Positions 1-36,635 of a stretch of DNA of 36,635 bases are shown piece by piece. The notes beneath the pieces are model-generated. The model made no database searches, was not told where the DNA came from, and saw nothing but the letters and a program-made list of their open reading frames with translations. The stretch lies in assembly GCA_045543505.1 (NCBI GenBank), contig JAZQMR010000037.1:1-36635 (forward strand), in the 5' to 3' direction. The position numbers and the translations under genes are program-made. Origin of the DNA: Acutalibacteraceae bacterium (GTDB lineage Bacteria > Bacillota > Clostridia > Oscillospirales > Acutalibacteraceae). Positions within the stretch are counted from its first letter, which is position 1. Every line of letters starts with the position of its first letter.

Positions 1-324
1 AAGATAATGGCAAAGGAAATTAACGTGCCAGTTGTTACGCTGTCGCAATTATCTCGTGCGAGTGAGCAGCGCAGCGACCATAGACCGATGCTTTCCGACT
101 TGCGCGACTCGGGTTCCATTGAGCAGGACGCCGACATCGTGCTCTTCTTGTACCGCAACGACTACTACAAGGGCGCCGAGGACGTGGACGAGGACTTCGA
201 CAAGAACAGCGGCGAGTGCATCGTGGCCAAGAACCGCCACGGCGAGACCCGCACCGTCCCGATGCACTGGCAGGGCGAATTCATGCGCTTTACCGCCAAG
301 GAGGTCAAACGTGGTGAGTTCTAG
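1..324 (+). CDS. dnaB: Replicative DNA helicase (DnaB family), C-terminal fragment; the 5' part lies outside the window
   Basis: Frame 1 is open from base 1 to TAG 322-324. The translation ([43 protein letters not shown]...CIVAKNRHG) is the conserved RecA-like C-terminal end of DnaB-type helicases. Confidence 0.85.
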
Positions 325-1711
325 CCTTGCGGCCCTCGACGAGAAAATTCTTCGCGCCATCGATCAGTATAATATGCTCGAAAATATACATAGTGTAATA
401 GTTGGAGTTTCCGGTGGCGCCGATTCTATGGCGCTTTTGCGCTTTTTTGAGGCCTACGCGAAAGAGCACAACCTAAAAGTAGTCGCCGCTCATGTGAATC
501 ACTGTTTGCGCGGAGAGGAGTCCGAGCGAGATGAGGCCTTTGTACGGACTTATTGCAAAGAAAATAACGTTCAGCTCGAGGTCTTGAAAGTCGACGTGAA
601 TGCGGCGGCGCACCGCGATGGGCTAGGAATTGAAGAATGCGCAAGGAAAATACGATACGAATTTTTTGAAGGCTTAGCGGCGAGGTTTGAGGGGAAAATC
701 GCGACGGCGCACACGCTCTCGGACAGCATAGAGACGACGTTGATGAACCTCGCGCGCGGTACGGGCCCAGCCGGACTTTGCGGCATCCCTCCAACGAGGG
801 GAAATATAATCCGGCCGCTGATACACCTCAAGAGAGCCGAGACCCAGTACTACTGCGAACTGAGCGGCATTTCCTATGTGACGGACAGCACCAACCTGCT
901 GCCGGAATACACGCGCAACAAGGTCCGGCTGGAGGTCGTGCCGCTGCTCAGGCAAATTAACCCGGAATTTGAGGACAACGCCGCCCGTACGCTCGAACTT
1001 CTTCGTGCAGACGAGGATTACTTAAGTTCCATCGCAAGGTCGCTCGTGGAGGAATGTACCATTTCGCCGGGCGTTTTCAATATTAGCAAAGTAAAAGCGC
1101 GGCCATTGCCGATTTTGTCTCGGGTGATACGCCAAATTGTATTCGAGCTCGTGAAGACGAACGTCTCGGCGCGGCACATTGAGCTAATCTTGAGCGCAAT
1201 AAAAGTTGGTTCTGGTGCGGTAACGTTGCCGCAAAAAATCCGAGTAAGCGTCGATGGCGATCGGCTCACGCTGCGGAAAGAACCCTTACAAAACGGGGCT
1301 CCAACAAGCGATTTTGAATGCGAATTCACAGAGGGCGTTACCTTGACAGACACCGGCGAAGAGTTCATAATAAAGTTACTCGACAAGGCCGGATTAGAGG
1401 CCTTCCTTGAGGCGAACCGACTTGAGTTTTTTTACGCTTTGGACTATGAAAAAATACCTCTGGAAGCGAAACTCAGACATCGGCGAGCTGGAGACAAATT
1501 TTGTCAAGCAGGCCGAGGCGTCACAAAGTCGATAAAAAAACTCTTCAACGAGCTGAAAATCCCTCAAGGTGAGCGCGAAAAAATACTCATGTTGGCTAAC
1601 GGAAACGAGATACTTTGGATCGATGGCGTCGGTGTCTCGCAACAAGCAACTCCCATAGAAGCTACAAGGAAAATAGTGCTTATTTACTCGAAGGAGAAAA
1701 ACATATGCTAA
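311..1711 (+). CDS. tilS: tRNA(Ile)-lysidine synthetase
   Basis: PP-loop motif SGGADS ([15 protein letters not shown]), about 466 aa, with a TilS-like C-terminal domain. I set the start at GTG 311, 6 nt after AAGGAGG (298-304). The ORF-track start at 32 would overlap dnaB by about 290 nt. The stop overlaps the hpt start (ATGCTAA). Confidence 0.9.
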
Positions 1712-2250
1712 ATGATATGGAAAAAGTTCTACTAAGTGCCGAGGAAATTCAAGAAAAAGTCAAAGAGTTGGGTGCGCAAATAAGCAAGGATTACGAGGGC
1801 AAAAACTTGATGCTTATCAGCATTCTCAAGGGCTCGATCGTGTTCATGTCCGACCTCATGCGTGCCATTACGATCCATTGCAAAATCGACTTTATGGCCG
1901 TTTCGAGTTATGGCTCAAGTACGAAAACTAGCGGTGTAGTGCGGATTTTGAAGGACTTGGACATCCCGCTCGAGAACTACGATGTGCTCATCGTGGAGGA
2001 TATCCTCGACAGCGGCATGACCCTAGACTACATCACGAAGATTTTGAATGAGCGGCATCCGAATAGCATCAAAATTTGCACACTCCTCGATAAGCCAGCT
2101 CGAAGAAAAATCGATATTAAGGCGGATTACGTCGGCTTTCTCGTCCCCGATGAGTTCGTTGTCGGCTACGGCCTCGACTACGATGAGCGCTACCGCAATG
2201 TGCCTTTTGTCGGGGTGCTCCGGCCCGAAATCTATACTAAGACGGACTAA
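1705..2250 (+). CDS. hpt: Hypoxanthine-guanine phosphoribosyltransferase
   Basis: ATG 1705 follows AAGGAG (1691-1696); 181 aa. PRPP-binding motif VLIVEDILDSGMTL. Sits in the tilS-hpt-ftsH synteny typical of Firmicutes. The ORF-track start at 1615 lies inside tilS. Confidence 0.9.
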   Translation: MLNDMEKVLLSAEEIQEKVKELGAQISKDYEGKNLMLISILKGSIVFMSDLMRAITIHCKIDFMAVSSYGSSTKTSGVVRILKDLDIPLENYDVLIVEDILDSGMTLDYITKILNERHPNSIKICTLLDKPARRKIDIKADYVGFLVPDEFVVGYGLDYDERYRNVPFVGVLRPEIYTKTD

Positions 2251-2304
2251 TTTGCTCATAATAATTCTAGGCGCACTTTTCACGCAAAAGGAGAGAGAAT
2301 CACC

Positions 2305-4200
2305 TTGGAAAACAAAAAAATGGTTCGCAATTTGCTTTTTTACATCGGTATTCCGATTTTGTTGATCGTTTTTATCTTGACGCTTTTTGGCTCTAGGGCG
2401 CAGAAAGATGAGGTCTACTCGGACATCGTCAAGTACTTTCAGGATCAGCAGGTCACCGAGTACAGCATGAACCTTGGCACTGGCCAGATGAAGCTGAAAC
2501 TCAAGGACGACAAGGAAATAAACTTTACGGCGCCGAGTGTGGGTTGGATTCGCGAGGACATTAAGCCCTACATCGCGGAGTACAACGAGAATCATCCGGA
2601 CGCGCAGATGAAACAAGACTTGATTCGCGCGAGCGAGAATTCGTGGTGGAGCTCGGTCATCATCGATGTGCTGATGTTCGTCGGAATCGGCCTAATTTGG
2701 TGGCTGATTATGCGCAAGGCGATGTCTGGCTTCGGCGAGGGCGGCAAGACCATGACCTTCGGCAAGGCTAAGATTAAAAATATGTCCGACGAAAAGCGCA
2801 AAACGACCTTTGCGGACGTGGCCGGCGCGGACGAGGAAAAAGAAGAGCTCGCGGAGTTGGTTGAGTTCCTAAAGAACCCTGCGAAGTACAACGATCTAGG
2901 CGCGAGAATCCCTAAAGGTGTACTCTTGGTGGGCCCTCCCGGCACCGGTAAGACGCTACTTGCAAGGGCCGTTGCCGGAGAGGCGGGCGTGCCGTTTTTC
3001 TCCATTTCCGGATCGGACTTCGTTGAGATGTTCGTCGGTGTGGGCGCCTCGAGGGTGCGCGACCTCTTTGACCAGGCCAAGAAGAATTCGCCGTGCATTG
3101 TCTTCATCGATGAGATTGACGCGGTAGGTCGTCAAAGAGGTGCCGGCCTCGGTGGTGGCCACGACGAGCGCGAGCAGACCTTGAATCAGTTGCTCGTCGA
3201 GATGGATGGTTTCGGCGCCAACGAAGGCGTAATTATGATTGCGGCCACCAACCGCCCGGACGTCTTAGATCCAGCTCTTATGAGGCCGGGACGTTTCGAT
3301 AGACAAGTTCTGGTGGGCTATCCAGATATAAAGGGCCGCGAGGACATCCTTAAGGTGCACTCCAAAGGTAAGCCGTTGGCGCCAGACGTTGTGCTCAACA
3401 CCATCGCGAAGTCGACTGCAGGCTTTACTGGCGCCGACCTTGAGAACCTTCTGAATGAAGCGGCACTTCTGGCAGCTAGGAAAAATCTCAAGGCTCTCAC
3501 GATGGCCGAGATTGAAGAGGCGACGATTAAGGTTGTGGTGGGCACGGAGAAAAAGTCGCGCGTGATGAGCGACAAGGAAAAGACTCTCACGGCTTATCAC
3601 GAGGCCGGCCACGCGATTGTGACGTACTTTTGCAAGACGCAGGACGCCGTGCATCAAATCTCGATTATCCCTCGAGGCATGGCTGGTGGTTATACGATGT
3701 CATTGCCATCTGAGGATCGCTCATATAAGTCTCGCTCCGAGATGAAAGAGTCAATTCAAGTGTTGCTTGGCGGCCGCGTCGCAGAAGACTTAATTATTGG
3801 CGACATCTCAACGGGTGCTTCAAACGACATCGAGCGTGCCACGAAAATTGCGAACTCGATGGTCACCAAGTACGGTATGAGCGAGGCGCTTGGCCCGATT
3901 GCTTACTCCGCCGAGAACGACGAGGTGTTCATTGGCCGCGACATTGGCCACATGAAGAACTACTCCGAGAAGATTGCCGCTGAGATCGATGCCGAGGTCA
4001 AAAATATTATCTCCGAGGGCTACGAGAACACCGAAAAGATCCTCAAGGAGAACATTGACAAGCTGCATGACGTAGCCAAGACGCTGTTCCTTAAGGAGAA
4101 AATGAACGCCGACGAGTTTAATCAAATCATGGAAGGCAAAAGCTCATCTGAGGCGCAAGAAAAATCAGGAGAAAGCCAAAAGGAAAATCCGGAGGCATAA
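2305..4200 (+). CDS. ftsH: ATP-dependent zinc metalloprotease FtsH
   Basis: Two N-terminal TM segments, Walker A GPPGTGKT, Walker [10 protein letters not shown], zinc motif HEAGH. TTG 2305 follows AAGGAGAGAG (2288-2297); ATG 2320 is an alternative start. Confidence 0.95.
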
Positions 4201-4205
4201 AATTA

Positions 4206-4238
4206 CCGCACCGAAAGTAACCGGTGCGGCTTTTTGTT
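4206..4238 (+). terminator. Intrinsic terminator after ftsH
   Basis: 8-bp stem CCGCACCG (4206-4213) / CGGTGCGG (4222-4229), 8-nt loop, then TTTTTGTT. Confidence 0.75.
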
Positions 4239-4257
4239 GCCTGGAACTAAAAAGGTG

Positions 4258-4286
4258 TTGACTTTTTAGTTGGGTTGTGTTATTAT
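4258..4286 (+). promoter_or_regulatory. Sigma-A-like promoter for the small Cys-rich ORF
   Basis: TTGACT (4258-4263), 17-bp spacer, TATTAT (4281-4286); about 45 nt upstream of the RBS AAAGGAGAG. Confidence 0.5.
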
Positions 4287-4332
4287 AATAAAGATCGATC
4301 GTATTTTTGTTATAAGTAAAGGAGAGTTTTTT

Positions 4333-4704
4333 ATGTCAGTAAAAAATATAGTGAGAAATTTGTTCTTAAGTGGTGCATTGGTGTTGTCAGGTGGTGCCGT
4401 TTGTGGTAGGCCGGTTTCGGCTTCTGATAAAAAATTTCCTGCAGAATGCTTAAAATGCAAAGACTGTCTAGAATCATTTATGGAGGATTTTCTTCCGTTG
4501 GGTGATCTAGCCCGAGATAGCATCAAGTGTGTAGTGGATTATGCGAAATGTTTGGAAGATGTAATATTTTCAGGGTTAGATACAAATGAATGTAAAATTC
4601 AAAGAGAGAATTGTTTTGATAAAGTCGAGCAAGAAATCAACTCACTGAAACAAGACATCGCGTCAAAGTACCAAGACTTCGTGTCAATGCAAGAAGAGCT
4701 GTAA
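4333..4704 (+). CDS. Small secreted cysteine-rich protein of unknown function (123 aa)
   Basis: ATG 4333 follows AAAGGAGAG (4318-4326). N-terminal signal peptide (NLFLSGALVLSGGAVCGRPVSA|SD), then 7 Cys in the mature part and a C-terminal helical, coiled-coil-like tail. I recognise no family. Confidence 0.6.
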   Translation: MSVKNIVRNLFLSGALVLSGGAVCGRPVSASDKKFPAECLKCKDCLESFMEDFLPLGDLARDSIKCVVDYAKCLEDVIFSGLDTNECKIQRENCFDKVEQEINSLKQDIASKYQDFVSMQEEL

Positions 4705-4725
4705 TTAATGTTTTTCTTAGACTTA

Positions 4726-4761
4726 CCGCACCGAACTTAATCGGTGCGGCTTCTTGTTTTT
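4726..4761 (+). terminator. Intrinsic terminator after the small ORF; near-duplicate of the ftsH terminator
   Basis: Stem CCGCACCG (4726-4733) / CGGTGCGG (4742-4749), then TTCTTGTTTTT. 4723-4759 matches 4203-4239 at 32 of 37 positions. Confidence 0.75.
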
Positions 4762-4770
4762 ATAATGTTT

Positions 4771-4864
4771 GGGAGTGCCCTATAGAAACATTTATGATAT
4801 ACCATCTCTATGAAATGTAAAGCATGCTAACAACGATACGAATCATATTCAAAGAGCGCCTCCC
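4771..4864 (+). mobile_element. Internally deleted remnant of the IS1-family element seen intact at 35790-36555
   Basis: 4771-4827 (GGGAGTGCCCTATAGAAACATTTATGATATACC...ATGAAATGTAAAGCATG) matches the left end and first 6 codons of the element at 35792-35848. AGAGCGCCTCCC at 4853-4864 resembles the right end AGGGCACTCCC. The right boundary is uncertain. Confidence 0.55.
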
Positions 4865-4957
4865 GTGTCTATTTCTCATTATAAGTTTTTTTATGAAATG
4901 AGGAAGGTGCGCCTGCTAGTTTCTGCAGTTGTCTTTAGAAAAAGTTGAAAATTAGTA

Positions 4958-4988
4958 TTGACTTTAACGTTACGTCAACTTGTAGAAT
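4958..4988 (+). promoter_or_regulatory. MerR-type promoter/operator with a 19-bp spacer
   Basis: TTGACT (4958-4963), 19-bp spacer, TAGAAT (4983-4988). The spacer holds an inverted repeat TTGAC...GTCAA (4958-4978) around a central AACGTT. It lies directly upstream of the MerR-family gene. Confidence 0.6.
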
Positions 4989-5014
4989 GGGAATATCAAA
5001 AGGAGGGCTCATTC

Positions 5015-5935
5015 ATGCGAAAGATAAATGAACTTGCAAGTTTGACCGGAATGACCACGCGTGCGCTGCGCTACTACGACAAAATCGGCCTATTGAAGCC
5101 AGCGGAAATTTCAGAATCAGGGTACAGGCTCTATGACGATAAAGCCTTGGAAACTCTGCAGCAAATTTTATTCTTTCGAGAGCTTGATGTGCCGCTAAAG
5201 CAGATAAATGCCATCTTGGGAAGCCCGAATTTTGATAGACTATCGATGCTGAAGAAACATAAAAAGCTGATAACGCTCAAGCGCGACCGGCTGAACAATA
5301 TTTTGGCGTTGATTGAGAAAAACTTAAAGGGAGAGCACTATATGAGCTTCACAGAATTCGAAATGAAATCGATCGAAACCGCCTTTAGAGAAAGTATTGA
5401 AACCGTCACGGATGCTAAGTTTTGGGATTTTATAAAAGAAAAATTTAGTAGCAAAGAGGATATGATTGAAAAGTCGTTGAAGGCAATTCAAACTCAGCCA
5501 GAGATGATTTACAGCTATTTCGGCAGTGTTGACGGCTACGTAAAAGCCCTGAAAAAAGAGGCCGACAAGGAAAAACTCGCCGAAATTAAGAAAAACTGCG
5601 ACGAGATATACTTAAAGATAAGCCAAAATCAAGATAAATCCGTCTCGGATGAAACCGTTCAAAAGCTGGTAGATGACTTGCAAAAACTACATGAAAGCTT
5701 CTATGAGACGACTACAACTGGGATGATAAAGGATTTGAGTACCACGCTGCTGTGTGACGTTGATGCGATGAAAACCGAAATTAGCAGCACTTTAGTCGAA
5801 AAGGACATCGACGAGGCGGTAAGAAAAGCCGAGGCCAACTGTGCAAAGTTGATTGACCACTTTGATGGCAAGTTCGGTAAGGGCTCAGCCAGTTTTATCG
5901 GCGAAGCTATAAAGTATTATTTAACTCAAAGATAA
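5015..5935 (+). CDS. MerR-family transcriptional regulator, TipAL/Mta-like (306 aa)
   Basis: ATG 5015 follows AAGGAGG (5000-5006). N-terminal MerR HTH (INELASLTGMTTRALRYYDKIGLLKP...GYRLYDD) and a coiled-coil linker. The long C-terminal domain ends in a TipAS-like ...GKGSASFIGEAIKYY. Confidence 0.8.
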   Translation: MRKINELASLTGMTTRALRYYDKIGLLKPAEISESGYRLYDDKALETLQQILFFRELDVPLKQINAILGSPNFDRLSMLKKHKKLITLKRDRLNNILALIEKNLKGEHYMSFTEFEMKSIETAFRESIETVTDAKFWDFIKEKFSSKEDMIEKSLKAIQTQPEMIYSYFGSVDGYVKALKKEADKEKLAEIKKNCDEIYLKISQNQDKSVSDETVQKLVDDLQKLHESFYETTTTGMIKDLSTTLLCDVDAMKTEISSTLVEKDIDEAVRKAEANCAKLIDHFDGKFGKGSASFIGEAIKYYLTQR

Positions 5936-5937
5936 GT

Positions 5938-5967
5938 AAGGCGTGCGGATGCACGTCTTTTATTTGT
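5938..5967 (+). terminator. Probable intrinsic terminator after the MerR gene
   Basis: AAGGCGTGC (5938-5946) pairs with GCACGTCTT (5951-5959) with one G.T pair, loop GGAT, then a T-rich tail TTTTATTTG. Confidence 0.5.
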
Positions 5968-6040
5968 TCATAAAGCTTTCTTGCAAGACTCCACATAAAC
6001 GGCAAAATTGCAGAGACAATAAAGGCAAAGGAGTGATTTC

Positions 6041-6397
6041 GTGGAATATGTGAAAGCGTTTGTCGTGGGAGGGCTGATTTGCGTGGCGGCGCAGGTGCTA
6101 ATCGATAAAACAAAGCTAACTCCCGCGAGGATCTTGGTATTGTTTGTTACACTTGGTGTAGCGCTGACAGGACTTGGCCTTTATGAGCCGTTAGTTGAGT
6201 TTGCGGGCGCCGGCGCAACGGTGCCTCTGACGGGGTTTGGCTACACCATGGCGAAAGGAACCCTCGAGGCGGTTAAAGAAAAGGGCCTCATCGGCGCCTT
6301 GACTGGAGGCCTAACTGCGGGATCAGCTGGAATCGCGGCGGCAGTGTTTTTTGGATATATCGCAGCGTTAGTCTCGAAGCCAAGCGACAAAAATTGA
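6041..6397 (+). CDS. spoVAE: Stage V sporulation protein AE (SpoVAEB type), 118 aa
   Basis: GTG 6041 lies 7 nt after AAGGAG (6028-6033). Strong resemblance to SpoVAEB: FVVGGLICV..Q.L.D..KLTPA...EFAGAGATVPLTGFG...LTAGSAGIAAAV. Confidence 0.85.
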   Translation: MEYVKAFVVGGLICVAAQVLIDKTKLTPARILVLFVTLGVALTGLGLYEPLVEFAGAGATVPLTGFGYTMAKGTLEAVKEKGLIGALTGGLTAGSAGIAAAVFFGYIAALVSKPSDKN

Positions 6398-6553
6398 TAA
6401 TTTCCAAAATTAACCTTGCCAAAAACCTGCATAAAAGGCAATTTAGCACAAATAATAACAATGAAGGCGTTGCTAAGATCACGTATATGGCGTAATTCTT
6501 ACGAATGGTAAAGATTAAATAAAGCAGTATTTTTTAAGCTTTTTACTATTTGC

Positions 6554-6732
6554 GGGAGTAACCTAAGCGAGCATCTGGCGATCGCGAGGCGCCGAAGGCC
6601 AGTAGGGCCTTCGGCCAGCCCAGCGCTCAACAACGTTGAGTGCTGGGCCACAAAGAAAATATTATTTTCTTTGGCCTCGCGGCCTGGTTGCGGCAGCTAC
6701 CCAAATGAAAAAAGCTTACTTCGGTCATCCCC
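6554..6732 (+). mobile_element. MITE copy 1 (179 bp, IS1-type terminal inverted repeats, three-hairpin core)
   Basis: 5' end GGGAGTAACCTAAGCGAGCAT. Core CGCGAGGC / hairpin CCGAAGGCC..GGCCTTCGG / hairpin CCCAGCGCTCAAC..GTTGAGTGCTGGG / hairpin CAAAGAAAAT..ATTTTCTTTG / GCCTCGCG. Degenerate 3' repeat ...GCTTACTTCGGTCATCCCC. Flanks CTATTTGC and TTATTTGT match at 6 of 8. Aligns end to end with the copies at 14930 and 32936. Confidence 0.75.
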
Positions 6733-6829
6733 TTATTTGTCTTTGATTGTCGTTGAGGTCCATATATGAACTATTAGCGCTGCCGCAGCGAAAATTTAAT
6801 TATGAAGAGAGTAAAATGGAGGTTTTATG

Positions 6830-7369
6830 ATGAAAGCAACCGGAATTGTAAGGCGCATCGACGACTTGGGGCGAGTGGTCATCCCGAAGGAAATCCGCCG
6901 TACGTTGCGTATTCGAGAGGGCGACCCGCTGGAGATATACACCGATACCGAGGGCGGCGTCATCTTCAAGAAGTACTCGCCTGTGGGAGAGCTCTCGCAA
7001 TTCGCCACGACCTACTCGGATGTACTTTCGCATACATCGAACTTGCCCACCGTGATTTGCGATAGAGACCATGTTGTGGCGGTGGCAGGCCTGTCGAAGA
7101 AGGAATACCTCGAGCGCCGAATTACACCATCACTCGAGGACGTAATGGACTCGCGCCAAGGATACATCTACAGCGCCAAGGACAACAACACGCTACTCCC
7201 GATTGAGGGCATCGACAAAAAGGCTGCCGTGGCGTTCCCGATAATTGTGGCGGGCGACGTGACCGGTGCCGTGATAATGCTTCAAGATGGAGACAACACC
7301 GCGCCCAGCGACACAGAAATAAAACTCACGCAAACCGCCGCCGCATTTCTCGGCAAGCAAATGGAGTAG
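6830..7369 (+). CDS. spoVT: Stage V sporulation protein T (AbrB-type N-terminal domain plus GAF-like domain)
   Basis: MKATGIVRRIDDLGRVVIPKEIRRTLRIREGDPLEI... is nearly identical to the N-terminus of Bacillus SpoVT. The C-terminus is ...AAAFLGKQME. GGAGG at 6816-6820; ATG 6827 is an equally possible start. Confidence 0.92.
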   Translation: MKATGIVRRIDDLGRVVIPKEIRRTLRIREGDPLEIYTDTEGGVIFKKYSPVGELSQFATTYSDVLSHTSNLPTVICDRDHVVAVAGLSKKEYLERRITPSLEDVMDSRQGYIYSAKDNNTLLPIEGIDKKAAVAFPIIVAGDVTGAVIMLQDGDNTAPSDTEIKLTQTAAAFLGKQME

Positions 7370-7376
7370 GAAAAGT

Positions 7377-7410
7377 CCCCTCACCAATCCAGGTGAGGGG
7401 AATATTATTT
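7377..7410. terminator. Bidirectional terminator between the convergent spoVT and repeat-protein genes
   Basis: Stem CCCCTCACC (7377-7385) / GGTGAGGGG (7392-7400), with AAAAG on the left and AATATTATTTTT on the right. Confidence 0.7.
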
Positions 7411-8805
7411 TTAGCCACCTTGAATGAAAAAGCGCTGCACAAAATCAATAAGGTCTTGCCCGGACAAGCCAAAGCGATTCATTGCCCACTCAAGCATATT
7501 TTTAAGGCGAGGGTTGTTAAAGTTCAAGTTGCGCTGTTGGACACTTGCTTCTTGCGGTTCAGTTGTGTTGGAATTGAAGATTTGCTCCAAACCACTTGCT
7601 GCTCGCTCTGATGCTCGGTTAAAGTTGTCCTCTTCAATTGCAAAATCAATAGTGTCAACACGTGTTTCACGCATAAGAAACTCGTCGCCGTTGCGTGCAC
7701 ACACGGGTACTCTTGGCGCTACAGTGAGGCTATTTGCTGCTTGGACTGTCACATCACGCGTAGGTCTATCCTCAGTAAAACCTGAAAACTCTATATCACC
7801 GCCATCAATAATGCCCGCGCCAGTACCATCGTGTGTAAAAAGATTGGAAGAGGTCGAGTAAACTGTAGAACGCTCGCCTGCGTTAATTCTATTCGCACCC
7901 TCAGCCGTTATGGCCCCATCGCCATACACCCGCGTGTTACCATTGCCATCCACCTGCGTGCGACCGTTACCGACCACCTGCGTGTCACCGTCGCCGCGCA
8001 CCAGCGTACCACCATTGCCATCCACCCGCGTGTTACCATTGCCATCCACCTGCGTGCGACCGTTACCGACCACCCGCGTGTCACCAGCGCCTACCACATA
8101 CGTGAAACCGGCCCCGTTCACTCGCGTGTCACCATTGCCATCCACCCGCGTGCGACCGTTGCCATTCACCTGCGTGAAACCGTCGCCGCGCACCAGCGTA
8201 CCACCAGTGCCATCCACATGTGTGTTACCGTTGCCATTCACCCGCGTGCAACCGTTGCCATCCACCTGCGTGAAACCGTCGCCGAACACCCGCGTGACAC
8301 CATTGCCATCCACCCGTGTGTTACCGTTGCCATTCACCCGCGTGCGACCGTTGCCATCCACCTGCGTGAAACCGTCGCCGCACACCAGCGTACTACCAGT
8401 GCCATCCACCTGCGTGAAACCGTCGCCGCACACCAGCGTACTACCAGTGCCATCCACCTGTGTGTCACCGTTTCCTTTCACCCGCGTGTGACCGTTGCCA
8501 TTCACCTGCGTGGCACCGTTGCCGCGCACCAGCGTATCACCAGCACCATCCACTTGCGTGAAACCGTTGCCAGTCACCGTAGTTTCACCATCACCATACA
8601 CTTGCGTGAAACCGTCGCCAATAACATATGTGTCGTCGTTGTCGATGATCATGCGATCAGGTTGCGCACTAACAGTATTCGTGTAACTGCCATAAATTTG
8701 ACTCGATAATCCTACTGCCGCCACCAGCCCCAGTGCAACCAGCTTTTTAGCTGCGCTGTTGCAGACTGACCATATGTCCTCGTGAATGAACTTGTTTTTT
8801 TGCAT
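7411..8805 (-). CDS. Secreted octapeptide-repeat protein (predicted beta-solenoid), 464 aa, unknown function
   Basis: ATG at 8805 is preceded by GGGGGA. Signal peptide KKLVALGLVAAVGLSS...VSA|QP. Then 30 uninterrupted 8-residue repeats G-x-G-x-T-x-V-x, followed by a non-repetitive C-terminal domain of about 160 aa. The ORF-track start at 8862 adds 19 aa with no RBS. Confidence 0.75.
   Translation of the reverse strand: MQKNKFIHEDIWSVCNSAAKKLVALGLVAAVGLSSQIYGSYTNTVSAQPDRMIIDNDDTYVIGDGFTQVYGDGETTVTGNGFTQVDGAGDTLVRGNGATQVNGNGHTRVKGNGDTQVDGTGSTLVCGDGFTQVDGTGSTLVCGDGFTQVDGNGRTRVNGNGNTRVDGNGVTRVFGDGFTQVDGNGCTRVNGNGNTHVDGTGGTLVRGDGFTQVNGNGRTRVDGNGDTRVNGAGFTYVVGAGDTRVVGNGRTQVDGNGNTRVDGNGGTLVRGDGDTQVVGNGRTQVDGNGNTRVYGDGAITAEGANRINAGERSTVYSTSSNLFTHDGTGAGIIDGGDIEFSGFTEDRPTRDVTVQAANSLTVAPRVPVCARNGDEFLMRETRVDTIDFAIEEDNFNRASERAASGLEQIFNSNTTEPQEASVQQRNLNFNNPRLKNMLEWAMNRFGLSGQDLIDFVQRFFIQGG
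7900..8619 (-). repeat. Coding tandem repeat: 30 in-phase 24-bp units with 48-bp and 96-bp higher-order copies
   Basis: 24-nt periodicity over 720 nt with no indels. Exact 48-bp x2 tandem at 8354-8401 / 8402-8449. 7927-7989 matches 8023-8085 at 62 of 63 positions (96-nt offset). Confidence 0.9.
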
Positions 8806-8930
8806 GTATGCATTCCCCCTTTTTTGTTTAGTTTCAATATCGATGATATCACAAATCAACATCTAAGTCAAGCGTATTTTAAATCTTATGGCAAATATAT
8901 TTACAAAAGAAGATACCTAAGCTCAAGCAA

Positions 8931-9689
8931 GGAGAGTGTTTTCTAAAATAATCAAATGTGATATAGTAGGAAGAAAAGGGCGGTATAGATATGTACAAGT
9001 GCAAAAAGTGCGAATCAAACGAATACGTAAAAGCTGGCTTTGTAAAGGGTGAGCAGCGATACAAATGCAAGAAATGTGGCTGCCGATTTGTGCCAACAAG
9101 ACATAAAGGTAGAAGCAAACAAGAAAAGATTTTGGCAGTGTGGATGTACGCGCACGGTTTTTCATTTAGAACCATCGCCAAGTTTTTTAAGGTCAACGTT
9201 CATTCGTCGTTCGTTTGTTTGAGTGAAAGCTTTTGTAAAAAACAACTATTCTAAACCGGCTCCAATTGACGATAGCGTAGTGATTGAGCTCGACGAAATG
9301 TGGCATTTTTTATATTCAAAAAAAGGCAAGTTTGGATTTGGAAAGCTTATTTCCAAACCACAAAACAGCTCATCGATTGGGAGTGCGGAGCTCGAGATTC
9401 TGAAACGTTTAGAAAAATGTACGAGCGATAAAAAAGTGGAACTTAAAAGTATTCTTTAGCGATCGATACAGTGTTTATCGTAATTTTATACCACCGGAAC
9501 ATCCGATTCAAACAAAATTCGAAACACATTTAATTGAAAGCGACAATTTTTCTCAACGACGCTGGTTTGCAAGATTTAGACGAAAAACCTGCTGTGTTTC
9601 CCGCTCCCTCGACATGATTAATTTGACCATATTTATGAGGCCGTTCATGTCAATAAGTCTATCAGCACAGTTATTTGAGCAACGCTTCC
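8931..9689 (+). mobile_element. IS1-family element (second lineage), full length but frameshifted and defective
   Basis: Left end GGAGAGTGTTTTCTAAAATAA; right end TTATTTGAGCAACGCTTCC (9671-9689) is its imperfect inverse. Zinc-finger InsA-like ORF (MYKCKKCES...YKCKKCGCRF), then DDE pieces VIELDEMWHF... and ...RRKTCCVSRSL in different frames. Confidence 0.7.
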
Positions 9690-9916
9690 TTCAACGGTGT
9701 AAGTCTGGCTTTTGTTTTTTAGCGAAGTATGAGTGCCTTCATAGCATGCTTCTGAGTACGCCGAATATGCGCCAGAGTAGAATTGACGAGCCTTCACGGA
9801 CCGCTCAACTAAATGCTGAATCCGCTCTCGACTTTTATCGAAGGCTATGTCGAAGCCTACGATTTTCTGTGTATCTCTGCTTACCAACGTTTTTGCTCAA
9901 TGTCGGCGCGATATAG
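9690..9916 (-). mobile_element. Internal fragment of the IS1-family element seen intact at 35790-36555
   Basis: Minus-strand translation VSRDTQKIVGFDIAFDKSRERIQHLVERSVKARQFYSGAYSAYSEACYEGTHTSLKNKSQTYTVEG parallels residues encoded at 36150-36350. The DNA is visibly similar, with scattered substitutions. It abuts the right end of the preceding IS. Confidence 0.7.
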
Positions 9917-10231
9917 CTAAATTTTATTGACGACGCGCGCTAATCACCGAATTTCAAGCTAAATGTTTGCTGGCTGACCATGGTTATGACACTGACGCTA
10001 TCATCAGATGGGTGCTTCAAGCGGGAATGACACCTGTAATTCCTCCGAAGAAAAACCGCAACGCTCTGCGCAACTACGATAAACATATTTACAAGTTGAG
10101 ACATCTCGTCGAGAATGCATTTTTGCACCTCAAAAGATGGCGCGGTATAGCTACCCGTTACGCTAAAAATGTTGCATTGTTTGTCGCGGCAGTCTAAGTA
10201 TCGCTCTTTGGCTAAAAATTTATTGACGACA
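9917..10231 (+). mobile_element. IS5-family (IS427/IS1031-like) transposase C-terminal remnant
   Basis: LADHGYDTDAIIRWVLQAGMTPVIPPKKNR...YDKHIYKLRHLVENAFLHLKRWRGIATRYAK is the typical C-terminal DDE segment. The N-terminal two thirds are missing. Flanked by direct repeats AAATTTTATTGACGAC (9921) and AAAATTTATTGACGAC (10214). Confidence 0.7.
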
Positions 10232-10264
10232 CAGTCTAGAAAATTCTCATGACGTGCCTTTAGT

Positions 10265-10293
10265 TTTACATTCATACGCGAGTTTGCTATAAT
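10265..10293 (+). promoter_or_regulatory. Sigma-A-like promoter for the polysaccharide operon
   Basis: TTTACA (10265-10270), 17-bp spacer, TATAAT (10288-10293); 40 nt upstream of ATG 10334. Confidence 0.5.
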
Positions 10294-10333
10294 AAAGATT
10301 AATTTATGTGGAGATTTTTGAGGGGCATTTAAA

Positions 10334-11335
10334 ATGAACGATGGCAAGCGATCAGTGCGTGTGTCGGTGGTTCTCCCGGTGCGCAATGAGGAGAAATACA
10401 TAGCTGAATGCATAGAGTCGGTGTTGAGGCAGGATTTTTGCAAGGACGACATGGAGCTGATTTTGGTTGATGGCGACTCGGAGGACAAAACGGTTGAGAT
10501 AATAGGACGTTTTGCTAATAAATATAACTTCATAAAGTTGTTAAGAAACCCGCAGCGAACCGTGCAACACGCGCTAAACATCGGAATAAAAAACGCGGTG
10601 GGGGAGTACATCATTCGGATGGATGCGCACTCGGAGTATGCAGACGACTACATTTCAAAGTGCGTTGAGTGCCTTGAGAAAACTGGCGCTGAAAATGTCG
10701 GTGGGCCGATGATTGCAATAGGTAAAACTCCAATTCAATGCGTAGTGGCTGCCGCTTACCATAGCCCGTTTGCACTCGGAGGAGGAAAGTTCCACGACGA
10801 AGACTACGAAGGTTACGCTGATACCGTTTATTTGGGAGCCTTTCGGCGAGAGACATTGTTGAAGCTGGGCTTGTACGACGAGCGACTGCCTTGTAATGAG
10901 GATGACGACTTGAATTTTCGCCTCGTGGAGAGCGGCGGAAAGGTGTTCATCACGCCGAAAATTAAGAGTGTGTATTACCCGAGAGCTTCGTACTCGGCGC
11001 TTTTTAAGCAATATTTTCGGTATGGCTTTTGGAAGGTCGCTGTGATAAAAAAGCACAAGAAGCCAGCGCGTTTGTCGCACTTGGTGCCCGCCGCGTTCGT
11101 AGCGTTCCTCATTTTGAGCTCGATTTTATCGTACTTTAGCAAGCTGGCAGATGATATATCGTCGCTCGTTTTGCTGCTTTACTTCGCTTTGAGCCTGTAT
11201 TTTTCGCTCAAGAACTCACGTGTGACGTCATTTGCTGACAAGCTGCGGCTGGTTTGGGCACACTTTATCCTGCATACGGCTTATGGGCTGGGCTTTTTGT
11301 GCGGAATTTTCAAATTTTGGAGAACTGATTTCTAA
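10334..11335 (+). CDS. Family 2 glycosyltransferase, ExoA-like, with C-terminal TM helices
   Basis: VSVVLPVRNEEKYIAECIESVL...ELILVDGDSEDKT; NEDDDLNFR acidic motif; hydrophobic C-terminus. Confidence 0.85.
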   Translation: MNDGKRSVRVSVVLPVRNEEKYIAECIESVLRQDFCKDDMELILVDGDSEDKTVEIIGRFANKYNFIKLLRNPQRTVQHALNIGIKNAVGEYIIRMDAHSEYADDYISKCVECLEKTGAENVGGPMIAIGKTPIQCVVAAAYHSPFALGGGKFHDEDYEGYADTVYLGAFRRETLLKLGLYDERLPCNEDDDLNFRLVESGGKVFITPKIKSVYYPRASYSALFKQYFRYGFWKVAVIKKHKKPARLSHLVPAAFVAFLILSSILSYFSKLADDISSLVLLLYFALSLYFSLKNSRVTSFADKLRLVWAHFILHTAYGLGFLCGIFKFWRTDF

Positions 11336-12217
11336 ATGGAACAAAAATATGAGTTTTCAAGTGACGAATTGCGCAAGTTGCAGATGAAAAACCTAGAAAT
11401 GGCGCTGTATTTTAGAGACTTTTGCAAGGCAAACGACCTAAAATTTTTCCTCTGTGGAGGCGGCTGCATCGGCGCGGTGCGACACAAGGGGCTCATTCCG
11501 TGGGACGACGATCTCGATGTCTTTATGCCGAGGGATGACTACGAAAGATTGGGCACCTTGTGGAAAAAAAAGGCCGACACGAGTCGCTACGCCTACTGCA
11601 GGCCGGATGAGGACCACTACTATCGAAATTTGTTTGCCACTATAAATGATAACCGCACGACCTTTATAAAGACGCTTCAGGCAGACCTCGACATTAACCA
11701 TGGTCTTAGATTGGATATTTTGCCCCTCGATGGCTATCCAAACTCGAAAATTGCCCGCGCTTGTCAAGTCTTTTGGGCGCTCGTTTACTCTATTTTTTGC
11801 GCGCAGATACCCCCGACGAACCACGGAAAAGTCATCAATGTTTTGGGCAATATTCTACTTAGTTGCGTGCCGGGTAAAAAAATGCGCTATAAAATTTGGC
11901 GCTTTGCCGAGAAAAAAATGTCCAAGCACAAAATTTGCGACTGTAACAACATTACAGAGCTTTGCTCGGGGCCATACTATATGCGCAAAAAATATCCGAA
12001 GGCAGCCTTCGAGGAGGCGCTTGAAGTGGAGTTCGAGGGAGAGATGATGCCGATTCCAAAGGGCTACGACGACTATTTGCGGACGGCCTTCGGCGACTAC
12101 ATGCGGCTGCCGCCCGAGGAGAAGCGCGCGCCGCACCACGATGCGGTGTTTTGCGACTTGGAGAACGGCTACGAAAAATACAAAGGTGTATATTATTGCA
12201 GAGGTGAAAATAAATGA
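11336..12217 (+). CDS. licD: LicD-family phosphotransferase (probable ribitol-phosphate or phosphocholine transferase)
   Basis: LicD signature FFLCGGGCIGAVRHKGLIPWDDDLDVFMPRDDYERL. TAAATG junction with the upstream gene and ATGA overlap with tarI. Confidence 0.85.
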   Translation: MEQKYEFSSDELRKLQMKNLEMALYFRDFCKANDLKFFLCGGGCIGAVRHKGLIPWDDDLDVFMPRDDYERLGTLWKKKADTSRYAYCRPDEDHYYRNLFATINDNRTTFIKTLQADLDINHGLRLDILPLDGYPNSKIARACQVFWALVYSIFCAQIPPTNHGKVINVLGNILLSCVPGKKMRYKIWRFAEKKMSKHKICDCNNITELCSGPYYMRKKYPKAAFEEALEVEFEGEMMPIPKGYDDYLRTAFGDYMRLPPEEKRAPHHDAVFCDLENGYEKYKGVYYCRGENK

Positions 12218-12927
12218 TTTTTGGAGCAGTTTTGGCCGGCGGTATCGGCTCGAGAATGAACATTGCGGACATGCCAAAACAATTCCTAATGCTCGGCAGC
12301 AAGCCGATTGTTATTCACTCGGTTGAGAAATTTTTGATGTGCTCGCGCTTCGATAAGATTTACATAGGGGTGCATCCGGATTGGGTTTTGCATATGCGTG
12401 ACTTGCTCGAGAAGTACAACTTGGACACCGAGCGGCTCATTTGCGTGCCCGGCGGGACAGACAGAAATAGCACGCTTTTTAACATTATTAACCACATTAA
12501 GGAAAACTATGGCAACGATGATGATAACATTATTGTGACGCACGACTCAGTGCGGCCGTTTGTGACGAGCAAAATCATCGAGGAAAACATCGACGCGGCT
12601 CTGAACTTTGGTGCGTGCGATACCGTGGTCGGTGCAACGGACACCATCGTGATGTCGGAAAACGGCCGCGTGATTTCTAGCGTGCCGAACAGGAAGTTCA
12701 TGTATCAAGGGCAGACGCCGCAGAGCTTTAAGGTCAACTTGCTGAGCGACTTGTATAACGACCTGAGCGACGAGGAAAAGGCCACCTTGACCGACGCGTG
12801 CACGATTTGCGTTGTGCGGAATTATCCGGTGCATTTGGTTGAGGGTTCGGCCTCAAACTTCAAAATAACGACCGTACCGGACTACAAAATCGCGCAGGCG
12901 ATGGTTGGAGGGCTGCACGTTGATTAG
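12214..12927 (+). CDS. tarI: D-ribitol-5-phosphate cytidylyltransferase
   Basis: Near full-length resemblance to pneumococcal TarI: ILAGG.G.RM....PKQFL.LG..PI.IH..EKF...THDSVRPF...YQGQTPQ.F...LTDAC...NLKITT..D.KIA. Confidence 0.9.
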   Translation: MIFGAVLAGGIGSRMNIADMPKQFLMLGSKPIVIHSVEKFLMCSRFDKIYIGVHPDWVLHMRDLLEKYNLDTERLICVPGGTDRNSTLFNIINHIKENYGNDDDNIIVTHDSVRPFVTSKIIEENIDAALNFGACDTVVGATDTIVMSENGRVISSVPNRKFMYQGQTPQSFKVNLLSDLYNDLSDEEKATLTDACTICVVRNYPVHLVEGSASNFKITTVPDYKIAQAMVGGLHVD

Positions 12928-13933
12928 CTGCACATATCAGCTGGTGCACCCGCGCGCGTTCTCCGTGCAGTTTTCCGACATCGCCCTCGACGCCGGAGTC
13001 ATCGTCAAGCCGCGATATATGGCCCTTTGTCACGCCGATCAGCGCTATTATCTTGGCCAACGTGACGCATCTATTTTGAGGCAAAAACTTCCCATGGCGC
13101 TCATCCACGAAAGCTGCGGCGAGGTTGTCTACGATAAGTCTGGCGCCTTTAAGGTCGGCCAAAATGTCGTTATGATTCCCAATGTGCCGGGCGTTGTTCG
13201 CGATGGCGAGTACGAAAATTACTCAAGAGGCGCGAGGTTCTTATCGAGTGGCTACGATGGCTTTATGCAAGAATTTATCGCGATGCCGAGTGATCGCCTT
13301 GTGCCCTTTGAGGATGTTCCCTTGCAAGTGGCGGCCATTTGCGAGTTCGTGAGTGTAGGCATGCACGCGGCTAGCCGCTTTGACCGGTGCGCGCATCAAT
13401 ATCGTGACACCCTCGCGGTGTGGGGCGACGGCAGCCTGGCCTACGTGGTGGCGTGCATCTTGAAGAATGCGCACAAAAATGCGAAAATTGTTGTTGTGGG
13501 CAAGAATCGCGCGAAATTATCCTATTTTTCCTTCGCGGACGAGACTTACTTGATCGACGAGCTGCCAGAAAATTTGCGCATCGACCATGCCTTTGAGTGT
13601 GTGGGTTCGCAGGGCAGCTTCTACGCGATAAACGACATTATTCGGCACATCAATCCGCAAGGGACGGTCGTGCTGCTTGGTGTGAGCGAGGATAAGGTTG
13701 CGATCAATACGCGCGATATTCTCGAGAAGGGCTTGACGATGCTCGGCTGCAGCCGCTCGGGACGGGCTGATTTCGAGAAGGCTGTTGAGTTCTTGCGAAA
13801 TAAAGATTTTCAGCATAGATTGTCGGCCATCGTGCACGAGGCGGCAGCGGTCGGGAGCATCGACGACATACATCGGGTGTTCGCCGAGGATGCCGGCACG
13901 ATGTTCAAGACGGTTTTTGAGTGGAAATTATAG
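12920..13933 (+). CDS. tarJ: Ribulose-5-phosphate reductase (zinc-ADH family)
   Basis: YMALCHADQRYYLGQRDASILRQKLPMALIHESCGEVV...VGQNVVMIPN parallels TarJ. I prefer TTG 12920, 7 nt after GGAGGG (12907-12912); ATG 12905 is an alternative. Confidence 0.88.
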   Translation: MISCTYQLVHPRAFSVQFSDIALDAGVIVKPRYMALCHADQRYYLGQRDASILRQKLPMALIHESCGEVVYDKSGAFKVGQNVVMIPNVPGVVRDGEYENYSRGARFLSSGYDGFMQEFIAMPSDRLVPFEDVPLQVAAICEFVSVGMHAASRFDRCAHQYRDTLAVWGDGSLAYVVACILKNAHKNAKIVVVGKNRAKLSYFSFADETYLIDELPENLRIDHAFECVGSQGSFYAINDIIRHINPQGTVVLLGVSEDKVAINTRDILEKGLTMLGCSRSGRADFEKAVEFLRNKDFQHRLSAIVHEAAAVGSIDDIHRVFAEDAGTMFKTVFEWKL

Positions 13934-13942
13934 GTGGCAAAA

Positions 13943-14923
13943 ATGGCAAAAGTTAGTGTGATTGTGCCGGTCTACAAGGTCGAGAAATATCTCGAGACCT
14001 GCGTGAAGTCCTTGTTGGAGCAGACGTTGACCGACATAGAGATAATTTTAGTGGACGATGGCTCGCCGGATGCGTGCGGTCAGATGTGCGATGACTTTGC
14101 AGAGAACGACCCTCGAGTGAAGGTAATTCACAAGGAAAACGGCGGTCTCAGCGATGCCCGAAATGCTGGCATAACCGCGGCGACAAGCCAATATATTGGT
14201 TTTGTGGACAGCGATGACTACGTCGCGCCCGACATGTACGCGACCCTCTACGGCGGCATCACGCGGCACGGCGCCGACGTGGCTATTTGCGGCCTTTATG
14301 ACTGCTATAAGACCAAGAAAATTCCGCAATTTGCTGGCAGTGAACGTTTAATCCTCGACAACGAAGAGGCCTTGGGGTTGGCGCTGGAGGGCATTAAATT
14401 TTCTGTCAACGCGGTGAACAAGCTCTATAAGAAGTCACTCTTCGACGAGATAAAATTCCCACAAGGCAAGCTCTCGGAAGATGCCTTCACGATTCCGCAA
14501 ATACTAGCGCGTGCGCGGACGGTGATCTTTGATTCGCGGCCGAAATATTTCTACGTGCATAGGGGAGAGAGCATCACGACGTCGGCCTTCAAGGCGCAGG
14601 ATTTCAACGTCGTCGAAGCGTACGAGCAGAATCTGCGGCTGGTCGAGGCGCGCTTCCCGGGGCTGCGGCGGCAGGCCGAGTTTCGGCTCTTGTGGGCGCA
14701 CATGTACGTGTTCGACAAGATGCTCATGAGCGAGAGTTTTACCGATGTTGAGAGCTACAAGCGAGTGTTGACGCAACTGCGACGGCAAACATTTAAGGTT
14801 TTGACGAACCCAATTTTCTCGCTAAAAAGAAAGGCCGTAAGCCTAATTTTGCTGGCAAGTCCAGGCCTTTATGCACGGCTGTTGCGCCGCCAAAAACAGA
14901 AAAATTTGGCGTTGCATGAGTGA
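13943..14923 (+). CDS. Family 2 glycosyltransferase
   Basis: KVSVIVPVYKVEKYLETCVKSLLEQT...EIILVDDGSPD...FVDSDD. ATG 13943 follows AGGTGG (13932-13937); GTG 13934 is an alternative. The stop TGA 14921-14923 lies in the MITE target duplication. Confidence 0.85.
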   Translation: MAKVSVIVPVYKVEKYLETCVKSLLEQTLTDIEIILVDDGSPDACGQMCDDFAENDPRVKVIHKENGGLSDARNAGITAATSQYIGFVDSDDYVAPDMYATLYGGITRHGADVAICGLYDCYKTKKIPQFAGSERLILDNEEALGLALEGIKFSVNAVNKLYKKSLFDEIKFPQGKLSEDAFTIPQILARARTVIFDSRPKYFYVHRGESITTSAFKAQDFNVVEAYEQNLRLVEARFPGLRRQAEFRLLWAHMYVFDKMLMSESFTDVESYKRVLTQLRRQTFKVLTNPIFSLKRKAVSLILLASPGLYARLLRRQKQKNLALHE

Positions 14924-14929
14924 CTATTT

Positions 14930-15107
14930 CGGGAATGCCCCAAGTGAGCATTTTCCATTGGCTTAGCTGCCAACCTGAGCCGCGAGGCCAAAGAAAATAT
15001 TATTTTCTTTGTGGCCCAGCGCTCAATGTGTTGAGCGCTGGGCTGGCCGAAGACCCACAGGGCCTTCGGCTCCTCGCGGCCGCTAGATGCGCGATTAGGG
15101 CACTACC
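14930..15107 (-). mobile_element. MITE copy 2 (inverted relative to copy 1), with a perfect 8-bp target-site duplication
   Basis: Ends GGGAATGCCCCAAGTGAGCAT (14931-) and ...ATGCGCGATTAGGGCACTACC (-15107). The core has the same three hairpins as the other copies. GACTATTT occurs at 14922-14929 and again at 15108-15115. Confidence 0.85.
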
Positions 15108-15138
15108 GACTATTTTTACAAGAAGGATTGTTTTTTAC

Positions 15139-16578
15139 GTGAGTTTGAAAAGATTTTTATTGAGAGAAGGAACGTACGAAGCCCTGCGCAAAGCCTACAT
15201 CACGGCCTTCATCGCGGCGGTTCTCACGCGAGTTTTGCTGCCGTTCGCCCTCTGCGAGACGCAATTTGTGAACTCGCTGGTTTTTGCCGTTGTGGCCATG
15301 TTTGGCGCGGCCGTTGTATGCCTGGATTTGTTCACGAGACGCGTTTTTCTTACGGCGAAAAATGTAGTCTGGTTGGCCTTGTTTTTAGCGATATGCACAC
15401 TTTCGAGCGTGGTGAACGCCAAGTACGGCGTCATCGGGAATGTTCGAAACTTGGTTTGGTTGGCGATATCGTTTTTTCTTTTGTATCCAATTGACCCGAC
15501 GAGAACGCTCGACAGCGTGAAAAAGGAGATTAAATACGTCGGCAACATCTTGATTACGGTGTGGTTTTTGGCTTGCGGTGCGTCGCTGGCGATGTTCGCA
15601 CTGCAGGTGGGCTATTACGTTGATGTTTATCCGGATTCATTCGCGCGCATGGGATTCATTGAGGGGCGACTTTTCGGCGTGTTTGAGGATCCAAACTATG
15701 CGGCAGTCGTTGCGATGATTGCGATTATTTACTCGATTTTCAACTTCAAAAATGCTAGAAAAAAGTGGTTAAAGGCGTTTTACGTTTGCGGCATTTGCGT
15801 AGATTTTTGCTACATAGTCTTGTCGGGCTCGCGTACAACAGAGGTTGCGGCGATTATTGTGGTATTTTTAGCCGCGTACTTTTTGCTATTAAAGAAATAT
15901 AACAAAGTGAAATCGAATGCCTTTATTAGGCAAGTTACACTGATTTTAACGGCAATCTTGTGCAGCGCGGCGCTGATCTTTAGCTTTATATTTGCAAGGA
16001 AGGCGCTGTCGTATTTGCCAGGGGTCGTTGGCGCGCCGTTTAAGTCGGTGAGCGTGGTGGAGCAAAAGCCTCGAAGGCACATCGACATCACGCGGGATGA
16101 CGTGAGCAACACGGCGGATATCTCGAATTGCAGGTTCAAAATTTGGCTGAGCGCGCTCGAGGTGTTTAAAAGCAAGCCGCTGCTGGGGACATCTCCACGA
16201 AACATGAGAGCATACGCGAAAGCGGCTTTCCCTAACGGCTTCATTGCTCAACGCTCTTACGCGGTCCACAATGCGTACCTCGATGTGCTAACCTCGACGG
16301 GGCTTTTGGGCGCCGTGGTAATGTTCATATTTTTGGTGAAATATTTGATAAGTGTATTTCAATTCCTCTTCGTCAATTTGAATAACAAAAATTATGGTTT
16401 AGTTTTATTCAGCTTTATAAACGTAGCAACAGTGGCGATCTCGGCGTTTTTCTTGTCGGAGATATTTTTTGTTAACACAATTGGCGTTTTAACGTTTTGG
16501 TTAAATTTAGGATACTCGCATTATTTTATTAAAGATGGCACAAACTCACAAAAGGCCAGTGATATCCTATGGAAATGA
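15139..16578 (+). CDS. wzy: O-antigen polymerase/ligase-family polytopic membrane protein (Wzy-like)
   Basis: About 10-12 TM segments and a Wzy_C-like region (LSGSRTTEVAAI...AVHNAYLDVLTSTGLLGAV). I set the start at GTG 15139, after AGAAGGA (15121-15127). The 73 aa that the ORF track adds upstream are a read-through of the MITE. Confidence 0.75.
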   Translation: MSLKRFLLREGTYEALRKAYITAFIAAVLTRVLLPFALCETQFVNSLVFAVVAMFGAAVVCLDLFTRRVFLTAKNVVWLALFLAICTLSSVVNAKYGVIGNVRNLVWLAISFFLLYPIDPTRTLDSVKKEIKYVGNILITVWFLACGASLAMFALQVGYYVDVYPDSFARMGFIEGRLFGVFEDPNYAAVVAMIAIIYSIFNFKNARKKWLKAFYVCGICVDFCYIVLSGSRTTEVAAIIVVFLAAYFLLLKKYNKVKSNAFIRQVTLILTAILCSAALIFSFIFARKALSYLPGVVGAPFKSVSVVEQKPRRHIDITRDDVSNTADISNCRFKIWLSALEVFKSKPLLGTSPRNMRAYAKAAFPNGFIAQRSYAVHNAYLDVLTSTGLLGAVVMFIFLVKYLISVFQFLFVNLNNKNYGLVLFSFINVATVAISAFFLSEIFFVNTIGVLTFWLNLGYSHYFIKDGTNSQKASDILWK

Positions 16579-17570
16579 AAGTTAGCGTGATTGTCCCGAT
16601 TCATAACGCCGAAAAAACTTTGAGCCAATGTATGGAGAGCATTCTAGCCCAGAGCTATAAAAATTTAGAAATTATCTTAGTAAACGACGGTTCAACAGAT
16701 AAATCTTTGGAGATTTGTCAAAGTTTCGTAAATATAGACAATAGAGTCGTCGTAATAGATAAAAACAGGGGTGGCGTGTCTTCGGCGAGAAATGGTGGGT
16801 TAAGGGTCTCAACAGGCGACTTTATTCAGTTTGTTGATGCAGATGACACCCTCAAGCCCAACATGGAGGCAAAGCTAGTCGAAGCTATGTTGAAGACAAA
16901 TGCGGACGTTGTGATATGTGGATACGATAGAATTAGCGGTAAATGCGTCAATGCTAAGCGACCTAAAAGCGCTGTTTACAGCGAGGCATCGACTTTTAAA
17001 GATACTTTTGTTGAGCTTTATAAAGGTGCCTTTTTTAACGCTCCGTGGAATAAACTGTATCGTCGCGATAAGATAAAAAATCCATTTAATGAGGGATTTT
17101 CGATGGGGGAGGACTTGCTTTTTAATTTGTCATATTTCTCAAATTGCAATAAAATATCTATTATAATTGACAATCTTTACAATTACAATGTAGCTTCTCA
17201 AGTTAGTTTAGCGGGGAAATATGATGATAGCCTTTTGTCAACTCAGATTATGTTGAATAAAAAAGTGAAAAAATTTTTTGAAAATAAATTTGGATGTAAA
17301 GATTTTAGAGCAATCAATGAAGTTTTTGCGAAAGAAATTTATTATTACCTAAAAAAACTCGTAATTTTATCTGGTTATGACAGGCGAGTTGCTCTAGAAA
17401 AAATAAACGCTTGCTTAAATAGTGAAGACGTCAAAAAAATGCTTAGTAATGTGACATTATCAGATACTCAAGTCGCCATTGTTTGCGCGCTGATGCGCTT
17501 AAAATGGAGCTATGCAATATATTTGTTTTTTAAATTGAAAAGCTTTATAAATAAAAATGGACTGAGATAA
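16575..17570 (+). CDS. Family 2 glycosyltransferase (AT-rich gene)
   Basis: MKVSVIVPIHNAEKTLSQCMESILAQSY..EIILVNDGSTD...FVDADD. ATGA overlap with the wzy stop at 16575-16578; ATG 16569 is an alternative. Confidence 0.85.
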   Translation: MKVSVIVPIHNAEKTLSQCMESILAQSYKNLEIILVNDGSTDKSLEICQSFVNIDNRVVVIDKNRGGVSSARNGGLRVSTGDFIQFVDADDTLKPNMEAKLVEAMLKTNADVVICGYDRISGKCVNAKRPKSAVYSEASTFKDTFVELYKGAFFNAPWNKLYRRDKIKNPFNEGFSMGEDLLFNLSYFSNCNKISIIIDNLYNYNVASQVSLAGKYDDSLLSTQIMLNKKVKKFFENKFGCKDFRAINEVFAKEIYYYLKKLVILSGYDRRVALEKINACLNSEDVKKMLSNVTLSDTQVAIVCALMRLKWSYAIYLFFKLKSFINKNGLR

Positions 17571-17602
17571 AAAACTTTTTGTAAAGTAAAGGAACTTTCT
17601 AA

Positions 17603-19141
17603 ATGAGAACAAAAAATTCGATTATTAACACACTAGTGGGATTGGGTTCGTATGCGATTTTGCTGTTGGGACCGGTAGTTCTAAGCCCAATCGTAGCGAG
17701 CCTTGGCAGCGAAATTCTCGGCATACAAAAGACCTTTATGGATACGGTAGCGCTTTTGAATATAATCGAGCTGGGAATTAGCTTTGGCGTAATATACAAG
17801 CTGTACAAGCCGATTGCTGAGAATGACACCGAGAAAATCGCTATTCTGCTGAATTTTTACAAGAATACATTCAAAGTAATCGCTTCGATTTTATTGGCAT
17901 TGGGCTTATTGACGGCGATAATTATCCCGAAACTTGCACCTGCACACGACGCGAACAAATTTACTGATAGATGGCTCAGCGCGATGTTTTTGCTGTATTT
18001 GGCCGACACTTTGGCGACGTATCTGTTTGGCCACAAGCGCGCGATGCTGATTGCCGACCAGCGCAATTACCTGGTGAGTATTAGCAAAACCGGCTGCCAG
18101 CTGATGATGTTCATCTTGCAATTCGTTGCAGTGATGCACTTTCGGTCGTTCGAGTTGTATGTAATTGCGCGCTTGAGTTGCACCTTGCTCGACAGCATTT
18201 TGGTGCACACAATGTACAAAATTAGATATAAAAATATAGACCTACGGACGAAAAAAAAGCTCGAGAAAGGCGAGCGCGACGATTTATTTAGAAATTTGGG
18301 TGCGCTTTTCTACCACAAGATCGGCTACCAGAGCCTGGCATCGGGCTCGACGCTGATCATCACCAGCAACCTCGGCGAGGCGGTCACCGGCATGTACTAC
18401 CCGTACACGCTAATTACGAACGGCCTGATGAGCATCACCGACCAGGTTTTTAACGCGATTTTGACAAGTTTTGGCAACCTCCTCGTGAAGGCGACGCAAG
18501 GCCAAGTACATAACATTTACAAGAAAATTTTCTTCCTCAACCACGTAATTTACTCGTTTTTCTCGGTGTCGCTGTTCTGCCTCGTCGGGCCGTTCATCCG
18601 CCTGTGGATGGGCGACGCGTTCCTATTCCCGATGTCGACTCTGATTTTAATCGTGGTAAATTTCTACACATTCGGCATGAGAAAATCGATAACGATGGTA
18701 AAAAATAGCGCCGGACTTTATCGCCCAGACAGACATTTCGCGCTCATCGAGGCGGCCCTTAACATAGGTTTGGCGATGCTTTTAGTCGGAGACTTTGGCC
18801 TCAACGGTGTGCTTATCGCGAACATTATTAGCTCGCTGTGCATCCCCTTTTGGACCCAGCCCTACGTCGTTTACAAGAATGTTTTCAACCGATCCGTTGT
18901 TGACTATTACAAAAAGCACGCGATTTACGCCGCCATTACGCTGCTATCGACCGTTTTGACCTATTTTTTGTGTTCACTCTCAAGTGCAACTGGATTTATG
19001 AGGCTTATTTCAAACGGCCTGGTTTGCCTTGTTGTCCCGAACGCAATTAACGCGCTCATCTTCCGCAAGACCGACGAGTATCAGTACTTGCGCGGCATCG
19101 CGAGGAATGTATTTAAGCAGTTTAGGATGAGAAATAGTTAA
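17603..19141 (+). CDS. wzx: Polysaccharide flippase (MOP/Wzx family)
   Basis: 512 aa, about 12-14 TM segments; typical size and position for Wzx at the end of a Wzy-dependent locus. Confidence 0.75.
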   Translation: MRTKNSIINTLVGLGSYAILLLGPVVLSPIVASLGSEILGIQKTFMDTVALLNIIELGISFGVIYKLYKPIAENDTEKIAILLNFYKNTFKVIASILLALGLLTAIIIPKLAPAHDANKFTDRWLSAMFLLYLADTLATYLFGHKRAMLIADQRNYLVSISKTGCQLMMFILQFVAVMHFRSFELYVIARLSCTLLDSILVHTMYKIRYKNIDLRTKKKLEKGERDDLFRNLGALFYHKIGYQSLASGSTLIITSNLGEAVTGMYYPYTLITNGLMSITDQVFNAILTSFGNLLVKATQGQVHNIYKKIFFLNHVIYSFFSVSLFCLVGPFIRLWMGDAFLFPMSTLILIVVNFYTFGMRKSITMVKNSAGLYRPDRHFALIEAALNIGLAMLLVGDFGLNGVLIANIISSLCIPFWTQPYVVYKNVFNRSVVDYYKKHAIYAAITLLSTVLTYFLCSLSSATGFMRLISNGLVCLVVPNAINALIFRKTDEYQYLRGIARNVFKQFRMRNS

Positions 19142-19310
19142 AGATCAAGCCAGCTGGCGCCGCGAGGCGCAGAAGGCCCTACGGGCCTTCTGCCAACCCA
19201 GAGCGCAACTACGTTGGGCTCTGGGCTACAAAGAAAATAAAAATTTATTTTCTTTGTAGCCTCGCGGCCGCAGCTGGCTCAGCCAAAAGAAAGTTCTCCA
19301 TTAGGAGATT
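19132..19310 (+). mobile_element. MITE copy 3 (divergent subfamily; termini eroded, boundaries approximate)
   Basis: Same architecture as the other copies. Long outer stem GCCAGCTGGCGCCGCGAGGC / GCCTCGCGGCCGCAGCTGGC. Hairpins GCAGAAGGCCC..GGGCCTTCTGC, CCCAGAGCGCAAC..GTTGGGCTCTGGG and GCTACAAAGAAAATAAA..TTTATTTTCTTTGTAGC. Paired substitutions relative to copies 1, 2 and 4. Confidence 0.6.
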
Positions 19311-19313
19311 TAA

Positions 19314-19347
19314 GTGACAGCCAAGCCGGTTGTCACTTTGTTTTTTG
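19314..19347 (+). terminator. Intrinsic terminator ending the polysaccharide operon
   Basis: GTGACAGCC (19314-19322) / GGTTGTCAC (19328-19336) with one G.T pair, loop AAGCC, then TTTGTTTTTT. Confidence 0.7.
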
Positions 19348-20313
19348 CTATTTGAAATTGTAGAAATCGTTCTCGAACCAAACCTTTGGCGCGACGAACT
19401 CTTTGCCGTTCAGGTAGCCGAGGACTCCCGCTGGTGTCGAGAATTCAAACCTTAGCTTGTGCGAGTAAAGAGCCTGCCACTTGTAGTTTTTCTCCTTGTT
19501 GAGCGAGTTTTTGCCGTACTTGCTGTCGCCGAGGAGTGGGTGTCCGAGGAAGGCCATGTGTGCTCGAATCTGATGTGTCCGGCCGGTTAGAAGCTCGACC
19601 TCAAGCAAGCTAAAGCCGCCTTTTTCCGCGATGACCCGATATTTTGTCTTTATCGTCTTGGTATTTTCGCGCGGCTGAGAATGAATATAGACGCGATTTT
19701 GCTTCTCATTTTTCTCGAGATAAGCCGTTAAAGTATCGTCTTTTTTCTTGAAGGTCGAATGCACGATGCAAAGATAAAATTTTTTTAGCTCGCGAGCCTT
19801 CATTTTTTGATTTAAAATTCGAAGGCTTTCGGCATTCTTGGCCGCGATGACGATGCCGCCGGTGTTTCGGTCAATGCGGTTTACAAGGGCCGGTACGAAA
19901 GAATTTTCCTCACGCGGGTCGAACTCGCCCTTCTTGTAAAGATAGTGCTGGATGCGCGCGATGAGAGAGTCGGAGTGGTAATTCTCGTCCGGGTGTACGA
20001 TGAGCCCCGGCTTCTTGTTTACGAGCAAGATATTCTCATCCTCGTAGATGATGTCGAGACTGCTCGGCGCGTTGTGAAAGTCATACTCGTCGAAGCTTGC
20101 CTCGAGAAATTCGTCCTTTATGTAGAGTGTCAAAATATCGCCCTCGAGGAGTTTTGTGTCTGGCTTGCAACGCTTTGCGTTTATCTTGATGTCTTTTTTG
20201 CGAATCGCTTTATACATTAACGAAGCGGGTAGGTTTTTAAAGGTTTTCGCCAAAAACTTGTCTACGCGTTGGCCGGCGTCATTCTTATTTATTTTCAGCT
20301 CTTTCATCGTCAA
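19348..20313 (-). CDS. RluA-family 23S rRNA pseudouridine synthase (RluD/RluC-like, S4 domain)
   Basis: N-terminal S4-like domain; catalytic motif NRIDRNTGG; GRTHQIRAHMAFLGHPLLGD.KYG. AAGGAG RBS upstream of ATG 20313. Confidence 0.88.
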   Translation of the reverse strand: MTMKELKINKNDAGQRVDKFLAKTFKNLPASLMYKAIRKKDIKINAKRCKPDTKLLEGDILTLYIKDEFLEASFDEYDFHNAPSSLDIIYEDENILLVNKKPGLIVHPDENYHSDSLIARIQHYLYKKGEFDPREENSFVPALVNRIDRNTGGIVIAAKNAESLRILNQKMKARELKKFYLCIVHSTFKKKDDTLTAYLEKNEKQNRVYIHSQPRENTKTIKTKYRVIAEKGGFSLLEVELLTGRTHQIRAHMAFLGHPLLGDSKYGKNSLNKEKNYKWQALYSHKLRFEFSTPAGVLGYLNGKEFVAPKVWFENDFYNFK

Positions 20314-20340
20314 GTGGTCTCCTTTTTCGCTAATCTTATC

Positions 20341-20349
20341 ATTATACCA
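20341..20349 (-). promoter_or_regulatory. Extended -10 element (TGGTATAAT) upstream of the pseudouridine synthase gene
   Basis: The reverse complement of ATTATACCA (20341-20349) is TGGTATAAT. There is no good -35; that position falls in the truncated MITE end. Confidence 0.4.
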
Positions 20350-20360
20350 TGTTTTGTGTC

Positions 20361-20420
20361 GCGGGGAGTGTCTTGTTTTTTGAGCTTGGCTTGTGCGAAC
20401 CCGAGGCCAAAGAAAATAAA
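20361..20420 (-). mobile_element. Truncated MITE copy 5 (one terminus plus the start of the core)
   Basis: GCGGGGAGTGTCTTG...TTGGCTTGTGCGAACCCGAGGCCAAAGAAAATA parallels 14931-14998 of copy 2 and stops inside the A/T hairpin. Confidence 0.5.
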
Positions 20421-20637
20421 TTTCGAAGAAAATGACTTGTTTAAAGCGATAAAATACGAGGTTATGTTTTTAGCATCAAAGTTAAATCAATTCTGCCCCA
20501 TCATTTGCTACTCATTGACTTCAGCGCTTTCGACTGTTACTTCCGCAGTAAATTCAAGGGGAAGCCAAAATTTTTTTCCATCTGGTAATTTCAATGGTGC
20601 ACAGTATCAGTAAAATTTGGTGGATTAATTTAAAATC

Positions 20638-21345
20638 GCAATTGCTAAATTTTCATATATCCGATGCGATCTCTATGCATAAACAGCAGTAGAGAGTGTT
20701 TATGCATCTGCAAATTCTTTGAATAGCAGTAGGTTTTTCGGACAAACCTCGTAAGATAGTGGCGCAAAAGCCGGTTCATACGCTCAACGGTGGGCATATG
20801 CGCTTTTCCAGTGAGATGTTTTGTGGGGGCGATGAGATTGCATGCCAATGGTTCGATGTGTAAAAATTTGCATCAATATGGCTAATTTTATTCGCGAGTT
20901 TTTTGGAAGTGTTTTGTTTCTCGAGTGCCAACAAGCCGCTTTGTGTCGCGGTCTACTGATGTCCAGAGCCAGATGTTTTTTTAAATTTACGCACAACTCA
21001 TCGAGCTCCCAAAATATCGACTTTTTCGTCTTTTTTAGGAACTTTCTCTAATTCAACGCCGGCTTTTTTTACCCAGTTTATGACAGAAACATGGCTGACT
21101 TTAAGAATTCTTTCGATTCTCCTAAAGCCATTTCCTTCCAAATACAACTGTATTGCTTTTCGTCTGATATGCTCCAGGTAGCCGCGTTGTCCTACCGTGT
21201 AGTGACATCCACATTTTTTGCATAGATATCGCTGTTTTTGGTTGTTGAATCCGCTTTTTACTCGTTTTTCGCTCCCGCATTTCGGGCATTTAAGTTCTTT
21301 ATCCATACACTCATTTTAAACTATATATCGGTTTTTAGCAATGTC
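20638..21345 (-). mobile_element. IS1-family element (third lineage), both ends present, transposase frameshifted
   Basis: Ends GCAATTGCTAAATTTTCAT (20638-) and the reverse complement of TTAGCAATGTC (-21345). InsA-like ORF 20998-21306 (CPKCGSEKRV...YLCKKCGCHY plus HTH). DDE pieces (...DELCV..., ...VERMNRLLRHYLTRFVRKTYCYSK...) lie in other frames. Confidence 0.75.
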
Positions 21346-21559
21346 TTAAATTTTATTGACAACACTCGCTAATCGCCGAATTTCAAGCTGAATATTTGAT
21401 GGCCGACCGTGGTTATGACTATGATAAGCACCCCTATAAACTTCGTCATCTTGTTAAAAATGCATTTTTGCACCTTAAGAAATGGCGCGGTATAGCCGCT
21501 CGTTACGTAAAAATGTTGCATCTTTTGTCGCGTCAGTTCAAATTAGATGCATCGCTATA
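21346..21559 (+). mobile_element. Second, internally deleted copy of the IS5-family remnant
   Basis: Starts with the same TAAATTTTATTGACAAC...CGAATTTCAAGCTGAATATTTGATGGCCGACCGTGGTTATGAC as 9918-. It lacks the middle part and resumes at ...YKLRHLVKNAFLHLKKWRGIAARY. Confidence 0.65.
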
Positions 21560-22164
21560 TGTGTGAGCGAAAAACGAGTAAAAAGCAGATCCAAAAAACA
21601 AAAAACAGCGGTGTTTGGTAAAAATTGTGGTCAACTATACAGTGGGATAGCGCGGTTACCCGGAAAATATAATATGAAAAGCAATATAGTTGCATTTGGA
21701 AGGAAAGGGTTTTAGAAGAAATGAAAAAAGCTTAAAGTTAGCCACGCTTCTGTGACGAATCTGCCAAAAAGCGGACACGAAACCCACAAAAAGATCCCAA
21801 AAGACGAAAAAGTCGATGTTTTGGCGCTAGATGAGTTGTGTGTACATAAAAAACATCTGGCTCTGGACATCAGTAGACCGCGACACAAAGCGGCTTGTTG
21901 GATTTTACGTCGGAATTCAAGGAACAAAATTAGTCATATTGGCGCAAAGTTTTATGCATCAGACCATTGGCAGGCCTACAATCTCATCGCCCCCACAAAA
22001 CATCTCTCTGGAAAAGCACACACACCGTCGACTTATGAATAACTACCTCGCGAGATTTGCCCGAAAAAACTATTGCTATTCGAAGAGCCTGCAGATAATT
22101 AAGTGCTCTCTTTTGCTATTTATGCATAGGGATTTTATTGGATGCATGAAAACTTAGCAATGCC
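21560..22164 (+). mobile_element. 5'-truncated, heavily decayed copy of the IS at 20638-21345, in opposite orientation
   Basis: Starts at the equivalent of InsA codon ~10 (GAGCGAAAAACGAGTAAAAAGC). Shows the same DELCV...LALDISRPRHKAACW string as the other copy (out-of-frame reading of both) and ...YLARFARKNYCYSKSL. Right end GGATGCATGAAAACTTAGCAATGCC (-22164). Confidence 0.65.
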
Positions 22165-22185
22165 TTATTTTTAAATGTTATCAGC

Positions 22186-22551
22186 CTACACAAACGAATA
22201 AATTAAAATTCCAGTAAGGATTAAAATTAAAGAAAAAAACTTTTTTTTCGTTAACTTTTCTTTAAAAACAACTACTCCGAAAAAGGTAATGTAAATATAA
22301 CTTGTTGCCTCAAGGGCGGGGCCTAGCGACAAAGGAATAACTTTGTATGCAAAAATTGATAAAAAAGTTGTTCCGAAAAATATAACATAAGCTCCTAAAA
22401 CTAACGGATTCAAATACTCTTGCCAAAAATTATCATACTTTCTTAAGCTTGCCTTTTTTAGCATAACCTGTGAAATTGAGCTTATGAAAACGCCCAGCAA
22501 CAATATGCCTGAATAAAATAAAACTTCACTACTCATCGACATTTGCCTCAT
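22186..22551 (-). CDS. Small four-TM EamA/SMR-like membrane protein (ArnE/ArnF-like flippase half)
   Basis: 121 aa with four hydrophobic segments. Overlaps its 125-aa paralogue-like neighbour by 23 nt. Last gene of the operon. Confidence 0.6.
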   Translation of the reverse strand: MRQMSMSSEVLFYSGILLLGVFISSISQVMLKKASLRKYDNFWQEYLNPLVLGAYVIFFGTTFLSIFAYKVIPLSLGPALEATSYIYITFFGVVVFKEKLTKKKFFSLILILTGILIYSFV

Positions 22552-22906
22552 CTAAATTACTTGATTTTGTGTATAAAACAATGCCTAGTATGATTAAAAC
22601 TGCGCCCAGAACCTTCCCGAAAGTTATTGCCTCGCCGAAAATAATTGCCCCCAAAAAGATACCCCAAACTACAGTCACTGCTTTATTTGCGAACGCTGTT
22701 GTTAGCGGCAATACCTTGATTATCTTTTGCCAGGCAATCGCATATACAAACAAAATTAGGAGGACAACTCCATAGTAAAAGAGAAACGGAACACTCAAAA
22801 AAGTTTGCATTCCAGCTAACTTGCTGAAAACACCTCCGCATGAATACACGAGCAGTAATAGATGTAAAAAAATCAAAGTCTTAATTTTCACCCAGGAACC
22901 CACCAT
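22529..22906 (-). CDS. Small four-TM EamA/SMR-like membrane protein (ArnE/ArnF-like flippase half)
   Basis: 125 aa. LPLTTAFANKAVTVVWGIFLGAIIFGEAITFGKVLGAVLIILGIVLY is a typical EamA/SMR C-terminal half. Confidence 0.6.
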   Translation of the reverse strand: MVGSWVKIKTLIFLHLLLLVYSCGGVFSKLAGMQTFLSVPFLFYYGVVLLILFVYAIAWQKIIKVLPLTTAFANKAVTVVWGIFLGAIIFGEAITFGKVLGAVLIILGIVLYTKSSNLDEANVDE

Positions 22907-22914
22907 TCAATCAA

Positions 22915-23859
22915 CTATAAAGTGTTTTTTATTATCTTCGATGATTTTTCAAGAGCTTGTCTTTCCGCCAGGTCTAGCTCTTCAATGATAATTTTTTCTA
23001 CACCATTTTTACCAACTACGCAAGGAACACTCAACGCCAAGTCAGACAAACCATATTCTCCGTGCAAGTCGATCGAAGCACTAAGCACTTTCTTCCTATC
23101 ATTTTTTATCGCATCAATGATATTGGAAATGCTGGTCGCTATCCCATAGTTTGTCCGAATTTTTCCCTCAATTATACGCGTGCTCATGGTTCTAGTGTCA
23201 TTCGCCAACTTTTGCTTAATCGACTCATCAAGCGCTATTTTTTTACTTGCACAAAAGCTGTCAATCGGCATACCATCAACGTTTACCGTGCTCCATAGCG
23301 CAACTTGAGAATCGCCATGCTCACCAATAACCCTCGCATCAACTTTCTTGAAATTTTGAGTGCCTATGTACTCCGAAATGACATTTGTAAAACGCATACT
23401 GTCTAAAGAACAGCCAGTCCCAAATACCGTACCTTTAGGCAAATTAAGCCACTCTATCATTTTGTAAGTTATAACGTCTACAGGATTCGAAACAATCAGC
23501 ACGATGCCTTTTGTATAGTATTTTTTTATCTCGTCCGCAACCGTTTTTGCGATCTTCACGTTATCATTGACCATGTCGAGCCGAGTCTCATTTAGCTTTC
23601 TGCCTCGACCACAAGTCACCACTATAACGTCGCTATCTTTTATGTCGCAATAATCGCCCGCCACGACCCTGCAGTTGCAAATTTCCTTCAAGCTACAGTG
23701 TATATCAAGCCTTTCGGCCTCTGACACGGATTTATTCCTATCTATGAGAACTATCTCCGTCGCGATGTTCCTTAACATCAAGGCATAGGCGGTGCTCGCC
23801 CCTACAAAGCCCGCGCCAATAATACTAACTTTAAAATCTCTTTTTTGATTTTCTGCCAC
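22915..23859 (-). CDS. LDH/MDH-family L-2-hydroxyacid dehydrogenase with a malate-type specificity residue
   Basis: KVSIIGAGFVGASTAYAL Rossmann motif, GTGCSLDSMRF (Asp168/Arg171 equivalents), IGEHGDS (His195). The substrate loop reads CGRGRKLNETRLD where LDHs have AGA(N/R)QKPGETRLD. Confidence 0.85.
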   Translation of the reverse strand: MAENQKRDFKVSIIGAGFVGASTAYALMLRNIATEIVLIDRNKSVSEAERLDIHCSLKEICNCRVVAGDYCDIKDSDVIVVTCGRGRKLNETRLDMVNDNVKIAKTVADEIKKYYTKGIVLIVSNPVDVITYKMIEWLNLPKGTVFGTGCSLDSMRFTNVISEYIGTQNFKKVDARVIGEHGDSQVALWSTVNVDGMPIDSFCASKKIALDESIKQKLANDTRTMSTRIIEGKIRTNYGIATSISNIIDAIKNDRKKVLSASIDLHGEYGLSDLALSVPCVVGKNGVEKIIIEELDLAERQALEKSSKIIKNTL

Positions 23860-23871
23860 AGTCCTGTCTCC

Positions 23872-25062
23872 TTACAGCACGCTAAATTTTCTGGATAATT
23901 CTCGAATTAAGTCATAGCCGTCCCAAACTAACGTGAAATCCATTGATTTTCCCATCGGTACCGCACGATCCACCCCAAACGGACGGCAATTTAAGAAAAA
24001 CTCTTTTATTACAGTAGTACTCAACCCAAAATAAGTCAAGGTCTGGCATTTAACGTCGCATAACGGCAAGATATCTGCAAGCTCATTTGCATCATATTCA
24101 AAGAAGAAACCGCTATTATACTTATAATCCATCAGATTTTCAAATAAATTCTCTAGTTTTACGCGGGTTATGAGTTGATCTTCTTGTTGCATTAGGTGAA
24201 CATCGTGCTCTGCCGCTACTTTAAACAATGCATTTAGCTTCCCAACTACTTGAACGGGCTTTATTTGATACTTGTTTTTAACAAGCTCGTGTATGCTTTG
24301 CCAAAAAATTTTCTTAGCCTTTTCTTTCTCGCCACCAAGCCAAATAATTATCCGCGGGGACGTGCACGCATTTTGGTCAGTAAAGAACGTGTCGTTGTAA
24401 AAATCGATAGCAATATTTTCTTTGTTAGCCATTTTTAGGTACGCATCAGCATCTATCACGGCTATCGAGTGTCTGTCGGAAAAGGTTATTTCCGTCGCAC
24501 GAGGACTTAATGGTGATTGGCGAATATTTTCAATCGTCTGGTCTCCACCCCAAATAACTCTCGTATGACAAATCGACGAAAAGAAGTCCGTAATTTGCTT
24601 GTCAGAGGCGTACTTCACCATGCAAATGTACGGCGCTAAATGCGCGAACTCCCCAGACAAAAGCTCATTAATGCACGCACATATTATTTGAACTTGCGCA
24701 AAATCTTTTGCCGGAAGGCGAACAATGTTTGCATTCCCAGCAAGTAAGCCGCTTGCAAAGCTAAACGCAAAATTCACCGGCACATTAGAAGGCGTGCTAT
24801 GAAAAACTATACCTCGGCCTAGCCGAGTTGATAAATCATCATATTTTTCTTTCTCTTTTAGGAGCGCTGCTCTCCTGCACCAAAAACCAAAAGTCGCAAT
24901 GTCGGAGTATTCCTTGCCATAAATCATAAACTTCTTTGATAGCGCATTGAGAAAAGCTATTGCTTCCTCGGAAAAAGGAACTAATGGCCTTAATTTTTGC
25001 ATCTTTTCAAGCGTTTTTTCATCGCCAACCACAAACGTCAAATTATTAAAACTTGCTTGCAT
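23872..25062 (-). CDS. LuxC-like acyl-CoA/acyl-protein reductase (ALDH superfamily)
   Basis: About 396 aa from ATG 25062 (MQASFNN), overlapping the upstream stop by 17 nt. HSTPSNVPVNFAFSFASGLLAGNANIVRLP and a candidate catalytic Cys in DQNACTSPRII resemble the LuxC family. Adjacent to the LuxE-like gene. Confidence 0.7.
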   Translation of the reverse strand: MQASFNNLTFVVGDEKTLEKMQKLRPLVPFSEEAIAFLNALSKKFMIYGKEYSDIATFGFWCRRAALLKEKEKYDDLSTRLGRGIVFHSTPSNVPVNFAFSFASGLLAGNANIVRLPAKDFAQVQIICACINELLSGEFAHLAPYICMVKYASDKQITDFFSSICHTRVIWGGDQTIENIRQSPLSPRATEITFSDRHSIAVIDADAYLKMANKENIAIDFYNDTFFTDQNACTSPRIIIWLGGEKEKAKKIFWQSIHELVKNKYQIKPVQVVGKLNALFKVAAEHDVHLMQQEDQLITRVKLENLFENLMDYKYNSGFFFEYDANELADILPLCDVKCQTLTYFGLSTTVIKEFFLNCRPFGVDRAVPMGKSMDFTLVWDGYDLIRELSRKFSVL

Positions 25063-26128
25063 AAGTATCGCTGCACCCTCTAATCTCCGCATTTTTTAGC
25101 CTACCATTAACTTTAAAGTACTTGCCAAGGCGGCCACATGGACAATCATCTTCGCCCAAAATCACACCTTCATCCTCCGTCAAAAGAGAATGCCCAGGAT
25201 AAGATACTGGCAAAAGCGAAACCACTTGAATAATGCCCGGCTCGCCAAAGGCGCAAGGCTGTAAATCTATCGCTCTTCTGGTGATTACGTCTGAAAACAC
25301 GCTGGCGTGCAAGTGTCCATACTCACAGGCCATATAAATACAACCGGTTTGCTCCACCATACCATAGTAATCATGAATATCGCTTAAGCCGCACACGCTT
25401 TCAAGTCTGTCTTTAAACTCAGCATGCGATACCGCTTCTGAGGCGAGTTTTTTCCAGCCTCCACCGTGAATTAAAATTCCCTTCGATAGATCAAACTTTT
25501 TATTCGCATTTAAAAGCTCTTTATAAAAATGCTGCCAAATCATAAAAGTAAATCCAAATATCAGGATCTTTTTACCTTTATGTTTGTCTAAAAATTTTTC
25601 TATCTCATCCACATTTAGGCTCATGTCGTCGTTTAGCGCATAGGTCTTATCCGCGCCAAAGATAGAAAAGCCTAAAATTCCAGCACCTCTGGCCGAAAAC
25701 ATCTTTCTATCTTTAATTACAGATGGACAATCAATAATCAGCATCGGCAATCTAGCCGAACCGGTGAATTGAGACACGATATTCACTAAGGTCTTCTGCT
25801 GATTATTCGCGGTCTGCCTATCAACAAATATCTTGGACACAGCTTGCCCGGTTGTCCCTGAGGATGTCATCACCTTGAAAACATCTTTTTGCTCTACGCT
25901 TTTTAGTTCCAGCTCTTTGAAAAGGCTTACTGGAACAAACGGCAAGTCATAATAGCTTTTTATTTTTGAATCATCAAAGCTAATCGCCTGCAACATATTT
26001 CTATACATATCGCAGCTTTGATAATGATGTTTCGTCAAAGCTAAAAGATTTTCCGTCAAGAAGTTTTCTTTTTGACTCTTGCTAAAGGAAAATGGAGCTG
26101 TACTTAATATTTTCTCGTAGTCAATCAT
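25046..26128 (-). CDS. LuxE-like acyl-protein synthetase (PaaK/F390-synthetase fold)
   Basis: ATG 26128 (MIDYEKIL) sits in an ATGATTGA overlap with the ligase stop, after GGAGGAG. LPFVPVSLFKE...VMTSSGTTGQAVSKIFVD is the LuxE-family N-terminal signature. Confidence 0.75.
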   Translation of the reverse strand: MIDYEKILSTAPFSFSKSQKENFLTENLLALTKHHYQSCDMYRNMLQAISFDDSKIKSYYDLPFVPVSLFKELELKSVEQKDVFKVMTSSGTTGQAVSKIFVDRQTANNQQKTLVNIVSQFTGSARLPMLIIDCPSVIKDRKMFSARGAGILGFSIFGADKTYALNDDMSLNVDEIEKFLDKHKGKKILIFGFTFMIWQHFYKELLNANKKFDLSKGILIHGGGWKKLASEAVSHAEFKDRLESVCGLSDIHDYYGMVEQTGCIYMACEYGHLHASVFSDVITRRAIDLQPCAFGEPGIIQVVSLLPVSYPGHSLLTEDEGVILGEDDCPCGRLGKYFKVNGRLKNAEIRGCSDTYASKF

Positions 26129-27533
26129 AATGCTCCTCCAAACTTGGATACAAAACTTTCCCGGATTCATTTCGAGGAATTTCTTCAATAAACTTTACTT
26201 TAAATGCGGAGTGATTTATCCCTGTCTTCTGCGAAATAAAATGCAAAATCTCGTCAACTTTATTTTGAGAGTCCACAAATATATACATACAGTCATCCAT
26301 TCCGCAACAAGCACAGTCGAGCTCTTTAAATTCAGTTTTTATTAATTGCTCTGTCTCATCCAAGTTAACGCGATTTCCAAATATCTTCAAAAACCGTTTT
26401 TTTCTTCCAACAATGTAGTAAAAACCTTCCTCATCAAATTTTGCCATATCACCGGTATGCAAAACACCATTTCTCTCGTCGCCCTTAGCCAGGTCTTCCC
26501 TACTCTCGGCATAGCCCAAAGTAACATTGTCTCCCTTATATACTAGTTCCCCGGCTACATTCGGCTGAGTAATTTTTTGACCGTCTTCCCCTTCGAGCGA
26601 AAACTCTCCGCCTGGAACAGCTATACCTATGCTGCCTGCCTTTTCCAACGATTTCTCCTGCGGTAAATACGACATTCTTGCGGTTGCCTCAGTTTGGCCG
26701 TACATCACCACGAAATTTTTATCGTTATCTAAGGCGTACTTTGCGAATTTTTCATGCAGAGCTAACGGCAATCTTCCTCCAGCTTGAGTCATCGTCTTTA
26801 AATACGGTAAATTCATTCTGAAAAAACGCAATTTATCTAACATCTCATAGGTATATGGGACTCCTCCGAATGACGTCACCTTATATTCTTTTAGCTGAGT
26901 CCAGAAATCTTTTTGCATTAGCGTTTTTTCAGTCAAAACAATTGTAGCACCGACTAGCAAATGGCTATTAATAATTGACAATCCATACGTGTAATTCATC
27001 GGTAAAGTCGTAATTGCACTTTCAATTGATGTTAAATCCAAGTACTTCGCAATCGCATCCATATTGGACTGCACATTAACATAACTTTGCCTAACTAACT
27101 TAAAGCTTCCCGTTGAGCCAGATGTTGTCAACAAAAGCGCTAAATCCTCATGCAAACGCTTATTAACATGAAGATTCGTTTTTACTAAGCAATATTCACA
27201 AGAGGAGTAAACCACATCGTATCCACAAAAATTTGCTACTTTGCTTGACGGCAACCACAAATATTCTGGACTATAAGTTTCTACTAAATTTTTCAAAAGT
27301 TTGATGTCTAAATTTGCATCTACCATTAGCGGCACCACGCGGTTATTCAAGAACGTTATGTACCCAACTAAAGAACCTAACGTATTTGAACACAAATTGA
27401 ACACAAGGCTCCTACTAGGAAGATACCCCTTCAGTTGTTCTGAAAGGGTACAAATCTCGTCGTAAGAAAATTCTTTGCCAGACTCCTCTATGACGGCAAT
27501 GTTCTCTTTAAATTTATTTAAGTTCCACATCAT
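26121..27533 (-). CDS. ANL-superfamily adenylating enzyme (acyl-ACP / acyl-CoA ligase)
   Basis: Core motifs LLTTSGSTGSFK, YGQTE, HTGD, GRKKRFLKIFGNRV, PRNESGK. The start (ATG 27533 or 27530) overlaps the ACP gene end by about 20 nt. Confidence 0.85.
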   Translation of the reverse strand: MMWNLNKFKENIAVIEESGKEFSYDEICTLSEQLKGYLPSRSLVFNLCSNTLGSLVGYITFLNNRVVPLMVDANLDIKLLKNLVETYSPEYLWLPSSKVANFCGYDVVYSSCEYCLVKTNLHVNKRLHEDLALLLTTSGSTGSFKLVRQSYVNVQSNMDAIAKYLDLTSIESAITTLPMNYTYGLSIINSHLLVGATIVLTEKTLMQKDFWTQLKEYKVTSFGGVPYTYEMLDKLRFFRMNLPYLKTMTQAGGRLPLALHEKFAKYALDNDKNFVVMYGQTEATARMSYLPQEKSLEKAGSIGIAVPGGEFSLEGEDGQKITQPNVAGELVYKGDNVTLGYAESREDLAKGDERNGVLHTGDMAKFDEEGFYYIVGRKKRFLKIFGNRVNLDETEQLIKTEFKELDCACCGMDDCMYIFVDSQNKVDEILHFISQKTGINHSAFKVKFIEEIPRNESGKVLYPSLEEHYD

Positions 27534-27753
27534 ACTTAGCAAGAATCTCCTTACCTTTTTCAAACGAGCTAAAATCTATAATGTCATCCGTGTCCATCAT
27601 TATGTTGAAGGTTTCCTCCAAGGCTGCAATCAAACTCATATGGCCAACAGAATCCCACTCACCAATAGCCTGATACTCCAGCCCTTCTGTTTGCTCCTTC
27701 GTAATGTTAAATGTCTCCTCGAATGCTTTTGTGTATTTCTCTAAGTTTGTCAT
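27514..27753 (-). CDS. Acyl carrier protein
   Basis: 79 aa, acidic, with a phosphopantetheine attachment motif GEWDSVGHMSLI. Confidence 0.8.
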   Translation of the reverse strand: MTNLEKYTKAFEETFNITKEQTEGLEYQAIGEWDSVGHMSLIAALEETFNIMMDTDDIIDFSSFEKGKEILAKYDVELK

Positions 27754-27783
27754 GATAAAGTTTACCTCTCTATATTTTAGTGT

Positions 27784-28530
27784 TTATATTATTGCGCTTC
27801 CATCGACGCCCAATATTTGTCCAGTAATATAACTTGACATATCAGACGCTAGAAAAACGCAAGCGTTTGCGACATCTTCTGGCGTTCCTATTCTAGCCAT
27901 TCTTATATTTTCTATTTTTTCTTTCTGCTGTGTCTCTGCTACAGCTCGAAACAAATCGGTGTCTATAACGCCAGGCGCAATTGCATTTACTCTTATGTTA
28001 TATGGCGCAAGTTCCTTAGCCGCTGTTTTTGTTAGCGATATAATAGCACCTTTTGAGGACGAATAAGCCACCTGTCCCCTGTTTCCCTCTACACCAACTA
28101 TACTGGATATGTTTATTATACTACCAAACTTTTGTCGCATCATAATCTTTGCGGAAAATTGAAGCAACTTAATCGGCGCAAAAACATTAACCTTGAAAGT
28201 TTCCTCCACCAAGCCATCAGATATCATTCCGATGAGAGCGTCTTTCATCATCCCCGCGTTATTAACCAACGCATCTAGCTTTAATTTTTGATTTTGGATT
28301 TCTCGGCAGGCCCTATTTATAGAACCGCTATCTTTTAAGTCAAAATGTACCGGCCAAATCTCTACATTGAAGTTCTGCGCAACTTCGCTAATCATATTCT
28401 CGAACTCAACACTTTTGCACCTTGCATGTGCCCATATGTTTGCACCATTTCTTGCGCATTCTACAAGCATAGCTTTTCCTATGCCCCTGTTAGTTCCTGT
28501 GATAAAAATATTTTTACCTTTTAACAGCAT
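27784..28530 (-). CDS. Short-chain dehydrogenase/reductase, FabG-like
   Basis: ITGTNRGIGKA, NNAG, and the catalytic YSSSKGA (YxxxK) with an upstream Ser. Confidence 0.88.
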   Translation of the reverse strand: MLLKGKNIFITGTNRGIGKAMLVECARNGANIWAHARCKSVEFENMISEVAQNFNVEIWPVHFDLKDSGSINRACREIQNQKLKLDALVNNAGMMKDALIGMISDGLVEETFKVNVFAPIKLLQFSAKIMMRQKFGSIINISSIVGVEGNRGQVAYSSSKGAIISLTKTAAKELAPYNIRVNAIAPGVIDTDLFRAVAETQQKEKIENIRMARIGTPEDVANACVFLASDMSSYITGQILGVDGSAII

Positions 28531-28545
28531 TATGTTTTTATCTCC

Positions 28546-29271
28546 TTAAGAGCAATGTTTAATAAATACATGGCAAACATCTTTAGCATTAAATCCCAAC
28601 GAAAGATGAACATGCAAAGTGTTTACGTTATTTAAGGAAATGTAAGTAGACATTTTTTTATAATTTCGTCTTATGGCTTCTTTTAAAGGCTTTTCTAAAG
28701 TACTTAACCCTAAACCAGAATTTAAGAAGTCTCTATACATTCCGACTAAAAACGGATAGCATGTGCTGTTGCCAATATCTTTAAATGTGAAGAACCCTAC
28801 GGACTTATCTTTATGTGTTATTTTAAAGGCCTCCGTACCTTTGTCAAGCTCATCTGATATCCAATTTATATACCTGTTCGCAGCTTGCTCGTGAGTAAAA
28901 TGAGGATCTATATAAATTCTATCTGTGCTAAATACACCTTTTTTTATTTCGCAGAAAAGCTCCTCGATGTCATCTTTTTCCATCATAGAGTAAGATAAAC
29001 TATCCATAATTCGTTGCTGAATTGGGTTTAGTTTTATGTCTTTCAAGTCGTGCGTTAGATTTATGCTCGATTCGACATACGTGTATCCCATTTCCTGCAG
29101 CAAAAACATAACATCAAATTTGCCGCTCGGAACCTTTACTACAGTATATTGGCTTTCATTTTGAGGTAACTCTTTTCTTATTTTTTCTATAGTGTCATCT
29201 TTCTCGATTTTTATTTCCCGACAATCTACGCCTAGATTTCGCTTTTCCCATATTGCATCAACAACTTTCAA
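28546..29271 (-). CDS. Putative N-acyltransferase (GNAT-like C-terminal half; WecD-like size and position)
   Basis: 241 aa. The C-terminal part (FFTFKDIGNS..FLVGMYRDFLNSGLGLSTLEK..EAIRRNYKKMSTYISLNNVNTLHVHLSLGFN) looks like a GNAT fold. The assignment rests mostly on context and is weak. Confidence 0.45.
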   Translation of the reverse strand: MKVVDAIWEKRNLGVDCREIKIEKDDTIEKIRKELPQNESQYTVVKVPSGKFDVMFLLQEMGYTYVESSINLTHDLKDIKLNPIQQRIMDSLSYSMMEKDDIEELFCEIKKGVFSTDRIYIDPHFTHEQAANRYINWISDELDKGTEAFKITHKDKSVGFFTFKDIGNSTCYPFLVGMYRDFLNSGLGLSTLEKPLKEAIRRNYKKMSTYISLNNVNTLHVHLSLGFNAKDVCHVFIKHCS

Positions 29272-29282
29272 AAGATATCACC

Positions 29283-30785
29283 TCAATTTTTAATATATAA
29301 ACACCCAAAATCAGTTAAACCTTGTTGCTCATATCCCTCTATGGGTTGGTCGGTATTAAGCAACAAATATTTGCTTTTTAAATTCTCTAGCGGTCTCTCA
29401 TACAACCACTGGATTCCTATACCCGGATGTAAGTTGGACCACAGCTCAAAATTAAACCAATTGTCTGTTGCTAACGTATTTTCAAAAGGATTTTCTGCGT
29501 CCTCATTATATTTTATTACAGTTTGAATTAATTGAAAGTCTCTCTTTTCGACTTTGATAAAACGATTAACAATCTCTGGAGAGTTAGGCTGAGGAAACAT
29601 TTTTAAATTAAATATAAAAAATACACCAAAAAGAAAAGAAAAAAATTTAAATGAAAAAAATCTTTTATGAATAACTAAATTAACTACTGATATCCACAAA
29701 ATAGGAGCCAATGTCCGATATTCTCGAAAAGAATGCACATCATAAATAAGCAAAATAATAACAAGAGGAAAAAACAATAAACAAAATTGGATAACATAAA
29801 AAGCATCCGGCTTATCTTTGAGAGACAACGACATGAAGTTTTTCCTGCTTTTTTTGAATGCTATTTTTATAAAGATTAAGCCAAAATATATCGTTAATAT
29901 CATCAAACAAATCAGCCTAAAACTAACTTCTATTTTACTTGCAGAATTTAAGCTAAACAGATTTTTCACATTATTTATAAAATTAAAACGAATCCCATCT
30001 AACATAGCTTTTACATTTGATGTATGCATAACACTATACAAGACACCAAATGGATACGGCGCAGTAAATAAAGACACAACAAAATAAAGTCCGCCAGAAT
30101 ACAAAATCCAAAATAGAAATAACTTAGCAAATTTTCTACTGAAATGAAAGTCACTTAAAGCAAATACCGGAGCTAAAAGCAAAACAATGTATATAATTCT
30201 ATAGAAACAGCAAATCGTTCCAAAAATCAGCGTTAAGATTAAAAATACTTTTTTTGTTCTGCCATCAGAGACGCAAACTTTATAGAATGAAGCAAAAAAT
30301 AAAGATAACAATCCATAATTTAACATTTCAGTCATAGCCGTTAGCGCGAACCACATAGCCGGAGTAAAAAATAAATATACTCCTAAAAAACAAAAGGTTT
30401 GAGCGGCACTTGGTCTAAGAATAAAAACCACACCTAAAAAACAAATCGCTGTAAAAAGCATATTAGCAAGTACAATTCCGTTTTCTGGCCAATTTAAAAC
30501 TTTTGCAAAAGGAAAATAAAGTAATGCCGGAAAAAATCCATGCGTGCTAAAACACCCTATTTTAGGAGTTAATTCATTTATACCAATGTATCCAGTCTTA
30601 AAGCCATAATGCACAAAAGAATAGATTTCCCTCCAAAAACCAATCTCATCACTCCAAATTGGCCGACCAGCAAATGCATTTTGCTTTAAAATAAAAGATA
30701 ATATAGCTAACAAAATTACTGGAGATAAGATAAAACAAATATAAGAAAAGTGTTTTAAAATTTTACGGCTATTTAAATTTAACAT
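29283..30785 (-). CDS. Large polytopic membrane protein, GT-C (ArnT/PMT_2)-like, with a C-terminal extracytoplasmic domain
   Basis: About 500 aa from ATG 30785 (TAATG overlap with the upstream stop), about 11-12 TM segments. Acidic motif IWSDEIGFWRE in the first external loop and a soluble tail of about 110 aa. Confidence 0.55.
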   Translation of the reverse strand: MLNLNSRKILKHFSYICFILSPVILLAILSFILKQNAFAGRPIWSDEIGFWREIYSFVHYGFKTGYIGINELTPKIGCFSTHGFFPALLYFPFAKVLNWPENGIVLANMLFTAICFLGVVFILRPSAAQTFCFLGVYLFFTPAMWFALTAMTEMLNYGLLSLFFASFYKVCVSDGRTKKVFLILTLIFGTICCFYRIIYIVLLLAPVFALSDFHFSRKFAKLFLFWILYSGGLYFVVSLFTAPYPFGVLYSVMHTSNVKAMLDGIRFNFINNVKNLFSLNSASKIEVSFRLICLMILTIYFGLIFIKIAFKKSRKNFMSLSLKDKPDAFYVIQFCLLFFPLVIILLIYDVHSFREYRTLAPILWISVVNLVIHKRFFSFKFFSFLFGVFFIFNLKMFPQPNSPEIVNRFIKVEKRDFQLIQTVIKYNEDAENPFENTLATDNWFNFELWSNLHPGIGIQWLYERPLENLKSKYLLLNTDQPIEGYEQQGLTDFGCLYIKN

Positions 30786-31948
30786 TAATAATATGAACCT
30801 CCGTATAACAATACAATATAATAGCTTACCCAAGAAAGTACATGCATACCTAAAACTGCAGATATCACCGTTAAACGATATACAGTTGTTGTCTTAATTT
30901 TACTTAAAAGTTTATACAGAGAAACAACAAACAATACGCCAACTGCAAACTGAGCTCCCCAACCAAAATTACCATCCATCAGCCGCACTCCTGTTTCATA
31001 CAAAAGGGCATAAATAGCAATATTAAAGCTACCTAGCAACCAACCAAATCCGTAGATCTTATCTTTTATTAAATCTCTGTAATTAAAAATTAAAACAACT
31101 AATGGAAAAGCAACGGATAACAACAATGCTGTATATGGATTTTTGGTATATATACTCCAGACCTTAAAAAGTCCAAAAGCTAATTTACTGTTATCGTCAA
31201 AAAGCTGACTTTTTTGCCACAATATTAAAGCCAATGCAGGAAAAACCGTTGTTCCAAAAACTAAATAATTAAAAATATTTTTGCCTTTACCATTTATGAA
31301 GTCAAAAATCATAATGATTAACATACAAAAAGCAAACGCAAGAGTAAAGCTAGGTTTAAACCAAGTAGCTAAAAACAATGATACTGAAAAGCCAAGCCAT
31401 TCTAAAAAAGAAATTTTTCTAGCATGATACTTTCTAAACAACTTAAAAAATAGCAATAACGATAGTAATGCAAATGGCTTCATAGCAATATATGTTGAGT
31501 TATGGTATAGATTAAAAGTCAACATTCCTAAGTAGCGATGTTCGTTTATGACCGGGATGTATATCGGCATGGACATATTACAGATTAAAGCAGCTAGATA
31601 CAGTTTTTCGTTGCTTATTTTTCCATGCACCAAATGTTTTAACAATATAAAGGTGAAATATATACTAACCAAGGAAAACAACGTTAAAGTAAGAGAAATT
31701 AGAAAGCATCTATGAGGAAGCCTCCAAAGAAATCCTAAAATTACATACATTAAGCTATAGGCACTTCCTGGTTGCAAACCGGCACGTATATGCGCAGGTA
31801 AATCTGATAATTTTACGTTGACAACGCCATCATATTTAGCTTGTTCTCTAAATAAAAAAATTAAACTTAAAGCGTAAACGATAGTTATAATCGCAGATAA
31901 AAACACATTAATTGAAAAATATTTTCTTTTCGTCATTGCTTTCGTCAC
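30785..31948 (-). CDS. Polytopic membrane protein of unknown family (possible glycosyltransferase or polymerase)
   Basis: 387 aa, about 10-11 TM segments, translationally overlapped on both sides. No motif I can assign. Start at ATG 31948 or 31936. Confidence 0.5.
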   Translation of the reverse strand: MTKAMTKRKYFSINVFLSAIITIVYALSLIFLFREQAKYDGVVNVKLSDLPAHIRAGLQPGSAYSLMYVILGFLWRLPHRCFLISLTLTLFSLVSIYFTFILLKHLVHGKISNEKLYLAALICNMSMPIYIPVINEHRYLGMLTFNLYHNSTYIAMKPFALLSLLLFFKLFRKYHARKISFLEWLGFSVSLFLATWFKPSFTLAFAFCMLIIMIFDFINGKGKNIFNYLVFGTTVFPALALILWQKSQLFDDNSKLAFGLFKVWSIYTKNPYTALLLSVAFPLVVLIFNYRDLIKDKIYGFGWLLGSFNIAIYALLYETGVRLMDGNFGWGAQFAVGVLFVVSLYKLLSKIKTTTVYRLTVISAVLGMHVLSWVSYYIVLLYGGSYY

Positions 31949-32891
31949 ACTCCGTTTTTTTCTTCAGGTTTATACCGCTTTTCACAACATATTGCGGGGC
32001 ATTATTTAAGTTAATAAAAATCCGGCCTACGTACTCACCTATCATACCAATAACCATCAGCGTTAAACCGCTAAAAAATGTCAACAGTGAAACAATGCTA
32101 CTATAGCCGATAGCAATATCAGGCGTAACAAACAGCTTATTTATAACAGTATACAAGCCAAAAATAAACCCAATAAAAGCAAATATTACGCCGGCGATGG
32201 ATGTAATTCTCAGCGGCTTTACCGAAAAAGACGTGAAACCATTGAGCCAAAGGGCTAAAAGCTTCTTTAAGCTATAATTGCTCTTTCCCTCCTGACGCTC
32301 ATTCTCTTCCATCTTAACGTTCGCGATATTAGAGGTTGTCCTTAGCAACAAGCCAGCTATATACGGATAACAATTTTGATATTTTATCATCTCGTCAACG
32401 ACAAACCTCTTAATAGCACCAAAATTGCTAAGGCTTAATCTTTTGGGTTTGCCTATCAAGTGCTCAGCCATTATGTCATTCACTTTGCTGCCAAAGTTCT
32501 TAAAACGAGACTGCTTTTTTATGCCATAGTCAGCAATTGAAACATCAAAACCGTTCCTTAGCGGCCCTATCAAATCAAAAACCTTTTCAGCAGGACATTG
32601 CCCGTCATCATCAAGATATATAACGATATCTCCGCTGGAGTAGCGAAATCCCGCCATCAACGCTGCGTGTTGGCCAAAGTTTTTTGCAAAATTTATAGCA
32701 ATTATATTTTCATCACATCGCGCTAACTGCTCTATCACAAGGCTTGTCCCATCCTTAGAAAAATCATTGACCAGAATAATCTCATAGCTAAAGTTTTCAT
32801 CGCTAGCAACTGCCGTTTTTATCGAGTTAACCACATCAGTTATGGTCTTTTCGGAGTTATAACACGGTATGACAAACGATAATTTGCTCAC
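31908..32891 (-). CDS. Polyprenyl-phosphate glycosyltransferase, GT2, ArnC/GtrB/CsbB type
   Basis: KLSFVIPCYNSEKTI...ILVNDFSKDGT...YLDDDGQ, plus two C-terminal TM helices (ITSIAGVIFAFIGFIFGLY, IVSLLTFFSGLTLMVIGMIGEY). The 327-aa size is typical of this subfamily. GTG start at 32891. Confidence 0.8.
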   Translation of the reverse strand: MSKLSFVIPCYNSEKTITDVVNSIKTAVASDENFSYEIILVNDFSKDGTSLVIEQLARCDENIIAINFAKNFGQHAALMAGFRYSSGDIVIYLDDDGQCPAEKVFDLIGPLRNGFDVSIADYGIKKQSRFKNFGSKVNDIMAEHLIGKPKRLSLSNFGAIKRFVVDEMIKYQNCYPYIAGLLLRTTSNIANVKMEENERQEGKSNYSLKKLLALWLNGFTSFSVKPLRITSIAGVIFAFIGFIFGLYTVINKLFVTPDIAIGYSSIVSLLTFFSGLTLMVIGMIGEYVGRIFINLNNAPQYVVKSGINLKKKTECDESNDEKKIFFN

Positions 32892-32935
32892 AATAGCCCA
32901 TCCAATCTTATTTGATAAAAAATCTTGAATTTTGC

Positions 32936-33114
32936 GGGAGTCCCCTAAGCGAGCATCTGGCAGCCGCGAGGCGCCGAATGCCCGCAGGGCCTTCGGCCAG
33001 CCCAGCGCTCAACTTTGTTGAGCGCTGGGCCACAAAGAAAATAATATTTTCTTTGGCCTCGCGGCCCGGCTGCAGCAGCTAATTCAAGTGGGAATGCTCA
33101 CTTAGGGCACTTCT
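32936..33114 (+). mobile_element. MITE copy 4, perfect 8-bp target duplication, inserted into the 3' end of the aminotransferase gene
   Basis: Ends GGGAGTCCCCTAAGCGAGCAT and ATGCTCACTTAGGGCACTTCT. The core is nearly identical to copy 1. AATTTTGC occurs at 32928-32935 and again at 33115-33122. Confidence 0.85.
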
Positions 33115-34224
33115 AATTTTGCTAATTATAAACTCCACATCCGAAGGTTTTATGCCGTAGTAAAGTGGCAACCTTATGATACGTTCGCTTTCTTTGGTCG
33201 TAAATTTATCTTCGCCGTTAAACCTACAATATTTCAGGCCTGCAGGCGCAGAATGAAGTGGAATATAATGGAAAACTGCACATATTCCATTGTCCTTCAA
33301 GTAAGAAAGCAGCCTCGTGCGAACATCAAGATGTTGCACTTTAATGTAAAACATGTGTGCGTTATGAAGGCAACCTTCTGGGATGAAAGGCAGCTCTAAA
33401 AGGCCTGCCTCCGCCAAACTCTTTAGTCCCTCGTAATATAATTTCCAGGTTGCCATACGATTATCATAAATTTTCTCAGCCATCTCGAGTTGCGCCCACA
33501 AGCAAGCCGCATTTATGTCGCTCGGCAAGTATGAAGAGCCTTTATTTACCCAGGTATATTTGTCAACTTGACCTCTAAAGAACTTGCTCCGATCCGTACC
33601 CTTTTCCCGGATTATCTCGGCCAACTCAGCGTCCTTTTGGTCTTTTAAGAGGAGCGCTCCCCCCTCGCCCATGCTATAATTTTTTGTCTCATGGAAGCTG
33701 TAGCACCCATAGTCGCCAATTGTCCCGAGCGCTTGCCCCTTATAGTAACTCATTACACCTTGAGCGGCATCCTCAACTACTTTTAAGTTGTATTTTTGAG
33801 CGAGCTCCATTATTTTATTCATCTCGCACGACACACCCGCATAATGGACTGGCACGATAGCCTTTGTTTTCGGAGTTATCGCGGCTTCAATTAGATTCTC
33901 ATCGATGTTCATGGTATCAGGCCTAATGTCAACAAAAACGACCCTTGCGCCGCGCAGCACAAAGGCATTTGCCGTGGACACAAAAGTATACGACGGCATT
34001 ATCACTTCATCGCCCGGCTGTATGTCGCACAACATAGCTGCCATTTCCAGCGCGCTCGTGCAAGAAGTGGTCAACAGCGCTCTTGTCGCACCGGTTTTCT
34101 CCTCAAACCAACGGTTACATAGTTTTGTAAATTCTCCGTCACCGCAAACTTTCTTATTGTCGTAGGCCTTTTTTATATAGTCCAGTTCAGTGCCAATAAA
34201 GGGTGGTTCATTAAAGTTAATCAT
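33079..34224 (-). CDS. wecE: dTDP-4-keto-6-deoxyhexose 4-aminotransferase, DegT/WecE family
   Basis: Collinear with E. coli WecE almost throughout (FNEPPFIGTELDY...CGDGEFT...IQPGDEVIMPSYTFVSTANAFVLRGA..VFVDIRPDTMNIDE...VPVHYAGV.CEM...FHETKNY...IREKGT.RS.FFRGQVDKYTW...NAHMFYIK...FHYIPLH..PAG...TTKESER..RLPL). The last 11 codons and the stop lie inside the MITE. Confidence 0.9.
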   Translation of the reverse strand: MINFNEPPFIGTELDYIKKAYDNKKVCGDGEFTKLCNRWFEEKTGATRALLTTSCTSALEMAAMLCDIQPGDEVIMPSYTFVSTANAFVLRGARVVFVDIRPDTMNIDENLIEAAITPKTKAIVPVHYAGVSCEMNKIMELAQKYNLKVVEDAAQGVMSYYKGQALGTIGDYGCYSFHETKNYSMGEGGALLLKDQKDAELAEIIREKGTDRSKFFRGQVDKYTWVNKGSSYLPSDINAACLWAQLEMAEKIYDNRMATWKLYYEGLKSLAEAGLLELPFIPEGCLHNAHMFYIKVQHLDVRTRLLSYLKDNGICAVFHYIPLHSAPAGLKYCRFNGEDKFTTKESERIIRLPLYYGIKPSDVEFIISKIRSALSEHSHLN

Positions 34225-34246
34225 ACTTGCTCCTCTACGTGAACTT

Positions 34247-35602
34247 TTATGATGGTAAATAAACTAAGATGTACATATCAACTACTATAAAAGCTAAAAC
34301 CGAACATAGTGCGCCAACAAAAGCATACTGCTGATGCCTTGGTAGCAATTTCTTTGTAAAAAACTCGAACCCTTTAGCAACAAAATAAGCAATTGCCGGA
34401 AGGGCTGGGTAACAATATCGCCCTTGTGCTTGAAAATCCACAGTGTAGCTGTTGTAAATACTCAGCGCCACAGTAACAATTATACAGACCATAAAGCTTA
34501 CTATTATACTAGTCATAAATTTGTCCTTAAAGAGGCTTTTGTGACAAATTTTCTCAACAGCGATACAAATCAAACCTATGATAGCGACAGCAAAAAACAT
34601 TTTATAGAAAAGATATATCCTATCCGGCAAAGGAAATTGCAGATATCCAAAGACGCCAATAAAACTATGATACGTTCCTCTTAACCAACCCATTTCGCCA
34701 AAAAGCATCTGAAATAAACTTATTCCTTGCTTTGCAACGGTTACCCTGTTGGCTGGTTTTAAATAATCTAGTCCATATAAATTTCCATACATACGAGAGG
34801 TCTTAAACCCTAATAAATCCCCGTACACAATTAAATGTCTGACAAAAAAGTAACCTGTAATCAAAAAGACGATACAAAACATAAAGAAAATATATTTAAA
34901 GAGCAACCGATAGTCATTGCAGCGCTCTTTAATAAAGAAAGCAACAAGGAAAACAATAGCGCTACATAGAATCCACGCGTAGCTATTGTAGTAAGTTACA
35001 GCACATATACCAATTCCTATTGCCATTGTGCTACAAATTTTAAAATCTAAGCCTTTCGTCGTGCATAGAGCCCATGAATACATAATTATGGCTACACCAA
35101 GCAAGGCAAGTATGTCATTGTTTATGTAGCTTGCAAGAAAGGCAAACTGCGGAATAAATGCGATTAGTGAAATCATTATCCAACGAGCAGGGGAGTCAAA
35201 AAATATTTTTGAAGTTTTAATGATAAAACATATGATTCCAGTTGCCGCAAACACACTTACCATACGAGCTGACAATAAAATGTAAAACTCATTAGAGGTA
35301 AATAAGCTTGCCAATTTCATAAAAACATAATTTAGCACATGAAGTAATAAGTTAGGCATATGAGCATAAGAAAAGCCCCAGATTGAGTTTGTCGTCTCTT
35401 GCCCAACGGGCAGTCTGTTATTGTTAAACATAAACAGCGACACATCATAGCGCATATACTCATCCGGAGCATAATTAAATGGCTTTTTTATAGCCCACAA
35501 GAAATAAAACGAGAAACACACTATACAAAACAATATTTCGTACCAAGCAAGACCACATAGTTTTATTTTTCTCAGCCTTTGGCTCAACAACATCAGCTCC
35601 AA
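34247..35602 (-). CDS. Polytopic membrane protein, GT-C (PMT_2/DUF2142)-like
   Basis: 451 aa, about 11-12 TM segments. Motif APDEYMRYD lies in the first external loop. TTG 35602 or ATG 35593 start. First gene of the operon. Confidence 0.55.
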   Translation of the reverse strand: MELMLLSQRLRKIKLCGLAWYEILFCIVCFSFYFLWAIKKPFNYAPDEYMRYDVSLFMFNNNRLPVGQETTNSIWGFSYAHMPNLLLHVLNYVFMKLASLFTSNEFYILLSARMVSVFAATGIICFIIKTSKIFFDSPARWIMISLIAFIPQFAFLASYINNDILALLGVAIIMYSWALCTTKGLDFKICSTMAIGIGICAVTYYNSYAWILCSAIVFLVAFFIKERCNDYRLLFKYIFFMFCIVFLITGYFFVRHLIVYGDLLGFKTSRMYGNLYGLDYLKPANRVTVAKQGISLFQMLFGEMGWLRGTYHSFIGVFGYLQFPLPDRIYLFYKMFFAVAIIGLICIAVEKICHKSLFKDKFMTSIIVSFMVCIIVTVALSIYNSYTVDFQAQGRYCYPALPAIAYFVAKGFEFFTKKLLPRHQQYAFVGALCSVLAFIVVDMYILVYLPS

Positions 35603-35632
35603 CTTTTGTTAATGACACTTAAATTATATCAC

Positions 35633-35661
35633 TTTTTTAGTTTCCTGCCAAGCTTGACTCA
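35633..35661 (-). promoter_or_regulatory. Sigma-A-like promoter of the 13-gene operon
   Basis: On the minus strand: TTGGCA (35661-35656), 17-bp spacer, TATAAT (35638-35633) with TG at the extended -10 position (GTGATATAAT). Confidence 0.55.
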
Positions 35662-35789
35662 TTCTCTCGATTAAATTTACAGCGCACTTCTACCCTGCTT
35701 ATATCAATAGGCTCTTTAAAAGAAACAATTATTTGCGGGTCTCTTCTGAAGAAGAACACGCCATTTTTTATTTTTATACCATTTGTTTT

Positions 35790-36555
35790 TAGGGAGTGCC
35801 CTATAGAAGCATTTGTGATATACTAGATTTATGAAATGTAAAGCATGTAATGACGAAACAAAACAAATAAAAACTGGAAAAACAAAGGCGGGAACCAAAA
35901 AGTACAAATGCAAAAAATGCGGAAAATATTACACCCAGGAAAGCAAAAAGAGAGGCCATAGCGAAGAAACAAAGAATCAGGCGATAAAATTATATTTGGA
36001 GGGAAATAGTAGCCGAGCAGTCGGCCGAATTCTGGGAATATGGAAAAATATTGAGCCCAAAGAGACTCTAAATGCGCGGGTTAACGTCATCTAAATGGAC
36101 GAGCTCTATAGTTTCGTCGAGAGAAAAAAAAGATTTTACGCGATAACGCTGGTCAGTAGAGATACACGGGAAATCGTAGGTTTTGACATAGCTTTCGACA
36201 AAAGTCGAGAGCGAATTCAGCGCTTAGTTGATCGTTACGTGAAGGCGTGTCAGTACTACTCTGACGCTTATTCGGCGTATTCAGAAGTGTGCTATGAAGG
36301 CGCTCATACTTCGCTAAAAAATAAAAGTCAAACTTACACCGTTGAAGGTGTAAACTTTGACTTGCGACACTACATTCCTTCTTTACGCCGAAAATCCAAA
36401 TGCTTTTTTCGATCACTTGAAACAGCTAAAGCTGTCTTCAAAATTTTTGTTAAAGCCTTCAATCTATTTGCTCGTGCTAAAAAGAATTTTCCTCACCTGA
36501 AATCTGCTTTTTGTCTCTCGAGTTTTATTTAAATGCTCAACCAGGGCACTCCCTA
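35790..36555 (+). mobile_element. IS1-family insertion sequence with both inverted repeats present
   Basis: TAGGGAGTGCCCT at 35790-35802 and its inverse AGGGCACTCCCTA at 36543-36555. 766 bp, coding for a zinc-finger/HTH domain plus an IS1-type DDE domain. No flanking target duplication. Confidence 0.85.
35831..36532 (+). pseudogene. IS1-family transposase interrupted by one in-frame TAA (36092-36094)
   Basis: ORFs 35831-36094 and 36095-36532 are in the same frame (both coordinates are 2 mod 3). ...NARVNVI*MDELYSF aligns with ...SVVIELDEMWHF of the IS at 8931, so the stop sits where a Glu codon (GAA) is expected. Confidence 0.75.
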
Positions 36556-36568
36556 GGTCCTTTGTCTC

Positions 36569-36597
36569 TTGACAATCGTATTTTCCCGTGCTATTAT
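36569..36597 (+). promoter_or_regulatory. Possible outward-facing promoter just beyond the IS
   Basis: TTGACA (36569-36574), 17-bp spacer, TATTAT (36592-36597). The downstream gene is outside the window. Confidence 0.35.
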
Positions 36598-36635
36598 TAA
36601 TGCAGCTGTTCTTCCAAAGACAGTAGGTGCAGGAT

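Follow-up and report, generated by a model that had tools for sequence, protein, structure and literature searches.

An octapeptide-repeat array resembling the C-terminal repeat of phage T4 gp5 in a putatively Sec-exported protein of an Acutalibacteraceae bacterium

The window analysed here, a whole stretch of 36,635 nucleotides from an Acutalibacteraceae bacterium, carries on its minus strand a gene for a probably secreted protein with a long array of octapeptides (octads) at its centre (Table 1). The neighbours of the octad gene are tilS-hpt-ftsH, a MerR-family gene, spoVAE, spoVT, IS1 remnants and polysaccharide genes. As the sequence-only reading had pointed out, spoVT (6827-7369; Pfam SpoVT_C) is convergent with the octad gene and a spoVAE-like ORF, named by sequence appearance, lies close by at 6041-6397. 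The flank opposite spoVT holds surface-polysaccharide genes together with the IS1 remnants. T6SS and tail genes were not found anywhere in the 36.6 kb, nor phage, sheath/tube, PAAR or dedicated-exporter genes near the octad gene, and an Rfam scan of the window matched no family. The octad gene makes up a transcription unit by itself, closed by a terminator of its own. Its longest ORF reading spans 7411-8862 on the minus strand and encodes 483 aa, and a shorter start at 8805 gives 464 aa. Since the promoter match covers the upstream ATG of the 483-aa reading and AGGGGGA stands 8 nt before position 8805, the ATG at 8805 is judged from the sequence to be the likely true start. The region upstream of this ATG has 76-78% identity to the 5' regions of paralogues in two MAG contigs, L001 and L003. 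A search for inverted repeats flanking the promoter, as in a switchable promoter, found none.

Table 1. Features of the octad gene and its protein, with positions in the window
Feature	Position	Strand	Residues	Remarks
Sigma-70-like promoter	8843..8871	-		TTGACT, 17-nt spacer, TATCAT, TG upstream of the -10 hexamer; consensus scan only
Ribosome-binding site AGGGGGA	8814..8820	-		8 nt before ATG at 8805; read from sequence
CDS	7411..8805	-	464 aa + stop codon	ORF list, translation, homologues
Probable Sec signal peptide	8665..8805	-	1-47	Judged by inspection
Short N-terminal linker QPDRMIIDNDDTYVI	8620..8664	-	48-62	
30 in-phase octads G-[ND]-G-x-T-x-V-x	7900..8619	-	63-302 (240 aa)	gp5 C-terminal repeat type
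~5-6 degenerate octads	7756..7899	-	303-350	First half of the family-wide conserved C-terminal core
Beta-rich core segment	7648..7755	-	351-386	Motif RDVTVxxANSLTVAPG...NG.EF.MG.T..ET
Helical C-terminal tail, ending FGLSGQDLIDFVQRFFIQGG	7414..7647	-	387-464	One of three family tail types
Two-way hairpin terminator	7376..7401	none		Common to the convergent spoVT gene

The phased octapeptide array and its 16/32-residue superperiod, both described in the sequence-only reading, are real. The array runs through 30 octads with no indel, and 29 of them are perfect matches to GxGxTxVx. When the eight positions are lettered a to h, Gly is found at the first (a) and third (c) positions in 30 of 30 octads, and Thr at the fifth (e) and Val at the seventh (g) in 29 of 30, the 30th octad being the degenerate GDGAITAE. 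Position b is Asn in 16 octads and Asp in 8, so that one or the other is present in 24 of 30, and position h has 11 Asp and 5 Asn, with Arg, Lys and Glu as further residues; Arg, Asp, Gln and Phe are found at the remaining positions. For a protein of this composition, the chance of 29 consecutive GxGxTxV octads is ~1e-101. According to Tandem Repeats Finder, the DNA is periodic at 24, 48 and 96 nt (68-81% of positions matching, 0% indels), and the 48- and 96-nt periods outscore that of 24 nt. Among the variable positions, lags of 2, 4 and 8 give similarities of 0.27, 0.39 and 0.43, respectively, and odd lags 0.14-0.19. Net charge comes to -14 over the even octads and to +5 over the odd ones. 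Consecutive octads bring like charges into contact 7 times (P ~0.04 relative to shuffled order, a modest statistic) and alternate octads 14 times. Position h alone gives 4 attractive versus 3 repulsive contacts at lag 1, so that the alternation is partial.

The signal-like character claimed for the N-terminus is borne out by inspection, which identifies a basic n-region (MQKNKFIHEDI..CNSAAKK), a hydrophobic core (LVALGLVAAVGL) and a cleavage-type motif (VSA↓Q). The n-region and the [VA]-x-A-Q motif are kept across the paralogues P0005, P0006, P0008, P0014, P0017 and P0024, and AlphaFold places a helix at residues 15-34 of the 464-aa protein. A lipoprotein was considered and rejected: the signal region of the window protein has no Cys, and a lipobox-like VAGC is present only in paralogue P0005. 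In agreement with the sequence-only reading, Pfam and NCBIfam scans found no LPXTG, SLH or choline-binding surface anchor, and a beta-rich shaft made of repeats behind the signal-like N-terminus is likewise supported.

The unique C-terminal region, put at about 160 aa in that reading, measures 162 aa and ends with ...FFIQGG. Residues 303-350 keep the 8-residue register, and their conservation extends to every family member, even where the centre is helical; residues 351-386 contain invariant columns in the two family alignments, A1 and A2. The AlphaFold helices in the tail lie at residues 392-410, 432-445 and 449-461, and the same helical tail is present in P0001, P0005 and P0009. An AlphaFold2 model of the C-terminal region built from a 17-sequence alignment is unusable (pLDDT 59, pTM 0.24). 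Profile searches of the C-terminal core against Pfam, NCBIfam and PDB gave nothing significant. Among the candidates for its identity, Bflower_2 was rejected with matches in 2 of 17 members (E ~0.002-0.02), and so were DUF2345, Phage_BR0599 and DUF7305 with one sub-threshold match each, that of DUF2345 at E = 0.07 and once only. The tip of gp5, to which the core profile had its only PDB matches of beta type, was likewise set aside at a non-significant E = 0.18. A Nif11-like domain in the tail (FGLSGQDL...FFIQGG) was dropped because a Pfam search gave no match.

The repeat had been regarded as unclassified, but the array exceeds the gathering score of a known family, Pfam PF22178 Gp5_trimer_C. 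It scores 41.3 bits in four stretches against a gathering score of 30.9 with E = 1.9e-10, and a phmmer search of the PDB aligns it octad-for-octad in register with the T4 gp5 chains 1k28 and 1wth at E = 2.6e-7, HMMER E-values for repeats being inflated because the repeat matches are not independent of each other and the scores sum over these non-independent units. The shorter paralogue arrays reach 17-21 bits against PF22178, under the cut-off. PHROG 430, 'baseplate hub subunit and tail lysozyme', is matched at E = 2e-18. A tblastn search against phage genomes matched 123 records, all from phages of Gram-negative hosts, and the 25 matches listed among these all fall on a gp5, central spike or baseplate hub-lysozyme gene, of which one is annotated as hypothetical and one lies in a record without annotation. 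With gp5 octads matching in Pfam, PDB, PHROG and phage genomes, the supposition that ice-nucleation proteins are the only octapeptide solenoids is not supported.

In the octad of gp5, the cell-puncturing spike protein of phage T4, position a is Gly, b is Asn or Asp, g is Val and h is polar or charged, and c, e and g face inward (PMC3004832); the last repeat position alternates between Glu and Lys with salt bridges, and the b position forms an N/D ladder (PMC4576200). The array has these residue types at a, b, g and h, and gp5's own octads include GDATTLVE and GNGTILVK. In a column-permutation test, the real order of positions ranks 45th of 5040 against gp5 (z = 2.8), and at the level of sequence comparison the match to gp5 is one that goes beyond composition or period, although a likeness of motifs could also arise by convergence. 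T4 gp5 (PDB 1K28, 4JJ2, 4KU0) and the array also have in common the eight-residue repeat itself and small or aliphatic residues at c, e and g. An alternation of charge between successive octads is seen in the array only at the level of the whole octad. However, the Gly at c and the Thr at e that never vary in the array are not invariant in T4 gp5, where Thr sits at d, and with its 30 near-perfect octads the array exceeds in length and regularity the T4 gp5 helix used for comparison, which has ~18 intertwined strands and 11 VxG repeats. The array protein also differs from T4 gp5 in its surroundings and its ends: the OB-fold, lysozyme and gp27-like hub domains of the gp5/VgrG whole-protein family were not found in it, there are no gp27, PAAR or tail genes beside it, it has a predicted Sec-type signal, it is encoded by a chromosomal gene of a Gram-positive-type Clostridia lineage, and its C-terminal end is a conserved beta core with a helical tail. 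The VgrG proteins of type VI systems and the central spikes of the Mu gp45 and P2 gpV types also end in a gp5-like triple-stranded beta-helix, but the array protein has neither a gp27-like nor a gp44-like hub and no Pfam match to the Gp5_C repeat (PF06715), and central spikes exit the cell on a contractile machine, not via Sec. A literature search found no paper on gp5-like helices in secreted Firmicute proteins.

A Sec-exported protein with a gp5-like triple-stranded beta-helical shaft is our best reading, a tentative one that we hold with a little less than even confidence. The anatomy of the repeats, their gp5-type sequence signature, the modular build and rarity of the family, the genomic context and the codon pattern are shown; the trimeric state, secretion, rod length and biological role are what we infer. 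The 240-residue octad array would form a shaft of the gp5/VgrG type, in which three chains would most likely wind round one axis, like the C-terminal needle of T4 gp5. Gly at position a would make the corner kink, Gly at c, Thr at e and Val at g would face inward, Asn or Asp at b would build a surface ladder linked by hydrogen bonds, and the variable positions d, f and h would be exposed. Because the other positions are charged or variable and the pair (Thr, Val) at e and g has been switched jointly to (Ile, Ser) in paralogue P0022, suggesting that e and g are buried together, the Thr/Val ladder is most likely a buried core rather than an exposed ice-binding face. The regular part of the gp5 helix has a cavity instead of a packed core (PMC4576200), so that a Gly/Thr/Val interior is compatible with a helix of this type. 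Consecutive octads of opposite charge would stack on one another; the few like-charge contacts between consecutive octads suit such stacking, as in a 3-start helix. The 30 regular and ~5 degenerate octads, at ~4.8 Å per strand, would produce a rigid rod of ~14-17 nm. The conserved C-terminal core would prolong the helix in degenerate form, and it may set the register, nucleate assembly or make a functional end.

A monomeric two-sheet beta-solenoid with 16 residues, or two octads, per coil and a rod length of ~7 nm is the main competing model, which we consider possible but rather unlikely. In each octad, T-x-V-x would be the strand and G-[ND]-G-x the arc, with Thr and Val packing face to face across the sheets, one of which would be acidic and polar (Gln/Asp) and the other basic and hydrophobic (Arg/Leu). 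The protein would then be built like those of the ice-nucleation or beta-roll type but with a different chemistry, and the similarity to gp5 would be a convergence on the G-N/D...V strand-arc motif. AlphaFold2, run on the monomer with a single sequence, builds a self-contained solenoid in which each strand has hydrogen-bond partners within the chain, and the best model is confident over about the first two-thirds of the array, with pLDDT values of 84-95 at residues 61-230 (>90 over much of the array) and 50-85 in the last third. The strand lengths alternate between 5 and 3-4 with a period of 16 residues, indicating two sheets and not the gp5 corkscrew. Consistently, the alternation of similarity between even and odd octads and the better 48- and 96-nt periods fit a 16-residue unit, the joint switch in P0022 fits cross-sheet packing of e against g, the invariant Gly residues at a and c suit tight arcs, and the order of the octad positions resembles AGYGSTQT, ranking 190 of 5040. 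However, the mean pLDDT values of the five single-sequence models are 64, 59, 45, 43 and 29, so that only two of five are reasonably confident, and a trimer is beyond the reach of a monomer run. Foldseek searches of PDB and BFVD found no solved structure and no predicted viral one that resembles the model; they gave weak generic beta-helix matches with best E-values of 0.34 and 0.016, respectively, and TM ≤ 0.33. Stacking of alternate octads would set like charges together, with 14 repulsive versus 3 attractive contacts; the sequence matches that reach significance all fall on the trimeric helix of gp5; and the even/odd alternation is already a feature of gp5 (PMC4576200).

The RTX beta-roll (GGxGxDxUx) resembles the array protein in being secreted, as is predicted for the latter, in having arcs rich in Gly and Asp/Asn, and in its short strands with one buried aliphatic residue. 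Its repeat is a nonapeptide, however, and type I secretion genes are absent near the octad gene. The period of the array is strictly 8, HemolysinCabind is unmatched in Pfam and the order similarity is z = 0.19, in accordance with the earlier exclusion of the RTX repeat. Phage tail fibres and needles, trimeric autotransporter adhesins and BclA-type collagen-like filaments combine a repetitive shaft of variable length with a conserved terminal domain. The likeness of the array family to these modular trimeric fibres is a functional analogy only, and no anchor domain has been identified in the array protein.

The proteins related to the array protein form a very small family, with 25 of 1.84 billion representatives, from Acutalibacteraceae. 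The promoter, the signal sequence and the C-terminal core are common to its members, whose central modules are not alike: either beta-octads or helical repeats accompany the one conserved C-terminal core. The number of octads in close relatives is 30, ~15 or ~5-8. A Nif11 leader (PF07862), a domain at the N-terminus that ends in a GG cleavage motif, scores above the cut-off in the paralogues P0001, P0009 and P0022, and precomputed Pfam matches together with the sequences support the same leader in P0004 and P0015; the window protein has no Pfam match to Nif11 at either end. Word-indexed searches for the family returned 6, 7 and 18 proteins, of which only family members were significant. Among GTDB genomes, one MAG only carries the family, and no relatives were present in JGI metagenome contigs or IMG/VR viral contigs. 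The exact sequences of the window protein, SpoVT, P0005, P0016 and P0022 are not on record, and a cluster look-up gave no names.

In the codons for b, d, f and h, the first two positions have a nucleotide diversity of 0.52, whereas the fourfold synonymous sites of the invariant codons have one of 0.15, and the position-specific codons GGC/GGT/ACG/GTG are kept also in the diverged homologue P0002. This pattern of codon variation suggests that selection favours difference at the exposed residues of the repeats. A diversity-generating retroelement was rejected as the source, as neither a reverse transcriptase nor a template repeat was seen and the changes are not adenine-centred. The array protein is one member of a small, rapidly diversifying multigene family of probably secreted Acutalibacteraceae proteins in which the central module is swapped.

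The surroundings of the gene had also raised the possibility of a spore-surface role. A spore-coat or exosporium filament made in sporulation would accord with the convergent spoVT gene and the nearby spoVAE-like ORF, with another paralogue array that adjoins spoIIE, and with the combination of a variable number of repeats and a conserved C-terminal domain, which by analogy recalls BclA-type filaments. However, the array beside spoIIE lies between that gene and rpsL(-tuf), and since it also borders rpsL-tuf, the spore-gene neighbours look coincidental. The promoter match, obtained by a consensus scan only, is of the sigma-70/sigma-A-like housekeeping type, the octad gene has a transcription unit and a terminator of its own, and polysaccharide genes and IS1 remnants occupy its other flank. 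Exosporium and coat proteins are made in the mother cell and do not need a Sec signal, so that the predicted Sec-type signal would be unexpected in such a protein. With a housekeeping-type promoter match and paralogue arrays at unrelated sites, such as spoIIE/rpsL, the proposed spore-surface role is not upheld, and we regard the filament as improbable.

An ice-nucleation, antifreeze or water-ordering protein with an exposed T-x-V working face is still harder to accept and in our view highly improbable. The period of 8/16 residues is common to the array and the ice-nucleation proteins, AlphaFold gives a 16-residue two-sheet solenoid for both (PMC9418140), and x-G-x-G-x-T-Q-[T/V] fits the first half-repeat of AGYGSTQTAGEESSLT (consensus from PMC9418140), with which ~3.4 of 8 residues per octad are equal. 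The claim that the consensus differs from that of ice-nucleation proteins therefore holds in part: the residues in common with AGYGSTQT weaken it, but the second half-repeat SxL[T/I] is absent, all octads being of one type, and Pfam Ice_nucleation (PF00818) gives no match at E ≤ 10. The array also lacks a Tyr ladder, and its exposed positions are charged and hypervariable, whereas ice-binding faces are regular. The threonines of the TxT motif point outward in ice-nucleation proteins, whereas Thr and Val are most likely buried in the array protein, and turning them outward would force Arg, Asp, Gln and Phe into the core. In addition, a conserved ice-binding face would not be expected to change from (Thr, Val) to (Ile, Ser), as happened in P0022, and the host belongs to an anaerobic gut-type Clostridia lineage.

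Short-read assemblies are prone to collapse or expand repeat arrays, and the exact window protein is absent from a 15-billion-protein collection, but an array that arose only in assembly, or an ORF that is no real gene, is scarcely credible, and the former is judged unlikely from the sequence, since the longest stretch of DNA repeated exactly within the array measures 61 nt and the diverged 24-nt units average 71% identity, the frame is open over 1.4 kb with a promoter, a ribosome-binding site and a terminator, the invariant residues are held while adjacent codons vary, homologues with the same modules occur in independent assemblies, and an independent MAG has a syntenic homologue with at least 15 octads.

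Since the family is small, diversifying and probably secreted and its exposed residues seem to be selected to differ, an extracellular or surface structural role would be expected for the gp5-like shaft, such as that of a fibre, a spacer, an adhesin or a phage/host recognition target; membrane puncture by a contractile machine would not. The repeat type is already known from the gp5 spike, but the gene is part of a tiny, fast-evolving family of probably secreted proteins and has no phage or injection-machine genes near it. There is the possibility, which we put forward with some doubt, that a cellular, Sec-exported family of Gram-positive-type gut Clostridia has adopted the gp5/VgrG needle without contractile injection. 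Grown to 30 near-perfect octads, the needle would serve as a length-variable extracellular rod with diversifying exposed residues, and the family would exchange its shafts as well as its export leaders, the latter being either a Sec-type n-region or a Nif11/GG leader.

Should the array prove to be a gp5-like trimer, a secreted cellular protein would carry the needle fold of a phage spike on its own, with no tail or type VI machine around it, and this would be a natural, highly regular and length-tunable version of the gp5 helix scaffold, which is prized by protein engineers for its extreme stability (PMC4576200). If it is a single-chain 16-residue solenoid, it would have a beta-solenoid cross-section without a solved relative. 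Either way, the proteins represent a small, hypervariable and modular secreted family in the poorly studied gut Oscillospirales, and exposed repeat positions that outpace synonymous sites are a signature seen in molecules facing phages, hosts or competitors. The practical value is limited for now. Among 5.8 billion clusters, the closest proteins outside the family, at a similarity that is not significant, are P0028 and P0036, which have a length of ~281 aa and look spike-like by eye.

The likely product of the octad gene is a protein of 464 residues starting at 8805, since the placement of a promoter match and a ribosome-binding site agrees with this start, as the sequence-only reading had it. 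The repeat array in this secreted-type protein is confirmed: with octad positions lettered a to h, Gly occupies a and c in 30/30 octads each and Thr e and Val g in 29/30 each, all in phase. Tandem Repeats Finder reports periods of 24, 48 and 96 nt with zero indels in the array DNA, and the 16/32-residue superperiod noticed earlier is also found. An assembly artefact as the origin of the array is made very unlikely by a longest exact DNA repeat of 61 nt, a mean identity of 71% between the 24-nt units and a syntenic homologue with at least 15 octads in an independent MAG. The GC content is 62% in the array against 43% in the window. Two antisense ORFs, 7831-8709 (+, 292 aa) and 7910-8491 (+, 193 aa), are rejected as genes, being by-products of the periodic GC-rich repeat.

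Features of the octad gene, its paralogues and the repeated elements around them
Feature	Location	Strand	Remarks
Longest ORF of octad gene	7411-8862	-	ORF list
Sigma-70-like promoter match	8871-8843	-	TTGACT, 17 nt, TATCAT, plus TG; sequence scan
Ribosome-binding site AGGGGGA	8 nt ahead of ATG at 8805	-	octad gene
Two-way hairpin	7376-7401		ends octad gene and convergent spoVT
30 octads, residues 63-302	7900-8619	-	single unbroken register
P0022 array	residues 132-283		19 in-phase octads
Nif11-leader paralogue loci	L001 4246-6204; L001 6397-8592; L005 8917-11289
Gly-Gly-type C-termini	window 7414-7440; P0004, P0008, P0010, P0012, P0014, P0019
IS1-family transposase remnants	window 8991-9900, 36095-36532; L003 7232-7615, 195-493; L001 119-369		Pfam DDE_Tnp_IS1
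Dispersed intergenic element, ~125 nt	window 6570-6700, 14965-15095, 19145-19280, 32950-33080	+, -, +, +
Further copies of ~125-nt element	L001 1165-1295, 11325-11420

The earlier description of a secreted, beta-helical repeat protein is supported, but the repeat does not lie outside the known classes; it belongs to that of gp5, the cell-puncturing spike of phage T4. The array scores 41.3 bits against Pfam PF22178, the C-terminal trimerisation domain of T4 gp5 (curated threshold 30.9), and matches 123 records among 50,697 phage genomes; among the matches listed, all fall on the gp5 or central spike gene. It also aligns in octad register with residues 442-551 of gp5 from PDB 1k28 and 1wth (E = 2.6e-7) and matches PHROG 430, 'baseplate hub subunit and tail lysozyme' (E = 2e-18), but since matches between repeats inflate such E-values, a control was made in which all 5040 circularly distinct column orders were imposed on every octad, with composition and period constant. 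The real order ranks 45 of 5040 against gp5 (z = 2.8) and 190 of 5040 against the ice-nucleation consensus (z = 2.0), and is unremarkable against the RTX nonapeptide (z = 0.2). The rank of 45 indicates that the resemblance to gp5 is specific at the level of the motif, which by itself is no proof of common descent. According to the published description (PMC3004832), octads of gp5 carry Gly in position a, Asn or Asp in b, Val in g and a charged or polar residue in h, and their positions c, e and g face the interior. The window protein follows this pattern exactly and, beyond it, keeps Gly in c and Thr in e invariant. Among the matches of these searches, no other gp5-type array is as long or as regular.

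The C-terminal beta-helix of gp5 is an intertwined homotrimer. The octad array may form a similar trimer, a tentative reading held at a little below even confidence, in which it would wind as a three-start helix with consecutive octads stacked. The main alternative, held to be somewhat less likely, is a monomeric solenoid with 16 residues per coil and two sheets, as AlphaFold2 draws it for the window protein as a monomer from the single sequence: strands of 5 and 3-4 residues alternate to give such a coil, and the pLDDT exceeds 90 in large parts of the array and drops to 50-85 in its last third. The 16/32-residue superperiod and the invariant G-x-G also favour this solenoid; however, just two of the five models are confident, and Foldseek finds nothing similar to it in the PDB and BFVD. 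Acidic residues prevail in even octads (net -14) and basic ones in odd octads (net +5), and like-charge contacts number 7 between consecutive octads (P about 0.04) against 14 between alternate octads. Since a three-start helix stacks consecutive octads and a 16-residue coil alternate ones, this scarcity favours the gp5-like trimer. Charge alternation and an N/D ladder have been described in gp5, the interior of which is a cavity and not a packed core (Buth et al., PMC4576200), removing the objection that a Gly/Thr/Val interior is too small.

Thr and Val are most likely buried under the trimer and monomer models alike, so that the T-x-V ladder would be core and is not borne out as an exposed working face. 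This is because the alternative core would consist of Arg, Asp, Gln and Phe, and because positions e and g switch jointly in the paralogue P0022, where (Thr/Val, Val) gives way to (Ile, Ser) in an unbroken run of 11 central octads within one array. By general residue volumes, pairs of the (Thr, Val) type and (Ile, Ser) are similar in total volume.

Codon choice in the window array is specific to position: GGC at a in 24/30 octads (45% genome-wide), GGT at c in 29/30 (23%), ACG at e in 25/30 (37%) and GTG at g in 29/30 (34%). The diverged homologue P0002 keeps these choices. Nucleotide diversity is 0.15 at fourfold synonymous sites of the invariant codons and 0.52 at codon positions one and two of b, d, f and h. 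Amino-acid-changing variation at exposed positions is thus far above silent variation, which points to selection for diversity among the repeats. The effect of this selection could be to set the register of so repetitive a helix; alternatively, an outside partner recognising the surface could lie behind it. Conserved and hypervariable codons alternate as GGC NNN GGT NNN ACG NNG GTG NNN in the array at 7900-8619 and at 2080-3012 of L003, a contig of the related MAG, with NNC predominating at d and CNG at f. In the window array, diversity is zero at the synonymous third positions of c and g, and a homologue array of ~70% DNA identity has the same dominant codons (GGT 12/15, GTG 14/15). The alternation could come from selection for diversity or from a constraint acting on the DNA or RNA.

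The C-terminal region of 162 aa opens with degenerate octads, about five of them, which lead into a conserved beta segment (RDVTVxxANSLTVAPG...NG.EF.MG.T..ET) and a helical tail. Its profile finds just 25 proteins in 1.84 billion representatives, and searches of JGI metagenomes and IMG/VR gave no relatives of the family. GTDB holds one genome with the family, an Acutalibacteraceae MAG with a spoVT of 94.8% DNA identity to that of the window and three family genes at the same convergent position. Family members begin either with a conserved signal (MQKNKF[IV]HEDI..CNSA.KKLVA.GL) or with a Nif11 leader that has GG at its end and precedes a signal-like segment; Nif11 is above the Pfam cut-off in P0001, P0009 and P0022. 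The centre consists either of octads, as in the window protein, P0002, P0003, P0008 and P0022, or of helical repeats, and the C-terminal core is constant, with tails of three kinds, most of which have GG or SGG as their last residues. The paralogues form tandem groups, three or four in contig L001, three in L003 and five in contig L005 between spoIIE and rpsL, and their 5' regions, promoter included, are 76-78% identical.

In P0001, P0004, P0009, P0015 and P0022, the Nif11 leader (...EVSGG) replaces the short MQKNKF n-region and directly precedes a signal-peptide-like hydrophobic segment and an ASA motif. These proteins have 440-790 aa, and it is unusual for a double-glycine leader of the bacteriocin type to be joined to so large a protein; near these paralogues, no gene for a peptidase-ABC exporter was seen. 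A motif of the Gly-Gly type (FFIQGG, VLRGG, GSSSGGK, GGSGGSN, GGSGGCQ) is found at the end of most family members, and just ahead of it one tail type has a hydrophobic, membrane-helix-like segment. A putative sorting or processing signal at the C-terminus is conceivable.

The window carries tilS, hpt, ftsH, a MerR/TipAS regulator, a spoVAE-like ORF and spoVT, and, beyond the octad gene, IS1 remnants and a long surface-polysaccharide or teichoic-type cluster with GT2 glycosyltransferase, LicD, IspD/TarI-like, alcohol dehydrogenase, Wzy, DegT and LuxC/LuxE-like genes. Because tail, baseplate, T6SS, PAAR and peptidase-ABC exporter genes are absent from the window and the protein has no recognised wall anchor, as already noticed, it is read as a putative rigid rod that is exported and belongs to a variable family of surface or extracellular proteins, not as a machine-driven spike. 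A spore-surface role, raised from the neighbouring genes, and ice nucleation are both poorly supported. What is new is the setting: a Sec-type signal stands ahead of the gp5-type array, and the family, from a gut Clostridia lineage, is tiny, modular and fast-evolving. Within the polysaccharide cluster, LuxC-like acyl-CoA reductase, LuxE-like acyl-protein synthetase and AMP-binding enzyme genes (23872-27563, -) adjoin one gene of the lactate/malate dehydrogenase family and one for a short-chain dehydrogenase; this group may be a module for glycan acylation or modification. The small ORF at 4270-4704 (+, 144 aa) has an N-terminus resembling a signal and a mature part rich in Cys (…CLKCKDCLESF…); Pfam gives the protein no family.

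IS1 remnants flank family loci in the window genome and the related MAG; they lie directly upstream of the octad gene, with 80-84% DNA identity between copies, and the loci look like hot spots of insertion or rearrangement. In L003, a phage major capsid gene (5792-7239; Pfam Phage_capsid, E = 2e-50) lies beyond spoVT beside an IS1 transposase gene, whereas the window has a MerR-family gene and the spoVAE-like ORF in its place. The dispersed ~125-nt element, with a mean identity of 84% between copies and no Rfam family match, is predicted to fold with a closing stem, GCCGCGAGG / CCTCGCGGC, around three hairpins. The consensus energy is -71 kcal/mol, and 3 base pairs show two-sided compensating changes. 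The element could be a REP/MITE-like repeat, a structured RNA or a terminator.

Follow-up and report, generated by a model that had tools for sequence, protein, structure and literature searches.

REP/REPIN sequences, which are RAYT-mobilised, are GC-rich extragenic palindromes of high copy number with covarying hairpins, and REPINs have neither target duplications nor IS-type terminal inverted repeats. The repeat bcr1 was reportedly described by Okstad in 2004 and by Klevan in 2007, and it is not known to have a parent insertion sequence (IS). In the Bacillus cereus group, bcr1 is an interspersed repeat of ~155-180 bp with strain-variable positions and flanking direct repeats (PMC3184786). 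Correia/NEMIS of Neisseria and MITEAba12 (PMC6382973) are short elements with terminal inverted repeats and target duplications; they are present in high copy number in intergenic DNA and may sit in operons and fold in transcripts. Insertion sequences of the IS1 family have GGnnnTG ends, their signature in ISfinder, and produce duplications of 8-9 bp (PMC10425158, table 8; PMC6807381).

Here we analysed a stretch of 36,635 nucleotides from an Acutalibacteraceae bacterium (contig JAZQMR010000037.1, here denoted the window), which carries copies of a ~178-bp repeat. The repeat is very probably a non-autonomous DNA transposon (MITE) whose terminal inverted repeats are those of an IS1-family insertion sequence with a single ORF that occurs in the same genomes. 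The MITE family is real and recently active; it is apparently undescribed so far, although as an element it is of an ordinary kind. Its folded core is unusually well conserved.

The MITE resembles the IS1 family in its ends, which fit GGnnnTG, in its 8-bp duplication and in target octamers that look AT-rich, and its partner elements of 766-800 bp encode a transposase that passes NCBIfam NF033558. It differs in being non-coding, with a structured core of 102-114 nt between the tips, and in that the partner copies here are mostly pseudogenes. Like bcr1, it is a Bacillota repeat of similar size with flanking direct repeats and positions that vary between strains, and compensatory changes maintain its cruciform-like fold; bcr1, however, has 5-bp direct repeats, whereas the MITE has an 8-bp duplication and clear IS1-type tips, and their folds differ, with two hairpins in bcr1 and a closing stem plus three hairpins in the MITE. 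All the features listed above for Correia/NEMIS and MITEAba12 are shared by the MITE, but it has another parent family, another duplication length and a host from another phylum, and the fold of MITEAba12 is weak (about -24 to -27 kcal/mol; PMC6382973) compared with -93 to -112 kcal/mol in the MITE. The GC-rich palindromes, high copy number and covarying hairpins recall REP/REPIN sequences, but the MITE has target duplications of 8 bp, IS-type terminal inverted repeats and clean empty sites, and no RAYT gene was found among the scanned window ORFs.

Results

The repeat family is mobile and recently active

A preliminary description of the window had listed four full-length copies and one truncated copy, and all five were found at these positions and align over their whole length. 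Copy 1 (6554-6732, plus strand) lies between a spoVAC-like gene and spoVT and is flanked by the octamers CTATTTGC (6546-6553) and TTATTTGT (6733-6740). Copy 2 (14930-15107, minus strand, 178 bp) is inverted relative to the family consensus. Copy 3 (19132-19310, plus strand) contributes the final two codons of a 512-aa ORF along with its stop codon, and copy 4 (32936-33114, plus strand) does the same for the final 11 codons and stop codon of a minus-strand DegT-family ORF. The description of all four as full-length copies stood, with the correction that the ends of copy 3 are degenerate and it has no recognisable duplication. The truncated copy is a half copy (about 20361-20423, minus strand), in which a single terminal tip (GGGGAGTGTC) is retained together with one arm and, of hairpin 3, the 3' arm. 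The unit measures 177-190 bp, and no ORF is confined within it.

Look-ups of the exact GT2 and SpoVT proteins of the window returned no record, so genome-wide copy number was gauged from the metagenome-assembled genomes (MAGs) of relatives. A search for further copies detected at least 114 strong MITE copies in two related Acutalibacteraceae MAGs, with at least 80 strong unique matches in the sampled parts of JAZQJR01 and at least 34 in those of JAZQHA01. Outside ORFs lie 118 of the 119 strong copies of the two MAGs and the window. The genome is that of a gut Clostridia member, and several insertions sit in gene gaps. Many MAG contigs terminate within MITE copies. No match was found among viral contigs, plasmids and phages.

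Copies 2 and 4 had been described as flanked by 8-bp duplications, and both duplications are perfect. The octamer GACTATTT stands on both sides of copy 2 (14922-14929 and 15108-15115), and AATTTTGC on both sides of copy 4 (32928-32935 and 33115-33122). To see how general such duplications are, we compared flanking octamers at a fixed offset in 31 full-length MITE copies. At least six of eight positions were identical in 13 of the 31 (~40%), compared with 1.3% of random pairings; five copies have perfect 8-bp duplications, and several with perfect tips have none.

The corresponding sites in relatives directly support a mobile element. In the close relatives L078-L081 the copy 2 site is empty, and GACTATTT stands only once between wzy and the stop codon of GT2; the BLAST breakpoints fall at 14929/15108 and overlap by 8 bp in the relative. 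The copy 1 site is empty in L094/L095, where a single CTATTTGT is found and the sequence is shorter than in the window by 187 bp (179 + 8). In the more distant relatives L091/L092 the copy 3 site has no element and the intergenic gap is just 22 nt. Most MITE copies that can be compared between JAZQJR01 and JAZQHA01 are lineage-specific at orthologous loci. Fixation at orthologous positions, which would have pointed to a conserved regulatory element, was thus not found: the element is absent from the copy 1, 2 and 3 sites in relatives and insertions differ between the MAGs. None of the three observations that the preliminary description had named as refuting was made. The family was active very recently in the window's lineage: copies 1 and 2 were gained only once it had separated from relatives with 94-98% DNA identity.

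The MITE shares its tips with an IS1-family element

The MITE tips GGGAGTGCCCTA and TAGGGCACTCCC are both present, and over 12 nt they are identical (12/12) to the ends of the 766-800-bp IS1-family elements; of 23 positions at the right end, 21 are the same in the MITE and in the IS1-type element. The tip GGGAGTG, which fits GGnnnTG, is found in both IS and MITE. Allowing up to two mismatches, GGGAGTGCCCTA occurs at nine sites in the window, compared with 1.26 expected, and none of 100 shuffles reached nine. Eight of the nine are ends of repeat copies or IS1 elements; the ninth (5329-5340, two mismatches) belongs to neither. Tips in the correct orientation numbered 28 on the left and 30 on the right, and wrongly oriented ones 0 and 1, respectively. 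Both tips are within one mismatch in only ~22% of MITE cores; the tips therefore look less constrained than the core, an unusual pattern if a MITE is driven by its tips alone.

The window element with these tips (35792-36553, plus strand; 35790-36555 in the preliminary description) is 766 bp long, and its counterparts in L072, L073 and L075 are ~800 bp, all within the IS1-family length criterion of 740-1180 bp. Direct comparison of its ends with the MITE consensus confirmed identity at 17-18 of 21 positions. This IS copy is dead: an in-frame TAA at 36092-36094 interrupts it, and ~36 bp present in the 800-bp copies are deleted, which makes it a pseudogene. The window also holds a solo left end of the same element (4771-4826, plus strand), consisting of the left inverted repeat and the first codons (repeat family D8), and an internal fragment of the same transposase gene (9687-9908, minus strand; inverted repeat I1).

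With the stop repaired, the window transposase scored 112.6 bits against NCBIfam NF033558 (cut-off 100); the IS1-type transposase scored 27.5 bits against Pfam PF03400 (cut-off 24.1). The D, D and E columns are kept in the alignment, and the transposase of the partner element carries a zinc finger, a helix-turn-helix and a DDE domain. The best MAG protein, P0121, has no zinc finger. In the window we detected no transposase gene that is intact, and at the sampled MAG loci all checked copies of the partner IS are either truncated or disrupted. Intact relatives of 241-245 aa exist, and one of them comes from a contig that shares the GGGCACTCCC tip at its right end. In L049 a MITE copy is nested within an IS1 copy, and the IS1 copies themselves have no target duplications. 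The earlier proposal of a non-autonomous IS1-type element is supported by the empty sites, the duplications and the shared tips; its further claim, mobilisation in trans by an IS1-family transposase, is what these sequence features suggest.

The core folds into a conserved four-way junction

The MITE core of 102-114 nt consists of a closing stem and three hairpins, forming a four-way junction, and is absent from the partner IS. In copy 2 the core occupies 14979-15080 (minus strand; repeat families D7, I7 and I8), with the closing stem formed by 14979-14988 and 15071-15080, the AT-rich hairpin 3 at 14989-15011, the variable hairpin 2 at 15014-15043 and the GC-rich hairpin 1 at 15046-15070. The closing stem and hairpins 1 and 3 are almost invariant in sequence, and hairpin 2 is hypervariable but still paired, with 62 distinct self-complementary 10-mers among 86 copies. 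Over the whole core 97.1% of cells are paired, and double changes affect 23 of 44 pairs; hairpin 2 accounts for 14 pairs, of which 11 are changed in this way. The observed values were not reached in any of 500 shuffles, and slid controls were 35-49% paired.

When nearest-neighbour copies are compared, the closing stem and the stems of hairpins 1 and 3 differ by ~0%, the stem of hairpin 2 by 10-30% and the arms and loops by 20-50%; the arms between tips and core drift freely. The main core sample was gathered with a 21-nt pattern inside the core; 37 copies that do not contain this pattern showed the same conservation profile. We used these 37 copies because ascertainment-free resampling with an independent core 20-mer gave only chance matches: of the JGI metagenomes, 46 loci were returned, all in unrelated GC-rich DNA. 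The core is kept between two species whose genes are only ~75% identical. Two verified recent insertions differ by ~30% in their arms and have nearly identical cores; the constraint therefore applies to lineages in which transposition is still going on. Tips with 2-3 mismatches occur in copies that demonstrably moved.

Most likely, we infer, the core is a cis-acting module that aids the spread of the MITE. Since cores remain similar despite divergent arms and tolerant tips, and the hairpin 2 sequences are so many (62/86), we tentatively suggest that it may be a sequence- and structure-specific cis element, as folded DNA or RNA, that mobilisation requires or that a dedicated protein of the host or the transposon recognises. 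Were this so, an internal structured module might matter to a DDE-type MITE no less than its terminal repeats do, a possibility that we put forward with the same reserve. We also considered a guide function, in which hairpin 2 matches flanking or target DNA, and rejected it: the longest common substring averaged 5.05, not significantly different from 4.93 ± 0.08 in shuffled pairings. Complementarity of the inner arms within a copy is statistically detectable but tiny (-10.2 vs -9.4 kcal/mol).

Alternatively, the invariant core could be an artefact of concerted evolution, in which gene conversion homogenises the long GC-rich core while the arms drift, and neither transposition nor the host needs the core. 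The near-identity of core stems between copies whose arms are 20-50% different agrees with such a process, and MITE copies do recombine, as shown by rearrangements at copies in L090 relative to the window. Orthologous copy pairs sought in diverged genomes yielded one candidate only, L050/L015. In this possibly orthologous pair the arms are unalignable, the closing stem and hairpins 1 and 3 are identical, and the hairpin 2 sequences are wholly different yet self-complementary, a pattern that wholesale replacement of the core would yield; however, one flank is missing and orthology is unproven. Moreover, hairpin 2 is hypervariable although it lies in mid-core, where simple homogenisation should erase diversity, and conversion leaves unexplained why it stays 95% paired. 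We regard gene conversion as an unlikely source of the invariance.

Copy 2 lies within a polysaccharide operon

Copy 2 sits between the stop codon of a GT2 glycosyltransferase gene (13934-14923, plus strand) and the ribosome-binding site of a wzy-type polymerase gene (Wzy_C; 15139-16578, plus strand), as first described. The GT2 stop (TGA, 14921-14923) shares its last 2 nt with the left target duplication. The true start of wzy is the GTG at 15139, and its product measures 477-479 aa in relatives; the ORF that begins at 14920 adds exactly 73 codons before this GTG, so that the suspected N-terminal extension is indeed spurious. Strong secondary structure had been proposed for the copy 2 transcript, and the computed RNA fold is -93.1 kcal/mol (z = -7.25). 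Copy 2 entered a gap of ~27 nt between the GT2 stop and the wzy start, sparing both ORFs and the ribosome-binding site and leaving a gap that is now 215 nt long and predicted to fold strongly.

Stable folds across the family (z = -7 to -10), together with the strong core covariation and the conservation of the core across the two species with ~75% identical genes, might also be expected of a host-selected structured RNA (an mRNA stabiliser, attenuator, terminator or small RNA) that is retained locus by locus for its regulatory effect and whose mobility is incidental. There is precedent in bcr1 of the Bacillus cereus group, which is transcribed and has a cruciform-like fold kept by compensatory changes (PMC3184786). 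However, between co-oriented genes 24 MITE copies run in the same direction and 23 in the opposite one, showing no bias, and there is no asymmetry of G·U over A·C (43 vs 32), so neither strand is favoured as RNA. Together, these two results argue against a strand-specific RNA role, which we rejected. Presence also varies among relatives at the three window sites of copies 1, 2 and 3. No Rfam family matches the MITE: an Rfam 15 scan of the window had no match at gathering thresholds, and the best sub-threshold hit had E = 0.064. A terminator scan detected no canonical terminator in or next to copy 2. We consider it quite improbable that the repeat is maintained in this way.

Discussion

The data favour a MITE with IS1-type ends. 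The GGnnnTG ends and 8-bp duplications are found also in IS6/IS26 (PMC6807381), and better conservation of the core than of the tips is what a structure-recognising enzyme would predict, but mobilisation by an IS6/IS26-family transposase, or by a REP/RAYT or IS200/IS605-type HUH enzyme that recognises folded hairpins, is highly improbable. Among full-length elements, those that we found to share the 12-nt tips all code for transposases of the IS1 family; REP/REPIN and IS200/IS605 derivatives do not duplicate their targets, in contrast to the 8-bp duplications and empty sites shown here; and Pfam scans of 20 selected window ORFs revealed no RAYT or IS6 gene.

For the IS1-type MITE, we propose that an IS1-family DDE transposase acting in trans would bind the GGGAGTGCCCTA...AGCAT tips. 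Staggered 8-bp cuts would place the ~178-bp unit into AT-rich intergenic DNA, and gap repair would produce the 8-bp duplications. The core might act as a hinge or protein-binding platform that unites the two ends of a very short element.

The window shows a currently or very recently active MITE in the uncultured gut family Acutalibacteraceae, with insertions that lie within operons for surface polysaccharides and at the 3' ends of genes; at the latter they rewrite C-termini and supply stop codons. Such elements break MAG assemblies, make spurious ORF extensions and mark strain-level differences. The family has over 100 copies, its young insertions are verified and its core shows textbook covariation, which makes it a clean natural data set on the cis needs of a very short DDE-mobilised element. 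If the core is needed for mobilisation, the usual view that terminal repeats suffice for a MITE would change.

Insertion of the intact unit and its 8-bp duplication

Aligned end to end, the four full copies of the MITE are 177-179 bp long and lie at 6554-6732 (copy 1), 14930-15107 (copy 2, inverted), 19132-19310 (copy 3) and 32936-33114 (copy 4), with a half copy at about 20361-20423, in agreement with the four full and one truncated copies of the preliminary description. The target duplications that it had assigned to copies 2 and 4 are also found: GACTATTT brackets copy 2 and AATTTTGC brackets copy 4. For the copy 2 site, the contigs of GT2 homologues (98%, 97% and 81% protein identity) were located, and in every one the distance from GT2 stop to wzy start is ~27 nt. 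The alignment gives the empty site as ...GCATGAGT GACTATTT TTACAAG..., with the octamer once, where the window has the octamer, 178 bp and the octamer again; BLAST puts the breakpoints at 14929/15108, where the relative shows an overlap of 8 bp. Similarly, in contigs encoding a 99%-identical SpoVT the spoVAC-spoVT spacer is 187 bp shorter (179 + 8) and holds a single CTATTTGT, the window having CTATTTGC, copy 1 and TTATTTGT.

At the ends of copy 1 (6546-6565, 6719-6740) we noticed one mismatch per duplication copy and 2-3 mismatches per tip, though the insertion is recent; its flanks match the empty-site relative at all but about a dozen of ~250 aligned positions. Either the source copy was variant beforehand or the ends are mutating unusually fast. 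At the copy 3 site, 22 nt separate the convergent genes in the relatives with the 81%-identical GT2, versus 206 nt in the window. In JAZQHA01, one of two Acutalibacteraceae MAGs used as relatives, this spacer carries an independent insertion on the other side of a terminator hairpin. In the other, JAZQJR01 (L090, 14930-15460), just the first ~20 nt of copy 3 are left before the sequence diverges, and the pseudouridine synthase gene is on the other flank of the operon, which suggests a rearrangement with its breakpoint inside the repeat.

Fixed orthologous positions and a general lack of duplications had been named as marks against a mobile element. The positions are not fixed: in addition to the empty sites of copies 1 and 2, comparison of JAZQJR01 with JAZQHA01 sets a filled site against a contiguous empty one at four loci (L012/L037, L055/L007, L048/L077, L016/L068). 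Duplications are general, since 13 of 31 full-length flanked copies have octamers identical at 6 or more of 8 positions, five of them perfectly, when compared at a fixed offset at which random pairings give 1.3%. The verified and well-matched target octamers are AT-rich by eye. Copies without duplications are probably the outcome of recombination or intramolecular events, consistent with the rearrangement of the operon flank between the window and JAZQJR01. The element is thus shown to have inserted recently and whole, duplicating 8 bp, into intergenic DNA; its tips are those of an IS1-family element.

Ends shared with an IS1-family element

The 12-mer GGGAGTGCCCTA, allowing up to two mismatches, occurs nine times in the window versus 1.26 expected by chance; eight of these sites terminate a repeat copy or an IS1 element, and the ninth (5329-5340) does neither. 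Lengths of 766-800 bp and the consensus ends GGGAGTGCCCTATAGAAGCATTTA (left) and GGGAGTGCCCTAGTTGAGCATTTA (right) characterise the partner element (35790-36555) together with its relatives in MAG loci. Read inward, the MITE right end of the commonest subfamily, GGGAGTGCCCTAAGTGAGCATTT, is identical to the IS right end at 21 of 23 positions, bearing out the IS1-type ends first proposed, and the positions common to both IS ends are those conserved in the MITE. The partner protein matches Pfam DDE_Tnp_IS1 and, with its single in-frame stop repaired, scores 112.6 bits against the NCBIfam IS1-family model (cut-off 100). ISfinder defines the IS1 family by a length of 740-1180 bp, direct repeats of 8-9 bp and GGnnnTG ends (PMC10425158, table 8; PMC6807381), and the length of the partner, the repeats of the MITE and the ends of both fall within this definition.

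The window IS copy is dead (TAA replaces a conserved GAA, and 12 codons are missing). Stops and frameshifts interrupt the three MAG copies with listed ORFs (L072, L073, L075). The remaining matches are only fragments, and the zinc finger is missing from the best MAG transposase protein. Gut metagenomes do contain intact relatives of 241-245 aa that are 79% and 73% identical; one of these is encoded on a contig carrying GGGCACTCCC at its right end. We infer, with good support from the sequences, that the MITE would be mobilised in trans by an IS1-family DDE transposase.

Other IS sequences were seen. In L049 (6093-7078) a MITE copy (6157-6332) lies inside a partner-type IS1 copy with GTCATTA at both flanks, which is a nested transposition. 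A second, different IS1-family element in the window (8934-9690; a zinc-finger/helix-turn-helix ORF, then a DEMW-motif ORF) is 80-84% identical to copies in JAZQJR01 loci, and its left tip, GGAGAGTGTTT, is related to yet distinct from the MITE tip. It adjoins a fragment of the first IS1 type (9687-9908), followed by a possible gene fragment of another transposase (9918-10196), the whole forming an IS graveyard directly upstream of the operon. Adjoining the half MITE copy is a large imperfect palindrome (20641-22161) with several inverted-repeat pairs, one of 54 nt at 100% identity; it is IS-like sequence, matching an IS1-type N-terminus and the repeat at 9918-10196.

Copy number in related genomes

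A search with a 21-nt core pattern, one genome per species, gave at least 77 loci, and nearly all the matches listed came from JAZQJR01 (~94% DNA identity to the window, across the operon) and JAZQHA01 (~72-75%). A profile search of the loci confirmed further copies beyond the window: sampled JAZQJR01 DNA (310 kb) has at least 80 that are strong and unique, sampled JAZQHA01 DNA (134 kb) at least 34. Of 119 strong copies, 118 lie between genes. Contigs of MAGs and metagenomes often end within the repeat, so the family fragments short-read assemblies of these organisms; contigs starting or ending in it are L003, L015, L017, L035, L045-L047, L057, L060, L069, L071, L073, L091 and L100. Searches of viral contigs, plasmids, phages and JGI metagenomes gave no member of the family. 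A true copy (L031, 1301-1414; profile score 76) sits on a contig of 2.5 kb that was assigned to a cattle-rectum Bacteroidales MAG, but is probably a mis-binned contig of an Acutalibacteraceae relative.

A paired core conserved in moving lineages

Alignment of 97 copies resolves five zones. Outermost are the tips, followed by variable arms (~27 nt left, ~49 nt right); the core consists of a closing stem (GCCGCGAGGC with GCCTCGCGGC), the three hairpins that it encloses and the 2-nt linkers joining these hairpins. H1 is GCCGAAGGCCC, loop, GGGCCTTCGGC, and H3 is CAAAGAAAATA, loop, TATTTTCTTTG; in H2 the stem, of 9-10 bp, is variable and is capped by CAAC, a ~3-4-nt loop and GTTG. The strong secondary structure ascribed to copy 2 is recovered on folding (-93 kcal/mol, z = -7.3), and copy 4 folds at -112 kcal/mol (z = -9.6). 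In the core, 97.1% of cells are paired versus 35-49% with slid partners, and two-sided changes occur at 23 of 44 pairs (11 of 14 in H2), a single position showing as many as four alternative pair types; in 500 shuffles these values were never reached.

Sequence hardly varies in the closing stem, H1 and H3; the search pattern overlapped part of H3 and the closing stem, and 37 copies without it give the same conservation profile. Nearest-neighbour copies differ by ~0% in these stems, 10-30% in the H2 stem and 20-50% in arms and loops. Both tips are within one mismatch in 20 of 91 cores, and H2 shows 62 distinct 10-mers in 86 copies. Copies 1 and 2, both verified as young, have nearly identical cores, arms ~70% identical by direct comparison and tips with 1-3 mismatches; the divergence of arms and tips was thus already present in source copies able to transpose, and it is in lineages still moving that the core is constrained.

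The element has every defining feature of a bacterial MITE, with the ends of the IS1 family. Structurally it behaves most like bcr1 (Bacillus cereus group), a transcribed repeat of ~155 bp with direct repeats and a cruciform-like fold kept via compensatory changes (PMC3184786); the bcr1 repeats are 5 bp, whereas the duplication here is 8 bp. Our literature search found no description of Acutalibacteraceae MITEs or of a similar element.

Insertions and neighbouring genes

The window carries SpoVT, SpoVAC and two polysaccharide gene clusters. Copy 2 lies where it had been placed, between the GT2 stop (14921-14923), which shares two bases with the duplication, and the wzy GTG at 15139; the 73-codon extension described as spurious is indeed an artefact before that GTG, an ORF opening at 14920 and reading through the copy. 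The GT2-wzy spacer is 215 nt and structured with copy 2 versus ~27 nt without, and the downstream ORFs are all intact. No canonical terminator was found accompanying copy 2.

Two other copies supply gene ends. The last 11 codons (RSALSEHSHLN) and stop of a DegT-family aminotransferase ORF (33079-34224, minus strand) come from copy 4 (32928-33122 with its duplications). Minus the copy and one duplication, this ORF has no stop and runs in frame into the downstream GT2 gene, which starts at 32891. Two histories would account for this: a fusion of both genes in the ancestor, or a change of 1 nt within the A6 run (~32917-32922) after the insertion. Copy 3, at 19132-19141, provides the last two codons and stop of a 512-aa ORF, ending MRNS-stop in the window and MRKW-stop in L091. 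Elsewhere, a 483-aa ORF (7411-8862, minus strand) contains ~27 tandem 24-nt units at 7921-8572, encoding repeats of 8 residues, on which periods of 48 and 96 nt are superimposed, and has a match to the C-terminal trimerisation (beta-helix) domain of phage T4 gp5. Two 41-nt copies of a terminator-like hairpin (4198-4238, 4718-4758; 85% identical; ACCGCACCG...CGGTGCGGCTTTTTGTT) bracket a 144-aa ORF, directly upstream of a solo IS1 end.

Possible role of the core

In a possibly orthologous pair from the two MAGs the arms are unalignable, the closing stem, H1 and H3 are identical, and H2 is entirely different yet self-complementary; the pattern could result from constraint after insertion or from gene conversion replacing the core. 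We hypothesise that the core acts in cis, possibly as an extrudable junction or a protein-binding platform bringing together both ends of the 180-bp element. Concerted evolution and selection at the level of the host are rival explanations of the core. A strand-specific RNA function is unsupported: between co-oriented genes 24 copies lie with transcription and 23 against, and G·U-type mismatches (43 on the aligned versus 32 on the opposite strand) do not differ significantly. Rfam has no family matching the element. H2 sequences showed no relation to flanking DNA. The core is a feature of the MITE that merits experiment.

Follow-up and report, generated by a model that had tools for sequence, protein, structure and literature searches.

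What kind of object lies at the end of a 512-aa gene in the 36,635-nucleotide stretch of Acutalibacteraceae DNA analysed here (the window), and what keeps its centre folded as a closed four-way junction while the sequence of its stems changes? The initial annotation took the feature to be part of a MITE and offered two readings of its structure, a DNA cruciform or an RNA element. We report that it is a member of a family of non-autonomous transposons (MITEs) of ~179 bp and that the signature carried by its paired substitutions is DNA-type, so that, of the two readings, DNA fits better. We put roughly even odds (about 0.5) on a fuller account, in which the element would be a nest of DNA palindromes mobilised by an IS1-family transposase, its pairing kept by template switching together with founder selection, and its folded centre acting as a fold-back hinge.

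The window contains four full copies of the MITE and one that is truncated, together with an insertion sequence that has the same ends. These features, and a neighbouring hairpin that lies outside the element, are:

6554..6732, plus strand: MITE copy 1 (core 6581-6684), between spoVAE-like and spoVT-like genes
14931..15107, minus strand: MITE copy 2 (core 14978-15080), terminal repeats (TIRs) at both ends, flanked by a perfect 8-bp target duplication, AAATAGTC
19135..19310, plus strand: MITE copy 3, the copy under study, 176 bp, its limits set by orthologous copies and by the corresponding site in relatives, which is empty or otherwise occupied
19312..19346, plus strand: intrinsic-terminator-like hairpin with a T run, pre-existing and outside the MITE, present in relatives with or without the MITE
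20364..20424, minus strand: truncated fifth copy, containing a TIR, an arm and one half each of the outer stem and hairpin 3
32936..33113, plus strand: MITE copy 4 (core 32963-33066), between two genes of a minus-strand polysaccharide operon
35792..36553, plus strand: IS1-family insertion sequence, terminal repeats GGGAGTGCCC as in the MITE, PF03400 DDE_Tnp_IS1

The repeat GGGAGTGCCC is found at both ends of the MITE and at both ends of the IS1-family element, whose match to PF03400 scores 27.5 bits (cut-off 24.1). This copy of the insertion sequence has an in-frame stop; other copies of the element were found, and it is the likely source of the transposase for the MITE. Whereas the insertion sequence carries its DDE_Tnp_IS1 domain in an element of ~760-810 bp, the MITE is without an ORF and consists entirely of arms and folded core, and a profile of that core has no match inside 35792-36553, the centre of the MITE being unrelated to the interior of the insertion sequence. 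Terminal repeats starting GGnnnTG and a duplication of 8-9 bp, which we take to be the features of the IS1 family as set out in ISfinder, are both present in the MITE.

We recorded at least 105 distinct copies in the window and two Acutalibacteraceae MAGs. Intact copies have a median length of 179 bp (range 150-204) and, among the 23 copies with both TIRs, the target duplication is perfect (8/8) in seven and 7/8 in two more. Many insertions are missing from the sister species, relatives also have empty sites, and the site of copy 2 is empty at the syntenic locus L028; most insertions are not common to both species. The matching TIRs, the 8-bp duplications of intact copies and the empty sites bear out the identification as a MITE, and the boundaries first proposed for copy 3 (19132-19310) lie within 3 nt of the insertion limits seen in relatives (~19135-19310). 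Copy 3 itself has TIRs decayed at both ends and arms of the 'GATCAAGCC' subfamily, and the 512-aa gene takes its last two codons and its stop codon (19139-19141) from the left end of this copy. L028 also carries a MITE in the spacer that corresponds to that of copy 3; it lies on the opposite side of the terminator and was rejected as an orthologue, being an independent insertion in the same spacer. Exact-protein look-ups with the SpoVT and RluA of the window, as delimited here, returned no record. MITE copies break short-read assemblies, many contigs terminating within them.

In each of the four copies and on either strand, the core (~105 nt) folds so that three adjacent hairpins are enclosed by an outer stem, GCCGCGAGGC/GCCTCGCGGC. 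In copy 3 the parts are:

19159-19269, plus strand: core of copy 3
19159..19168, plus strand: 5' half of the outer stem (GCCGCGAGGC), pairing with 19259-19268
19169..19193, plus strand: hairpin 1 (H1), 11-bp G+C-rich stem, triloop TAC
19197..19225, plus strand: hairpin 2 (H2), 13 pairs including one G·G, triloop TAC
19227..19258, plus strand: hairpin 3 (H3), 14-bp A+T-rich stem, as given by the folds
19259..19268, plus strand: 3' half of the outer stem (GCCTCGCGGC)

Folding the four copies gives energies of -71 to -82 kcal/mol and z-scores of -8.4 to -11.2, about -10 on either strand, and none of 200 shuffles folded as well as the real copies. A tRNA-like or riboswitch-like reading of the cloverleaf shape was rejected: the arms are 10-15 bp long, the junction is almost without unpaired bases and no model matches.

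The fold, with its outer stem and three hairpins, is present in all 105 copies. Of all pair cells, 95.7% contain standard pairs; the figure is 88.2% for shuffles, none of 500 of which attains the real value, and 36-50% for slid controls. Double changes occur at 27 of the 49 pairs (317 cells), and RNAalifold independently recovers the same four helices. The proposal that paired substitutions keep the junction, made on the copies in the window, is thereby confirmed with covariation well over both controls. Compensated changes are found at 11 of 12 pairs in H1 and at 12 of 15 in H2, with up to 4-5 pair types per position in the latter, whose lower stem is hypervariable and whose apex, CAAC nnn GTTG, is conserved. 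H3 has compensated variants such as ACAACG/CGTTG, ACACCG/CGGTG and ACAAAT/ATTTG, in copies that the profile, and not the pattern, retrieved, and cells of the outer stem are paired in 98.5% of cases; covariation is under-sampled in the outer stem and in one half of H3, both of which were set in the pattern used for the search. The individual changes first described for copy 3 were all recovered, namely C:G to A:T in H1, C:G to A:T in H2 and additional T:A/A:T pairs in H3, as was the non-compensated G·G in its H2, which proves to be a recurrent state (19 of 105 copies) rather than an oddity of this copy.

Covariation of this kind invites a reading at the level of RNA. A stable junction in the transcript, in either orientation, might block exonucleases, be processed or uncouple neighbouring genes, and be kept by host selection, as has been proposed for bcr1, ERIC, Correia and REP. 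The placement of the copies agrees with such a role: they are intergenic and nearly fill short spacers, the core lying a median of 66 and 76 nt from the neighbouring ORFs; 46 of 74 lie between co-directional genes, most are inside or at the end of transcription units, and copy 4 is within an operon. The fold is very stable, at about -75 to -82 kcal/mol on both strands, and a precedent exists in bcr1, which is transcribed and whose cruciform-like fold is kept by compensatory changes (PMC3184786).

The pairing itself points the other way. Copies 1 and 2 each contain, as first noted, one G·T pair, from which the initial annotation drew a hint that G·U is tolerated in the sense strand; across the family this fails, mismatches read by element strand numbering 34 G·T and 35 A·C, and by transcript sense 13 and 18. 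A functional cis-acting RNA should tolerate wobble and avoid A·C on the transcribed strand, and should lie in a consistent orientation relative to transcription; neither pattern was found, the orientation of copies relative to genes, as judged from crude, ORF-based gene calls, being the same in 27 cases and opposite in 19 (p=0.30). The loops, moreover, are interchangeable with their own reverse complements: the counts are TTT 20 and AAA 16, TTC 13 and GAA 13, AAC 10 and GTT 9, ATT 19 and AAT 14 and, for the H1 loop, GTA 18 and TAC 16. The six commonest loops of H2 form three reverse-complement pairs (chance probability 6.6e-5), and the loop states of the hairpins are independent of one another. 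A nearest-neighbour test of the flips was uninformative because the loop types are few and all common. Rfam 15 gave no match in the window at gathering thresholds, in agreement with the initial annotation, which recognised no family, and at E<=10 only generic hairpins matched, with 9-22 bits where the thresholds are 37-130. The fold of the MITE is not followed by a T run that could serve termination.

A strict Watson-Crick pattern together with such flip/flop loops implies DNA-level events inside palindromes. Template switching, however, would erase G·T whatever an RNA tolerates, so the scarcity of wobble pairs weighs less against an RNA role than first appears; taking both sides together, we regard the cis-acting RNA as unlikely. 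A further candidate cause of the covariation, an operator for a dimeric protein in each palindrome, was rejected because the lower stem of H2 accepts arbitrary sequences.

Copies that occupy the same site in different genomes show how the pairing fares once an insertion has taken place. Copy 3 differs from its orthologue L216 by two compensated and three single changes, and from L082 by four compensated changes, one G·G to T:A and one single change; L067 and L055, at another site, differ by eight compensated changes and one G·G to T:A, with no single changes. Together the three comparisons give 14 compensated pair changes against four singles, while the arms and four-fold sites have diverged by 10-38% or more. 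Nor does the upkeep of pairing depend on the ends of the transposon, the cores being 97.0% Watson-Crick in copies without a recognisable TIR and 97.6% in those with both. A loop has also flipped in situ, H1 carrying TAC in copy 3 and GTA in the same-site copy L085. Two further pairs were set aside as independent insertions, one (L072/L020) being in opposite orientation with unrelated arms and the other, upstream of rluA, having arms of different subfamilies. Of the initial view that structure seems to be selected, one part therefore stands, in that pairing is maintained even in immobile copies; the flip/flop loops and strict Watson-Crick compensation reflect DNA-level events, which need not involve selection on RNA. 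Retention of the fold in copies unable to move would also suit the cis-acting RNA, as would the closest orthologous pair, copy 3 and L216, where the two singles that break Watson-Crick pairs yield G·T in the transcribed sense (the third turns A·C into G:C), a pattern that is not significant with so few changes.

Template switching can yield compensated changes and loop inversions without any selection for RNA (PMC8794818), and both its marks, loop inversions and multi-base compensated changes without intermediates, occur here as footprints consistent with that mechanism. It might then be supposed that the fold has no function at all, template switching having made the hairpins and keeping any palindrome perfect, with the shared design due to common descent. 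This supposition predicts both the flip/flop loops and a compensation that is strictly Watson-Crick (PMC8794818), the upkeep of pairing is independent of mobility, and between copy 3 and L216 the stems have changed (7 of ~96 sites) at a rate similar to the arms (11-20%) and four-fold sites (10-29%). Three observations make it doubtful nonetheless. Within family 1 the lower stem of H2 and the loops are near saturation while those same copies show scarcely any variation in the outer stem, H1, H3 or the apex of H2. Between copy 3 and L082 only 5 of 47 pairs have changed, where 11-18 are expected at the four-fold rate; stems other than lower H2 change 2-3 times slower than four-fold sites, which hints at a sequence-level constraint in situ beyond what a hinge alone explains. 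A comparison of L082 with L085, once taken as strong evidence of purifying selection on stems, was withdrawn because their whole spacer is only ~3% diverged.

The third observation concerns the architecture. A blind scan of 570 kb for closed junctions gave 124 matches, of which 123 have exactly three hairpins, and junctions of this design, almost without linker, recur across sequence-unrelated sets. The matches include a second family, with an outer stem identical to that of family 1 and unrelated hairpins, and four elements whose outer stems are unrelated, to which the CM search alone added a fifth, L038. The family is recorded in two Acutalibacteraceae species and in pig-gut relatives. A search of JGI metagenome data and IMG/VR with the pattern GCCGCGAGGC N72-102 GCCTCGCGGC returned 130 loci, all of them chance or unrelated palindromes in G+C-rich DNA and none matched by the family profile, and the family-1 pattern has no match in viral contigs.

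The element may have been exapted as a host DNA site of the REP/BIME type, to which HU/Hbs, gyrase or a junction-binding enzyme would bind, host selection preserving it once the ends of the transposon have decayed. The signature distinguishes neither strand nor orientation, stem sequences stay conserved as the TIRs decay, the copies are numerous and intergenic, and BIMEs bind IHF, gyrase and Pol I (PMC3184786); but the protein partner here is only putative, and the insertions, being mostly not common to the two species, are individually dispensable, which leaves this reading distinctly improbable and the weakest of those considered. Somewhat less remote, though still improbable, is the idea that the closed four-way junction is itself a functional module, Holliday-junction-like as DNA or compact as RNA, bound by a dedicated protein (a transposase partner, a junction-binding enzyme or HU), its architecture conserved across several sequence-unrelated repeat families of the Acutalibacteraceae and kept after the transposon ends die.

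The preferred reading, of nested palindromes with a hinge, would account for these observations as follows. The MITE would be mobilised in trans by the IS1-family transposase, and its ~105-nt centre comprises four DNA palindromes, three short back-to-back inverted repeats inside a fourth; palindromes nested in this way allow either strand, as DNA or RNA, to fold into a closed four-way junction. When one arm of a palindrome mutates, hairpin-templated copying at replication would revert the change or copy it to the other arm, and such events would also flip loops; the footprints described above lead us to infer this mechanism. Founder copies that spread would have retained the same design and particular stem sequences, which suggests that the folded centre aids the MITE in its own DNA transactions; its most plausible role is that of a fold-back hinge, juxtaposing the two ends to which the transposase binds and which lie ~180 bp apart. 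If the fold served transposition only, selection could not account for its upkeep in dead-ended copies, and that part of the account rests on template switching. Against the hinge, cruciform extrusion from duplex DNA is energetically demanding, with the outer arms ~90 bp apart, and we know of no requirement for internal structure among IS1-type DDE transposases.

We found no description in the literature of this element, nor of a bacterial MITE with a four-way junction; it represents an undescribed and very abundant family of IS1-derived MITEs in uncultured gut Clostridia, unusually regular in having an outer stem and exactly three hairpins. Covariation this strong would pass any structure test, and yet, as its strand symmetry and flip/flop loops demonstrate, palindromes in DNA are able to produce it, so pipelines for RNA discovery ought to examine a candidate for wobble asymmetry, orientation and inverted loops before accepting it as a structured RNA. 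The more than 100 paralogous hairpins, with their orthologous series, constitute a natural experiment on how template switching shapes and preserves bacterial hairpins. If the fold proves to be a hinge or a site for a protein, the means by which very short elements bring together their two ends would be explained; if the junction is a module, it would define a new class of structure-defined genomic element, as opposed to MITE filler.

Several known repeats resemble the present element in part. The bcr1 repeat of the Bacillus cereus group (~155 bp, MITE-like) is an intergenic mobile repeat with direct-repeat flanks whose mobility has been lost with age (PMC3184786). Like the present element it belongs to a Firmicute and has a branched, 'cruciform-like' predicted fold maintained by compensatory changes, but its closing stem contains two stem-loops, its duplications are of 5 bp and it is assigned to no parent insertion sequence. 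The element described here holds three hairpins within a closed four-way junction, is flanked by 8-bp duplications and combines IS1-type ends with flip/flop loops; the two are set apart by description only. The Correia elements of Neisseria and the ERIC/IRU elements of enterobacteria are likewise short TIR-bounded MITEs present in hundreds of copies and often co-transcribed, their folded RNA affecting the fate of the transcript. They differ in forming a single long hairpin from their TIRs, in their TA or other duplications and in a clear processing at the RNA level; the element of this study, by contrast, has its three hairpins in a separate closed module at its centre and shows no RNA signature. 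Correia elements also contain a central IHF site that is thought to bend the element.

REP/BIME sequences, which are mobilised by RAYT transposases, share with our family a G+C-rich, extragenic, palindromic character, a high copy number, covarying stems and proposed host roles at the level of both DNA and RNA. A REP, however, is a single hairpin of 20-40 nt with a GTAG/CGTC head and is without TIR or target duplication; the present element has ~179 bp, IS1-type TIRs, an 8-bp duplication and a four-helix core. The BOX elements of Streptococcus pneumoniae are modular, intergenic and of MITE-like origin, their outer modules pairing around one or more internal hairpin modules. The number of boxB modules is variable, in contrast to the three hairpins fixed here (123 of 124), and sequence and host also differ. 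The terminal repeat of the parvovirus AAV, finally, has an outer stem around linker-less back-to-back palindromes and exists in two reverse-complement configurations of similar frequency. It is the three-way, T-shaped terminus of a linear single-stranded DNA genome and flips as a unit by hairpin transfer, so that the analogy is one of form: the element reported here is chromosomal and closes as a four-way junction in which each loop flips independently.

The window is an NCBI contig of 36,635 bp in its entirety. The repeated element in it is an IS1-family MITE, present as four full copies and one truncated copy, and it lies among genes (SpoVAC/AEB, SpoVT and polysaccharide genes) that indicate a spore-forming Firmicute. 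The RluA-type protein encoded here is 95% identical to its counterpart in the MAG 'Acutalibacteraceae bacterium' JAZQJR01. The relevant features are:

about 19135-19310: MITE copy 3
19312-19338: terminator hairpin, older than the MITE insertion, directly 3' of copy 3
20364-20424: fifth MITE copy, truncated, 5' of the rluA-like gene
35792-36553: IS1-family element, 762 bp, sharing its ends with the MITE

The MITE is bounded by terminal inverted repeats (TIRs), GGGAGTGCCCTAAG... and ...CTTAGGGCACTCCC, and its arms fall into two subfamilies. The second ORF of the 762-bp element scores 27.5 bits with PF03400 (DDE_Tnp_IS1; cut-off 24.1); the MAG loci contain further copies of this element, 763-810 bp long. 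Twenty-three MITE copies retain both ends; their median length is 179 bp, and perfect 8-bp target duplications border seven of them and 7/8 matches two more. At most syntenic loci of the two MAG species (JAZQJR01 and JAZQHA01), one species carries the MITE and the other has an empty site. The site of copy 3, whose ends have decayed and whose left end completes a 512-aa gene (final two codons and stop), is empty in relatives at 86% protein identity. In L081, L082 and L028 the spacer of the truncated copy holds a full MITE, and in L076 it is empty; both this spacer and that of copy 3 have been struck repeatedly by insertions.

The 762-bp element has an in-frame TAA (36092-36094) that breaks its transposase frame, and it is some 40 bp shorter than the copies in L058 and L060; several IS1-family copies in the MAG loci look degenerate too. 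A solo left end of an IS1-like element, its remainder missing, lies at 4771-4826 (GGGAGTGCCCTATAGAA... to the ORF start) and is 88% identical to 35792-35847. The window holds further repeats: a dispersed repeat of about 750 bp (8933-9690), with matches of 80-84% identity to parts of at least 15 MAG loci; an inverted match of 209 nt linking 9688-9896 to 36140-36348, in the interior of the IS1-like element, with no Pfam match for the ORFs of 8933-9896; and a composite IS-like region (20641-22179) that recurs in many MAG loci, with nested inverted repeats, a perfect 54-nt pair (20928-20981/21848-21901) and, in a small ORF, a weakly matching zinc ribbon of the InsA type. About 35 tandem 24-nt (8-codon) repeats (7820-8671) lie within a 483-aa minus-strand ORF (7411-8862) that weakly matches the C-terminal trimerisation (beta-helix) domain of phage T4 gp5.

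On both strands of all four full copies, an outer stem, GCCGCGAGGC/GCCTCGCGGC, encloses three adjacent hairpins (H1, H2 and H3) with linkers of 0-3 bases; the substitutions listed in the initial annotation were all found. With RNA parameters the copies fold at -71 to -82 kcal/mol (z-scores -8.4 to -11.2), energies matched by none of 200 shuffles. With DNA parameters the entire element forms a long imperfect hairpin of arms and ends, with the junction at its tip.

Representative genomes were scanned with a pattern that fixed 7 bases in each half of the outer stem and 10 bases of H3, which returned at least 75 loci, nearly all in the Acutalibacteraceae MAGs JAZQJR01 and JAZQHA01. A profile search of these loci gave at least 107 full-length cores (the roughly 105-nt centre of the MITE), no two identical, and at least 19 partial cores, mainly at contig ends. 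Many MAG contigs terminate within the MITE (L002, L015, L027, L036, L043, L050, L063, L069 and others); it thus fragments short-read assemblies, and young, near-identical copies are probably absent from the sample.

Covariation was scored on the predefined four-helix structure in an alignment of 105 of the 107 cores, with column shuffles and slid partners as controls; the outer stem and half of H3, being fixed by the search pattern, are under-tested. Standard pairs fill 95.7% of 5,019 pair cells, against 88.2% in column shuffles (0 of 500 as high) and 36-50% with slid partners. Two-sided changes affect 27 of 49 pairs (317 cells; 13.8 pairs and 68 cells in shuffles), and the covariation score is 0.196 compared with 0.062. 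Independently, RNAalifold returned the same four helices, with compensated changes in 21 of 40 pairs. H2 stands out most: its lower stem has nearly arbitrary sequence (for example AGCCCAG/CTGGGC, ATACAAG/CTTGTA, AGTCCCA/TGGGAC, ACAGGAC/GTCCTG, GCAAGAT/ATCTTGC) and yet remains paired, while the H2 apex, CAAC nnn GTTG, is almost constant. Compensated variants of H3 are present in copies recovered by the profile only.

Tests of wobble, orientation, loop inversion and an Rfam match or T run point to DNA rather than RNA as the level at which this pairing is maintained. The initial annotation had hinted at tolerance of G·U in the sense strand, which the counts do not bear out: 4,809 cells, two special positions left out of the tally, contain 34 G·T, 35 A·C and 83 transversion mismatches, and copies between co-directional genes show, in the transcript sense, 13 G·U and 18 A·C. 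This test is weaker than it appears, since template switching would remove G·T whatever an RNA tolerates. On crude gene calls, there is no orientation bias relative to flanking genes (27 same, 19 opposite, p=0.30), and another 18 copies have convergent and 10 have divergent neighbouring genes; an RNA role for the fold may exist that is independent of orientation. No Rfam model matched, in keeping with the earlier failure to recognise an RNA family, and no T run lies 3' of the fold.

The loops of each hairpin occur in two reverse-complement forms at similar frequencies (H1: GTA 18/TAC 16, TGC 4/GCA 3; H2: TTT 20/AAA 16, TTC 13/GAA 13, AAC 10/GTT 9; H3: ATT 19/AAT 14), and the loop states of the three hairpins are mutually independent. 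That the six commonest H2 triloops should form three reverse-complement pairs has a chance of 6.6e-5. Many H1 and H2 triloops in the alignment, read on one of the two strands, are C-GNA-G (GTA, GCA, GAA). DNA mini-hairpins with d(C-GNA-G) triloops have exceptional stability, which would promote hairpin nucleation in single-stranded DNA, on the strand that carries them. Two H2 mispairs recur, an A·C at the base in 69 of 105 copies (columns 48-83), which would read G·T on the opposite strand, and a G·G close to the apex in 19 of 105 (columns 59-72); their reverse-complement forms are rare (G·T 2, C·C 1), so that flips of the whole hairpin are much rarer than loop flips. Loop inversions of this kind, together with multi-base compensated changes, have been described as the marks that template switching during replication leaves in hairpins (PMC8794818).

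The best-supported reading is at the DNA level, with the centre of the MITE a nest of palindromes: a mutation in one arm would be repaired or propagated by hairpin-templated copying, and pairing would be kept. The paired substitutions, from which the initial annotation took structure to be selected, are real, but the same pattern is expected from palindromic DNA under such copying.

Pairing is also maintained in place. Core Watson-Crick pairing is 97.0% in 45 copies without a recognisable TIR and 97.6% in 34 copies with both, and same-site copies were collected from relatives for comparison in situ.

Same-site comparisons of MITE copies

Copy 3 and L216 (same junctions); outside the core, four-fold sites 0.10-0.29, arms 11-20%; stems, 2 compensated and 3 single changes (2 to G·T, 1 from A·C to G:C)
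Copy 3 and L082; outside the core, four-fold sites 0.36 (0.23-0.38 against L085); stems, 4 compensated changes plus G·G to T:A, 1 single change, at the junction edge
L067 and L055 (two species, decayed left arm in common); flanks about 75% identical; stems, 8 compensated changes plus G·G to T:A, 0 single

The H1 loop reads TAC in copy 3 and L216 and GTA in L085, a flip in place. Copy 3 is likely to be orthologous to L082 and L085, but this is not certain, because the same spacers were struck more than once. Independent neutral hits cannot yield compensated doubles at the observed rate, and pairing is rapidly restored either by selection or by a templated process. Between copy 3 and L082, 11-18 changed pairs would be expected and 5 of 47 are seen; the case for additional constraint on the sequence in situ is no more than moderate and is partly confounded by the copy-finding method.

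A covariance model was built for this family, and 570 kb were scanned blind for closed junctions. The scan found 124 closed junctions, 123 with exactly three hairpins; 104 belong to the family under study and 11 to a second family, which shares the outer stem but has three unrelated hairpins and IS1-like ends (GGAAGTGCC... type). The second-family outer stem, CCGCGAGGC/GCCTCGCGG, is identical to that of the first and its middle stem is hypervariable. Four elements with unrelated outer stems came from the blind scan and a fifth (L038) from the covariance model only; each of the five is single in the 570 kb and has exactly three hairpins and 0-2 unpaired junction bases.

L002:1445-1550, L014:1773-1866, L046:221-320, L057:1015-1122 and 7 more: second family
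L019:2464-2556, L021:911-1030, L026:4460-4589, L058:658-763, L038:4129-4225: other outer stems

Closed junctions in sequence-unrelated sets show that the architecture outlasts sequence similarity, through either selection on design or the long inertia of self-maintaining palindromes. The fixed design, and the conservation of certain stems in the face of saturation in the loops and the lower H2 stem, suggest that selection acted among founder copies. We infer that such selection would be explained most economically by a fold-back hinge, the folded centre helping the two ends of the ~180-bp element to meet, much as other MITEs have a bent centre. The fold may instead have a DNA-structural role for the host, or may have no role.

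We found no account in the literature of this family or of a bacterial MITE that folds as a closed four-way junction. Its value lies in the architecture and in a natural record of hairpin template switching, and it is a warning for covariation-based RNA discovery. Among described elements, bcr1 of the Bacillus cereus group comes closest, a mobile repeat of ~155 bp with a cruciform-like fold, two stem-loops and compensatory upkeep (PMC3184786); Correia, ERIC, BOX and REP are remoter analogues.

Follow-up and report, generated by a model that had tools for sequence, protein, structure and literature searches.

The tetronate genes of Vibrio cholerae O1 are VC0248-VC0252, with WbeL a protein of 471 aa (PMC3441752); wbeN is annotated as a fused reductase/synthetase and WbeM as an alcohol dehydrogenase. 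Flagellin islands of Aeromonas (group II) and of Enterobacteriaceae carry genes for an ACP, a 3-oxoacyl-ACP reductase, an AMP-dependent synthetase, luxE and luxC (PMC7874193, PMC4875605), and the Aeromonas glycan contains a 376.14 Da pseudaminic acid derivative together with a 102 Da unit of unassigned structure. The initial annotation of the present locus had likened six of its genes to the V. cholerae route, and the published descriptions bear out its account of that route.

Extent and architecture of the operon

The window (the whole stretch of DNA analysed, 36,635 nucleotides) comes from a gut-type spore-forming bacterium. The six ORFs first described, for a GNAT-like protein, an SDR, an ACP, an ANL ligase and LuxE- and LuxC-like proteins, were all found in the places given for them on the minus strand. 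All quoted motifs are present, namely TTSGSTGSFK, YGQTE, GRKKRFLKIFG and PRNESGK, which are the ANL core motifs of the ligase, and MTSSGTTGQAVSKI, DQNACTSP and WDSVGHMSLI. The unit had been drawn at 23872-29271; its genes stand but its extent does not, since the 13.4 kb minus-strand operon of 14 genes runs from 22186 to 35602 and includes an export half and a malate-dehydrogenase-like gene. Most likely the operon directs the carrier-protein-bound synthesis of a short hydroxylated acid, its attachment to a 4-amino sugar and export of the product to the surface. The features are as follows.

20998..22157, no strand assigned: IS1-type remnants at the downstream operon edge (InsA-like zinc-ribbon/HTH ORF and broken transposase fragments)
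22186..22906, minus: two overlapping genes for small four-helix DMT/SMR-like proteins of 125 and 121 aa (EamA, E 5.6e-7 and 7.9e-6)
22915..23859, minus: lactate/malate dehydrogenase-family enzyme (Ldh_1_N and Ldh_1_C), directly after LuxC
23872..25062, minus: LuxC-like thioester reductase, 396 aa (longest ORF 23872-25092; Pfam LuxC, E 4.9e-26)
25046..26128, minus: LuxE-like acyl-protein synthetase, 360 aa (longest ORF 25046-26188; Pfam LuxE, E 6.7e-64)
26121..27533, minus: ANL (AMP-forming) ligase, 470 aa (longest ORF 26121-27563; AMP-binding, E 6.5e-36)
27514-27753, minus: acyl carrier protein, 79 aa, phosphopantetheine serine Ser35 (WDSVGHM)
27784-28530, minus: classical SDR, FabG-like (adh_short, E 1.8e-51; FabG-type models, about 1e-60)
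28546-29271, minus: two-domain GNAT of WecD fold, predicted N-acyltransferase on the dTDP-4-amino sugar
29283..30833, minus: memA, polytopic membrane protein, about 516 aa, loop motif WSDEIGFW
30785..31948, minus: memB, polytopic membrane protein, about 387 aa
31908..32891, minus: GT2 polyprenyl-phosphate glycosyltransferase, ArnC/GtrB/PgfS-like (ArnC model 176.6 bits, PgfS 171.6 bits)
33079..34224, minus: WecE, dTDP-4-keto-6-deoxy-D-glucose 4-aminotransferase, making the 4-amino-4,6-dideoxyhexose
34247..35602, minus: memC, polytopic membrane protein, 451 aa, first loop with PDEYMRYD
35623..35651, minus: promoter-like site TTGGCA-17-TATAAT with upstream TG, just 5' of the first gene
35831..36532, plus: IS1-family element at the upstream operon edge (DDE_Tnp_IS1, E 4.4e-6, for 36095-36532)

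The intergenic gaps of the operon range from -49 to +30 nt, with a single exception of 187 nt, and its GC content is 0.376 compared with 0.476 for positions 1-20000 of the window. Start sites taken from homologues lie downstream of the longest-ORF starts for LuxE, the ligase and LuxC, and with these corrections the genes in the order ACP/ligase/LuxE/LuxC overlap by 20, 8 and 17 nt. The GNAT gene lies directly upstream of SDR-ACP-ligase, with gaps of 15 and 30 nt. The promoter-like site matches at 11/12 positions and scores highest on the minus strand; promoter-type sites are no more numerous in the region as a whole than in shuffled sequence, and its role as the operon promoter is suggestive only. 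Downstream, an ORF at 20998-21306 matches Zn_ribbon_InsA and HTH, and is followed by short broken ORFs from 21482 to 22157; these remnants would serve as evidence for the boundary only.

By published description the operon has largely the same protein types and logic as V. cholerae O1 wbeK-L-M-N-O (rfbK-O). Common to both are a small ACP, an ANL ligase of about 470 aa, LuxE-type and LuxC-type domains, an alcohol-forming reductase, an N-acyltransferase and a 4-amino-4,6-dideoxyhexose as recipient. However, LuxE and LuxC are separate genes in the operon and fused in wbeN, the reductase is an SDR rather than an iron alcohol dehydrogenase, and the sugar is a dTDP-linked Fuc4N/Qui4N-type product of WecE rather than GDP-perosamine. 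The 'split-gene form' originally proposed is apt, as fused LuxE-LuxC homologues of 750-870 aa do exist, one of which (P0125) is 53% identical over the LuxE part and 37% over the LuxC part. The acyltransferase of the operon is a WecD-fold GNAT, whereas WbeO is a hexapeptide-repeat enzyme, probably of a different family. Relative to V. cholerae the malate-dehydrogenase-like gene is an addition, and delivery is predicted to use an Und-P carrier outside the membrane instead of incorporation into the O-antigen backbone.

In the flagellin islands the five gene types recur as an uninterrupted run that follows a GNAT gene (pseH in Aeromonas), with the order of ACP and SDR reversed. The sugar served there is flagellin-borne pseudaminic acid, whereas the operon has a WecE-derived sugar and a Gram-positive wall-polymer setting; the window contains no flagellar or pse genes.

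Enzymes of the proposed acyl-group synthesis

The ACP scores only 18 bits against Pfam PP-binding. The profile of its 22-sequence family, compared with the PDB, matches exclusively acyl carrier proteins (best 2lml, E 5.7e-5), and 2lml carries the same WDSxxHM motif; WDS(V/I)GHM is present in nearly all 62 family members, with Ser35 invariant. The ligase, which is predicted to load the acid onto this ACP, has an exosortase-A-associated acyl-CoA ligase as its best NCBIfam model (E 3.4e-47). Its nearest solved structures are oxalate-CoA ligases, at low identity, and the top 20 solved relatives also include o-succinylbenzoate- and malonyl-CoA ligases, luciferases and fatty-acyl-CoA synthetases.

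The LuxE-like protein aligns over its full length with solved LuxE 7xc6_E (E 3.6e-18) and retains both the SSGTxG nucleotide loop (SSGTTG) and the acyl-accepting C-terminal cysteine (RGCS, Cys352). It is predicted to activate a carboxylate and hold the acyl group on Cys352. Mean column identity is 74% across seven aligned sequences, including those of Acetobacterium and Synergistales. The LuxC-like family profile matches solved LuxC 7xc6_A (E 1.3e-8); the residues D229-Q230-N231-A232-C233, invariant in 22 homologues, align with DQQAC of that structure and place the catalytic cysteine at Cys233. Both the catalytic cysteine and the adenylation loop are kept on alignment to 7xc6. Because the folds and the catalytic apparatus (LuxE nucleotide loop and C-terminal cysteine, LuxC active-site cysteine) are those of the bioluminescence pair, the conversion of carboxylate via acyl-AMP and thioester to aldehyde is probably shared.

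LuxE and LuxC are also the closest named families, the reductase carries the GO tag 'bioluminescence' in public annotation, and the same five genes have been taken as serving fatty-acid channelling or a liposugar (PMC7874193, PMC4875605). These points favour ordinary fatty acids as substrates, as in LuxCDE, with a product that is either a fatty aldehyde or a 'liposugar' carrying a fatty acyl group. We regard this as very improbable. The pair is about 20-25% identical to the bioluminescence enzymes and scores far under the equivalog cut-offs (LuxC 32 versus 750 bits, LuxE 86.8 versus 550 bits), and the LuxC-like protein is some 80 residues shorter than its luminescence counterpart. Unlike the bioluminescence system the operon has no LuxD or LuxAB, and the ORF list and family searches of the window turned up neither LuxD nor a luciferase or ketosynthase. 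A fatty aldehyde could not N-acylate a sugar, there would be no need for a second activating enzyme, a malate-type dehydrogenase is the neighbour, and the Aeromonas glycan masses (376 and 102 Da) are small, below lipid size. The predicted substrate in the operon is a short polar diacid, in contrast to myristate in bioluminescence.

The SDR scores 226.7 bits against TIGR01830 (cut-off 297.75), and the motifs TGxxxGIG, NNAG and YxxxK were all found. It is predicted to reduce the ACP-bound acyl aldehyde to an alcohol, or else a keto group; given that 3-oxoacyl-ACP reductase models score highest, its substrate may be a ketone rather than an aldehyde.

Amino sugar, proposed acyl transfer and export

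WecE, already placed in the pathway by the initial annotation, lies in the same operon and is a true WecE by curated cut-offs (TIGR02379, 637 bits versus 434.85; NF008687, 629.8 bits versus 375), with a match to DegT_DnrJ_EryC1 at E 2.7e-87. Neither rmlA nor rmlB turned up among those window ORFs that were scanned for families. Together with WecE, the two-domain WecD fold of the GNAT gives the operon a likeness to enterobacterial common antigen synthesis. The GNAT is weak on Pfam but gives a full-length match to NCBIfam WecD (residues 6-231, E 2.4e-9; 37.4 bits versus a cut-off of 219), its family profile matches GNAT domains, and its AlphaFold model (pLDDT 96) has WecD 2fs5_A as top PDB match (E 2.9e-14, TM 0.76/0.82), all of which upholds its first description as GNAT-like. 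Its identity to WecD is about 14%, and the 120 proteins of its small family are mostly labelled 'hypothetical'. The predicted cargo of the GNAT is a hydroxy-acyl group, in contrast to acetyl for WecD. GNATs normally take acyl-CoA, not acyl-ACP, as donor.

The GT2 scores under the equivalog cut-offs of both the ArnC and the PgfS model; among solved structures it comes closest to ArnC (E 1.5e-42, full length) and GtrB 5ekp (E 1.1e-33), and the sequence has two hydrophobic helices at the C-terminus. The enzyme would take the N-acyl sugar off dTDP and place it on undecaprenyl phosphate. The two SMR-like proteins show weak matches to ArnE (E 2.9e-4 and 4.8e-4) and ArnF among drug-efflux SMR models, and such a pair also comes after WecE-GNAT-GT2 in Desulfitobacterium hafniense and lies in this neighbourhood in loci L001, L030, L034 and L050; the two proteins are candidates for an ArnE/ArnF-like heterodimeric flippase of the lipid-linked sugar.

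Searches of Pfam and NCBIfam with memC and family searches with memB and memA returned no match. The single-sequence AlphaFold model of memC was unusable (pLDDT 43.5). PDEYMRYD in its first loop resembles the 'DE' loop motif of ArnT/PMT, and memC is a candidate extracytoplasmic (GT-C-type) transferase. Homologues of memB sit in the WecE/GNAT/GT2-type loci L001, L028, L029 and L030. A candidate GT-C-type transferase is likewise seen in memA, which is 22-25% identical to proteins of L029 and L030, the former a sub-threshold GtrII match (E 8.9e-4).

This half of the operon resembles the Arn pathway (ArnC, ArnE/F, ArnT) and Gtr/CsbB-GtcA-YfhO systems in combining a GT2, an SMR/DMT-like pair and large polytopic membrane proteins, and as with ArnC the GT2 substrate is predicted to be an N-acylated 4-amino sugar. 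It differs from them in sugar, nucleotide and acyl group, lacks a deformylase-type step, and its membrane transferase candidates, unlike those of Arn/Gtr, have no detectable family membership.

Distribution of the cassette

Locus L001 has 13 of the 14 genes in the same order. The enzymes and the flippase pair are 62-89% identical to this recurrence and two membrane proteins 48-49%; memC has no counterpart, and its position is taken by a GtrII-family protein (Glucos_trans_II, E 9e-18). The order ACP-ANL ligase-LuxE-like-LuxC-like is common to about 80 genomes from many phyla, and across 79 cassette loci we found the ligase in 74, LuxC in 70 with a further 6 fused forms, the ACP in 60 and the SDR in 58. 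Because both the whole operon and the ligase-LuxE-LuxC core recur, the gene set is not a chance assembly.

The two halves of the operon could nevertheless be separate, the GNAT using acetyl-CoA to acetylate the sugar as in enterobacterial common antigen and the cassette product being used elsewhere, for instance as an aldehyde or alcohol that esterifies or alkylates a polymer in a Dlt-like way. The WecD fold of the GNAT would suit this, as would the WecE-GNAT-GT2-SMR-SMR sugar module of D. hafniense, which occurs without the cassette; DltA and DltC likewise pair an ANL ligase with a small carrier protein. Several observations make such a division improbable. The GNAT gene adjoins the cassette within the operon, and this adjacency is repeated in the distant genomes L011, L021, L029 and L087. 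Elsewhere the cassette is accompanied by a PglD-type N-acyltransferase (25 loci) in place of the WecD-like one (13 loci), with an overlap of 0, as expected if the acyltransferase is the outlet of the cassette; the WecD-like GNAT comes with a GtrB-like GT2 in 12 of its 13 loci. In addition, no operon protein matches DltB- or DltD-like families, and D-alanine ligases are absent from the best solved relatives of the ligase. The cassette behaves as a plug-in acyl donor with mutually exclusive acyltransferases.

The precursor and the acyl product

The lactate/malate dehydrogenase-family gene is an accessory of the cassette, present in 21 of the 79 loci; by tblastn its homologues lie just downstream of LuxC, in most cases directly after it. 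The score of the enzyme falls slightly short of the cut-off for LDH and of that for MDH. Arg (GRGRKLNETR) occupies the 'Gln102' specificity position, where the bona fide LDHs 1a5z and 2zqy have Gln. Arg is found there in all 21 homologues, and R109, D168, R171 and H195 are also retained. The Q102R exchange is said, from work by Wilks et al. in 1988, to turn LDH toward oxaloacetate. The enzyme is predicted to supply the precursor by reducing oxaloacetate to L-malate; strictly, Arg102 would specify a 2-oxo-dicarboxylate, not necessarily oxaloacetate.

Arg at the malate-specifying position and the presence of two carboxylate-activating enzymes together argue for a dicarboxylate precursor. One carboxylate would stay as thioester while the other is reduced, because an aldehyde cannot serve for N-acylation, and we infer that two carboxylate activators, one carrier and one thioester reductase embody this dicarboxylate logic. 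An L-specific dehydrogenase would give (S)-malate, and reduction at C4 (S)-2,4-dihydroxybutyrate, that is 3-deoxy-L-glycero-tetronate. The earlier guess of a short hydroxy or dihydroxy acid is strengthened, since the malate-dehydrogenase-like gene adjoins LuxC. We tentatively put forward 2,4-dihydroxybutyryl, in the (S)-form from L-malate, as the product, at slightly less than even odds. Dihydroxybutyryl has a calculated mass of 102.032 Da, and Pse5Ac7Ac in which it takes the place of one acetyl comes to 376.148 Da; the match to the Aeromonas values is isobaric with O-methylglyceroyl, and the link of these masses to the cassette is tentative.

The same architecture might instead serve another acid, with succinate giving 4-hydroxybutyryl, 2-hydroxyglutarate giving 2,5-dihydroxypentanoyl or malonate giving 3-hydroxypropionyl, or with malate thioesterified through C4 giving 3,4-dihydroxybutyryl. 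No sequence feature fixes the ligase substrate, its solved relatives of low identity include oxalate-, malonate- and succinylbenzoate-activating enzymes, and Arg102 implies just a second carboxylate on a 2-oxo acid. Moreover, the accessory genes vary widely by locus (transketolase, FabA-like, NeuB, ThDP enzyme, thioesterase), and therefore the cassette family makes more than one product. On the other hand, the sole chemically known product tied by papers to homologous genes is the 2,4-dihydroxybutyryl of V. cholerae O1, and the Aeromonas unit of 102.03 Da corresponds to C4H6O3 and not to the alternatives of 86, 116 or 72 Da. Judged by LDH-like MDHs, the L-LDH-like Arg102 enzyme best suits oxaloacetate to L-malate. 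Another acid is hence unlikely, though a more serious contender than either fatty acids or separate halves.

A model for the operon

We favour, with a probability of about 0.62, an ACP-based factory making the N-acyl group for a WecE-derived amino sugar, followed by Arn/Gtr-style export. The six genes first reported would be the acyl-building half of an operon that decorates a surface polymer with an N-acylated 4-amino-4,6-dideoxyhexose. In step 1 the Arg102 LDH-family enzyme would convert oxaloacetate to L-malate, and in step 2 the ANL ligase would adenylate one carboxyl of the dicarboxylate and pass it as a thioester onto the ACP. In step 3 the LuxE-like protein would activate the second, free carboxylate and hand it via its C-terminal cysteine to the catalytic cysteine of the LuxC-like enzyme, which would yield the aldehyde, and the SDR the alcohol, leaving the ACP charged with a short hydroxylated acyl group, most likely the (S)-2,4-dihydroxybutyryl known as 'tetronate' in V. 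cholerae O1. WecE would convert dTDP-4-keto-6-deoxyglucose to the dTDP-4-amino-4,6-dideoxyhexose (step 4), the rmlA/rmlB steps being presumably encoded elsewhere; the WecD-fold GNAT would move the acyl group to the 4-amino group (step 5) and the ArnC/GtrB-like GT2 the N-acyl sugar to undecaprenyl phosphate (step 6). In step 7 the SMR-like pair would flip the lipid-linked sugar, and outside the membrane at least one of the three polytopic membrane proteins would join it to a wall polysaccharide, teichoic-type polymer or protein. Steps 4 and 6 are strong family matches; the others draw on fold, motifs and context, and the identity of the product is inferred.

Within the reach of sequence evidence, the tetronate-route interpretation of the six genes is supported. 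Across the family, V. cholerae included, functions have been assigned by homology alone, and its acyl-building core is very widespread.

Organisation of the operon and its genomic setting

ORF analysis of the window shows that the minus strand between 22186 and 35602 is occupied by a single dense gene array, with intergenic distances of -49 to +30 nt and, as the sole exception, a 187-nt gap after wecE. The top-scoring promoter-like site of this strand lies immediately upstream of memC, the first gene of the operon.

Genes of the operon, in order of transcription
34247-35602, minus: memC, polytopic membrane protein
33079-34224, minus: WecE
31908-32891, minus: GT2 glycosyltransferase
30785-31948, minus: memB, polytopic membrane protein
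29283-30833, minus: memA, polytopic membrane protein
28546-29271, minus: GNAT
27784-28530, minus: SDR
27514-27753, minus: ACP, 79 aa
26121-27533, minus: ANL ligase, 470 aa
25046-26128, minus: LuxE-like protein, 360 aa
23872-25062, minus: LuxC-like protein, 396 aa
22915-23859, minus: lactate/malate dehydrogenase-family protein
22186-22906, minus: two small DMT/SMR-like proteins, 121 and 125 aa

The six genes from GNAT to LuxC-like had been described in the initial annotation as an acyl-group factory, and ORF, domain and motif checks recovered every one of them, with the motifs quoted, at these positions. Homologue lengths indicate that the true starts of the LuxE-like, ligase and LuxC-like genes are later than the longest reading frames imply; with the revised starts their stop and start codons overlap.

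A domain scan found IS1-family remnants at both edges of the operon, namely an InsA-like ORF with broken fragments at 20998-22157 and an ORF with an IS1 DDE domain at 35831-36532. The array has a GC content of 37.6%, compared with 47.6% over window positions 1-20000. Given the low GC content and the bracketing IS1 remnants, the operon looks like a horizontally acquired island.

Elsewhere in the window the same scan identified tilS, hpt, ftsH and spoVT (32-7369), which mark the host as a spore-forming Bacillota bacterium, and a 483-aa ORF (7411-8862, minus strand) whose single match is to the phage T4 gp5 C-terminal trimerisation (beta-helix) repeat (E 1.9e-10), in a region of strongly negative GC skew with several overlapping plus-strand ORFs. 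The plus strand at 10334-19141 carries a wall-polymer locus of teichoic-acid or polysaccharide type, in the order GT2, LicD, IspD/TarI-like cytidylyltransferase, zinc alcohol dehydrogenase (TarJ-like), GT2, Wzy_C and GT2, together with a 512-aa membrane protein that has no family match. The product of this locus may be the polymer that is decorated by the N-acyl sugar discussed below. No Rfam family or tRNA was detected in the window, and exact-sequence look-ups recovered no recorded match to its LuxC-like, SDR or SpoVT protein.

The predicted acyl-building enzymes

The LuxE-like protein aligns over its whole length with the LuxE chain of the solved LuxC-LuxE complex (7xc6_E, E 3.6e-18), the SSGT(T/S)G loop and the C-terminal 'GCS' cysteine being conserved between the two. 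A family profile of 22 LuxC-like sequences matches the LuxC chain (7xc6_A, E 1.3e-8) with DQnAC placed over DQQAC, and residues D229-Q230-N231-A232-C233 are invariant in the family alignment. The catalytic cysteine and the adenylation motifs, whose loss had been named as counting against the initial reading, are present on proper alignment. The ACP falls under the Pfam threshold, yet the only PDB matches of its family profile are acyl carrier proteins, and the phosphopantetheine serine, Ser35, is invariant in the family. The 470-aa ligase has the ANL motifs and its gene overlaps that of the ACP; the SDR has the TGxxxGIG, NNAG and YxxxK motifs.

We also compared the reductase pair with its luminescence counterparts, as initially suggested. 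The catalytic cysteine of LuxC, the nucleotide loop of LuxE and the C-terminal cysteine of LuxE are all kept in the window proteins, so the kinship in catalytic residues holds, whereas scores against the bioluminescence equivalogs NF052251 and NF052244 are far under the cut-offs (32 vs 750 bits and 86.8 vs 550 bits). No luxD or luxAB was identified among the window ORFs scanned. As judged by these alignments, the cassette (ACP, ANL ligase, LuxE-like and LuxC-like) appears to work like the bioluminescence LuxC/LuxE reductase while lying outside those equivalog families.

A carrier protein beside an ANL ligase could also belong to a Dlt-like D-alanylation system. We rejected this reading, as neither DltB nor DltD families were matched by any operon protein and the best solved relatives of the ligase do not include D-alanine ligases.

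Among solved structures the ligase is nearest to oxalate-CoA ligases; o-succinylbenzoate- and malonyl-CoA ligases also rank in the top 20. Kinship with these diacid activators weakly favours a dicarboxylate as the substrate of the window enzyme.

A malate dehydrogenase-like neighbour and the predicted product

Arg102 is an established malate dehydrogenase signature. The LDH-family gene directly after luxC encodes an arginine at this specificity position (LDH numbering; window sequence GRGRKLNETR), where lactate dehydrogenases have glutamine, as seen in the same alignment column of the T. maritima and L. casei enzymes. The arginine is invariant in 21 of 21 homologues, which are encoded just downstream of LuxC in other genomes, and R109, D168, R171 and H195 are likewise kept in this family. 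The enzyme scores just under the cut-offs of both the LDH (298.6 vs 303.55) and the MDH (267.6 vs 283) models.

The product of LuxC is an aldehyde, and aldehydes cannot acylate amines. Besides a single carrier and a single thioester reductase, the operon has two enzymes that activate carboxylates, LuxE and the ANL ligase, and since the aldehyde is no acyl donor, this combination points to a diacid. In the simplest scheme a dicarboxylic acid would be tethered to the ACP by one carboxylate while the other is reduced. The LDH-like enzyme, if L-specific, would supply (S)-malate, and conversion of its C4 carboxylate to the alcohol would give (S)-2,4-dihydroxybutyrate, which is 3-deoxy-L-glycero-tetronate. 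Three converging arguments, namely the enzyme logic, the Arg102 neighbour and the V. cholerae precedent, make 2,4-dihydroxybutyryl the most likely product; we put this particular assignment, a tentative one, at a little short of even odds.

Amino sugar formation and predicted export

The assignment of WecE, the dTDP-4-amino-4,6-dideoxyhexose transaminase, was borne out by scores well clear of curated cut-offs (TIGR02379, 637.1 vs 434.85 bits; NF008687, 629.8 vs 375 bits). The GNAT is barely seen by Pfam; the NCBIfam WecD model covers its full length (E 2.4e-9), with scores below the WecD equivalog cut-offs (37.4 vs 219 bits and 26.2 vs 195.1 bits). An AlphaFold model of the GNAT built on a 65-sequence alignment (pLDDT 96) has the two-domain WecD fold, and the PDB structure most similar to it is that of WecD itself, the dTDP-fucosamine acetyltransferase (2fs5_A; E 2.9e-14, TM 0.76/0.82, identity 14%).

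Full-length matches to solved structures place ArnC (E 1.5e-42) and GtrB (E 1.1e-33) as the closest relatives of the GT2. It does not reach the equivalog cut-offs of the ArnC and PgfS models, which makes it a relative and not an orthologue. ArnC and GtrB both load a sugar onto undecaprenyl phosphate, and the substrate of ArnC is an N-acylated 4-amino sugar. The two small DMT/SMR-like proteins give weak ArnE/ArnF matches (E 3e-4 to 3e-2) interspersed with hits to drug-efflux SMR models. For memA, memB and memC, Pfam and NCBIfam scans at relaxed thresholds gave no meaningful family match, and a single-sequence AlphaFold model of memC (451 aa) reached a pLDDT of 43.5. GtrII matches occur at positions syntenic or homologous to those of the polytopic proteins in two other loci, L001 (a syntenic contig with 13 of the 14 operon genes) and L029.

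A WecE-GNAT-GT2-SMR-SMR module without the cassette is found in Desulfitobacterium hafniense (L086, LOCK01000001.1, 8815-14008). A GtrC-like (GT_STM0557_N) protein is encoded next to it on the opposite strand, and genes for an SDR, a thiolase and a hexapeptide transferase lie a few kb upstream. A 3-hydroxybutyryl-type acyl supply could replace the Lux-type cassette there.

We propose that the operon encodes an ACP-based N-acyl factory for a WecE-derived amino sugar with Arn/Gtr-style export, a reading to which we give a probability of about 0.6. The N-acyl-4-amino-6-deoxyhexose would be moved to undecaprenyl phosphate, and the lipid-linked sugar, once flipped, would be joined to a surface polymer on the outer side of the membrane. 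In this scheme the flippase, the last transferase and the acceptor are predictions, and so is the choice of acyl-ACP or acyl-CoA as donor for the GNAT.

Comparison with the tetronate genes of Vibrio cholerae O1

The V. cholerae O1 tetronate route has been a homology-based proposal since 1995. Our searches found no biochemical characterisation of the Wbe genes or of the related flagellin-island cassette, although a recent study could be missed.

The perosamine of V. cholerae O1 is N-acylated with 3-deoxy-L-glycero-tetronate, and the genes assigned to this modification are VC0248-VC0252 (wbeK-O; PMC3441752). The initial annotation had likened the window module to this enzymology. When set against published descriptions, the ACP, the ANL ligase and the LuxE-type and LuxC-type proteins with their catalytic residues stand, the 470-aa window ligase adjoining the ACP gene being comparable to the 471-aa WbeL (PMC3441752), whereas the iron-containing alcohol dehydrogenase, WbeM, has no counterpart in the operon. 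The reductase role falls to an SDR, which is hence a functional analogue and not a homologue. A further difference is that the LuxE-type and LuxC-type domains form one polypeptide, WbeN, in V. cholerae and are separate genes in the window. Many fused proteins of 750-870 aa were found in a representative search for the LuxE-like protein, and one such fusion of 828 aa, P0125, is 53% identical to the window proteins in its LuxE part and 37% identical in its LuxC part. No Vibrio appeared in the clusters of ten fused LuxE-LuxC representatives or among the 80 closest loci of at least 552 species genomes in the LuxE-like scan, and the relatives returned by a homology search from P0125 were from gut metagenomes only.

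In Treponema bryantii (L033, 5937-14808) the cassette is flanked by a DegT-type aminotransferase, two GNATs and a GDP-mannose 4,6-dehydratase, a setting that appears GDP-perosamine-like and resembles that of V. cholerae O1.

Flagellin glycosylation islands and glycan masses

In Aeromonas, group II flagellin glycosylation islands have a matching set of five genes downstream of pseH, where they have been read as having fatty-acid or liposugar functions (PMC7874193, PMC4875605). As in those islands, the ACP, FabG-type SDR, ligase, LuxE and LuxC genes are contiguous on one strand in the window. In contrast to the islands, their neighbours here are WecE, a GtrB-like GT2 and membrane proteins, and the window ORFs that we scanned include none of the flagellar, pse or neuB type.

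The flagellin glycan of A. piscicola AH-3 begins with a 376.14 Da pseudaminic acid derivative and ends with an unidentified unit of 102 Da; the 376 Da sugar is also present as a minor form in A. hydrophila ATCC 7966, where the main linking sugar is 422 Da (bioRxiv 10.1101/2024.05.20.594992). We calculated 102.032 Da for a dihydroxybutyryl increment and 376.148 Da for Pse5Ac7Ac with one acetyl swapped for dihydroxybutyryl. The Aeromonas masses thus match dihydroxybutyryl in a suggestive but non-unique way, O-methylglyceroyl being isobaric. The 422 Da sugar is about 106 Da heavier than Pse5Ac7Ac, which by our own arithmetic would fit replacement of an acetyl by an acyl group of about 148.04 Da (C5H8O5).

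A 2-methoxy-4,5,6-trihydroxyhexanoyl group has been reported on the flagellin of Treponema denticola, and we calculated a mass of 450.185 Da for a Pse derivative bearing it. The T. bryantii locus has the cassette and no transketolase within 10 kb, so the Treponema link is a hypothetical one.

From gene content and domain comparison, the window cassette, the Wbe tetronate genes of V. cholerae and the cassette of the flagellin islands appear to be systems of one kind. The Gram-positive, putative wall-polymer setting is new here. Also new, as predicted from the encoded proteins, are the coupling of the cassette to WecE, to a GNAT of WecD fold and to lipid-carrier export of the ArnC/GtrB type, the putative replacement of the iron alcohol dehydrogenase by an SDR, and the addition of what appears to be a dedicated malate-type dehydrogenase.

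Distribution and composition of the cassette

At least 8000 entries of the protein collection are related to the LuxE-like protein, with identities of 69-98% for the best 120; at 50% clustering, 2189 representatives are found at E <=1e-3 and 452 at E <=1e-30. A scan of one genome per species gave at least 600 matches, of which 552 were confirmed. The core cassette is strikingly well conserved, with identities of 64-78% over Bacillota, Pseudomonadota (Alphaproteobacteria), Spirochaetes, Synergistetes, Bacteroidota and Melainabacteria. The 80 closest matches of these at least 552 species genomes are 64-73% identical and include Lachnospiraceae, Oscillospiraceae, Limosilactobacillus, Alphaproteobacteria, Smithella and Synergistales as well as Treponema, Brevinematales, Gastranaerophilales, Bacteroidales and Saccharibacteria. 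ORFs were called and clustered in 79 loci.

Components of the cassette and its surroundings (loci of 79)
Ligase: 74
LuxC: 70, plus 6 LuxE-LuxC fusions
ACP: 60
SDR: 58
Split transketolase: 27-28
PglD-type hexapeptide N-acyltransferase: 25
Type II thioesterase: 22
FabA-like dehydratase: 22
LDH-like enzyme: 21
NeuB-like enzyme: 20
GtrB-like GT2: 15
WecD-like GNAT: 13
Metallo-beta-lactamase fold: 13
ThDP (acetolactate-synthase-like) enzyme: 10

The WecD-like and PglD-like acyltransferases never occur together (0 of 79 loci), and the GtrB-like GT2 accompanies the WecD-like GNAT in 12 of 13 cases. From this exclusivity and pairing, the cassette behaves as a portable acyl-donor module whose outlet enzyme would be exchanged to suit the amino sugar. 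The arrangement seen in the window is a recurrent sub-type (L001, L021, L028-L030, L034, L047, L050 and L074, and L011, L016 and L019 in Proteobacteria).

The split transketolase, encoded as N- and C-terminal subunits, adjoins the ACP in L012, L017, L029, L087 and about 23 other loci. It occurs with an SDR in 25 of 27 loci, and its position by the ACP suggests a C2 extension of the aldehyde intermediate. Within the cassette, the ThDP enzyme, FabA-like dehydratase and NeuB-like enzyme are always found jointly (10 of 10 loci, including L011, L034, L048, L052, L054 and L058) and never with the split transketolase; the set is a putative second, distinct mode of acyl-chain elaboration.

The copy at L087 (13572-16049 of a 2.56 Mb contig) is probably decaying: its ligase measures only 343 aa, its LuxE is divided between two ORFs (279 and 206 aa), and no LuxC ORF was called. 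The cassette is also found on plasmids, in Ponticoccus alexandrii (L088, NZ_CP047167.1) and 41 others, with hosts that include Rhizobium, Priestia, Streptomyces, Salmonella and Escherichia. RefSeq labels the cassette reductase 'acyl-CoA reductase' with the GO term bioluminescence, probably a systematic misannotation.

A speculative common route

It is conceivable, although we consider it unlikely, that ACP, ligase, LuxE and LuxC form a general route across phyla in which ACP-tethered malate semialdehyde is converted by swappable accessory enzymes into polyhydroxy acyl decorations. The common intermediate would be 4-oxo-2-hydroxybutyryl-S-ACP. The SDR alone would convert it to 2,4-dihydroxybutyryl, an outcome that would cover the V. 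cholerae O1 tetronate, the Aeromonas 376 and 102 Da units and the window sugar. More speculatively, the split transketolase would add a C2 ketol, and ketoreduction with 2-O-methylation would then lead to the 2-methoxy-4,5,6-trihydroxyhexanoyl group of T. denticola. The trio of ThDP, FabA-like and NeuB-like enzymes would give further products, and the last acyltransferase (WecD-like, PglD-like or PseH-like) would be swapped to match the amino sugar.

Implications

Surface amino sugars bear N-acyl groups that determine vaccine epitopes, serotypes and phage receptors, and the classic example is the tetronate of V. cholerae O1 (PMC3441752). The window holds a compact, self-contained set comprising a precursor dehydrogenase, an acyl factory, an amino sugar, an acyltransferase and export, so that the chemistry is directly testable. 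The core cassette is very common, yet it is labelled with a 'bioluminescence' or 'fatty acid' function. If true, the dicarboxylate-semialdehyde idea would explain several unassigned glycan masses and would correct a widespread misannotation.

Follow-up and report, generated by a model that had tools for sequence, protein, structure and literature searches.

The locus lies on the minus strand of a 36,635-nucleotide window (the whole stretch of DNA that was analysed) and consists of a sugar aminotransferase gene and a family-2 glycosyltransferase (GT2) gene, with a MITE between direct repeats reaching into the end of the aminotransferase reading frame. Two further copies of the MITE and an insertion sequence lie elsewhere in the window.

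33079-34224, minus strand: WecE-type (DegT/DnrJ/EryC1) sugar aminotransferase gene in its present form, 381 aa (from the ORF list)
33115-33122: gene-proximal copy of the target-site duplication, falling in codons S-K-I (plus-strand sequence AATTTTGC, coding-strand sequence GCAAAATT)
33082-33114, minus strand: element-encoded tail RSALSEHSHLN, 11 codons, inside MITE copy 4
33079-33081, minus strand: TAG stop of the aminotransferase, inside MITE copy 4
32936-33114: MITE copy 4, 179 bp, with imperfect TIRs and strong self-pairing
32928-32935: distal copy of the target-site duplication, AATTTTGC
32892-32927, minus strand: 36-nt relic comprising the native 3' end and the spacer, CAAGATTTTTTATCAAATAAGATTGGATGGGCTATT
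32917-32922: T6 run (A6 on the plus strand) within the relic
32908-32910, minus strand: native TAA, now out of frame, within the relic
31908-32891, minus strand: GT2 gene (ArnC/GtrB-like, polyprenyl-phosphate type) that starts at a GTG of its own and encodes 327 aa
35792-36553, plus strand: IS1-family insertion sequence, 762 bp, with InsA-like and InsB-like ORFs
6554-6732, plus strand: MITE copy 1, 179 bp, flanked by CTATTTGC/TTATTTGT
14930-15107, minus strand: MITE copy 2, 178 bp, flanked by perfect repeats of GACTATTT

The aminotransferase matches Pfam PF01041 (E 2.7e-87) and passes the cut-offs of two family models over residues 1-374, the curated NCBIfam TIGR02379 ECA_wecE (637 bits, cut-off 435) and NF008687 (630 bits, cut-off 375), so it is predicted to be a WecE-type dTDP-4-amino-4,6-dideoxyhexose transaminase. 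Of its 381 residues, the first 370 are native and the element encodes the last 11 (371-381). The GT2 product matches Pfam PF00535, and its NCBIfam matches to ArnC and PgfS both lie under the cut-offs, with the ArnC equivalog NF007986 at 177 bits versus the 529 needed; by these cut-offs it is not ArnC but only a GT2 of that broad type. Its start, M-x-K-L-S-F-V-I-P-C-Y-N, holds the same position in relatives, and an exact look-up of the window's GT2 found no further contig. Between the window and contig L081, which both bear the element, the aminotransferase has a dN/dS of 0.10 and the GT2 one of 0.16, and purifying selection on both genes has persisted after the insertion.

The window contains the MITE three times in full and once in degenerate form. 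Copy 4 sits between perfect 8-bp repeats, and the last 11 codons and the TAG of the WecE-like gene lie inside it, as the initial annotation had described. Its TIRs are complementary at 17 of 22 terminal nucleotides, its ends pair in the predicted fold, and the 251-nt stretch containing it (32880-33130) folds as RNA at -116.8 kcal/mol (z = -7.8); its G+C content is 59%, versus 43% for the window. The element has no transposase gene (178-179 bp, longest overlapping ORF 56 aa), and in this orientation all three of its frames run into stop codons within 12 codons. An Rfam search returned no family match anywhere in the window, and a scan of the element for promoters and terminators detected nothing resembling either on the sense strand.

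As the initial annotation had supposed, the 8-bp repeat proved to be a genuine target duplication rather than a coincidence, because repeats of the same length also flank copy 2 (perfect, as at copy 4) and copy 1 (6/8), and because the target is single and unoccupied in the close relative L100, where it reads AGCAAAATTCAAGA. The site is empty throughout L100-L102, and in L081 the gene-proximal copy of the duplication reads GCAAAATC, a 7/8 match. By its size, its TIRs, its duplication, its presence at multiple unrelated sites and its empty site in a relative, the element is a bacterial MITE. A scan of metagenome_contigs with the MITE core returned nine loci; a full-length copy (85% identical) is present in L094 alone, where it adjoins the contig end and shows no discernible duplication, and the element is absent from all 80 Lachnospiraceae/Clostridia genome loci examined. 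Copy 2 was also considered as an in-frame 62-codon insertion in a Wzy-like gene, which it probably is not, because homologues of that gene begin at about residue 8-12 past the element, near a usable GTG (15139) with GAAGGA upstream.

The IS1-family insertion sequence in the window is a candidate source, in trans, of the transposase that the MITE lacks. It scores 27.5 bits against Pfam DDE_Tnp_IS1 (cut-off 24.1), and NCBIfam NF033558 (IS1 family) matches both of its ORFs, each of which, being only part of a split gene, scores short of the cut-off set for the whole protein. The ends of the insertion sequence (GGGAGTGCCCT...GAGCATT) and of the MITE (GGGAGTCCCCT / AGAAGTGCCCTAAGTGAGCATT) have their terminal 11-12 nt in common, whereas the insertion sequence has no counterpart to the 150-bp interior of the MITE, which consists of G+C-rich hairpins. 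Duplications of 8-9 bp are typical of the IS1 family. A composite transposon bounded by IS1-family elements is reported to have an 8-bp duplication (PMC6382973). The shared ends suggest that the MITE may have been mobilised by an IS1-family transposase.

Deletion of 187 nt from the window (the element plus one repeat copy) produces a 709-aa reading frame, ...IISKI-QDFLSNKIGWAI-V-SKLSFVIPCYNS..., that enters the GT2 without a stop, reproducing the observation from which the initial annotation had proposed that the pre-insertion allele encoded an aminotransferase-GT2 fusion. The length of one T-run governs this result: after excision, a T5 run ends at TGA, a T7 run ends at TAA, and only T6 stays open. 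Because one of three possible lengths is thus open, an in-frame, stop-free read-through is statistically unremarkable. Judged from the relic, the native TAA (32908-32910) appears to be still present, placed out of frame by a homopolymer 1 nt shorter (T6 versus T7), and the initial annotation's own caveat that the original stop might have been lost in some other way proved apt.

Six further contigs, drawn from several samples, carry the element at this site (L081, L103-L107), and two of them, L081 and L107, retain an intact junction and have T7 where the window has T6. L081 is 96.7% identical to the window over 2248 aligned nt (~2.2 kb), with the T-run as the sole gap, and L107 is an independent assembly. 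Excision of the element from L081 yields a stand-alone 376-aa aminotransferase ending ...IISKIQDFFIK-TAA, followed by a 27-nt spacer and then the GTG of the GT2. Five other contigs have the element tail, the same or substituted (HFPLS); L103-L106 encode an element-tailed aminotransferase on contigs that end inside the element and so stand outside the T-run count, which comes from two element-bearing lineages, the window (T6) and L081/L107 (T7). Since just these two lineages give counts, parsimony alone leaves the ancestral run length undecided; a change from T7 to T6 is nevertheless the likely direction, because the T7 reading matches the tails and stop of relatives. An ancestral T5 (QDFYQIRLDGLL-TGA, with a GTGA overlap) was dropped in view of the T7 runs of L081 and L107 and the FF-type tails of relatives.

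Element-free syntenic relatives end in KKFF*, QKFFI*, NEFFCK* or KKFFKG*, and the C-terminal tail of the aminotransferase varies among relatives in both length and sequence. At the DNA level, the T7 remnant of L081 (GATTTTTTTATCAAATAA, versus the 3' end GAATTTTTTTGTAAATAA of L088) matches the native 3' end and stop of L088 and L085, neither of which has an acetyltransferase gene. In L100, with 98.4% amino-acid identity in the aminotransferase, that gene has its own TAA and is followed by a whole PseH-like acetyltransferase gene and then by the GT2. The aminotransferase and GT2 are separate genes with a stop between them in L082-L089, in L100 and at 80 genome loci; none of the 80 genome relatives is fused, and all stop 0-8 residues past residue 373-377. 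No fusion was found among the 120 best GT2 relatives, and none among the best matches of either half in a 5.8-billion-protein database, where the sole apparent fusion, P0002 (769 aa), is a frameshift in a nanopore contig that keeps the native C-terminus LPVYYEITPGEQERVVDAIGAYL in frame +2. An exact 23-mer spanning the empty junction had 0 matches in metagenome_contigs, and the search found no element-free allele of the window's own junction.

We consider it about 85% probable that the MITE inserted into a stand-alone aminotransferase gene and swapped its tail and stop, that the two genes were separate before this, and that a T was lost from the run later. A 179-bp non-autonomous MITE would have entered the 8-bp target GCAAAATT at codons 368-370, six codons before the stop, in an element-free parent whose junction is expected to have read ...AGCAAAATTCAAGATTTTTTTATCAAATAAGATTGG with a TAA stop. 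The last six residues, QDFFIK, would have given way to the eleven element-encoded residues and TAG because of the stops in all three frames of the element, and the swap was probably tolerated because the tail is naturally variable. The GT2 would have kept its own GTG, and the gap separating it from the upstream stop would have lengthened from 27 nt to 187 nt, forming a strongly folded RNA. Because the sense strand of the gap carries no terminator, one transcript most likely still covers both genes. The native TAA would now stand 18 nt beyond the element, with T6 in place of T7 between them. Loss of the single T would have been neutral, because this stretch is no longer translated after the insertion, and that loss alone would explain the apparent read-through into the GT2 upon excision.

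The most durable of the alternatives, itself rather unlikely, is that T6 is an assembly or sequencing error in the window contig and that the true sequence is T7. Homopolymers are error-prone, and the T-run is the sole indel relative to L081; however, a homopolymer of 6-7 bases is usually right in short-read assemblies, and a genuine neutral slip, in DNA that is not translated, would be just as simple.

It is also possible, though we think it unlikely, that no fusion existed and that the element entered when the two genes were still separated by an acetyltransferase gene, as in L100, with a deletion of ~520 nt following later, so that the present junction never translated as a tail. The window and L100 are similar as far as 33115 and again from 32917 on, and the window spacer TTGGATGGGCTATTGTGA resembles the 3' end of the L100 acetyltransferase gene (TGGGATGGATTATTGTGA), including the GTGA stop/start overlap; the junction was therefore rearranged at some point. 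However, were the T7 remnant a mere deletion scar, its match to the native ends of L088 and L085 would be a coincidence, and we saw no allele with both element and acetyltransferase gene among the contigs found, those of L103-L106 breaking inside the element where they cannot show one.

The proposal that in the immediate ancestor, already with T6, aminotransferase and GT2 formed one 709-aa fusion, which the MITE split into two genes, is very improbable and largely refuted. The uninterrupted frame of the excised window is what it would predict, and an ancestral T6 is compatible with parsimony across two lineages. In contrast, excised L081 and L107 give a separate 376-aa enzyme with an FF-type tail and a TAA where relatives stop, the two genes are kept apart by an ordinary stop in the empty-site L100 and in every syntenic relative (an outcome that the initial annotation had itself named in advance as speaking against a fusion), 80 of 80 genome relatives are unfused, and the protein database yields no fused close homologue among the best matches beyond the frameshifted P0002. 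A last variant, in which T6 preceded the insertion, the rearrangement that removed the acetyltransferase gene briefly made an in-frame 709-aa fusion and the stop of the MITE then restored two genes, would mean that the element repaired the operon rather than damaged it, and is highly doubtful.

MITE insertion of the type we favour here is a known kind of event and an ordinary one. Rickettsia palindromic elements, reportedly the subject of work by Abergel et al. in 2006, are palindromic repeats tolerated inside protein-coding genes; they lie in frame within the protein, whereas MITE copy 4 ends the protein after 11 residues. In Coxiella burnetii, QMITE2 is a 150-190-bp MITE with highly structured RNA and variable 7-11-nt direct repeats at the 3' end of enhC, where it supplies the C-terminal residues and a following stop in one strain and an indel moves the protein end in another (PMC5896051). 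The window's element resembles it in placing a structured RNA at a gene's 3' end and providing C-terminal residues, but the element family and host are unrelated (Coxiella is a gammaproteobacterium), QMITE2 adds 33 residues versus 11 here, and nothing ties it to an IS1-family parent. MITEAba12 of Acinetobacter is IS-derived, with TIRs, a target duplication, a co-resident parent IS and stops in every frame, and it adds up to 19 element-encoded residues to host proteins (PMC6382973). The window's MITE shares the TIRs, the target duplication, the stops in every frame and a parent-type IS in the same window; MITEAba12 differs in its length (113 bp), its 9-bp duplication, its parent (ISAba12), its weak secondary structure and its outward promoter, none having been found on the sense strand of the window's MITE.

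The gene order is that of glycan-modification operons in which a WecE/ArnB-type aminotransferase adjoins an ArnC/GtrB-type polyprenyl-phosphate GT2 gene, and in all relatives examined the two remain distinct genes, separated by a short spacer or overlapping by 4 nt. Once the element is discounted, the organisation is the same as in such operons, with no bifunctional fusion. The locus thus holds no new bifunctional enzyme, and the main value of the analysis is that a tempting reading is closed. It also urges caution, as a reconstruction of the pre-insertion allele from one sequence can be wrong, because DNA that an insertion has left untranslated drifts, homopolymers above all. The MITE, linked to IS1, appears to be undescribed and belongs to a gut Clostridia lineage (Acutalibacteraceae-like), and its insertion is common to lineages ~3% diverged, making the locus a clean, datable case of a MITE replacing the C-terminal tail of a protein.

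Two genes meet at the insertion site:

33079-34224, minus strand: DegT/WecE-type aminotransferase ORF, 381 aa (ORF list, domain search)
31908-32891, minus strand: family-2 glycosyltransferase (GT2) ORF, 327 aa, GTG start (ORF list, domain search)

The 179-nt element (32936-33114, 59% G+C versus 43% for the window) has AATTTTGC directly on both sides (32928-32935 and 33115-33122) and contains the aminotransferase's final 11 codons (RSALSEHSHLN) and TAG. A 187-nt deletion of the element plus one repeat copy merges the aminotransferase and GT2 frames into a single 709-aa ORF. These observations of the initial annotation were all reproduced in the sequence, and its interpretation is partly supported: the ancestral aminotransferase-GT2 fusion that it proposed is contradicted by empty-site homologues, which have a normal stop between the genes, and we consider a fusion ancestor very improbable (roughly 4%).

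Contig L081 shares with the window both the element, at an identical site, and the 381-aa aminotransferase; its GT2 is 92% identical and its DNA 96.7% identical over 2248 nt. The sole indel in this alignment lies in the relic of the native gene end just past the element, where L081 has seven T (T7) versus six in the window (T6). T7 also occurs in L107, which was assembled independently from a different sample and begins within the element. Excision of the element and one repeat from L081 gives a 376-aa protein (...IISKIQDFFIK-TAA), a 27-nt spacer and then the GT2 GTG. The native TAA persists in the window (32908-32910, minus strand), but the T-run (32917-32922), one base short of that in the sister sequences, puts it out of frame. 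Since the relic has been untranslated from the time of insertion, this change would be neutral; alternatively, T6 could be an assembly error. A T5 run produces a TGA overlapping the GT2 start, T7 produces the native TAA, and only T6 stays open, so the read-through is a one-in-three accident and no trace of history. As the T-run is countable in only two element-bearing lineages, the direction of change rests on T7 matching the tails and stop of relatives.

Element-free syntenic relatives, ordered aminotransferase, GT2, two large membrane proteins, 241-aa protein and short-chain dehydrogenase, encode separate aminotransferases of 374-376 aa that end in KKFF, QKFFI, NEFFCK, KKFFKG or KTFYN before the stop. 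In two of these loci, L082 and L085, the GT2 is preceded by a ribosome-binding site within a 33-35-nt spacer. A third, L088, reads GAATTTTTTTGTAAATAA at the position where L081 has GATTTTTTTATCAAATAA, indicating homology of the T7 reading, with its TAA, to a native gene end. L088 also has a 400-nt, very A+T-rich spacer without an ORF (2601-3000) between aminotransferase and GT2, compared to 33-35 nt in the other relatives.

The closest empty site encodes P0243 (379 aa), a member of the 90%-identity cluster of the window aminotransferase that lacks the element tail and shares 98.4% amino-acid identity with the native part of the window protein. Its contigs (L100-L102) have the empty target AGCAAAATTCAAGAC and their own stop (QDFYKNGEC-TAA), followed by a PseH-like acetyltransferase gene whose TGA overlaps the GT2 GTG. 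This GNAT gene (L100 2819-3315, also in L101 and L102) is broken into two 80-aa ORFs, reflecting either a pseudogene or an assembly error. It is wholly absent from the window and L081, suggesting that the cluster's sugar may not be N-acetylated by a PseH-like route. Similarity between the spacer ahead of the GT2 start, TTGGATGGGCTATTGTGA, and the acetyltransferase 3' end in L100, TGGGATGGATTATTGTGA, argues that the junction underwent deletion or cassette exchange. Neither order of this rearrangement and the insertion needs a fusion.

More distant relatives agree. Queried with the 709-aa reconstructed protein, the database returned stand-alone aminotransferases of ~390 aa plus a single 769-aa "fusion", P0002 (contig L090, 2001-4310; annotated with DegT and GT2 domains). 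We rejected P0002 as a frameshift artefact: it derives from a nanopore-type contig, homology to the aminotransferase is lost ~35 residues short of that domain's end, and the missing native C-terminus (LPVYYEITPGEQERVVDAIGAYL...) lies in another frame. The aminotransferase ends 0-8 residues past query residue 373-377 in 80 of 80 genome loci encoding relatives (68-74% identity, mostly Lachnospiraceae), and in none does it run into a GT2. The best 120 GT2 relatives span 237-386 aa (most 307-333), none near the ~700 aa of a fusion.

The element is a MITE, present in the window as three full copies (6554-6732, 14930-15107, 32936-33114) and one degenerate copy (about 19125-19310). The 8-bp repeat flanking copy 2, GACTATTT, is perfect and that of copy 1 matches at 6/8 positions, so this family generates 8-bp target duplications. 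The MITE termini GGGAGTCCCCTAAGCGAGCAT / AGAAGTGCCCTAAGTGAGCATT match the ends (GGGAGTGCCCTATAGAAGCAT / GGGAGTGCCCTGGTTGAGCATT) of a 762-bp insertion sequence (35792-36553), both ORFs of which match IS1-family models, and we infer that an IS1-family transposase most likely mobilised the MITE. Relics of further IS1-family copies are a solo end at 4771-4826 (88% identical to 35789-35847) and an inverted 209-nt internal fragment at 9688-9896 (86% identical to 36140-36348). The 251-nt stretch 32880-33130, including the element, folds into very stable RNA (-116.8 kcal/mol, z = -7.8). The element matches no Rfam family, no terminator-like or promoter-like site was found in it on the operon sense strand, and, read in the aminotransferase orientation, it has stops in all frames within 12 codons.

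Gene 3' ends are abutted by copies 2 and 3 and interrupted by copy 4. Copy 3 (19125-19310) keeps the central hairpins, has different ends and starts where ORF 17603..19141 terminates, at its stop codon; copy 2 (region 14920-15140) sits right at the GTGA stop/start overlap of GT2 gene 13934..14923. Copy 2 and its duplication total 186 nt (62 codons), stop-free in the frame of the listed 552-aa Wzy_C-like ORF (14920..16578) passing through it. Wzy_C-like homologues begin about 8-12 residues past copy 2, where a GTG (15139) follows an upstream GAAGGA; the part of the ORF read through copy 2 is probably a spurious extension at the 5' end.

The window derives from a spore-forming Clostridia source (tilS, ftsH and spoVT at 1-7400), its FtsH sharing 88% identity with the Clostridium sp. 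CAG:557 protein and 87% with that of an Acutalibacteraceae MAG. The glycan-modification cluster (about 22-36 kb; 22000-35600) has 31-45% G+C, much lower than the remainder of the window (about 50-55%). Its gene content is mosaic from sample to sample: L081 and L107 lack the two membrane proteins after the GT2. Unusually, amino-sugar genes are paired in it with acyl-activation genes: it encodes the WecE-type aminotransferase and the GT2, along with a 241-aa protein, a short-chain dehydrogenase, an AMP-binding enzyme and LuxE-like and LuxC-like proteins. Its three large multi-pass membrane proteins (451, 387 and 516 aa) have no Pfam match. Elsewhere, a 24-nt (8-codon) unit is repeated in tandem about 35 times (7820-8671) within a 483-aa minus-strand ORF (7411..8862) that weakly matches the phage T4 gp5 C-terminal beta-helix domain. 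Another type of mobile element (20799-22020) has nested inverted repeats with 48-nt arms (20799/21973) and perfect 54-nt arms (20928/21848), with a related fragment at 9918-10193.

MITEs overlapping the 3' ends of genes, to which they contribute C-terminal residues and stops, are known (PMC5896051, PMC6382973), and the window case belongs to this documented kind. In Coxiella, QMITE2 lies in enhC, whose protein end is altered by a strain-specific indel (PMC5896051); MITEAba12 of Acinetobacter carries stops in every frame and forms fusions of up to 19 residues (PMC6382973). The window's MITE differs from both in host and in its link to an IS1-family element. Its insertion swapped six native C-terminal residues for 11 element-encoded ones, in a tail that varies naturally among relatives and whose element-encoded form differs between samples (HSHLN, HFPLS), and lengthened the stretch between the preceding stop and the GT2 start, previously 27 nt, to 187 nt of structured RNA. 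The window and L081 diverged entirely after the insertion they share, with dN/dS values of 0.10 (aminotransferase) and 0.16 (GT2) over that divergence, indicating that both genes have stayed functional, as separate genes, since the insertion.
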